A DNA stretch of 32,000 nucleotides, taken from contig RQZE01000004.1 in NCBI GenBank assembly GCA_003858585.1, positions 1 to 32,000 on the forward strand, read 5' to 3'. This document shows, piece after piece, positions 1-32,000 of this stretch. The notes below the pieces were generated by a model that was not told where the DNA came from, searched no databases, and worked only from the letters and a program-made list of their open reading frames with translations. A program made the translations under genes and the position numbers. Position 1 is the stretch's first letter. Each line of letters starts with the position of its first letter. This stretch comes from Erysipelotrichaceae bacterium OH741_COT-311. GTDB lineage: Bacteria; Bacillota_I; Bacilli_A; Erysipelotrichales; Erysipelotrichaceae.

Positions 1-63
1 CTGGCTTATTCAAAGTTTAGCATAAGAAGGACTTTTTTGTTCATCGCTTAAGCTCATCTTTAC

Positions 64-87
64 CCACGCCACTATGGCGTGGTTTTT
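64..87 (+). terminator. Rho-independent terminator-like hairpin, probably for a convergent + strand gene ending at or before the window edge
   Basis: ccacgcca (64-71) pairs perfectly with tggcgtgg (75-82) across a 3-nt loop, followed by ttttt (83-87) on the + strand. + strand frame 1 is open from position 1 to a TAA at 49-51, which fits a gene tail. Confidence 0.5.
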
Positions 88-92
88 CTATA

Positions 93-126
93 TAAAAAGA
101 AACAATGTAAATACATTGTTTCTTTT
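93..126 (-). terminator. Rho-independent terminator of the flavin reductase gene
   Basis: 12-bp perfect inverted repeat agaaacaatgta (98-109) / tacattgtttct (112-123), starting 6 nt past the stop at 130. On the minus strand it is followed by a T-run (A-run 94-97 on +). Confidence 0.6.
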
Positions 127-129
127 AGT

Positions 130-1941
130 TTATTTTGCTTCTGATACGTTTTTATCACTTGCTGCATTTTTACCAGCAATACGTCCAAAAACTAAAATAT
201 CTCCTAAGGCATTACCACCCAAACGGTTTGCCCCATGGATACCACCGGTTACTTCACCAGCTGCATATAAGCCCTTGATGACATTTCCATTTACATCAAT
301 CACTTGTGCTTCTTTATTAATCTTAATACCACCCATTGTATGATGTACTGTAGGAATACGTGGAGCTGCATAGAATGGACCTTGATTAATTGGATCTTTA
401 AATAATGTACGTCCAAATGGATCTTTAATTTCTCCACTTACTGCTTTATTGTATTCTTCAATCGCTTTTACAAGATTATTAGGATCAACTTTAATTTGAG
501 CAGCTAATTCTTCTAATGTTTCTCCTTTAAATGCACGACCTTCTTTAATCAATGTATTGACTGATTCATTAAAATTATTCACTTCATCACCAGTAGGATA
601 ATCATGACTATCTAAAATTACCCATAGCATTGAATCCGTTTGCTCCATAAGTGCAGCTGTCATAACATCACGTCTAGCACCTTCATCTACAAATCGATTT
701 CCTTCTTTGTTTACGAAAATACGATTTTCAACCGCTTTTTCAATATTACCACTTAATGAACCTGTTTTTGGATCTCCCATTGGTAATAATTGAATATATT
801 CCATGCCAACTAACTCCGCATTTACTTCTTTAGCCATTAAGATACCATCTCCGGTAGCACCAGGATGATTTGTAGATTTAATATTTTCACCTAAATCTTT
901 CCAAATTGTATTGTATTCTTGACGCATTTGTACATTAGCACCAAAACCACCTGTAGCAATAATCACTGCATTATTCGCATTTAATGTAACCTTATTACCA
1001 GATTTACCAGTAGCCACAACACCGGTAACACGGTTGTCTTTTACAATTAATTGTTCTGCTTTTGTTTCTAGTAAAACTTCAATATTTTCATTAGAATCAA
1101 TATATTTTTGATATGTATTAAAGAAACCTGTACCCACCGGATCAGAAGGTTTGTGTGCTCTTGGCCATAAACCACCTAAAACTGTAAATGTACCTGGTTC
1201 AAATTTCATACCTAGACTTTGTAGCCATTCAACGCCATCCCATACATTTTCCACATATGTACGAATAAGTTCCGGATCACCTTTTTTATCTCCACCTTTA
1301 TAAGTTTGTTGAAAGTGTAACTCAGTAGAATCTTTATTTGCCTTTGCAGTTTCACTACCATCATCAACGGCATTTAAAGCACCACCTGACATAATCGTAT
1401 TTCCACCCACTTTTGGCATTTTTTCAATAACGATAACACTTGCACCTTCTTGATGAGCACTGACTGCAGCTGCTAAACCAGCACCACCTGCACCAATTAT
1501 AATAACATCTGCAGTTAACGTTATATCTTCTTCTTTTTTAACAGTATCCTTTACTTGTTTTAATGCTTCAACATCATAACCAGCTTCTTTCAATGCTTCA
1601 GCAGCAGCAGCTAAAATAGCATTACTTGTTACTGTTGCTCCTGAAATGGCATCTACACCCAACCCCTGAATCGCAACAATTCTTTCAGGAATCGAAGAAA
1701 TAGCTAAATCACTGATGTTTGGTGTTTCCTGGTGTTCAACGACTTGAATCGTTTTAATTTTTTCACCTTCTACCACAGCTTCCAATTTAAGCGGACCATT
1801 ATGCCCATCCACTGTTGCTGTGTAAGTTCCATCCGTTACTTTCTTAGGAACATCTGTTTCTTTTGGCTTGTTATTACAAGCGACAAGTGAAATTGATAAA
1901 AAAGTAACAATTAGAAATGTCAAAATCCTTTTAAGTCTCAT
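130..1941 (-). CDS. Lipoprotein-anchored flavoprotein reductase: N-terminal FMN-binding domain plus FAD-dependent fumarate reductase/urocanate reductase-family domain
   Basis: Signal peptide with lipobox LVAC (Cys22). FMN_bind-type segment contains DAISGAT (residues 97-103, nt 1633-1653), the ApbE flavinylation motif. Dinucleotide fold IIIGAGGAGLAAA. C-terminal HHTMGGI and GEVTGGIHGANRLGGNALGD are signatures of the flavocytochrome c / FrdA-like family. AGGAGG RBS at 1949-1954. Confidence 0.85.
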   Translation of the reverse strand: MRLKRILTFLIVTFLSISLVACNNKPKETDVPKKVTDGTYTATVDGHNGPLKLEAVVEGEKIKTIQVVEHQETPNISDLAISSIPERIVAIQGLGVDAISGATVTSNAILAAAAEALKEAGYDVEALKQVKDTVKKEEDITLTADVIIIGAGGAGLAAAVSAHQEGASVIVIEKMPKVGGNTIMSGGALNAVDDGSETAKANKDSTELHFQQTYKGGDKKGDPELIRTYVENVWDGVEWLQSLGMKFEPGTFTVLGGLWPRAHKPSDPVGTGFFNTYQKYIDSNENIEVLLETKAEQLIVKDNRVTGVVATGKSGNKVTLNANNAVIIATGGFGANVQMRQEYNTIWKDLGENIKSTNHPGATGDGILMAKEVNAELVGMEYIQLLPMGDPKTGSLSGNIEKAVENRIFVNKEGNRFVDEGARRDVMTAALMEQTDSMLWVILDSHDYPTGDEVNNFNESVNTLIKEGRAFKGETLEELAAQIKVDPNNLVKAIEEYNKAVSGEIKDPFGRTLFKDPINQGPFYAAPRIPTVHHTMGGIKINKEAQVIDVNGNVIKGLYAAGEVTGGIHGANRLGGNALGDILVFGRIAGKNAASDKNVSEAK

Positions 1942-1960
1942 AATTTTTCCTCCTAGTAAA

Positions 1961-1991
1961 ATTATAAAGATTAGAGTAACACTAAGGTCAA
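1961..1991 (-). promoter_or_regulatory. MerR-type promoter: TTGACC -35, 19-nt spacer containing an imperfect dyad, TATAAT -10
   Basis: On the minus strand: TTGACC (1986-1991), a 19-nt spacer (1967-1985), then TATAAT (1961-1966). The spacer is TTAGTGTTACTCTAA plus 4 nt; the 15-mer matches its own reverse complement at 12/15 positions. It lies directly after the MerR stop and before the reductase RBS. Confidence 0.5.
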
Positions 1992-2002
1992 GTAAATTTT
2001 TA

Positions 2003-2809
2003 CTATGTTAATTTTAAGAGTAAATAATGATAATTTAAATAATGGTCGTTATGGGCAATTGAATGCACGATACTACTATAACAATCTAAATGTGAGCTAA
2101 TACCATGTTTTTTTAGATAATCCTGTAAACGATGAAACGAATCAAAACCAAATGGATCTCGATTTTTCTTTTCATAAATGGTAATTAAATATTTTCCTTT
2201 TGGTATCATCTGAAATTGTGTGACATCTAAATTCAACTTTAATGCATGTTGATAATTCATATTTAAACCAAAATGATATTCTAACTCTCCTTCTTTTAAA
2301 TCGACAATCGGACTTGGTATTCTACTAACCCATTGTACAAGTGGAGAATACTTTAATACTTCATTTCTTAAGTGAATTAAGTGTTCATTTTGTTCAATGA
2401 TTTCTTGATTTGAAAATTCTAAACGAAGAATATCATCCAGTTCAATTTCAATTACCTCATCTTTTAATCTATCAAAAATTGAAAAGAAACGATTAAATTC
2501 ATCTATTTTCTCAAGACATAATTGCTTAAATAAAATCTCTTTTGCAATCACTTCTTTTTGTAAATTAAGTTTTTCAATTAATTCATCACTCTTAGAATGC
2601 TTTAAGATTTTAACTGTCTCATTTAACGAAAACCCTAAATCTGTATACATACAAGCTAAATTAAACCGTCTAGTATCTAACACGGAATAATAGCGATAAC
2701 CATTTTGTATATCACTAACCGGACTAATAATATCTAGTTTTTGATAATAGCGCAGCTTATGAGTTGTAGTTCCTAGTAAATTTGCCATTTGCTTAATTGA
2801 ATAACGCAT
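2003..2809 (-). CDS. MerR family transcriptional regulator with a C-terminal GyrI-like/effector-binding domain
   Basis: N-terminal MerR HTH (YSIKQMANLLGTTTHKLRYYQKLDIISP...GYRYY), a coiled-coil linker, then a ~150-aa C-terminal ligand-type domain. Confidence 0.85.
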   Translation of the reverse strand: MRYSIKQMANLLGTTTHKLRYYQKLDIISPVSDIQNGYRYYSVLDTRRFNLACMYTDLGFSLNETVKILKHSKSDELIEKLNLQKEVIAKEILFKQLCLEKIDEFNRFFSIFDRLKDEVIEIELDDILRLEFSNQEIIEQNEHLIHLRNEVLKYSPLVQWVSRIPSPIVDLKEGELEYHFGLNMNYQHALKLNLDVTQFQMIPKGKYLITIYEKKNRDPFGFDSFHRLQDYLKKHGISSHLDCYSSIVHSIAHNDHYLNYHYLLLKLT

Positions 2810-2821
2810 ACAAATCCCTCT

Positions 2822-4417
2822 TTAGTCTTTCATAATAACAATATCATCTTCCATAATCATCGTTTTACCATTGGGTATTACCAATTTGTCATCACGAATA
2901 ATAAAGATAACCAGTTGATTCTTTTTAAATGAAATTTCAGATAACGTTTTATGTACCCAACGATGCTCTCTATCTATAATTACTTCTTCTAAATGGATTG
3001 GTTTGGTATTAGTAACAACTTTGGTTACTAATATGACAATATCATTTACTTCTATTTTAAAATTTCCATCCGGCGTAATTTCTTCGTTGTTACGATTAAC
3101 ACTTACTAATAACGTATCCATGGGTAGAATAATATCTTTAACTAATTGATTTTTCCAACTGTGATTTTCTTTGATTTTAATTGGTATCGATTGTACTGGC
3201 AATTCTTCAACATAATCATTAAATGTTTTTAAAACATCACTACTATCATCAAGCATATAATATCTTTTACTAGCATAAGGTAAAATCATGCCTTGAATCA
3301 AAATAGAATACAATACAATTAAAAAGACAATATTAAATAAAAATTGATTATTAAATGTTGTACTAACCGCAATCATGATTGCAAATACAATCGAAGATGC
3401 CCCTTTTAAACCGGCAAGAGAGATAATAAACATTTGATTCCAATGTAATTGAAATCTATGTATTAATAACCATACAATAATTGGTCGAGCAAAAAAAGTT
3501 AAAAAAAGAAAAATGAAAAAAGAACTATATAATACACTACCTAAGCTAGATGGTGTTGCTAATAAACCAATCATAAAAAAGGTTAACATCTGCATTAATG
3601 CTGTAATCCCATCAAAGAAATTAACAAGTATTTTTTTATTGGGTAACATTTGATTCCCTAACAATAATCCCATTAGATATACACTTAAATAGCCATTCCC
3701 TTGTACATACAACGGCAATACATAAGCAATTAATACCATGGCAAAAACAAAAATAGTATCAAATCCATCACTGATAAATTCAACATGATTTAAAATATAT
3801 TTTGTTAAATAAGCAAAAACAACACCTAAAACACATCCAAATATCAGTTGTAATCCCAATAATTTCACTATATCAAATAATTTAAAAGTACTATATTGTA
3901 TAATGTTTAAAATTAAAATGGTAATTAAATAAGCAAATGGATCATTACTACCACTTTCTAACTCAAGTAAAGATGCTGTATTATATTTTAAATTTAATTT
4001 GCGTTGCTTTAAAATAGCAAAGACAGAAGCAGCATCCGTAGAACTAATTGCAGCACCGATAGCATAACTTAATAATCGATCCATCTTTAAAACATATTCG
4101 CAAAAAGCACCTACAAACAAAGCTGTAAAAACAACACCAACAGTAGAAAGAAGAATAGATTGTTTCACAACCGGTTTTGCCATTCTCCAATTAGTATTAA
4201 ATCCACCATAAAAAATAATAAAAATTAAGGCTATCGAAGATAACTCTTTCACTAAATTATAGTTTTCAAAGTGTATTTTAAAAATACCATCACTGCCGAA
4301 TAATAAACCTAAACTAATAAAAATGATTAGAGTTGGTAATCCCGATTTCTTTGATATTTTTGAAAAAGCCAAACAAGCAATAATAACAAAAGCAAAAACT
4401 AAAATATATAATTCCAT
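2822..4417 (-). CDS. Potassium/proton antiporter (CPA1, NhaP2/CvrA-like) with a C-terminal TrkA-C domain
   Basis: About 12 predicted TM helices over ~385 aa, followed by a soluble ~140-aa tail with a TrkA-C-like pattern (DIVILVTK..., DDIVIM). N-terminus is typical of NhaP2-type exchangers. GGAG RBS. Confidence 0.8.
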   Translation of the reverse strand: MELYILVFAFVIIACLAFSKISKKSGLPTLIIFISLGLLFGSDGIFKIHFENYNLVKELSSIALIFIIFYGGFNTNWRMAKPVVKQSILLSTVGVVFTALFVGAFCEYVLKMDRLLSYAIGAAISSTDAASVFAILKQRKLNLKYNTASLLELESGSNDPFAYLITILILNIIQYSTFKLFDIVKLLGLQLIFGCVLGVVFAYLTKYILNHVEFISDGFDTIFVFAMVLIAYVLPLYVQGNGYLSVYLMGLLLGNQMLPNKKILVNFFDGITALMQMLTFFMIGLLATPSSLGSVLYSSFFIFLFLTFFARPIIVWLLIHRFQLHWNQMFIISLAGLKGASSIVFAIMIAVSTTFNNQFLFNIVFLIVLYSILIQGMILPYASKRYYMLDDSSDVLKTFNDYVEELPVQSIPIKIKENHSWKNQLVKDIILPMDTLLVSVNRNNEEITPDGNFKIEVNDIVILVTKVVTNTKPIHLEEVIIDREHRWVHKTLSEISFKKNQLVIFIIRDDKLVIPNGKTMIMEDDIVIMKD

Positions 4418-4518
4418 GATTAGCTCCTTTTAACTATAAATGATACAAAATAAATAACATACACGTGTTTATTATACCTTTTTTTAATGATATTTCCTAT
4501 AGCAACTAGTGATTACTT

Positions 4519-5007
4519 TTATTTAGATGATGGAAACCAAGGTATGCAACGATTTACACATTTAGAATAAATAATATATTCATTTTGAAATCGCTGTAGC
4601 AACCATTTCTCTTCTGTATATATTAATAATAATGACAAAATAATCCAGTGTATTATAAGAAGTGGAAACAACAAAATATTAGCGCTTGCAAGTAAAATTG
4701 AAAAATTCATAAATAAAAAAGCACTATAAATTGGATGTCGAACATAGCCATATACACCATCTGTAACTAATTTATTTTGTTTAATTTTACTTGTAATATG
4801 ATTAAAAAAGATAGCAGATCCCCATAAAACAATTGCTATAATAATAAATAAAAACGAAATTAATTTACATACTATATTTAAAGAAGGAAGATAATATATC
4901 AGTGATTTATTTTCGGTATAGAAAATACTTAAAAACGTTAATAAAAAACTAAATAGAGTATAATATGGTCCAACACCCAAAATAGGTAAATTAGTTTTTG
5001 CTTTCAT
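4519..5007 (-). CDS. Isoprenylcysteine carboxyl methyltransferase (ICMT)/phospholipid methyltransferase family membrane protein
   Basis: Four to five TM helices and the family motif LVTDGVYGYVRHPIYSAFLF. The ORF track begins at a TTG (5010); ATG at 5007 is the likelier start. Confidence 0.7.
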   Translation of the reverse strand: MKAKTNLPILGVGPYYTLFSFLLTFLSIFYTENKSLIYYLPSLNIVCKLISFLFIIIAIVLWGSAIFFNHITSKIKQNKLVTDGVYGYVRHPIYSAFLFMNFSILLASANILLFPLLIIHWIILSLLLIYTEEKWLLQRFQNEYIIYSKCVNRCIPWFPSSK

Positions 5008-5051
5008 CAAATTTTTCTTCTTCCCTCATCAAAATATAAGTATTAGTAAAT

Positions 5052-5546
5052 TCAAAAAAGTTTGCTTAAAAAATCATCTAAGTATAGCAATCCTTGTTCA
5101 TTTATTTCTTTTAGTATACCATAATATGTTTCTGAAACACTTCCTGCAATAGCAGCTATCGTATCACTATATTCCCCTATCTATGTGTATGAAATATACT
5201 CTTTTATATCCAAAATCGAATAACCGGTTTTTGCCATATGTACCAACTGCAATTGCCTCTACCCCTTTAATACCTTCCAGGTGATTATGGGTAACAGATG
5301 TTACTTGATATGATAACTCTTTAACTTCTTCTATACATTTTGCAACATATGCTAACGGACTTACACACGTTGATTCCCCATTTCCAAAACGATCATATGG
5401 TTTCGGATATCTTTGTATTAACCTTTGTACAAAATAACCTCCATATCCTCCATTAGGATAAGATTTTCCTATCTTATGCATCCAATAAATTGTTTGTTCT
5501 TGTTTTGAACCAATAATATCTACTATAATGGCTTCTAGGATATTAC
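5052..5546 (-). pseudogene. Decayed ADP-ribosylglycohydrolase family gene (frameshifted, internally deleted, no start codon)
   Basis: Three family blocks survive in two frames: AIIVDIIGS (no ATG; TGA immediately upstream), then YPNGGYGGYF...FGNG...THNHLEGIKG (ORF 5167-5481), and in another frame DTIAAIAGSVSETYYGILKEINEQGLLYLDDFLSKLF* (about 5052-5165). The total span encodes ~160 aa against ~260+ aa for intact members. The FTDDT-type block is missing. Confidence 0.6.
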
Positions 5547-5575
5547 TTTTCCTTCAATGTATCTTTATTGTATAT

Positions 5576-5604
5576 AAAAACATGTTTGCAAGCAAACATG
5601 TTTT
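5576..5604 (-). terminator. Rho-independent (potentially bidirectional) terminator after the CBM9-like lipoprotein gene
   Basis: catgtttgc (5581-5589) / gcaaacatg (5592-5600) inverted repeat, flanked by aaaaa (5576-5580) and tttt (5601-4). It lies 16 nt downstream of the stop at 5620. Confidence 0.65.
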
Positions 5605-5619
5605 AGGATTCCTGTATAA

Positions 5620-6429
5620 TTATTTTAAACCTAAAAATCGGAATTGTCCAAATGCACTATCTACATGAAAATCTGGAACTTCCGTTTTTGGATCTACCCA
5701 TGATATCCACTGCATAACCAATTCATCATGATTCTTTGTAAACTCCGCTCTAAATACACCAACACGTATGATTTGATCTTCTGAAAATAAGTTTAGTGCT
5801 TTTAAAGTCGTTAATGGTATATAACCTTCAACAACATAACCATCATCTACAATTTGTGCTGCATTTTTTGCTCCATCAAAATTAAACTTGGAATCAAACT
5901 CACGATAATATTTAACAGAATAATCATGAGCTCTACCCAATGGATCTACCTCTGTAGCATAGTATAATGGAATTTCATACTCTACAGGTTTATCAATGGA
6001 AGTACTAGCAAAAAATAATTCTACACGATCTTCATTATCAACTGTACTTTCATCTTCTTTCCATTCTTCTTCAGAAACAACAGCTTGATCCTTTACTACA
6101 AAACTAAAATAAAAATTATTATTGTCATGATAAGCCTTAAACTCTGTAAATGGAGCCTCTATTTTTTCCCATGGATATAAAAAACTTCCCGAAATCACAC
6201 CCAAAGAATTCCAAACTTCCTCCTCTAAGACACCATCGATATTTACCGAAGAGTCACGATAATTTACATCATAGTTACTTGTACTTAATTGTACTTGATT
6301 TACAACTTTCACTGTCACTTCTGAATTGGATGGTGTTTCTGTCGAATTATGCATAGTCGTTGTTTGGTTTGTAGCTGGTGCTGTGCAAGAAACTAGTAGA
6401 AAAGTAACAATTATAATAAGAAATTTCAT
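5620..6429 (-). CDS. Lipoprotein with a carbohydrate-binding family 9 (CBM9/DOMON-like) domain
   Basis: Signal peptide with lipobox LVSC. The segment VDGVLEEEVWNSLGVISGSFLYPWE...FKAYHDNNNFYFSFVVKD resembles the CBM9-like sugar-binding family, judged from memory of its pattern. Confidence 0.5.
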   Translation of the reverse strand: MKFLIIIVTFLLVSCTAPATNQTTTMHNSTETPSNSEVTVKVVNQVQLSTSNYDVNYRDSSVNIDGVLEEEVWNSLGVISGSFLYPWEKIEAPFTEFKAYHDNNNFYFSFVVKDQAVVSEEEWKEDESTVDNEDRVELFFASTSIDKPVEYEIPLYYATEVDPLGRAHDYSVKYYREFDSKFNFDGAKNAAQIVDDGYVVEGYIPLTTLKALNLFSEDQIIRVGVFRAEFTKNHDELVMQWISWVDPKTEVPDFHVDSAFGQFRFLGLK

Positions 6430-6553
6430 TTAATATCTTTCCTTTCTGATTTCTATTTTAAATAGTAAGTAATCCTTATCCTCCTTTCTATTTACTTACT
6501 ATACATATTTTTTAAACAACACTTAACTTAGTTTTAGTTTAAAACATGTACTT

Positions 6554-7450
6554 TTAATTGTCAATCGAGCTACGATTTTTATTAAACAAATAGTGCAATC
6601 TATTTTCTAAATACTTCATTTCTTTACGAGCTTTTATAGAGTGTGGGTACATAAAACGACTACCAAAAGAACTATTGTAAAGTATGAAAAGAACAAAAAT
6701 AATAAATGTTTTCGGTAAATATAAAATATAATACATTTTTTTAGGTATTAATCGATTGTAAATCGATTGTACTTGACTTAAATTATACTTTAATTCATCA
6801 ACTGCATTAGAAAGTATGGAATAGTTATATCCAGCATATTTGGATTTCTCAACCGCATAATATACGTTTGCTAAAGGAACTACCAAAGCTAAATGACATA
6901 TTTGCCATAAATGCATATTATCAACAATATCATAAGGAATTCGAGATGTTTTAAAAATATCTTTTAATATATTTAAACGTTGACTTTTCTTAGAATGCAA
7001 TTCACCAAAGGTTGTTTTCTGGATATAGCTTGGGGTTAAATATGCTCTTAAAATACCTTCTTCATCAATACTTCCACCCGCACCAGGAAATGCCGGTAGT
7101 ATACGATTGTATCCACATATATTTTCCCATGTTTGATATGTGTCTACCGTATTTACCATAGTAACCAATGTTTTACTTCTATTATTTTTTAACTGTCTCA
7201 ATGCATCATATATTTGATCGGATTTTACTGTAACAAAAATGAAATCATATATATCATTGTCTCTTAATGTATCGATAACATTTACATTTAATTTCTTAAT
7301 GGTTTTTCTTTCTTGATATACTAACCCATTGCTTAATAATTGATGAAAGCGATTGTTTCTTGCATACATAGTTACTTGGTATCCTGCTTTTAAAAAATAA
7401 AGAGCATAAAAGGATCCAATAACACCGGAGCCAAAAATTAGTAATTTCAT
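6554..7450 (-). CDS. Ketopantoate reductase (ApbA/PanE) family oxidoreductase
   Basis: N-terminal Rossmann motif MKLLIFGSGVIGSFYALYFLKAGYQV. I chose ATG at 7450 because AAAGGTGGA precedes it and the track's longer start (7501) would run through the upstream terminator hairpin. Confidence 0.6.
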   Translation of the reverse strand: MKLLIFGSGVIGSFYALYFLKAGYQVTMYARNNRFHQLLSNGLVYQERKTIKKLNVNVIDTLRDNDIYDFIFVTVKSDQIYDALRQLKNNRSKTLVTMVNTVDTYQTWENICGYNRILPAFPGAGGSIDEEGILRAYLTPSYIQKTTFGELHSKKSQRLNILKDIFKTSRIPYDIVDNMHLWQICHLALVVPLANVYYAVEKSKYAGYNYSILSNAVDELKYNLSQVQSIYNRLIPKKMYYILYLPKTFIIFVLFILYNSSFGSRFMYPHSIKARKEMKYLENRLHYLFNKNRSSIDN

Positions 7451-7489
7451 TTGAATCCACCTTTCTATAGAATAAAGTTTATGAATATG

Positions 7490-7522
7490 AAAAATGAGCA
7501 TGTAGGTCTACATACTCATTTT
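7490..7522 (-). terminator. Rho-independent terminator of the adhesin gene
   Basis: Arms 7494-7505 and 7508-7519 form a 12-bp stem (one G-U pair when read on the minus strand). An A-run (7490-7493 on +) gives a U-tract on the minus transcript. Confidence 0.6.
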
Positions 7523-7529
7523 AATACTT

Positions 7530-9767
7530 TTAATTTACTTTTTCTTCTTTTCTATACTTAATAAGTAAAATTATAGATACAACAGATGCAACAAATAACA
7601 ATCCATAGACATTACTTGTCGTATCTCCAGTTTTTGGAATCGAAATTTTTGGTGAATATACAGTCATATCATCATGATCTACATTTGAAATATTAGGTAG
7701 AATAACCTTAGTATTTGTTACAACAAATCCTGTTGGATCTTTTACAATGTTAGTTACATATCCAGGAATTGGTGTTTGTTGAATGCTATATACAATTTCT
7801 TCACCGGTCATCTGATCATACTTGAATAAATTCGGAAAGCTTCCTTGCCAATTCATAGCCTCTTCTATGCGTAATGTTTGTCCTGTATCCACATTATTTG
7901 CCAACAACTTAATCATAGCATGGTCTTTCTTTGGACCGTTCCATTTTACAGTAACTGGAACATGAATTGTTTCTTGACTGATATTCTTAACCACAAAACC
8001 TGATGTAGTATTTCCTTCTACACGTGTTGTATAACCAGGAATAGCAACTTCACGAACTGAATAAACAATCTCATGATTATCACCTAAATCATATTTTGGT
8101 AAGTTCACGAATTGACCACTCCAATTTGATGCTTCATTTACTACAATTTCCTCTCCGGTATCGACATTATCCGCATACAATTTTAAAGTTGCTGAATTTT
8201 TACTTGCTCCATACCATTCTTTTTTTACATTGACTGTAAAGATTTCAAAATTTAAAACATCGAATTCATAAGGACCTTTTATTAGGAGAGAATAATCATA
8301 ATTATCTATTGCTATTTCTTCTATTGAATATTCGATTTCATGACCATCATTTAGATCATATTTGTCTAATCCGTCAAAACTTCCTGTCCAGTTCATTTGT
8401 GCTGTCAATGTAAGACGTTTTCCTGTATCAACGTTGTCTTTTAGCAATTTAAATGTTGCAGATGCAGCTTCTTTTTTCAACCATTTTTTATTAACAACAA
8501 CATTAATTTTTTCATCTGCACGTTTATTCACAAATTCTTTAGTTGCTATTTTTTGATCATTAAAATCACTACTTAATACTTTAATAGGTGTAGTGTTTAA
8601 AAGATACCCGTTTGGTGCTGCAACTTCTGTAATCGTATACGCATCTTTTAACAGATTGTCAAAAATAATCTCTCCTGCAGCATTTGTTTTCAAACGTGCC
8701 AATTCTATCCCTGTAGCATCTCGTACCAATTTAAATTCAGCATCTTTTAAAAGCTGACCGTTTTCATCTTTTTTAACCACTTTAATTTTATATTGGTAAC
8801 CAATAATCTCACTACCACCAACATTATACGTTAAAATAGATGTAACTGGTGGGATAGTAACATTATCCCCTGTCAAAGTAACCGTATTTTTAATTTTTTC
8901 ACCTTGAATTGGATCATAACTTGTTGTTGCACGATAACGAATACGATATCCTTCATTGGCCGCCACATTTCCTAAAGAAATATGGAATCCCTTTTTATCG
9001 GCATCTAAATGAATTGTAAATTGACTTGTAACATCTTCAGATGGATTAAGTTTAAAAGTACCATCTCCTGCATCTACCCATTGACCACGATAAATTAAAA
9101 TATTACTAATATCTAAATTTGTTTCATCACCAAATCGATCTGTAATTACCGCATTATTAATTTCGATATTTTTTTGGTTCACATCAATTCTATAATCTAA
9201 AGAACGCTTATCAGAACCCCCTGTTTTCCATCCTACTTTTTGTAGATCAAACGGTTTAGCTGCAGGCGCACCATTATAATGTATAGAACCATTGTAAATT
9301 GTTGCACCATTTGATACTAAGGTAACCGGAACATCCTGCTCACCAATCACTATTGCGTTTTCTACACGTACTAAGAAGAAAAAGCTTCCCTCAATATCAT
9401 TTAAATTTGCAATTTCATCTGTATATGTGATCAATATCTCATTTTTTGCTTTATTGAAAGTAACATTTGCAAAAGTTTTGTTATCTTTTTTTATTTCAAT
9501 TGGAACTTCTTGTGTAAATGTTAGCTCACGATTCATCTTTATGGTTGTTGTATCACCAGATGAAACAGTACCATTAGGAATTGAGAAATTTAAGTTAAAC
9601 TTCATTTCTTCCCAAATATTTACATTCCCTAGTGGGCTACCATCTCTTTTTGTTAGTGTAATATTCGTAAATGTAATTCCTTTTTCCTCTGCAAAAGTTT
9701 GAATACCTGCAAACAAGAAACAAACAATACTACACATCAAAATAAGCGTTTTCACTATTTTTTTCAT
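7530..9767 (-). CDS. Cell-wall-anchored adhesin (collagen-binding/MSCRAMM-like): N-terminal binding region, SpaA-type domain, three Cna-B repeats, IPKTG sorting signal
   Basis: Signal peptide MKKIVKTLILMCSIVCFLFAGIQTFA with an AGGAG RBS (start 9767). One prealbumin-like domain (YTITEVAAPNGY). Three ~90-aa repeats (V.KKW...A...KLL.DNVDTG...NW.G.F..L.KYD...G.EI.YS..E..I.GY). C-terminus is IPKTGD plus a hydrophobic helix plus KYRKEEK. Confidence 0.85.
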   Translation of the reverse strand: MKKIVKTLILMCSIVCFLFAGIQTFAEEKGITFTNITLTKRDGSPLGNVNIWEEMKFNLNFSIPNGTVSSGDTTTIKMNRELTFTQEVPIEIKKDNKTFANVTFNKAKNEILITYTDEIANLNDIEGSFFFLVRVENAIVIGEQDVPVTLVSNGATIYNGSIHYNGAPAAKPFDLQKVGWKTGGSDKRSLDYRIDVNQKNIEINNAVITDRFGDETNLDISNILIYRGQWVDAGDGTFKLNPSEDVTSQFTIHLDADKKGFHISLGNVAANEGYRIRYRATTSYDPIQGEKIKNTVTLTGDNVTIPPVTSILTYNVGGSEIIGYQYKIKVVKKDENGQLLKDAEFKLVRDATGIELARLKTNAAGEIIFDNLLKDAYTITEVAAPNGYLLNTTPIKVLSSDFNDQKIATKEFVNKRADEKINVVVNKKWLKKEAASATFKLLKDNVDTGKRLTLTAQMNWTGSFDGLDKYDLNDGHEIEYSIEEIAIDNYDYSLLIKGPYEFDVLNFEIFTVNVKKEWYGASKNSATLKLYADNVDTGEEIVVNEASNWSGQFVNLPKYDLGDNHEIVYSVREVAIPGYTTRVEGNTTSGFVVKNISQETIHVPVTVKWNGPKKDHAMIKLLANNVDTGQTLRIEEAMNWQGSFPNLFKYDQMTGEEIVYSIQQTPIPGYVTNIVKDPTGFVVTNTKVILPNISNVDHDDMTVYSPKISIPKTGDTTSNVYGLLFVASVVSIILLIKYRKEEKVN
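7711..8510 (-). repeat. Three tandem diverged ~250-276-nt coding repeats (Cna-B-type domains) inside the adhesin gene
   Basis: Repeat starts read from the DNA: INVVVNKKW at ~8510, TVNVKKEW at ~8238, VPVTVKWNG at ~7961. The last repeat ends GFVVTNT at ~7711. Confidence 0.75.
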
Positions 9768-9959
9768 TTCTATATCTCCTTGCTTTGACATATTACACAT
9801 AATTGTACCATAATTTCAAAAAAAATAAACATAATAATTAGTTAAAAACAGAAATTACATACTAAAAATTATATTTATCCTTTATTTATTATTTATACAT
9901 ATAATCATGTATTTTAATGAACTATTTGATGATCTATATTCAAACAACGTTTAACTATA

Positions 9960-11381
9960 TTAATTTTTCATTAAATAATATAATGTTTTAACCATAGATC
10001 CCGTTGCTCCCTTCACATTACAGTCATACGGAGTAGAAATATACGCTGTACCCGCAATGTCAATATGTAACCATGGTACATCTTTTGCTAAAAATGAGCC
10101 AACAAATAAACCTGCTGTAATCGCACCACCATATTTTCCACCTGAATTTTTTATATCGGCAACTTCTGACTTATTCATATTTTCATAGTAAGGAAGATTA
10201 GGGAATAAGTGAAGATATTCTTGTGCTTTTACACTTGCTTCTTCAAGTTGATGATAAAAGTCTTGATTATTAGTTACAATACCACTTACTTGTTCTCCTA
10301 ACGCACTCACACATGCACCAGTCAGAGTTGCAATATCAATTACTTTAGTACATTCCAGATGACTTGTAGCATAATAAATTGCATCTGCTAAAGTTAATCT
10401 TCCTTCTGCATCGGTATTAATAATTTCAATAGTTTTACCACTCATTGATTCTATAATATCACCATTACGATATGCATCTCCACTAATCATATTTTCACAC
10501 GCTGCAACCACTCCAACTACATTACACTTCACATTGGCGTTTGCTAAAGCTTTGATTGCACCAATTACAGTTGCAGATCCACCCATATCATCATACATAG
10601 TAACCATAGAAGCTGCCGGTTTGATTGCTAATCCTCCAGAATCGTAAGTAACTCCTTTGCCGATTAATCCTATTTTTTCTGTAGAAGAAGAATCATTTAA
10701 GTATTCTATAACAATTAATTTTGGTTCTTTTGAACTTGCACGTGCGACATTTAAAAATGCATGCATATTTAATTCTTTTATTTCTTCAAGCCCATATATC
10801 TGTACATTAACATTTGAATGTTTGAACTCTTCTTGCACAATCTTAGCCAATGATTCTGGATAAATCACATTCGCTGGTTGATTTACTAAATTACGAGTTA
10901 AAAACATGCCATTTACAATACACTTTGCTTCCTTAATACCTTCTACTACTTTTTGGTATTTTTCTGGATTTACATTATAGTTTACAACTAACTCTTGGCT
11001 TACTTTTTTTTGAGTTTTAAAGATATCATAAGTATATTCACTACACAACATCCCTTCTGCAATATTTAATGCTGTTTTATACGAACATAATCCGTTTATT
11101 TTGGGAATATCCATGGCAATCTCTTGAATATTTGAATCAATCAATTTTTTTGCAAAATTATAAAAAGTAACACGTAAATCTTTCAATGATAACTCCTTCT
11201 CTTTGCCCAAACCCAAATAAACCACTAAATTTCCATCTTCTAATAAATGGATATACATTTGTCCCAATTTAGCCTCAAATAGTTTTGTACTGACTAATTT
11301 ACTTAATACTTCACAAGTAATTGTATCCTCATAAATTACTTTTACTTCAACACCTTGTTTTACATTAACATTAAACTTCAT
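9960..11381 (-). CDS. pepA: Leucyl aminopeptidase (M17 family)
   Basis: M17 signature NTDAEGRLTLADA, VTYDSGGLAIKP and the metal-binding context DMGGSATV. Length 473 aa. Confidence 0.9.
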   Translation of the reverse strand: MKFNVNVKQGVEVKVIYEDTITCEVLSKLVSTKLFEAKLGQMYIHLLEDGNLVVYLGLGKEKELSLKDLRVTFYNFAKKLIDSNIQEIAMDIPKINGLCSYKTALNIAEGMLCSEYTYDIFKTQKKVSQELVVNYNVNPEKYQKVVEGIKEAKCIVNGMFLTRNLVNQPANVIYPESLAKIVQEEFKHSNVNVQIYGLEEIKELNMHAFLNVARASSKEPKLIVIEYLNDSSSTEKIGLIGKGVTYDSGGLAIKPAASMVTMYDDMGGSATVIGAIKALANANVKCNVVGVVAACENMISGDAYRNGDIIESMSGKTIEIINTDAEGRLTLADAIYYATSHLECTKVIDIATLTGACVSALGEQVSGIVTNNQDFYHQLEEASVKAQEYLHLFPNLPYYENMNKSEVADIKNSGGKYGGAITAGLFVGSFLAKDVPWLHIDIAGTAYISTPYDCNVKGATGSMVKTLYYLMKN

Positions 11382-11710
11382 ACTAATCTCTCTAACCTCT
11401 CTTTTCTAAATTACTCATCATTACATTACAAAATATAAATACATACACGAAAATAATTATGTGTTATGTCATGTATATTTTATCAACTTTAATATATTTT
11501 TCAAAAAATATTTTACACATGTTTATATATTTTCAAATTATATGTTAGATATAATACTTATCTATATCAATCATAATAACATACAAAAACTTAACAAGAA
11601 TAGTTACACACCTATATATACCTTATCCTTTAATCAATCTTTTATCGCTATATATAAACACGCCTCTACACTTTATCCTAAATTGATTCATGCTCTATCA
11701 TTTTACTACC

Positions 11711-11740
11711 TTCATTTGTTAGAGTCAACTAACAAATGAA
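11711..11740. repeat. 12-bp perfect inverted repeat (hairpin) without a U-tract, downstream of the orphan gene
   Basis: ttcatttgttag (11711-11722) / ctaacaaatgaa (11729-11740) with a 6-nt loop agtcaa. There is no T-run on either side. Confidence 0.5.
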
Positions 11741-11761
11741 CAAATATCTTAGATACAATAC

Positions 11762-12340
11762 TTATGAAATGGACTGAATATACTTTTCAATTTCTTGTTC
11801 AATATTCATTTCTAAAAATAACGGATCCATATGTGTAAAAAAATACCAACGATCTTCCTGTCCCTTTTTACGAACAAATATTACTTCCCCATCTTCAGAA
11901 CCAAAACATTCTCGACTAACTTCAAAATCATGTTCAGTAAATAGTTCTCTGCATTGTTTAAATCTTAATTCTCTTTCTTCAATATAATTTTTTGCATTTT
12001 CATTATTAATGGAATACGCATCAACCTTAATAGATCCAATTGAAACACGATTATCAGTAGTCGCGCTATCTAGATAATCCAATGGTATCCAAAGAACTAT
12101 AATATCTTCTTCAAAAGAAAAACGGCTAATCGGTATTTGATAACCATTATAGCTAATCAGTTCAATATCCGGTAGTTTAGCATATTCAATTGTTTCTTCT
12201 TCAAAAGGAACACCATCTATATCTACACAAGTATAATTATAACCGGGTACTTTCTTCATAAAGAATCTACCATGTTCTATACTATCAAAAATTCCAACCA
12301 ATTGTCTTGTATTTTTACTGCTCCATTCAAGTAAATACAT
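11762..12340 (-). CDS. Hypothetical cytoplasmic acidic protein (192 aa), no recognised domain
   Basis: Clean ORF with an AAGGAG RBS. No signal peptide or TM helix. I recognise no motif. Confidence 0.6.
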   Translation of the reverse strand: MYLLEWSSKNTRQLVGIFDSIEHGRFFMKKVPGYNYTCVDIDGVPFEEETIEYAKLPDIELISYNGYQIPISRFSFEEDIIVLWIPLDYLDSATTDNRVSIGSIKVDAYSINNENAKNYIEERELRFKQCRELFTEHDFEVSRECFGSEDGEVIFVRKKGQEDRWYFFTHMDPLFLEMNIEQEIEKYIQSIS

Positions 12341-12382
12341 AATCTAACTCCTTCTGTATAATTCTATTATACCAATAATCAT

Positions 12383-12409
12383 AAAAAATACAGATTGAGT
12401 CTCAATCTG
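12383..12409 (-). terminator. Rho-independent terminator of the proline-rich surface protein gene
   Basis: cagattgag (12391-12399) / ctcaatctg (12401-12409) inverted repeat. The A-run 12383-12388 on + gives a U-tract on the minus transcript. It lies ~10 nt after the stop. Confidence 0.65.
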
Positions 12410-12418
12410 CATAATAAC

Positions 12419-12991
12419 TTATTCTTTTATTGTTTTTTTCGTATATAAAATCGAAATTAAACCAATTATCGATACAACTGTAATCGTAAACAAACTCATC
12501 ATATTTGTAGAATCCATTGTTTTAGGAACATTTAAACTTGGAGTTTTATACATATCCACAATTGTAGTTGATTCTACAACCACATCTTCCATTACATTTT
12601 CTTCTGATGTATCAACCTCATCTACTATTGGTGCTGGTGGATTAACCGGAACTGTTGGTTGTGGATCAGCCGGAACTGTTGGTGGTGGATCAGTCGGAGT
12701 TGTTGATGGTGGATCATTCGGAATTGTTGGTGGTGGATCGGTCGGAGTTGTTGATGGTGGATTAACCGGAACTGTTGGTTGTGCATCAACCGGAAATATA
12801 CTAGCAAGTTTAGCTGGTTCACCTAGCCCAATTATAACTACTTCAGCAATGCGTCCCGTTTTAGCTATAAGTTCTAATCCTTCTTCTACACGGAAATGAA
12901 AATTCGCCTTAACTACAAATCTTCCTATCGAAGTCGAAACATAAAACACAAAAACAAATATAAAAACGGCAATCTTTTTTTGTATGTTCAC
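12419..12991 (-). CDS. Small proline-rich surface protein with a VPKTM sorting-signal-like C-terminus
   Basis: GTG start preceded by AGGGGGAA. N-terminal hydrophobic signal. P/T-rich stalk (PSTTPTDPPPT[IV]P.DP repeats). C-terminus is VPKTMD plus a TM helix plus KKTIKE. Confidence 0.7.
   Translation of the reverse strand: MNIQKKIAVFIFVFVFYVSTSIGRFVVKANFHFRVEEGLELIAKTGRIAEVVIIGLGEPAKLASIFPVDAQPTVPVNPPSTTPTDPPPTIPNDPPSTTPTDPPPTVPADPQPTVPVNPPAPIVDEVDTSEENVMEDVVVESTTIVDMYKTPSLNVPKTMDSTNMMSLFTITVVSIIGLISILYTKKTIKE
12636..12783 (-). repeat. Nested coding direct repeats in the proline-rich stalk
   Basis: A 28-nt perfect direct repeat occurs at 12636-12663 and 12756-12783 (120 nt apart). An inner 22-nt repeat gtcggagttgttgatggtggat occurs at 12693-12714 and 12741-12762 (48-nt period = 16 aa). 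Confidence 0.85.
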
Positions 12992-13229
12992 TTCAATTCC
13001 CCCTTGATATGTATAATACCTATTCTATAAATTATTATATTTCTTATATTATTACATGTCAATCATTTATCAATTAATGTATATATGTATATTTTAGTAA
13101 ATTATATGGAAATAAAAACATAAAAAAATGTATAAGAACTATGTATGATTTTTTATATAATAACTAAATAAAAATGATTTTACATTATAAAAAGTGAACC
13201 TTAACTTTAAGACTCACTTGTTTTTTAAA

Positions 13230-15056
13230 TTATTTACTTTTTTGTATATTTAATAACACCACTAATGCAAGTAGCGAAGTATACAATAGTGTAAACCAGA
13301 TTAATACATCCGTAGTATCCATCGTTTTAGGTATATGGAAACTTGATGTTATTTTTGTTTTTTCATTTACGATTGGCTTTACCTGAGCATTTGGTTTTGG
13401 TTGTGGAACAGGAGCAGGATTCATCTTTGGTTTCGGTTTGTGAATCATTTGCAATTGAGCATTCGGCAGTAAATTCCACTGACCGTTCTCCTGCAACTCT
13501 ATACTTCCATCTAAATTTAAGCGAAATACCATTGCTTTAGCTAAACTATATCCATTTGGAGCCTTCACTTCTTCCAATGTATATTGATTAGGTTCTAAAC
13601 TTAAAATTTTTGCCGTTTCCGTTGTATCCCATTCATCTTGAATACTACCATCTTGACGAATAATTCGCAACTTAGCACTAGGTAATTCACCATTTTTATC
13701 TTGTGCAATACTGCTAAAAAGTACATCATGTTTTTTTAAATTATGCACTAACTGTACCATTTTATCTGTAACTTCAAGTCCAACATTTCCAGAAAGAATA
13801 TGTACTGAACTATCTGGACCCACAAGAAACTCCACTGAAGAAGCTTTTTCATACCCAAATGGAGCTTGGATTTCCTCAGCAATATATCTACCAGGAAATA
13901 GCATCAATTGTTTTTTTGTATCAGTAGTTGTAATATTCTCAATGATTTGAGAAGTATTTTTTTCTTTAATAACTAACTGAGTACCCGAAAGCTCTATATC
14001 TTTATCTTCTTCTACACTACTTATTACCACTAGATGTTTTTTTAAGTGATTGAACATTTGAATAGTTGAGTTATTTACAACAACCCACTGATCACCTTCT
14101 TTTTTCTCAAGCAATCCATCTATATTCAATCGAAATAGGACAGGCTGTGCTAACTCATACCCAATAGGAGCTTCTATTTCCTCTAGTTTATACTCCCCTT
14201 TTGTTAATTTTAATTTTTGGGGATGTTTTGTTGTAATCCACTGTGCAATTTCTGTTTCTGTATTATTTGATATTTTTTTTACTACTAATTTTGCATTTCG
14301 AAGCTCCGAATTTTGTCCCTTCTCCATCTTGCTAATAAACACATCGTATTTCATCAATTCGTTCACCACCTGAACAAAATCAACAACCTTTATTTCTCCA
14401 TTTATACTTCTTGATATTTCTCCATTAATTGACACTTCAAAATCGATGCCATCTGTGGGAGCATAGCCTTGCAACCCTCTTTGAACAGTTACCCTGTATT
14501 GTCCAGGTAGTAATCGAATGACTTCCATGTGATCGGTAGTTGTCCATGAATGAATCAATTCACCACTTTGTTTTGATAAATCTAAATGTACACCTGGAAG
14601 CTCTTCAGTATTATCTTCTGAAATATTACTAATTTTTACATCAAAGCCAACAAGTATATGATTAAATACAATTGTTGAATTTGGCACAAAAGAACTAGAT
14701 GCTCCTTCTATTAATCTTAAAGATCCATCATCAAAAACTAAAAATTCTCTTTGAGAAACTTCTGGCTGATATCCATTTGGAGCTATTTCTTCAACCAATA
14801 CATATTTTCCAGATTTCAACTTTACTGTATGTGGAGCATTGCCAGAATCCCAAGACATCAAAATATTTGTATTGGTTGAATCTTTAATACTAAACCTTGC
14901 TCCGGCAAGTTCTTCTGCATTACCTTTTACCACAGAACTGATAATTATATCATATTCATTTTGTTGTGCTTGCACTTTAGAAACCAGCATAAAAGATGAA
15001 ATCATTACAATAAATGCCATAACAAAACCTACAATCTTATTTACCCGAATTTTCAT
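13230..15056 (-). CDS. Surface protein with five tandem SpaA/prealbumin-like fold domains and an IPKTM sorting-signal-like C-terminus
   Basis: Signal peptide ending VQA. Five ~100-aa repeats each carry the Y.L.E..AP.GY motif (YVLVEEIAPNGY, YRVTVQRGLQGY, YKLEEIEAPIGY, YIAEEIQAPFGY, YTLEEVKAPNGY). A P/K-rich linker is followed by IPKTMD plus a TM helix plus QKSK. Confidence 0.8.
   Translation of the reverse strand: MKIRVNKIVGFVMAFIVMISSFMLVSKVQAQQNEYDIIISSVVKGNAEELAGARFSIKDSTNTNILMSWDSGNAPHTVKLKSGKYVLVEEIAPNGYQPEVSQREFLVFDDGSLRLIEGASSSFVPNSTIVFNHILVGFDVKISNISEDNTEELPGVHLDLSKQSGELIHSWTTTDHMEVIRLLPGQYRVTVQRGLQGYAPTDGIDFEVSINGEISRSINGEIKVVDFVQVVNELMKYDVFISKMEKGQNSELRNAKLVVKKISNNTETEIAQWITTKHPQKLKLTKGEYKLEEIEAPIGYELAQPVLFRLNIDGLLEKKEGDQWVVVNNSTIQMFNHLKKHLVVISSVEEDKDIELSGTQLVIKEKNTSQIIENITTTDTKKQLMLFPGRYIAEEIQAPFGYEKASSVEFLVGPDSSVHILSGNVGLEVTDKMVQLVHNLKKHDVLFSSIAQDKNGELPSAKLRIIRQDGSIQDEWDTTETAKILSLEPNQYTLEEVKAPNGYSLAKAMVFRLNLDGSIELQENGQWNLLPNAQLQMIHKPKPKMNPAPVPQPKPNAQVKPIVNEKTKITSSFHIPKTMDTTDVLIWFTLLYTSLLALVVLLNIQKSK
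13440..14954 (-). repeat. Five diverged tandem ~300-nt coding repeats (SpaA-type domains)
   Basis: Periodicity read from the protein, residues ~35-539. The repeats are diverged at the DNA level. Confidence 0.7.
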
Positions 15057-15163
15057 ATTCTCTCCCTCTAGAATTGTATATTAAATAAATTATCCTTTGA
15101 ATTGTAAGATAGTTTCAATTCCTAAACTATACTAGTACAGAATAACCTCCATGTCAATTTTAT

Positions 15164-15187
15164 AAAAATGACAATTTTGTCATTTTT
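15164..15187. terminator. AT-rich palindromic hairpin with A/T flanks (possible bidirectional terminator)
   Basis: aaaaatgacaattttgtcattttt: 11-nt arms around a 2-nt centre. The GC-containing core is only atgaca/tgtcat. Confidence 0.35.
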
Positions 15188-15231
15188 ATGATAAAACAAT
15201 CCATTTTTTCTCTCAATAGATATTACTATAA

Positions 15232-15261
15232 AGAAAACATACTTTAAAAAGTACGTTTTTT
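15232..15261 (-). terminator. Rho-independent terminator after the GIY-YIG/DUF4357 gene
   Basis: acatactt (15237-15244) / aagtacgt (15249-15256) form an 8-bp stem. The one mispair is a G-U wobble on the minus transcript. T/A runs flank both sides. It lies ~50 nt past the stop at 15308. Confidence 0.55.
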
Positions 15262-15307
15262 AATTTATATTTTTATTTTACTATTAAATACAATAAACTA
15301 CATTATG

Positions 15308-16177
15308 TTACATTTCATCTAATTCTTTTAAAGTAAGTCCTTCTTTATTTTTCCATTCTGTTCGTCCATTCCTACTCATCCCAAGAATAAACATCGCTGC
15401 ATAAGATGGACTGTTAAATAGATAATCTTTTGTTATTCGCCCATTCACAATTTCATTATTCTCTCTTAAATTATCTCTTAACAATTTTATTGATTTAGGT
15501 AAAGTTTCTGAATCATTCATTTCTATCATACTATCTTTTAATACAACAAAACCTTCATTTGTTCTTTTACATTTTGCTTTAATTACATAATTTGATTTTT
15601 TTGTTTTACTATTTAGATTATAAATTTCTTCAGTTGTAGATGTTAATGCATTATTGATTAATGGTACAAAGATTTTATACCCCAAAACGCCTAGCACCAT
15701 CTTTGAATATTCTACAAAATCTTCAAGTTCAGATTCTTTTTCTTCCGTTACATTTCCTGGATTTGGTTCATTCTCATTTTTTACAATATACCTTTGTGCT
15801 TCTTTTGCTAGATTTGTAAATTTATTTTCAAGATAACTTATTTCAGTTGGACCAAATGAATTGTTTTGTGTAGTCAGTATCACAACATCTGTAAAATAAA
15901 ACTCATCTTTTAAATGTTCCAACACTCTATGTAAGATACATTCTTTATTTTTTCTAACACCCGCTTGCCCGATATAAACTTCATCTTGTCCATCATCATT
16001 TTTAAAAAATAAGAAATAAACACCACTTTGTTTTAAATCTTGACGAATTTTACAACTATCAAGAAGAGATCGTGGAATTTTATAAGCTAATCCAGTCCAA
16101 TTTAATAGTGTGCATTTAATTCTACCTGTAACTTCTCCATCCATAAGAAATAAATTAAAATTTTTACTTTTATTCAT
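15308..16177 (-). CDS. GIY-YIG nuclease-family protein with a C-terminal DUF4357-type domain
   Basis: GVYFLFF...EVYIGQA (GIY-YIG core) followed by ...LENKF (family helix). The C-terminal ~90 aa (EGFVVLKDS...SPSYAAMFILGMSRNGRTEWK) matches my memory of DUF4357. Confidence 0.7.
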   Translation of the reverse strand: MNKSKNFNLFLMDGEVTGRIKCTLLNWTGLAYKIPRSLLDSCKIRQDLKQSGVYFLFFKNDDGQDEVYIGQAGVRKNKECILHRVLEHLKDEFYFTDVVILTTQNNSFGPTEISYLENKFTNLAKEAQRYIVKNENEPNPGNVTEEKESELEDFVEYSKMVLGVLGYKIFVPLINNALTSTTEEIYNLNSKTKKSNYVIKAKCKRTNEGFVVLKDSMIEMNDSETLPKSIKLLRDNLRENNEIVNGRITKDYLFNSPSYAAMFILGMSRNGRTEWKNKEGLTLKELDEM

Positions 16178-16356
16178 ATACTTATCCCTTTCATCTCATG
16201 TTCTACCATTAAACATTTTTAATCTATTTCTATTATAGCGAACTATATCCTTAAAATTTATACGTATTTATTTTATATTTTTTATAAAATTTAATATTTT
16301 TTATCTGCTAAGTGTATGTAAATATGTTTCACTATTCATATAATTCATAAACTACT

Positions 16357-16386
16357 AAAAAATCAGATGACCATATGACCATCTGA
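16357..16386 (-). terminator. Rho-independent terminator of the SDR gene
   Basis: tcagatg (16363-16369) / catctga (16380-16386) stem. The A-run 16357-16362 on + gives a U-tract on the minus transcript. It lies ~25 nt after the stop. Confidence 0.6.
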
Positions 16387-16411
16387 CTTTTGTATTAAAT
16401 ACTAATTTTCA

Positions 16412-17209
16412 TTAATTTGTTCCCATTGACATAGTTTCTGGTAACGTGCTTCCTCCATCAATTACAATTTGAGAGCCGGTCATATAACTTGATTCATCAC
16501 TTCCTAAAAATGCAAATAACTCTCCAACTTCAATTGGTTTCGCTAAACGTTTCATCGGTACACCTGCTGCAATACCTGCAATAGCCGATTCTGGATTTTC
16601 AGGGTTAGATTCCATTGCCATTTTTTCAACCATCGGAGTTCTTGCATAACCTAATTGTGTACAATTCACACGAATGTTACGACTTGCATATTCAACAGCC
16701 AGACACTTTGTTAAACCAACTAACGCCGCTTTTGTCATGGCATAGGCAGCCTCACCTGCATCCGCAACAATATCTCCGGTTACAGAAGATGCAATTACAA
16801 TATTTCCTTCGCCTTGCTTTAACATATATGGAATCACTGCTTTACAAGTATTCCATACACCTTTAATATTGACATCAATATGGAAATCTCGCATGGCATC
16901 ATCCATTTCTTCAAAAGGAGCCAAGCGACAAACGCCTGCATTGCAGCAAGCAATGTTAATCTCACCAAAGGTTTCAATTCCTTTTTTTACAGCATCTTCC
17001 ATTTGTTCACGATTAGCTACATCTGCAATAACACTGATAATTTTTGCATTATACTCTTTGCGAAGTCTATCTGCTGTTTTTTCAACTTCCGGTGATAAAT
17101 CGACCATAATCAGTTTTGCACCATACTTTGCATAAGCGATAGAAATTCCTTCACCAAGACCAACTGCTGCACCAGTAATCAACGCAACTTTTCCATCTAA
17201 TTTAGCCAT
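16412..17209 (-). CDS. ucpA: Short-chain dehydrogenase/reductase, UcpA-like
   Basis: TGAAVGLGEG cofactor motif, NNAG-equivalent CCNAG, catalytic S...YAMTK. The blocks DFHIDVNIKGVWN, SSVTGDIVAD and IDGGSTLPET are what I recall as typical of the UcpA subgroup. The symbol is tentative. Confidence 0.8.
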   Translation of the reverse strand: MAKLDGKVALITGAAVGLGEGISIAYAKYGAKLIMVDLSPEVEKTADRLRKEYNAKIISVIADVANREQMEDAVKKGIETFGEINIACCNAGVCRLAPFEEMDDAMRDFHIDVNIKGVWNTCKAVIPYMLKQGEGNIVIASSVTGDIVADAGEAAYAMTKAALVGLTKCLAVEYASRNIRVNCTQLGYARTPMVEKMAMESNPENPESAIAGIAAGVPMKRLAKPIEVGELFAFLGSDESSYMTGSQIVIDGGSTLPETMSMGTN

Positions 17210-17392
17210 TTCACAAACCTCCTTTATTTTATCTTTTTTTTTGTGATTCTCTTATTTCTAAGCGGATTTTCCGCATAGCTTTACAGTATAACTTTTTACT
17301 CTATTTAAGTGAAATGTCAATTATTTTTTTCTAACTTACAAATACTCAACCTTCTTTATATGTTAAAATAGATTACACTTAAAAATAAACTC

Positions 17393-17986
17393 TTATAATA
17401 TTTTATACATATCACTTTTATAAAACATCACTGATTCATTTTTATTTACATTTTTCAGTACTATCATGGTGTTATACACATCTGGAAATGGCGATACCAT
17501 TCCCATACATGCCATACCAAACATCAACCCATTCCATTCTTTAAATTCAGCAGGGCTTATTATAAAAACCATTAATGGAACTATGCCAAGTATAAACGGC
17601 AATAAACACATTAGTATAAATCTATTTCGTTTTAATGGATAGGATGCTAATGCGACAAAAATGAATTTTCCTTTGATTTTTCCGATGATCACATTTGCTT
17701 CCTTAGGATAGACAATTCCATGTAACCATTCATGAACAATCAGTAACAAATAACCCAATACAAAACCAATAAAAATAAATATTGGAGAAATTACAATTTC
17801 TTTACATGCAATCGTTTTGCATAACATAACGATAAAAAGCAAAAGGCACAGAATTACCGCAATCGGTGTAGCCTTTTTCATCATCTCTTCCACACTATGA
17901 GGTGTTTCTATTTTCACAGCATTATCCGGTAAATTAGCAACTTGATACTCATTGATATCATTTATTGATAGTCTTAACTTTATCAT
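17393..17986 (-). CDS. DUF3267-family membrane protein (putative zincin-like, HExxH)
   Basis: Four TM helices with HEWLHG embedded after TM2. Size and layout match the DUF3267 family. Confidence 0.55.
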   Translation of the reverse strand: MIKLRLSINDINEYQVANLPDNAVKIETPHSVEEMMKKATPIAVILCLLLFIVMLCKTIACKEIVISPIFIFIGFVLGYLLLIVHEWLHGIVYPKEANVIIGKIKGKFIFVALASYPLKRNRFILMCLLPFILGIVPLMVFIISPAEFKEWNGLMFGMACMGMVSPFPDVYNTMIVLKNVNKNESVMFYKSDMYKIL

Positions 17987-18099
17987 TATACATTCACCTT
18001 GGTTTCATAAAAAACTGAATATGATAGAGTCTAACACTCCATATTATTACTACCCTCATCATATCATAACACTGGTATTTTTTCTATTTGACACAATTT

Positions 18100-18124
18100 A
18101 AAAAACAGGAAAATAATTCCCTGT
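18100..18124 (-). terminator. Rho-independent terminator ~290 nt downstream of the methyltransferase gene
   Basis: On the minus strand: acagggaa-ttat-ttttcctgt, an 8-bp stem with one G-U pair and a tetraloop (18105-18124), followed by TTTTT (18100-18104). Confidence 0.55.
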
Positions 18125-18174
18125 CTTAATAACAGTCATAACAACTTAAGCTATTTTTACTATATATAATTACA

Positions 18175-18410
18175 TCAATTGTTCATTCCATCGTTAATGA
18201 GTAAATCTTTATATCTAACCATTAAAGCTAAACAATCTTCTTTTGTATAATAATCAATATAGTAAACATCCAAATAACTTCCATTTAAAACAAAGGTAAA
18301 GTATGCTTTTACCTATCGACACTTATTGGACATTCAAGAATAAAAAATAATGCATTATATTTTGAGTTGCATAATTTATGCCTTTTCACTAAATATAACA
18401 TGTCTTCCAT
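18175..18410 (-). pseudogene. Possible frameshifted small ORF (~78 aa if repaired), unknown function
   Basis: ATG at 18410 opens a 33-codon frame (MEDMLYLVKRHKLCNSKYNALFFILECPISVDR*). A 45-codon open frame without a start continues in the -1 frame (VKAYFTFVLNGSYLDVYYIDYYTKEDCLALMVRYKDLLINDGMNN*) to 18175. The terminator at 18100-18124 follows. Confidence 0.3.
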
Positions 18411-18414
18411 TTTC

Positions 18415-19569
18415 TTACTTCTCTATCTTTGTTAATAAAGCAATACACTCCACATGATCTGTAAATGGAAACATATCAACCGGTATTACTTCTGTATACT
18501 CATAACCAACTTTTTTAAATTCTTTTAAGTCTTGTTTTAATGTAGTTGGATTACATGAAATATAAAGCACTTTTTTAGGTTGTAATTTCCCTACAGCCTG
18601 TATAAAACTTTTTGTTGAACCACTTCTAGGAGGATCCATAATCAAGACATCAAACGTTTCTTTTTTCATTGCCATTTGATTCATAAAGACAGTGGCATCT
18701 TTTTTTATAAATTCGACATTTGTAATTTGATTTATTTTTTGATTAAACATAGCATCACCAATAGCAGCAGGATTTGATTCAACACCTACAACAAAATTTG
18801 CAAGTCTCGATGCGAGTAATGTAATGGTACCTATACCACAATAGGTATCCAATACTTTATCACTGTCTTTAATATCTGCTTTTTCAAGAGCCACTTTATA
18901 TAAACGTTCTGTTTGTATAGGATTTACTTGATAAAAAGAACGACTTGAAATACGAAACTTTAAATCATCTAAATAATCATAGATAAAACCAGGACCAATT
19001 ATCGTTTTATCATTATTTCCTAAAACAATTGATGTTTGTTTCGCGTTAACACTATAAGTAATCGTTTTTATATTAGGATGCTGTTTCATGATACTTTGGG
19101 CAAAATTTTTTCTTGAAGGAAACGTAGAATTTGCCAAGACAAAACAAACTAAGATTTCATCTGAATACTTCCCTACCCGAATTAATACATGTCTTAAAAG
19201 ACCATAGCCGGTATCTTCATTATAAGGTTCAATCTTATATGCATTTACATATTGTACAATGGTTTTTAAAATAGCATTGGCTTGTTTATCTTGCATGTAG
19301 GTATCTTTTTCTGCTATTACTTTATGAGTGTTTTCTTGATAAATACCTGCTATGACTTTTCCTTTCTTTTTTGCAAAGGAAGCAATCACTTTACAACGAT
19401 AATGATATGGATTTTCCATAGATAAAAATGGTGCAACATTAGCACCATGAAATAAACGTTGTAATTCATTTCTTTTCTTCGTTGAGCCTTCTTTGTACTC
19501 TTCCATCGTTGGAATCATCGTACATACAGCTTTTTTCATATGGTTATTTTTCATATTTTGATTATACAT
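18415..19569 (-). CDS. RNA (uracil-5-)-methyltransferase of the TrmA/RumA (RlmD-like) family, short form without an N-terminal TRAM domain
   Basis: SAM-binding DTYCGIGTI, DPPRSG motif, and C-terminal catalytic-Cys context VDMFPFTDHVECIALL. At 384 aa it lacks the ~60-aa TRAM segment of long RumA proteins. Confidence 0.8.
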   Translation of the reverse strand: MYNQNMKNNHMKKAVCTMIPTMEEYKEGSTKKRNELQRLFHGANVAPFLSMENPYHYRCKVIASFAKKKGKVIAGIYQENTHKVIAEKDTYMQDKQANAILKTIVQYVNAYKIEPYNEDTGYGLLRHVLIRVGKYSDEILVCFVLANSTFPSRKNFAQSIMKQHPNIKTITYSVNAKQTSIVLGNNDKTIIGPGFIYDYLDDLKFRISSRSFYQVNPIQTERLYKVALEKADIKDSDKVLDTYCGIGTITLLASRLANFVVGVESNPAAIGDAMFNQKINQITNVEFIKKDATVFMNQMAMKKETFDVLIMDPPRSGSTKSFIQAVGKLQPKKVLYISCNPTTLKQDLKEFKKVGYEYTEVIPVDMFPFTDHVECIALLTKIEK

Positions 19570-19591
19570 TAAGCACTATAAAATGTCATCT

Positions 19592-20506
19592 TTAATCGTT
19601 TAAATAATGATAGCTATTTTGTCCTGCAATTGCTCCATCGTTAACCGCAGTTACAATTTGTCTTAAATGCTTCACATTACAATCGCCAGCACCATAAATT
19701 CCCGGGATTGTCGTTTCCATCTTATCATTGACTACAATATATCCTCGATCATCTAAAATATTCAAATGTTTTAAAAAGGCGGTACTTGGTGTAGCTCCAA
19801 TATAAGGGAAAATACCATCTACTTTTAATTCTGTAATTTCTTTTGTTTGAACATCTTGAATACATAAAGTATCTACTTTATTATTCCCTTTGATTTCTAT
19901 TGGAACATGATTACGTATAATTTCTATCTTTGGGTGCTTTAACACTTTTTCTTGAATAATCGCTTCTGCTCGAAATGCATCTCTACGAATAATAATATAC
20001 AATTTTTCAACAAACTGGGTTAAGTAAAGAGATTCTTCTAAAGCAGAATTTCCTCCACCAATTACCGCAACAACTTTGCTTTTAAAAAACGAACCATCAC
20101 AAATAGCACAATAAGATACTCCCTTACTTATAAACGTATCTTCTCCAGGAATATTTAAAGGATTTGGATTTGTCCCTGTTGCCACAATAACAACTTTCCC
20201 TTGATATACTGTACCATCCATACAAATAATTTCTTTTATATTTCCATCTTTTAAATCAATCACTTCACCATATAAGTAATCTACTTCTAAATTTTGTACT
20301 TGCTCAAACATCTTTAACGATAAATCGACGCCATTGATTTGTGTAAAACTTGGATAGTTTAAAATCTCAGCCGTTTTCACCATTTTTCCACCCGGTGCAC
20401 TATATTCAATCATACCAACAGACAATCCAGCACGCTTAGCATAAATTGCTGCGCTCATACCTGCCGGACCTGCTCCAATAATGACTACATCATAAATTTT
20501 ACTCAT
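19592..20506 (-). CDS. trxB: Thioredoxin-disulfide reductase
   Basis: VVIIGAGPAGMSAA FAD motif, redox-active CAICDG, GGGNSALEE NADPH motif, RRDAFRA, and C-terminal GAGDC...Q.VTAV..G..A. Confidence 0.92.
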   Translation of the reverse strand: MSKIYDVVIIGAGPAGMSAAIYAKRAGLSVGMIEYSAPGGKMVKTAEILNYPSFTQINGVDLSLKMFEQVQNLEVDYLYGEVIDLKDGNIKEIICMDGTVYQGKVVIVATGTNPNPLNIPGEDTFISKGVSYCAICDGSFFKSKVVAVIGGGNSALEESLYLTQFVEKLYIIIRRDAFRAEAIIQEKVLKHPKIEIIRNHVPIEIKGNNKVDTLCIQDVQTKEITELKVDGIFPYIGATPSTAFLKHLNILDDRGYIVVNDKMETTIPGIYGAGDCNVKHLRQIVTAVNDGAIAGQNSYHYLND

Positions 20507-20527
20507 AACAACCTCCTAGTTATATTT

Positions 20528-20773
20528 TTAGTATACATGAATCATCATACCTTGATATAGATTTTGCTTTTTAAGACTACTATAAGGATTAAGAATACCT
20601 CCAGAACTTGCATCCACATAGATGTTATTACTAGAAAATATTTCTCTTTCTAAAAGGGTATTCAAAGCATTTAAGTTTTCCGATAAAGAAAAATGTATGC
20701 TTAAATACGTTTCAAATGTTTCATTTGTTTTTAAAGATTTAATTTTTACATAAATCATATTATTCATTTGCAT
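20528..20773 (-). CDS. YukD/EsaB-like small ubiquitin-fold protein (T7SS accessory)
   Basis: About 76-81 aa, alternating beta-strand pattern IYVKIKSL...FETYLSI, and a C-terminal L....L..G..I.V similar to YukD/EsaB. Possible starts at 20773, 20767 or 20758 overlap or abut the essC-like stop (20760-20762). I recall no strong signature motif for this family, so confidence is moderate. Confidence 0.5.
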   Translation of the reverse strand: MQMNNMIYVKIKSLKTNETFETYLSIHFSLSENLNALNTLLEREIFSSNNIYVDASSGGILNPYSSLKKQNLYQGMMIHVY

Positions 20774-23700
20774 AGCTTATTTTAATTATTTTCCCTTTAT
20801 AACAATATAATCCTTGATTATCTTCCACATAATCTTTATAAGGTATATGAAATGTAAATTGTTGTTGATAACCATCTCCCAGCCACAATAACGTGGAATA
20901 AAAATAGTTATTTTTTAATATAGATTTATTATAATCATAAGGATTTAAAAGTATGATTTGTTGTTCCTTTAAGTTTGTAATTTCTTGATACTGATCAATG
21001 ACTTTTATCTTACTTACTTTATTAAGTACCTGTTTATATTTTATAAGCAAATCATCATATAAACTTGAAATCACTAGAATAGGTTGCAGTGTAAAATCAA
21101 AATATACTTCTTGTAGTGTTATTTCATCGATACCTAATAAAAGTTTAGAGTTTTCATATTTCATTGTTATGGTTTTGGGCATTTCTAAAGTAAATGAAAT
21201 ATCTTTTTTTTGATAGTTAAAGGTAGATGGATGAGATAACTTAAAGATATATGGCATCGTAGTATAGGTAATACCATCAAATTCACTTTCTAATGTTGTT
21301 TTGACTACCTTATTAAATATCGCCATTAATTCATTAGTGTTACTTTTACCAATCACATAAGACTTAGAAGCAAGCTGAAACATATTAAAAGAAATGGAAG
21401 AAGAAATCGTTGTAAAAACCATAAATCTTAAGGAATACATACTATAATTTGCCATAATATTTAAAAGAAATTCTTGTAGATGTGGGTATAATTCTTTAAA
21501 GACATGATAACCATTAATAATTACTAGGGTATCTTGTTGATTATTCATCAAATAATGAAACACTCTTTGTATCAATTCTTTTTGATAACCATCAATGTAT
21601 AGCCACAAGATGTCATAATTAAGATATGTTTCAATACCAAAGCGATTAAAATCAATGAAGATAACACGATAATCAAACATAGATAACGATGTAAGAATAT
21701 TTTCAATACATCGATGTCTAGCTTCTTTAAAAAGAGAAAAAATAAATGTGATTGGATATTGTTTTAAATTATGAATAAATAGCCCCTGTTTCGCTTGATC
21801 GATATAATCAATTTCTCCCAAGAGTATCTCATATTTTTGCAAATCATACTGATATTTATGTAATAGCTCTTCCTGATTACATTCAGTTAACGGTTGTTGC
21901 CATATAGTTCTTGCTTTGTACTGATTGGCATACATGATAATGTTTTGCATAATACAATCAATTTCTTTTTTCATTGGTTTTTGTACGGTAATACTTTGCT
22001 TTTCAACCATACACCTAGAATTTAATAACGCAACTTTTAAAGTGTCATTTGGATTTTCAATGTTCATTGTACTTAGGGCTGCTTTAGCAAACTTAAGTTT
22101 CTGATCACAAAGAAAATAAAATTCTCCTGGATGTTTAATCATACTGGCTACATTAGACTCTATCATCTCTTTAGAATCTTGAGCTGTTTGCACTTTTAAA
22201 CATAATTTAAATCTTGCATTAGACCATATCTGATCATCCACTACACCACTTGGTTTTTGTGTAGCAAGTAATAAATGTATTCCTAGTGATCTGCCTATTC
22301 TTGAAATGGATATTAAATCATGAATAAATTCAGGTTGTTGTTTTTTTAATTCAGCAAACTCATCTGCTACAACAATTAAATGCGATAATTTTATAAGACC
22401 ATATTCTTCTTTATATAATTGTTGATATAAATCGATATTCATAACAGGTTCATTTGTCCTATCGATCATCTTTTTAAAAGCTTCTTGACGTAATTGAACT
22501 TCTTTCTTTAGTGCTAATATACTTCTTTGTATTTGTTCAGGTTGAATATTTGATATGCTTCCAACCAAATGAGGTAACACATACTGATCATTTTCAAACG
22601 CTAAACTTATACCTCCTCCTTTATAATCAATAATAATGAATTGCACATCACTTGGATGATAATTCATTGCCAAAGATAAAATTAAAGTTATTAGCAACTC
22701 GCTTTTTCCACTTCCTGTACTACCAGCAATCAAACCATGGGGACCCATACCTTTTTCATGTAAATCTATTTGAAAAAAAGTATGTTGTACCTTACCAATG
22801 TTGGCTTTTAATCCATGATATGGTTTATTTAATCGATAATTTCTTTCAATTTGAGTAAGATCTTGAATATCCAATATCGATAAGCATCCTTCTTTTACAT
22901 CGTGATTTAGATATGTGTTAGAAATATATAAATTTAAAGCATTAAAGTCAATATCAGTTAGATCATAGATATTGGTTTGATATTCCATACCATTTATTAC
23001 AATAGTATTATGAAATTGATCATTATAGATGATACATTCGCTATGAATATTAACTTTTTCTTTAGAAGTTACTAAATAGATATAAGATAATTTTTTAGGT
23101 GAAAAATCATAATCGAAATTACAGTTTTGAACAAACACAATTGTTGGCAAATCTTGAATATGAATGTAATTGTCTTGATATTCTTGTTGTGATGTGAATA
23201 CAAAATGTGCATATTTGTTTCTAACAAATGATAGTGTATTTAGATATGAATGTCTATTCAAAAAGAATGCATCACATAAAATGATAATTTGTAAAACATC
23301 ATAACCATGATAGCAAACCAACTGCAATAATATATATTTAAACATATATTCATCTTTTGAACATAAAGTAATATGTCTATATTTTTTAAAATCTAAGATA
23401 AACATCGAATGTTCATGTCTACTTAGCTGTTCTTTAAAACATTCTATTTTAAAATACAATTCATCTTCATCCACTAATGTATTTGGATACTTAAGATGAT
23501 ATTCTTCTTTTGATTGTCCAAATCCTAAGGAAATAGTTAAAAAGTCACTATGTGATGGTAAACGTTGAAATAAAGTTGGAAGACGATTGACAATCATTTC
23601 ATGCATATCTTTGATATTGGCATAGTTTTTTATACGTTGATTTAAGATATCATTAGTTTTACTTTTATATTCTTTTAATAATGCATCTAAATATGTTACA

Positions 23701-24539
23701 TAACGTTTCCTACGTTTTTGATTGTGTTTCTTAACACCTTTATGTTCAAAATAGCGTTGTAGTGGATTCCACAGTATGGTACTAATAAACATGGTAATCG
23801 GTAGAATTAACATAGGTATAATTTCAATTATTTTTCTTCTATTCAACAATGCATTGTAAAAAGTAAGTCCACCTACTGATAAAGAAGCCAATGACATTGT
23901 TAAAGCCGGTCCCATTTGTATTACAAAAGGATTTTTATGATACTCTAAATAACGCATTGGTTCTTTTAATGTAATCGTCGTTTCCATCTCTTCCACATAT
24001 CTACGATAGTGCTTAAAAAAAGAAATTGTATTTATGGTAGATTGAAAATCATATTGTGGTTTATATGGTTTTAAATCACAAAAAAAATTACATGCAATGA
24101 ATTTGTCATGGTAAATAATTTTATAATGTTTAAAATCGATATAATCAAAGTTTTTTAATAATCCTTCTTTCGTATATTCATCATTAAGAAATACTTCCAC
24201 ATTAGAGCGTAAATAGCCATCTATAATAGATAATTGTAATTTATTTTTCACTATATAATCACTATGTTTATAGTAATGATATTCCATTGGAAGATCAATG
24301 ACTTCAATCGTAATTGGATAGTATATATCTTGGCAATCTATTTTATATTTTGACTTAATAAATGGTAATTTTTGTTTTAACTGAATGTTTAAATGTTGTG
24401 ATAATTGAATCATCAATTGTTGGTCATAATATACTTTTACTGTTCCATTCATCAATGAAAAAGAAGTTTGAAATCCTTCTTTTTCGATCAATGCAACATC
24501 CGTTTTATGCTGATTTTCAATGAGACGTAGATACTTCAT
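20760..24539 (-). CDS. essC: EssC/YukB-like FtsK/SpoIIIE-family type VII secretion ATPase (short form, single intact P-loop)
   Basis: About 200-aa N-terminal soluble region. Two TM helices (residues ~205-232 and ~237-258) followed by a basic stretch KKHNQKRRKRY. Walker A GSTGSGKS lies at nt 22701-22724 and Walker B LIVVADEFAE at nt 22350-22379, followed by LLLATQKPSGVVD. Two further FtsK-like segments lack any GxxxxGK[ST]. Confidence 0.9.
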   Translation of the reverse strand: MKYLRLIENQHKTDVALIEKEGFQTSFSLMNGTVKVYYDQQLMIQLSQHLNIQLKQKLPFIKSKYKIDCQDIYYPITIEVIDLPMEYHYYKHSDYIVKNKLQLSIIDGYLRSNVEVFLNDEYTKEGLLKNFDYIDFKHYKIIYHDKFIACNFFCDLKPYKPQYDFQSTINTISFFKHYRRYVEEMETTITLKEPMRYLEYHKNPFVIQMGPALTMSLASLSVGGLTFYNALLNRRKIIEIIPMLILPITMFISTILWNPLQRYFEHKGVKKHNQKRRKRYVTYLDALLKEYKSKTNDILNQRIKNYANIKDMHEMIVNRLPTLFQRLPSHSDFLTISLGFGQSKEEYHLKYPNTLVDEDELYFKIECFKEQLSRHEHSMFILDFKKYRHITLCSKDEYMFKYILLQLVCYHGYDVLQIIILCDAFFLNRHSYLNTLSFVRNKYAHFVFTSQQEYQDNYIHIQDLPTIVFVQNCNFDYDFSPKKLSYIYLVTSKEKVNIHSECIIYNDQFHNTIVINGMEYQTNIYDLTDIDFNALNLYISNTYLNHDVKEGCLSILDIQDLTQIERNYRLNKPYHGLKANIGKVQHTFFQIDLHEKGMGPHGLIAGSTGSGKSELLITLILSLAMNYHPSDVQFIIIDYKGGGISLAFENDQYVLPHLVGSISNIQPEQIQRSILALKKEVQLRQEAFKKMIDRTNEPVMNIDLYQQLYKEEYGLIKLSHLIVVADEFAELKKQQPEFIHDLISISRIGRSLGIHLLLATQKPSGVVDDQIWSNARFKLCLKVQTAQDSKEMIESNVASMIKHPGEFYFLCDQKLKFAKAALSTMNIENPNDTLKVALLNSRCMVEKQSITVQKPMKKEIDCIMQNIIMYANQYKARTIWQQPLTECNQEELLHKYQYDLQKYEILLGEIDYIDQAKQGLFIHNLKQYPITFIFSLFKEARHRCIENILTSLSMFDYRVIFIDFNRFGIETYLNYDILWLYIDGYQKELIQRVFHYLMNNQQDTLVIINGYHVFKELYPHLQEFLLNIMANYSMYSLRFMVFTTISSSISFNMFQLASKSYVIGKSNTNELMAIFNKVVKTTLESEFDGITYTTMPYIFKLSHPSTFNYQKKDISFTLEMPKTITMKYENSKLLLGIDEITLQEVYFDFTLQPILVISSLYDDLLIKYKQVLNKVSKIKVIDQYQEITNLKEQQIILLNPYDYNKSILKNNYFYSTLLWLGDGYQQQFTFHIPYKDYVEDNQGLYCYKGKIIKISYANE

Positions 24540-26532
24540 CTTGTACTAATACACTTAAAGCTGTGTGATATTTTTGATCTTTGGTTTTTATGATAATCAT
24601 GGTGCTTCCTTTATTTATACCTGTAATCAATCCTTTTTCATCGACATCAGCTACTTTACGATCCTTACTTTCAAATAGCAAATCATTTATTTGATAGTTA
24701 CTTGGTAAACCTTTAATATGAATTCTTACGTTTTTATTTTTAACAATTAAATAATTATAACGATCTATTAGGATTTTATTTGCATTTAATAAAGGTACTT
24801 CTAACGGTTTAAAACTAGTTTTATGTTCAACGGTACACTTTGGTACAAAGAGCCAATTTTCTAAATGTGTGTATTTGTTTTTGAAAATTTGATGTTTATC
24901 GTCTAAAAGTTCAAACGTTTTCCCTAAATTAAAACGTCCAAGCAATGTATTTTGCGAGTTGACTGTTATATTTAATAGCCAATGTAACGATAAATCTCCA
25001 CAAATCTGAATATTGGAATACTTTTTACTTAACTCATCAAGATAGTCCATTGGTAAATCACTTTGTTCACTGCTTACTTGATTGTTAGTATCAAATATAT
25101 GAATCGTTGACTTTATTAATCCTTTTATACCAGCTTTTAAACCTATATCCATAATTGGTTGTCCAAGCACTCTCAATGCAGCTTGTAATCCAACATATCC
25201 ATTAAAACTCGCTTTTAACACAAAATCTAAATCACCATCAAAATCATTTAGAAAACGAAAATGACCATCTTTTATTTCAAATCCATAACGATTATTAGTA
25301 TCAAAAGTTAATTCCACTCTTCCACTTGCATAAATATGAAGATTTAATGTTAAATACATATCAGCAATAGGGGCATTGGGTAGTGAAACTTTTAATTTCA
25401 ATATTGGTATAGTAATATCAGTAATTTCTTTATCCTTTTGAAACGACTTTGTAATTGTTGTAAAAAATTGACTGACATCTTTATGTAGATGTTTATATAC
25501 ATCAATATAGTTTGATCTATTTAAACCAAAACTACTTAATGTTTTAAAATCCAATCGAAAATATGCATTTTGTAAATTTTTGTATTCATAATTTGGTTGT
25601 ATATCATAGACATCCAGTTCTCCAAATAGGTTATAGTTTCCATTCACTTTCTTTGAAACGTATACATGAATTTTATTTTTATAAATAGAATAACTAACTT
25701 TAAAATCTTTATATACAAATTCTTTTACTTTATTAACTTGAGTTGAAATATAATTCTTTTCCACAAGATCTTGAATATTAAGTGTTTCTTTGACATCATG
25801 TAAATCAATAATATCTGCATCTTCAAGATTTAATGTAAAACTACCCGATAACTTCATGCTTTTCAAAACATCTTCCAATACAGCATCCTTAAGTTGAAGT
25901 TCATAATATTCTTTTTTATCTATAACATCAACAACTTCTTTTAATACGTATCCATCATTACTTTGATATTGAATAACATCTCCTTGACTAACATCCTTAT
26001 CCGTGATAATTTTTTCATCTTTAACAATTCCTTCAACCTCAATGACATTTGTTTTATAATCAATTTCAAAATAATTTTCAAATACCTTATGATTTAATTT
26101 TTCTTTTATAAATGCAATCGCAGCTGTCGCTTCTTCAATTTCTACATAATCAGGTTTGTCATGAAGTATTGCACACGGTTCATATTCGTCGATAATTAAA
26201 CGTTTTATAGTTATGCAATAATATTCTTTTGTAATATAGTCATCTAATTTAAAAGTGTCTATTTCCTCAATAACACCCCAATTATTTAATGCAACTACAA
26301 TATCATAGGCTTCATCATTCTTTAACGAAAGGAATTGTTCTTGTACATTTTTGTTATCTTTAATATTTAAGTTATCACTGATAAGTGTAAACCAATCTCT
26401 AACAGTTATAAAATCTTGATGTATTGTTTGTTTACAACCACTTAAGCAAGTAATCAATATAGTGATTATAAAATACAAACAATACTTCTTAAATTTAAAA
26501 ACTTGATGCATTTGAATTAATTGTTGTTTCAA
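24517..26532 (-). CDS. Lipoprotein of unknown function with a C-terminal bacterial Ig-like (Big_2) domain, embedded in the T7SS-like operon
   Basis: Signal peptide with lipobox LSGC (Cys33 from the 26532 start; alternative ATG at 26511). A ~550-aa beta-rich region that I cannot assign. The C-terminal ~70 aa (VRIHIKGLP...VADVDEKGLITGINKGSTMIIIKT, nt ~24520-24729) fit the Big_2 pattern. It overlaps both neighbours (23 nt with essC-like, 17-38 nt with the WXG-like gene). Confidence 0.75.
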   Translation of the reverse strand: MKQQLIQMHQVFKFKKYCLYFIITILITCLSGCKQTIHQDFITVRDWFTLISDNLNIKDNKNVQEQFLSLKNDEAYDIVVALNNWGVIEEIDTFKLDDYITKEYYCITIKRLIIDEYEPCAILHDKPDYVEIEEATAAIAFIKEKLNHKVFENYFEIDYKTNVIEVEGIVKDEKIITDKDVSQGDVIQYQSNDGYVLKEVVDVIDKKEYYELQLKDAVLEDVLKSMKLSGSFTLNLEDADIIDLHDVKETLNIQDLVEKNYISTQVNKVKEFVYKDFKVSYSIYKNKIHVYVSKKVNGNYNLFGELDVYDIQPNYEYKNLQNAYFRLDFKTLSSFGLNRSNYIDVYKHLHKDVSQFFTTITKSFQKDKEITDITIPILKLKVSLPNAPIADMYLTLNLHIYASGRVELTFDTNNRYGFEIKDGHFRFLNDFDGDLDFVLKASFNGYVGLQAALRVLGQPIMDIGLKAGIKGLIKSTIHIFDTNNQVSSEQSDLPMDYLDELSKKYSNIQICGDLSLHWLLNITVNSQNTLLGRFNLGKTFELLDDKHQIFKNKYTHLENWLFVPKCTVEHKTSFKPLEVPLLNANKILIDRYNYLIVKNKNVRIHIKGLPSNYQINDLLFESKDRKVADVDEKGLITGINKGSTMIIIKTKDQKYHTALSVLVQDEVSTSH

Positions 26533-26788
26533 TTGTTGAATATGTATTTGCAGTAAATTCTAAGAATTTTGCATACGATTCTATAATTTCCTTATCTTCT
26601 TCAAATACATTTGAAAAGTTAGAAAAACGACTACGAATCGTTTCGGAACCTTCACTCATCCATACAAGACTTAAATCTTGCATTTCCTTTTTAACCTTTA
26701 ACAATGCTTCATACATATTGTTGTTGATACTACGAATGGTGGACGCTAAGTTATTTACTTCATCCATTGTAATTTTAATTTCATCCAT
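26495..26788 (-). CDS. WXG100-like small helical protein with a degenerate WxG (W43-MSE-G47) and a C-terminal YxxxE
   Basis: 97 aa with a helix-turn-helix layout. Paralogous to the upstream gene (aligned FLKNTARAYRETQDEI vs FLEFTANTYSTIETTI). W is at the same position 43, but the Gly is displaced by 2 residues. Y83-S-T-I-E87. GGAGG RBS. Confidence 0.55.
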   Translation of the reverse strand: MDEIKITMDEVNNLASTIRSINNNMYEALLKVKKEMQDLSLVWMSEGSETIRSRFSNFSNVFEEDKEIIESYAKFLEFTANTYSTIETTINSNASSF

Positions 26789-26797
26789 AATAGCCTC

Positions 26798-27097
26798 CTA
26801 ATTTACTAAAGCCTTAGCTTGATTATAAATTTCATCTTGAGTTTCACGATATGCACGTGCAGTATTCTTTAAAAATTCACTGTACTGCGTCATAATGTTA
26901 CTTAATTGTTTTAAGTCATCATGAAATCCTTTAATTTGATTTGAAAAAGCAAGATTATCTTTTCCATTCCAATTGTTTTGCATCGTATCTACCGCTTGAA
27001 ACAATTGATTGAAGAGTCGTTGATATTCTTGATTTAACGAATCGATGATGGATGCTGAAGCATCCAAACGTTGTGGTTGACATATAATTTGTCTCAT
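26798..27097 (-). CDS. esxA: WXG100 family (EsxA-like) type VII secretion substrate
   Basis: 99 aa with W43-N-G45 at the centre of two predicted helices. N-terminal pattern I...P..L...A..I......... is typical of ESAT-6-like proteins. AAGGAGG RBS. First gene of the cluster. Confidence 0.75.
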   Translation of the reverse strand: MRQIICQPQRLDASASIIDSLNQEYQRLFNQLFQAVDTMQNNWNGKDNLAFSNQIKGFHDDLKQLSNIMTQYSEFLKNTARAYRETQDEIYNQAKALVN

Positions 27098-27116
27098 AAT
27101 ATTCCTCCTTCATCCC

Positions 27117-27146
27117 TTTATAGTCACTCAACGATAAATGTCTTAA
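27117..27146 (-). promoter_or_regulatory. Candidate sigma-A promoter of the T7SS-like operon
   Basis: On the minus strand: TATAAA (27117-27122) lies 19 nt upstream of the ATG, with a weak TTAAGA -35 at an 18-nt spacing (27141-27146). It sits between the rbfA terminator and the esxA-like RBS. This is weak and based on sequence only. Confidence 0.3.
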
Positions 27147-27181
27147 AAAATAAAAACCATATATAGAATTCCTATATATGG
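27145..27181 (-). terminator. Rho-independent terminator of the nusA-infB-rbfA operon
   Basis: 10-bp perfect arms ccatatatag (27157-27166) / ctatatatgg (27172-27181) with a 5-nt loop, followed on the minus strand by TTTTTATTTTTT (27145-27156). It starts 8 nt after the rbfA stop. Confidence 0.8.
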
Positions 27182-27188
27182 CTTTATG

Positions 27189-27527
27189 TTATTGTTTTGT
27201 TTGACTAATAATGGAATCAATCAGTTGTCCTTTTTCAATCGAATCATCAAGAACAAAAATTAATTCTGGAACTTTACGCATACTTAACTTTGAACCAAGT
27301 TGACTACGAATATACCCTTTCGCATGATTTAACGCCTTCAATCCAGCTTGTTTTCTTTCATATTTACCAATAAAAGATACATAAATTTTGGCATAACTAT
27401 AGTCATTGGTTACTTCGACATCTGTAATGGTGCAAAATCCTACATTTGGATCTTTTAAATCAAATTGTATGATTTCACTTATATCTTTTTTAATAATCGA
27501 TGCTACTCGATGTTGACGTACTGCCAT
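27189..27527 (-). CDS. rbfA: Ribosome-binding factor A
   Basis: 112 aa with the RbfA pattern R..RVAS.I.K.ISEII....KDP..G..TIT.VEV..D...AKIYVS. The start shares one nucleotide with the infB stop (TAATG). Confidence 0.9.
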   Translation of the reverse strand: MAVRQHRVASIIKKDISEIIQFDLKDPNVGFCTITDVEVTNDYSYAKIYVSFIGKYERKQAGLKALNHAKGYIRSQLGSKLSMRKVPELIFVLDDSIEKGQLIDSIISQTKQ

Positions 27528-29362
27528 TATTTCACTGGTACTTGTTGATCAATATATGCTTCAACAATATCACTTTCTTTAATATCATTATAATTTTCAA
27601 TCGTTAGCCCACAATCATAACCTGCGCTCACTTCTTTGGCATCATTTTGGAAACGTTTTAAGGAACCTAAACGTCCTGTATAAGCAACTACACCATTACG
27701 AATTAAACGTACATTACAGTCTTTTGTAAGTTTGCCATCTGTAACCATACATCCGGCAATCGTACCAATTTTTGAAACTTTATAGATTTGACGAACTTCC
27801 GCTTGTCCAATTACTACTTCTTCATATACCGGAGCAAGCATTCCTTTCATCGCCAACTCCATTTCCTCAATCGCTTTATAGATAATGTTATGCAAGCGAA
27901 TTTCTACACCTTCTTCTTCTGCTTTTTTACGAACATTAGCATCTGGACGTACATTGAAACCATAAATGACAGCTTTTGATGCACTAGCAAGCATAACATC
28001 TGACTCACTAATTGCTCCAGCAGTACTACGAATAACATTGACTTTTACACCATCCACATCAATCTTTTCCAGTGATGCTTTTACGGCTTCAGCTGAACCT
28101 TGAACATCAGCTTTAACGATAAGTGGAACTTCTTTTACATCTCCTGCTTCAATTTGAGCAGCCAAATCTTCTAAAGACATCGCACTGGTTGACTTACGTT
28201 CTTGTTCAATTTTAGCTTGTGCTCTTTTTTCAGCAACAAAACGAGCTTCTTTTTCACTATCAAAGACTTTAAAGACATCTCCTGCAACCGGAACATCATT
28301 TAAACCAATAATTTCAACAGGTGTTGCCGGTAAAGCAGTTTTAATTTCCATACCCATATCATTTGTCATCTTACGAACACGTCCAAAACAAGCCCCAACA
28401 ACCAAGCTATCTCCGGCTTTCAAGGTACCATTTTGAACAAGTAATGTTGTTACCGGACCTCTACCTTTATCTAATTTTGCTTCAATAACCGTTCCATAAC
28501 CTGCACGATTTGGATTTGCTTTAATTTCGCTTACTTCTGCCAATACTAAGATATTTTCTAAAATATCCTTGATACCTTCACCTTTTTTCGCACTGATTTT
28601 TACAAAACTTGTTTCTCCACCCCATTCTTCCGGAATTAATCCTAAATCTGCCATTTCATTCATAACACGATCAGGATTTGCAGATGGTTTATCCATTTTA
28701 TTTACTGCCACAATAATTGGTACATTGGCAGCTTTGGCATGATCTACTGCTTCTTTTGTTTGGGGCATAACACCATCATCCGCAGCTACCACAATAATAC
28801 ATAAATCAGTAACTCTAGCCCCACGAGCACGCATTGCAGTAAAGGCTTCGTGTCCTGGAGTATCTAAAAAGGTAACCTTCTTACCATTTACAGTAACTTG
28901 ATAAGCACCAATATGTTGTGTGATTCCACCAAATTCACCATCAACAACCTTTGTTTTACGAATTGCATCCAATAATGTTGTTTTACCATGGTCAACATGT
29001 CCCATAATCGTTACAATTGGTGGACGTTCCTTCAATAATTTTGGATCGTCTACAATATCATCTTCAAGCGAATTTTCTTCTTTCACTACTTCTTTTTCAC
29101 ATTCAATACCATATTCTAAACAAATTAGTTGAATGGTTTCATCATCTAAAGAAGTATTAATTGTTACCATCTTTGATAACATAAATAATAACTTAATAAT
29201 TTCACTGGCATTTTTATTCATTAACTCTGCAAGTTCTTTGACTGTAATACCTTCTTGATACGTAATATGGGTTACTGCCTCTACCTTCTTACTATTGAAA
29301 TTACTATGGTTATTCTTATTATGTGGACGTTTATTTCCACTTTTTCTTACTTGTTTTGCCAT
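27527..29362 (-). CDS. infB: Translation initiation factor IF-2 (short N-terminus, 611 aa)
   Basis: GTPase motifs [21 protein letters not shown] and SAK, followed by the conserved IF-2 domains ([10 protein letters not shown]). Confidence 0.97.
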
Positions 29363-29364
29363 AA

Positions 29365-29667
29365 TTACACCCTCTTTCTTAATAGTTCTTTAAATCTATC
29401 AGCAAATCCTACATCAGTAATCCCAATGACCATATTGTTATAAGAACCAATGGCATTACTTAAATATTCACTATTAAACTCAAGACTATATGCAATTTTA
29501 TAGCTATTTGCTTTATCGGTATACCGTTTTATCGTATTGTCTGAAGCATCGTTTGCAATAAATAACAAATACACTTTCTTTTTAAGAATTGCATCTAAGG
29601 CTGATTGTCCTAAAACTATTTTTCCGGCCCTTTTTGCAAGTCCCAATAAATTAAACAGTTGATCCAT
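29365..29667 (-). CDS. ylxQ: L7Ae/L30e-family RNA-binding protein YlxQ
   Basis: 100 aa with LGLA.RAGK...G......I......LL.IA.DAS.NT. Conserved position between ylxR and infB. Confidence 0.8.
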
Positions 29668-29920
29668 TAAGTATAATACTCTTTAATTCCTCAATTACTT
29701 CTTCTGTTAATACAACATCCAATGCCCGATTGATGGATCCCTTTTTTATTGCAATATTTAAAGCGTCAAGATTATTTTGAATATAGGCTCCTTTGCCATT
29801 TAACTTACCAGTTAAATCTACTTTTAATTCTCCAGTAGGTGTTTTTACAATACGAATCAATTCTTTCTTGGGGAATTGTTGATTGGTCGCAACACATTTA
29901 CGCATCGGAATCTTTTTCAT
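29651..29920 (-). CDS. ylxR: YlxR/RnpM (DUF448) RNA-binding protein
   Basis: 89 aa with P.RKC......FPKKELIR.V......L..D..GK..GKGAY. Immediately downstream of nusA. Confidence 0.85.
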   Translation of the reverse strand: MKKIPMRKCVATNQQFPKKELIRIVKTPTGELKVDLTGKLNGKGAYIQNNLDALNIAIKKGSINRALDVVLTEEVIEELKSIILNGSTV

Positions 29921-29923
29921 ACA

Positions 29924-31570
29924 TTACATTTCCTCATCATAGTATTCATCATAATCATCATAATCTAGATAATCATCCCACTTAGAATTTTCCATATCTT
30001 CTAAACGTTTGATTTCTTCTAATTCTTCTTCTGAATACTCAATCTTAATTTCATAATCTTTATCTTTTTTAAGATCTTTTGCTCTTAAACGACGCTCTTC
30101 TTCCTCTTTATTTTTACGACGATGATCTTTTTTCTTTTCTGCAACTGGTTTTGATACTTCTGCCAAACGTTCAAATTTAGATACATATTCGCTACGAGGT
30201 TTTAATTCTTTCTTTACCTTAACAGGTTTTTCCACTTCAACAACTTCTTTTTCTACTTCTTTATTTACTTCAACAACTTCTTCAACAGGTTCTACATACT
30301 CTTCTACTGTTTCTTCAAAAGATTCTTCTGTCACTGTTTCATCAACATCTTCTTGCGTTGCCTCTTCAATATTTGAAGTCGTATCTTCTACGATTTCTTC
30401 TACCACTTCTAACTCTTCTTTAATTTCATCTAATTTCGCTTGTACTTTTTCACGACGTATTTTTTCTTGTAAAGCCATGAACTCAAACACTTTCGCTTCC
30501 ATATCAATGCCTAATTCTTCAATTTCACTACGTGTTTTAATATCTATTTTCGTTCCACATAATTTCACTGCCAGACGAGCATTTTTCCCTTTTTTACCGA
30601 TAGCTAAAGACAATTGATTATCTTCTACTACAACTGTAATTCCTTTTGCATCGTCTGCCTTAAATACTGCTAAAATTGTAGCAGGAGCTAACGCATTTTT
30701 AATTAAATCCGCTAAATTATCTGACCATTCAAAAATATCAATCTTTTCACCTTTTAATTCTTCAATAACAACTTGAACACGACTTCCTCTTGGACCAATA
30801 CACGCCCCGATTGGATCTACTTCACTATTTTTTGAATAAACAGCCATTTTTGTACGTTCTCCAGCATCACGTGCAATCGCCTTAATTTCAACAATTCCTT
30901 CAAATATTTCTGGAACTTCTTTTTCAAATAAACGCTTTACTAAACTAGCTTCACTACGTGAAACTAAGACCTGTGCTCCTTTTGTTTCTTTATTACACTC
31001 TGTAATAATGACTTTAATTTTTTCGCCTTCACGGTAATACTCACCAGGAATTTGAGCACTCTTTGGCATTAATGCTAATGTCTTACCTAAATTTACTACC
31101 ACAAAACGTTCTTCCACAGATTCAATTAAGCCTGTCATCATTTCATCAATCATATCAATGTATTCATCATATACAGATTGTTTTTCCGCTTCACGAATTT
31201 TTTGCTTCATAACATTTTTTGCAAGTAAGGCAGCGGCACGACCAAACTCTGTGATATTTACTTCATCTGTTGAAACAGTTGATCCAAGTTCAACATTTGG
31301 ATCGATGGCTTTTGCTGCTTGTAAGGAAATTTCTAAAAAATCATCTTCTACTTCTTCTACAACTGTTTTTTGATGCATAGCCTTAATTGTACCTTTTTTT
31401 TCATCAATTAAAACCAATACTTGAACATCCGGAATATCCACATGTTTGCGATATGCCTTTGCAATGGCTTCTTTTAAAGCAGATACAACGGTTTCTTGAT
31501 CAATTTTACGATCATCTTCAATTAATTGCATTGCTTTTAAAAGCTCTTTAAATTTAATTTGCGAACTCAT
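29924..31570 (-). CDS. nusA: Transcription termination/antitermination factor NusA with a ~200-aa acidic low-complexity C-terminal extension
   Basis: N-terminal domain, S1 (GE..REGEKIKV), KH1/KH2 (DPIGACIGPRGSRVQ, LSLAIGKKGKNARLA). From residue ~346 there is an E/V/K-rich tail ending DDYLDYDDYDEYYDEEM. Confidence 0.95.
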   Translation of the reverse strand: MSSQIKFKELLKAMQLIEDDRKIDQETVVSALKEAIAKAYRKHVDIPDVQVLVLIDEKKGTIKAMHQKTVVEEVEDDFLEISLQAAKAIDPNVELGSTVSTDEVNITEFGRAAALLAKNVMKQKIREAEKQSVYDEYIDMIDEMMTGLIESVEERFVVVNLGKTLALMPKSAQIPGEYYREGEKIKVIITECNKETKGAQVLVSRSEASLVKRLFEKEVPEIFEGIVEIKAIARDAGERTKMAVYSKNSEVDPIGACIGPRGSRVQVVIEELKGEKIDIFEWSDNLADLIKNALAPATILAVFKADDAKGITVVVEDNQLSLAIGKKGKNARLAVKLCGTKIDIKTRSEIEELGIDMEAKVFEFMALQEKIRREKVQAKLDEIKEELEVVEEIVEDTTSNIEEATQEDVDETVTEESFEETVEEYVEPVEEVVEVNKEVEKEVVEVEKPVKVKKELKPRSEYVSKFERLAEVSKPVAEKKKDHRRKNKEEEERRLRAKDLKKDKDYEIKIEYSEEELEEIKRLEDMENSKWDDYLDYDDYDEYYDEEM

Positions 31571-31582
31571 GATCTCTCTCCT

Positions 31583-32000
31583 TTAAAATTTAACTGCCAA
31601 ACGAATCATTTCTATTTCATTATAAGAAAAGGAAACGCTCTTTGTCACAGCTTTTTCTTTATAAATTACGGTTAAAACTTCATCCTCAACATGTTGTAAT
31701 TTAGCCAATAACTCCAGCTTATTCTTTAAAATTGGCTTTTTAAATTTCACATAGATAGGACGATTGATAGCACCCTTTACTTCATCAAGATTTCTCAATA
31801 CACGCTCTGCACCAGCTGAGCATACTTCAAGCATATACTCTCCATCAATGACATCTACTTGATCAAGAAGTTGTGATATATCTTCACTTACTTTCATACA
31901 AGTGTCAATATCAATGGATTCTTCTTTTTTCATAATCGAAATTTCTAAAATTTTACTACGTTTTAGATTTTTGAGTTGAATGTCATATAACTCAACTTTA
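31583..32000 (-). CDS. rimP: Ribosome maturation factor RimP (5' end beyond the window)
   Basis: RimP pattern ...SIDIDTCMKVSEDISQLLD....I...Y.LEV.S.G.ER.L. The reading frame stays open upstream of the track's ATG (31933) all the way to position 32000 (KVELYDIQLKNLKRSKILEISI...), so the gene is truncated by the window. Confidence 0.85.
   Translation of the reverse strand, partial: KVELYDIQLKNLKRSKILEISIMKKEESIDIDTCMKVSEDISQLLDQVDVIDGEYMLEVCSAGAERVLRNLDEVKGAINRPIYVKFKKPILKNKLELLAKLQHVEDEVLTVIYKEKAVTKSVSFSYNEIEMIRLAVKF

What the first reader, a model, noticed from the sequence alone, without database searches (positions are those of the whole stretch)
20528..27097. Compact type VII-like secretion locus lacking EssA, EssB/YukC and EsaA/YueB
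Five tightly packed, overlapping minus-strand genes form one apparent unit.
- In order: a WXG100 protein (WNG at residues 43-45), a paralogous WXG-like protein, a 671-aa lipoprotein with a C-terminal Big_2 domain, a 1259-aa EssC-like FtsK/SpoIIIE ATPase, and a ~80-aa YukD-like protein.
- The canonical Bacillota T7SSb (S. aureus ess, B. subtilis yuk) also needs EssB/YukC (pseudokinase membrane protein), EsaA/YueB (large polytopic protein) and EssA. No ORF here has those architectures.
- There are also no LXG/PF04740-type toxins, immunity genes or DUF-type chaperones.
- The gene order is non-canonical, with the YukD-like gene after essC.
- This could be a reduced or alternative T7SS architecture in which one lipoprotein substitutes for the usual membrane scaffold, or a previously uncharacterised WXG100 export module.
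Basis: partly seen in the sequence, partly recalled or inferred. Interest (0 to 1): 0.85.

Follow-up and report, generated by a model that had tools for sequence, protein, structure and literature searches.

The report
Compact lipoprotein-containing type VII secretion variant
This is a real five-gene type VII-like protein export module, conserved across Erysipelotrichaceae (including Solobacterium), that pairs the usual motor and two small secreted proteins with a lipoprotein of unknown fold instead of the usual membrane partners, so it looks like one more undescribed variant of a known secretion system.

Summary
Five overlapping minus-strand genes at 20528-27097 encode a WXG100 protein, a second WXG100 paralogue, a lipoprotein, an EssC/YukB-type ATPase and an 81-aa protein.

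The window comes from Erysipelotrichaceae bacterium OH741_COT-311. In GenBank three of the five genes there are "hypothetical protein".

The same gene order recurs in 11 divergent lineages (26-55% G+C where measured, one of them Solobacterium). It usually sits directly after rimP-nusA-infB-rbfA. No YukC/EssB, EsaA, EssA, kinase or LXG toxin gene is recorded within ±10 kb where the contigs reach that far.

The lipoprotein family has 178 clusters at E<1e-30. Its model shows a lipid anchor, an SLH-like helical region, a long-stranded β domain with no PDB or viral structural match, and a Big_2 domain.

The WXG pair looks ESX-like. One partner keeps WxG and the other keeps YxxxE, each in 10 of 10 lineages aligned.

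EssC has a single Walker A/B pair.

None of the published subtypes T7SSa-j has this composition, so I file it as a new variant of a known kind.

Two points remain open. The 81-aa protein could not be shown to be YukD-like. Absence of essB/esaA/essA elsewhere in the genome could not be tested.

The parts
27117..27146 (-). Putative promoter of the module: TTAAGA (27146-27141), 18-nt spacer, TATAAA (27122-27117). The ribosome-binding site AAGGAGG lies at 27110-27104.
   Evidence: Read directly from the sequence. It is a weak consensus match and was not reported by the scan, which requires a T at the last -10 position. This is inference only.
27153..27185 (-). Terminator-like hairpin (15-bp stem followed by a T-run) between the rbfA stop codon and the first WXG gene. 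It separates the module from the nusA-infB-rbfA operon.
   Evidence: terminator scan; sequence.
26798..27097 (-). WXG-A, an EsxA-like WXG100 protein of 99 aa with W43-N44-G45. GenBank RRC93062.1, 'WXG100 family type VII secretion target'.
   Evidence: PF06013 46.9 bits and TIGR03930 51.3 bits, both above cut-off. WxG is conserved in 10 of 10 lineages aligned. It is 100% identical in L001 with dS 0.076. Name.
26495..26788 (-). WXG-B, a paralogous EsxB/CFP-10-like partner of 97 aa. It has W43-M44-S45 where the WxG would be, and Y83-S-T-I-E87 (YxxxE) near the C-terminus. GenBank RRC93061.1.
   Evidence: NF035934 125.7 bits (cut-off 100) and PF06013 28.1 bits. W-x-S-[DE] and Y-x-x-x-E are each conserved in 10 of 10 lineages aligned.
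24517..26532 (-). Conserved lipoprotein, 671 aa from TTG 26532 and more likely 664 aa from ATG 26511. Layout: signal helix plus lipobox LSGC33; SLH-like helical region ~44-147; small β domains 154-242; long-stranded β-meander domain ~268-560 with an invariant Cys pair (C511, C566) and conserved E419, R426, H478, D513, N525, H556, E558, N559; C-terminal Big_2 ~590-665. GenBank RRC93060.1, 'hypothetical protein EII25_02305'.
   Evidence: Family of 178 clusters at E<1e-30. Alignment A1 and its conserved columns. Among members, 30/44 hit Big_2 and 8/44 hit SLH. The family profile hits the Sap SLH region at E 2e-4. AlphaFold2 model: pLDDT 83.4, pTM 0.69. Foldseek against PDB and BFVD matches only the Big_2 part.
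20760..24539 (-). EssC/YukB-type membrane ATPase, 1259 aa. Layout: β-rich N-terminal region ~1-205 with a degenerate FHA-like part; two TM helices ~212-257; DUF/stalk region; one intact P-loop domain (Walker A G606-STGSGK-S613, Walker B VVADE 723-727); a ~360-aa C-terminal region with no nucleotide-binding motifs. GenBank RRC93059.1, 'hypothetical protein EII25_02300'.
   Evidence: PF01580 94.7 bits with a single stretch. TIGR03928 390 bits against a 778 cut-off. The family profile is colinear with YukB residues 156-966 at E 1.5e-114. There is one Walker A and one conserved D1 Walker B in each of 5 lineages; 2 of the 5 also carry extra loose Walker-B-like strings outside D1. FHA Pfam hits 1 of 5 members at E 0.08.
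20528..20773 (-). Small 81-aa cytoplasmic protein that overlaps the end of essC by 14 nt. It is a candidate ubiquitin-like (YukD/EsaB/TsxB-type) cofactor, not proven. Conserved C-terminal motif: G75-x-x-h-x-V-Y81.
   Evidence: A 75-92 aa ORF follows essC in 8 of the 9 lineages whose contig reaches that far. It is absent in L005. The alignment has an invariant Gly and a terminal Tyr. The single-sequence AF2 model gives β-β-α...β but at pLDDT 44. No YukD hit was found.

Best explanation
The locus is a self-contained, vertically inherited type VII-like secretion module of Erysipelotrichaceae. Its core set differs from every described subtype.

**Proposed working (shown versus inferred).**
1. The two WXG100 paralogues form an ESX-like heterodimer. 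Together they carry a bipartite export signal: WxG on partner A and YxxxE plus the C-terminal tail on partner B. The motifs are shown; the dimer is inferred from T7SSa and Poulsen-type WXG100 knowledge.
2. The dimer is recognised by the EssC-like ATPase and pushed across the membrane. The ATPase is anchored by two TM helices and probably hexameric. It runs on a single active P-loop domain (D1). The degenerate C-terminal region acts only as a substrate-docking module. Homology and motifs are shown; the mechanism is inferred from EssC/EccC.
3. The ~80-aa protein binds between the FHA-like N-terminus and the DUF domain of EssC, as YukD does in B. subtilis. This is inferred from position and size only.
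4. The lipoprotein is exported by Sec and lipidated. It sits on the outer face of the membrane, holds on to the wall through its SLH-like region, and provides the extracytoplasmic part of the machine (conduit, wall passage or docking platform). EsaA/YukC ectodomains provide that part in T7SSb, and TsxI is proposed to provide it in T7SSd/e/j. This is inferred from strict synteny, gene overlap and predicted topology.

No toxin cargo is linked and the module sits beside a housekeeping operon. The main substrate is therefore probably the WXG pair itself.
For: **Component identities.**

**Conserved synteny.**
- WXG-A, WXG-B, lipoprotein and EssC, usually followed by the small ORF, recur in the same order in the window/L001, L002, L004, L005, L006, L008, L010, L011, L012, L013 and L015.
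- These loci span 26-55% G+C where measured.
- One lineage is assigned to Solobacterium, and the window to Erysipelotrichaceae bacterium OH741_COT-311.
- Six lineages have the module immediately after rbfA. Two more (L004, L013) have one gene in between.

**Missing canonical partners.** None of the loci has a YukC, EssA, EsaA, kinase, phosphatase or LXG Pfam hit on record within ±10 kb where the contig reaches that far (same calls).

**Selection.** dN/dS is 0-0.36.

**Signal motifs.** WxG and YxxxE are conserved reciprocally on the two paralogues, 10 of 10 each.

**EssC.** The profile is colinear with YukB through FHA2, TM, DUF and D1.

**Lipoprotein.**
- The Cys33 column is nearly invariant and a signal-like hydrophobic stretch ending in Cys is seen in almost all members.
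- The model is confident, pLDDT 83.
- The family is large: 178 clusters at E<1e-30.

**Literature precedent.**
- YukD clamps the YukB FHA and DUF domains (PMC12637312).
- Five-component T7SS variants exist, and envelope-spanning Ig-domain components have been proposed (PMC11217815).
Against: - Only ±10 kb around each module could be read, and less where a contig ends (L002, L011). essB/esaA/essA or a kinase could lie elsewhere in the genome.
- The small protein has no detectable similarity to YukD. It is missing in L005.
- EssC scores only half the TIGR03928 cut-off. It lacks Walker motifs in D2 and D3, which are thought to matter for regulation and substrate binding in characterised systems.
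- The lipoprotein's role rests entirely on guilt by association. It could be a co-transcribed surface protein.
- There is no experimental evidence of secretion.
Confidence: 0.68

Rival explanations
1. Split-locus canonical T7SSb. The module is the esxA-essC part of an ordinary T7SSb whose EssB/YukC, EsaA/YueB and EssA genes lie elsewhere in the chromosome. The lipoprotein is an accessory factor.
For: - EssC is closest to T7SSb proteins. YukB is the best solved relative at 387 bits for the family profile, against 226 bits for an actinobacterial EccC-type FtsK/SpoIIIE ATPase (4nh0) and 140 bits for EccC5.
- TIGR03928 is the best NCBIfam model.
- An FHA-like N-terminal region is retained. In YukB that region is the YukC-binding surface.
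- The genome outside ±10 kb was not searchable.
Against: - In all 11 lineages the same genes stay together. No T7SSb membrane gene is within 10 kb where the contigs reach that far, even though T7SSb core genes are normally contiguous.
- EssC is far below the T7SSb equivalog cut-off.
- The FHA region is nearly unrecognisable: Pfam FHA hits 1 of 5 members at E 0.08.
- No paper in the held library reports T7SSb in Erysipelotrichales.
Confidence: 0.12
2. The lipoprotein is a passenger. The secretion unit is only EssC plus the small protein plus the WXG pair. The lipoprotein is a Sec-exported wall-associated adhesin or enzyme that happens to be co-transcribed, or it is a wall-remodelling helper analogous to EssH rather than part of the translocon.
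For: - Its recognisable parts (SLH-like, Big_2) are typical of surface proteins.
- Its conserved polar residues (E419, R426, H478, D513, H556, E558, N559) and its Cys pair could mark a binding or catalytic site.
- In L015 a 916-aa glucosaminidase-domain protein follows the module. This shows that wall enzymes can associate with it.
- The S. aureus T7SSb recruits the hydrolase EssH (PMC13059805, abstract).
Against: - The lipoprotein sits invariably between WXG-B and essC, with overlapping reading frames, in 11 of 11 lineages. This argues for a stoichiometric partner.
- Every family member whose context was examined lies inside such a module.
- No enzyme fold or family was detected by Pfam, NCBIfam, PDB sequence search or Foldseek.
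Confidence: 0.13
3. Not an active exporter. The module is a decaying remnant, or the WXG proteins and the FtsK-like ATPase serve an intracellular or non-secretory role.
For: - D2 and D3 of EssC have lost their nucleotide-binding motifs.
- essC is truncated in L006 (1061 aa) and split in L010 (948 + 366 aa).
- No cargo genes are linked.
Against: - All five ORFs are intact and under purifying selection.
- Walker A/B of D1 and the WxG and YxxxE motifs are invariant across genomes of 26-55% G+C.
- D1 is the domain known to be essential for T7 secretion (established knowledge of EccC/EssC).
Confidence: 0.05

Closest known systems
T7SSb (S. aureus Ess; B. subtilis Yuk: YukE-YukD-YukC-YukB-YueB)
   Same: - The EssC/YukB-type ATPase is colinear with YukB from FHA2 through the TM helices, DUF/stalk and D1.
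- A WXG100 substrate gene sits at the head of the operon.
- A ~80-aa protein is encoded next to essC.
- The host is a monoderm member of the Bacillota.
   Different: - No EssB/YukC pseudokinase, EsaA/YueB or EssA is present in the locus.
- There are two non-identical WXG100 proteins rather than one homodimeric EsxA.
- EssC has one P-loop domain instead of three and scores 390 bits against the 778 equivalog cut-off.
- The small gene follows essC rather than preceding it.
- No LXG toxin/immunity region is present.
- A lipoprotein is present as a fixed member.
T7SSg (Garrett, Higginson & Palmer 2024, PMC11217815; Acetivibrio, Paenibacillus)
   Same: - It is a five-component compact system: two WXG100 paralogues, a small TsxB protein, the ATPase and one extra, otherwise unique component.
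   Different: - The fifth component there is TsgL, a DUF5050 β-propeller. Here it is a lipoprotein with SLH-like, long-strand β and Big_2 regions, and none of the 44 members hits DUF5050.
- TsgC lacks FHA domains, whereas this EssC keeps an FHA-like remnant.
- T7SSg is always next to Tad pilus genes. This module is next to nusA-infB-rbfA.
T7SSa / ESX systems (EsxA-EsxB heterodimer)
   Same: - The pair is heterodimer-type, with the WxG motif on one partner and YxxxD/E on the other. This matches the bipartite ESX secretion signal (established knowledge; Daleke et al. 2012, cited from memory).
- In one lineage (L010) essC is split roughly at the D1/D2 border, like EccCa/EccCb.
   Different: - No EccB, EccD, EccE or MycP is present.
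- The ATPase is closer to EssC than to EccC (387 bits against 140-226 bits).
- The host is a low-G+C monoderm.
TsxI of T7SSd/e/j (Garrett et al. 2024)
   Same: - It is a Sec-exported extracytoplasmic component carrying Ig-like domains, and it is proposed to span the envelope as EsaA does.
   Different: - TsdI is ~1650 aa with many Ig-like domains and a C-terminal TM helix.
- The protein here is 671 aa, anchored by an N-terminal lipid, has one Ig-like domain and a large unmatched β domain.
- The TsxD kinase and TsxH that accompany TsxI are absent here.

Membership tests
Type VII secretion systems in the broad sense (WXG100 + EssC/EccC) | A WXG100-family protein is encoded at the locus | tested here: met
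   PF06013 scores 46.9 and 28.1 bits (cut-off 27.3). TIGR03930 scores 51.3 bits (cut-off 44.85). NF035934 scores 125.7 bits (cut-off 100).
Type VII secretion systems in the broad sense (WXG100 + EssC/EccC) | A membrane-bound FtsK/SpoIIIE-type ATPase homologous to EssC/EccC | tested here: met
   PF01580 scores 94.7 bits. There are two TM helices at ~212-257. The family profile is colinear with YukB 156-966 at E 1.5e-114.
Type VII secretion systems in the broad sense (WXG100 + EssC/EccC) | The ATPase carries a DUF domain plus three C-terminal NTPase domains (four in all) | tested here: not met
   Each of 5 lineages has one Walker A and one conserved D1 Walker B, and only one PF01580 stretch. The C-terminal ~360 aa match nothing. 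L006 lacks the last domain.
Type VII secretion systems in the broad sense (WXG100 + EssC/EccC) | EssC-dependent export of the WXG100 proteins | not testable with these tools
   Needs a secretome comparison between wild type and an essC mutant.
T7SSb (Ess/Yuk) | EssC reaches the T7SSb equivalog model TIGR03928 | tested here: not met
   390 bits against a cut-off of 778.4.
T7SSb (Ess/Yuk) | EssB/YukC, EsaA/YueB and EssA are encoded with essC | tested here: not met
   No such Pfam or NCBIfam hit appears among the window ORFs scanned. None appears among the called genes within ±10 kb, as far as the contigs reach, in the 10 other lineages (L001 has the same ORF layout as the window).
T7SSb (Ess/Yuk) | EssB/EsaA/EssA are present anywhere in the genome | not testable with these tools
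T7SSb (Ess/Yuk) | A YukD/EsaB ubiquitin-like protein (PF08817) | tested here: inconclusive
   - No PF08817 hit at E<=10 for 4 members.
- hhalign against YukD gives probability 0.1-0.3%.
- Pairwise z-scores are about 2 summed and 3 for two members.
- The weak best ubiquitin-like hit is 2daj at E 1.5.
- Size, position and the low-confidence ββα...β prediction are compatible with the fold.
T7SSg (Garrett et al. 2024) | TsgL DUF5050 β-propeller component and adjacency to Tad pilus genes | tested here: not met
   No DUF5050 hit in any of the 44 lipoprotein family members. The model has 14-23-residue strands, which is not a propeller. The neighbours are housekeeping genes.
T7SSd/e/j (Garrett et al. 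2024) | TsxD Ser/Thr kinase, plus TsxI (a large multi-Ig protein with a C-terminal TM helix) | tested here: not met
   No kinase is recorded in any locus examined. The lipoprotein has one Ig-like domain, an N-terminal lipid anchor and no C-terminal helix.
ESX-type WXG100 heterodimer | Two paralogues, with WxG on one and YxxxD/E on the other | tested here: met
   WXG-A has W-x-G in 10 of 10 lineages aligned. WXG-B has Y-x-x-x-E in 10 of 10 and W-x-S in place of WxG. Physical dimerisation was not tested.
Bacterial lipoproteins | An N-terminal signal peptide ending in a lipobox Cys | tested here: met
   The N-terminus reads KFKK, then a hydrophobic stretch, then L-S-G-C33. The Cys column is at least 90% conserved in 44 members. 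No dedicated predictor (SignalP/LipoP) was available.

The most novel reading that the evidence does not exclude
Erysipelotrichaceae run a minimal, self-sufficient type VII machine. It has an EssC with a single active ATPase domain, a tiny cofactor, and a lipoprotein whose central long-stranded β domain is a new fold that forms the extracellular half of the translocon. No polytopic or pseudokinase membrane partner is needed. The module is inherited vertically next to the nusA-infB operon and carries no toxin cargo. It would therefore serve a housekeeping or host-interaction role through the WXG heterodimer itself, rather than interbacterial warfare.
Probability: 0.4. Interest if true: 0.75.

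Novelty: new variant of a known kind. Interest (0 to 1): 0.6.

Why it matters
**Mechanism.** Which T7SS components actually form the channel is an open question, and so is what the minimal machine is. A naturally reduced system would be a tractable model for structural and mechanistic work. This one has one active ATPase domain, no EssB/EsaA/EssA, and a single extracytoplasmic lipoprotein.

**Taxonomic reach.** It extends the T7SSa-j catalogue to Erysipelotrichaceae. This family includes oral and gut commensals and pathobionts such as Solobacterium, in which T7SS has not been described.

**Annotation.** In public annotation the motor is called 'hypothetical protein', 'FtsK/SpoIIIE domain-containing protein' or 'DUF853 family protein'. 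The system is therefore invisible to annotation-based surveys.

**A family with a context.** The lipoprotein family (178 clusters at E<1e-30) has no recognised domain beyond Big_2. It now has a functional setting.

Tried and rejected
**Searches that fell short.**
- The search for homologous proteins with the lipoprotein, and with its 44-member alignment, returned only 2-3 hits because of the word-index limit. The exhaustive HMMER search was needed to see the family.
- The genome-contig scan with EssC found only one locus, at 93% identity.

**The small protein.**
- The single-sequence AlphaFold model had pLDDT 44, and its Foldseek hits are meaningless.
- These searches found no significant YukD similarity: a profile search of PDB sequences, Pfam at E<=10, hhalign against YukD, and shuffled pairwise alignment.

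**EssC domains.** hhalign between the segments N-terminus, D0, D1, D2 and D3 detected no internal homology. Whether the C-terminal region is a decayed ATPase fold remains open.

**Literature.** Searches for T7SS, WXG100 or EssC together with Erysipelotrich* found nothing relevant. One badly chosen search was wasted.

**Readings considered and rejected.**
- The lipoprotein as an EsaA, EssB or EssA homologue: no family hit and the wrong topology.
- A conjugative TraB/FtsK-type DNA translocase: rejected because of the colinearity with YukB and the WXG pair.
- A mobile island: rejected because of the conserved chromosomal position after rbfA and a composition like that of the flanks.

Full report
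**1. Observation.**

- WXG-A, 26798-27097, 99 aa.
- WXG-B, 26495-26788, 97 aa.
- A 671-aa ORF, 24517-26532. It starts at TTG. The ATG at 26511 gives the 664-aa form that is the one found in public data.
- A 1259-aa ORF, 20760-24539.
- An 81-aa ORF, 20528-20773.

The last three junctions overlap by 17-38, 23 and 14 nt.

A terminator-like hairpin (27185-27153) follows rbfA. A strong ribosome-binding site and a weak promoter-like TTAAGA-18-TATAAA precede WXG-A. There is no terminator after the small gene.

G+C is about 27-30% across the module, like its flanks. The window contains no tRNA or Rfam match.

**2. Source organism and current annotation.**

The window's IF-2 is identical to RRC93064.1 of Erysipelotrichaceae bacterium OH741_COT-311. 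In GenBank:
- The two small proteins are 'WXG100 family type VII secretion target'. The second is also named 'pore-forming ESAT-6 family protein' in relatives.
- The lipoprotein, the ATPase and the 81-aa protein are 'hypothetical protein' (EII25_02305, _02300, _02295).
- Orthologues of the ATPase are called 'FtsK/SpoIIIE domain-containing protein' or 'DUF853 family protein'.

The locus is therefore not recognised as a secretion system in public annotation.

**3. Component identities.**

*WXG-A and WXG-B.* WXG-A passes PF06013 and TIGR03930. WXG-B passes PF06013 narrowly and NF035934 clearly. I aligned both paralogues from ten lineages:
- WXG-A always has W-x-G followed by [KAS]-D-N.
- WXG-B has W-x-S-[DE] at that position.
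- WXG-B has an invariant Y-x-x-x-E (Y83-E87 in the window protein), followed by a conserved x-x-N-A tail.

This reciprocal distribution is the pattern of ESX-type heterodimers. There the WxG of one partner and the YxxxD/E of the other form one composite signal. That statement rests on established knowledge and was not tested here.

*The ATPase.*
- Pfam finds a single FtsK_SpoIIIE stretch (575-764).
- TIGR03928 (EssC, Firmicutes) is the best NCBIfam model, at 390 bits against a 778 cut-off.
- A five-lineage profile (A3) aligns colinearly with B. subtilis YukB (PDB 9qks) from residue 156 to 966. That covers the end of FHA2, the TM region, DUF/stalk and D1, at E 1.5e-114. An actinobacterial EccC-type FtsK/SpoIIIE ATPase (4nh0) and EccC5 score 226 and 140 bits.
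- Each of the five sequences has exactly one Walker A (GxTGSGKS; K612 in the window protein) and one conserved D1 Walker B (hhhhDE).
- The last ~360 residues match nothing. They show no detectable similarity to D1.
- That region is partly missing in L006 (1061 aa) and is a separate ORF in L010.
- Two hydrophobic helices lie at ~212-257.
- The N-terminal ~200 residues are β-rich. In homologues they carry FHA-like strings (tIGs..NDi ... vNd....L..GD.I.I), but Pfam FHA is seen in only 1 of 5 members at E 0.08.

*The lipoprotein.*
- On its own it hits only Big_2, just under threshold.
- The word-indexed search found two relatives.
- The exhaustive HMMER search found 178 clusters (50% identity level) at E<1e-30, mostly full-length proteins of 590-750 aa.
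- In a 44-member alignment, the Cys at position 33 after a signal-like hydrophobic stretch is at least 90% conserved.
- Invariant positions are G404, G417, E419, R426, G468, C511, N525, E558, C566, P610 and G642. Near-invariant positions include H478, D513, H556 and N559.
- Of the 44 members, 30 hit Big_2 and 8 hit SLH. The family profile hits the SLH region of B. anthracis Sap at E 2e-4.
- AlphaFold2 with this alignment gave pLDDT 83.4 and pTM 0.69. The model contains:
  - a signal helix (2-30);
  - a helical region (44-147);
  - small β units (154-242);
  - a meander of strands 14-23 residues long (about 268-560);
  - an Ig-like domain (about 590-665).
- Foldseek against PDB and BFVD matched only the Ig-like domain, with query TM-scores around 0.12.
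- No EsaA, EssB, EssA or DUF5050 model matches any member.

*The 81-aa protein.*
- It has homologues of 75-92 aa directly after essC in 8 lineages.
- They share a C-terminal G-x-x-h-x-V-Y motif and no Gly-Gly.
- It matches no Pfam or NCBIfam model, including YukD.
- hhalign to YukD gives probability 0.1-0.3%, although the global alignment runs end to end in the expected register. I had first confirmed that my YukD sequence is identical to 2bps/9qks.
- Shuffling tests are not significant.
- The single-sequence model is unreliable.
- It does resemble (pairwise hhalign E 1.3e-4, probability 27%) an 84-aa protein that overlaps the end of a 1536-aa 'type VII secretion protein EssC' in a Bacilli MAG (L014).

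I therefore treat 'ubiquitin-like TsxB' as a plausible but unproven assignment.

**4. Conservation of the module.**

I looked up contigs for ten family members (nine lipoproteins and one EssC relative). Together with the genome hit L001, this gives 11 lineages:
- window/L001/L003;
- L002;
- L004;
- L005;
- L006/L007;
- L008/L009;
- L010;
- L011;
- L012 (Solobacterium sp. by IF-2 and by protein names);
- L013;
- L015.

Findings across these lineages:
- All have WXG-A, WXG-B, lipoprotein and EssC in that order, with overlapping or nearly abutting genes.
- The small ORF follows wherever the contig continues, except in L005.
- Lipoprotein identities to the window protein are 21-35%, and EssC identities are 25-32%.
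- G+C of the loci ranges from 26% to 55% where measured.
- In six lineages the module directly follows rimP-nusA-ylxR-infB-rbfA. In L004 and L013 one gene intervenes.
- None of the called neighbours within ±10 kb, as far as the contigs reach, has a YukC, EssA, EsaA/YueB, kinase, phosphatase, FHA-protein, EspG or LXG Pfam hit on record.
- Within the window, no other ORF that I scanned hits a T7SS family.

Between the window and L001, both WXG proteins are identical despite dS of 0.06-0.08. dN/dS is 0.11 for essC, 0.30 for the small gene and 0.36 for the lipoprotein.

**5. Interpretation.**

The evidence supports a vertically inherited, self-contained five-gene unit.

*Shown:*
- homology of the motor to EssC/YukB;
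- the WXG100 identity of the two small proteins and their complementary conserved motifs;
- the lipoprotein signature and the predicted extracytoplasmic multidomain build;
- strict synteny and purifying selection.

*Inferred:*
- The pair is a secreted heterodimer recognised through the WXG-B tail.
- EssC works with D1 alone.
- The small protein plays the YukD role. In B. subtilis, YukD is clamped between the YukB FHA and DUF domains and stabilises the complex (PMC12637312).
- The lipoprotein supplies the extracellular part of the machine. T7SSb obtains that part from EsaA and the YukC ectodomain, and Garrett et al. propose it for the Ig-rich TsxI in T7SSd/e/j.

The SLH-like region suggests attachment to the wall. 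The invariant Cys pair and the polar residues of the central domain suggest a specific binding or catalytic site that I cannot assign.

No toxin/immunity genes are linked and the module has a housekeeping address. This points to the WXG pair itself as the main cargo and to a physiological or host-directed role. That last point is speculation.

**6. Comparison with what is known.**

Garrett, Higginson & Palmer (2024, PMC11217815) defined T7SSc-j from RefSeq EssC neighbourhoods. None of these subtypes contains a lipoprotein or Big_2 component. No Erysipelotrichaceae genus name that I searched for occurs in the text or in the held supplements.
- **T7SSg** is closest in gene count, with two WXG100 proteins, TsgB, TsgC and one unique protein. 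Its unique protein is a DUF5050 propeller, TsgC lacks FHA domains, and the cluster sits beside Tad pilus genes.
- **T7SSb** has the closest motor sequence but fails on the other features. The equivalog score is not reached, EssB/EsaA/EssA are absent from the locus, there are two WXG proteins, and there is one P-loop domain.
- **T7SSa** shares the heterodimer logic only.

The held library contains no 'T7SSk', and no paper linking T7SS, WXG100 or EssC to Erysipelotrichales.

I therefore classify the module as a new variant of a known kind, not as a member of T7SSb or T7SSg.

**7. Limits.**
- Genome-wide absence of canonical partners could not be tested.
- Two fold libraries were unavailable.
- Taxonomic assignment rests on two named lineages.
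- Nothing here demonstrates secretion.

**8. Verdict.**

The finding is real. The locus is best described as an undescribed, compact, lipoprotein-containing T7SS subtype of Erysipelotrichaceae.

Confidence in that explanation is 0.68 and interest is 0.6.

Noticed in passing
window 7530-9800, 12419-12991, 13230-15056 (all minus strand): Three surface proteins end in a hydrophobic helix preceded by I/VPKT[GM]D instead of a canonical LPXTG sortase motif. They are a Cna_B/collagen-binding/Big_8 adhesin, a proline-rich 190-aa protein, and a protein with five SpaA-type repeats. This may reflect a sortase with unusual specificity in this lineage.
   Followed up: partly
L010 12256-16552: In this lineage essC is split into a 948-aa ORF (N-terminus to D1) and a 366-aa ORF (the degenerate C-terminal region), separated by ~350 nt with stops in all frames. 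This recalls the EccCa/EccCb split of ESX systems, or it may be a recent disruption.
   Followed up: partly
L015 13919-16669: A 916-aa protein with a glucosaminidase (PF01832) peptidoglycan-hydrolase domain overlaps the end of the small gene of the module in this lineage. This recalls the hydrolase EssH that the S. aureus T7SSb recruits.
   Followed up: no
L014 199-7696: The nearest 'named' EssC is 1536 aa, from a Bacilli bacterium MAG. It sits in yet another unannotated arrangement. Seven small ORFs of 94-185 aa lie upstream, two of them with WSGK motifs like WXG100 proteins. An 84-aa ORF overlaps the essC stop and weakly resembles the small protein of the present module (hhalign E 1.3e-4). 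None of the neighbours has a Pfam hit on record.
   Followed up: partly
L005 16017-16287 and L006 12109-15294: There is natural variation in the module. L005 has a 1320-aa EssC and no small ORF after it. L006 has a 1061-aa EssC that lacks the last domain. Both suggest that the C-terminal region and the small protein are the most dispensable parts.
   Followed up: partly
window 5167-5481 (minus strand): This 104-aa ORF has a weak hit to the middle of the ADP-ribosylglycohydrolase family (profile positions 119-169 of 287). It is probably a gene fragment or pseudogene.
   Followed up: no
window 15308-16177 and 17393-17986 (minus strand): These are a DUF4357 protein and a DUF3267 putative zincin peptidase with predicted membrane helices. 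Both lie between the module's downstream housekeeping genes and the surface-protein cluster. Their function is unknown.
   Followed up: no
window 26495-26788; NCBIfam NF035934: WXG-B belongs to a curated NCBI family named 'pore-forming ESAT-6 family protein'. I could not find the experimental basis of that name in the held literature. Members appear to be the second WXG gene of this module.
   Followed up: partly
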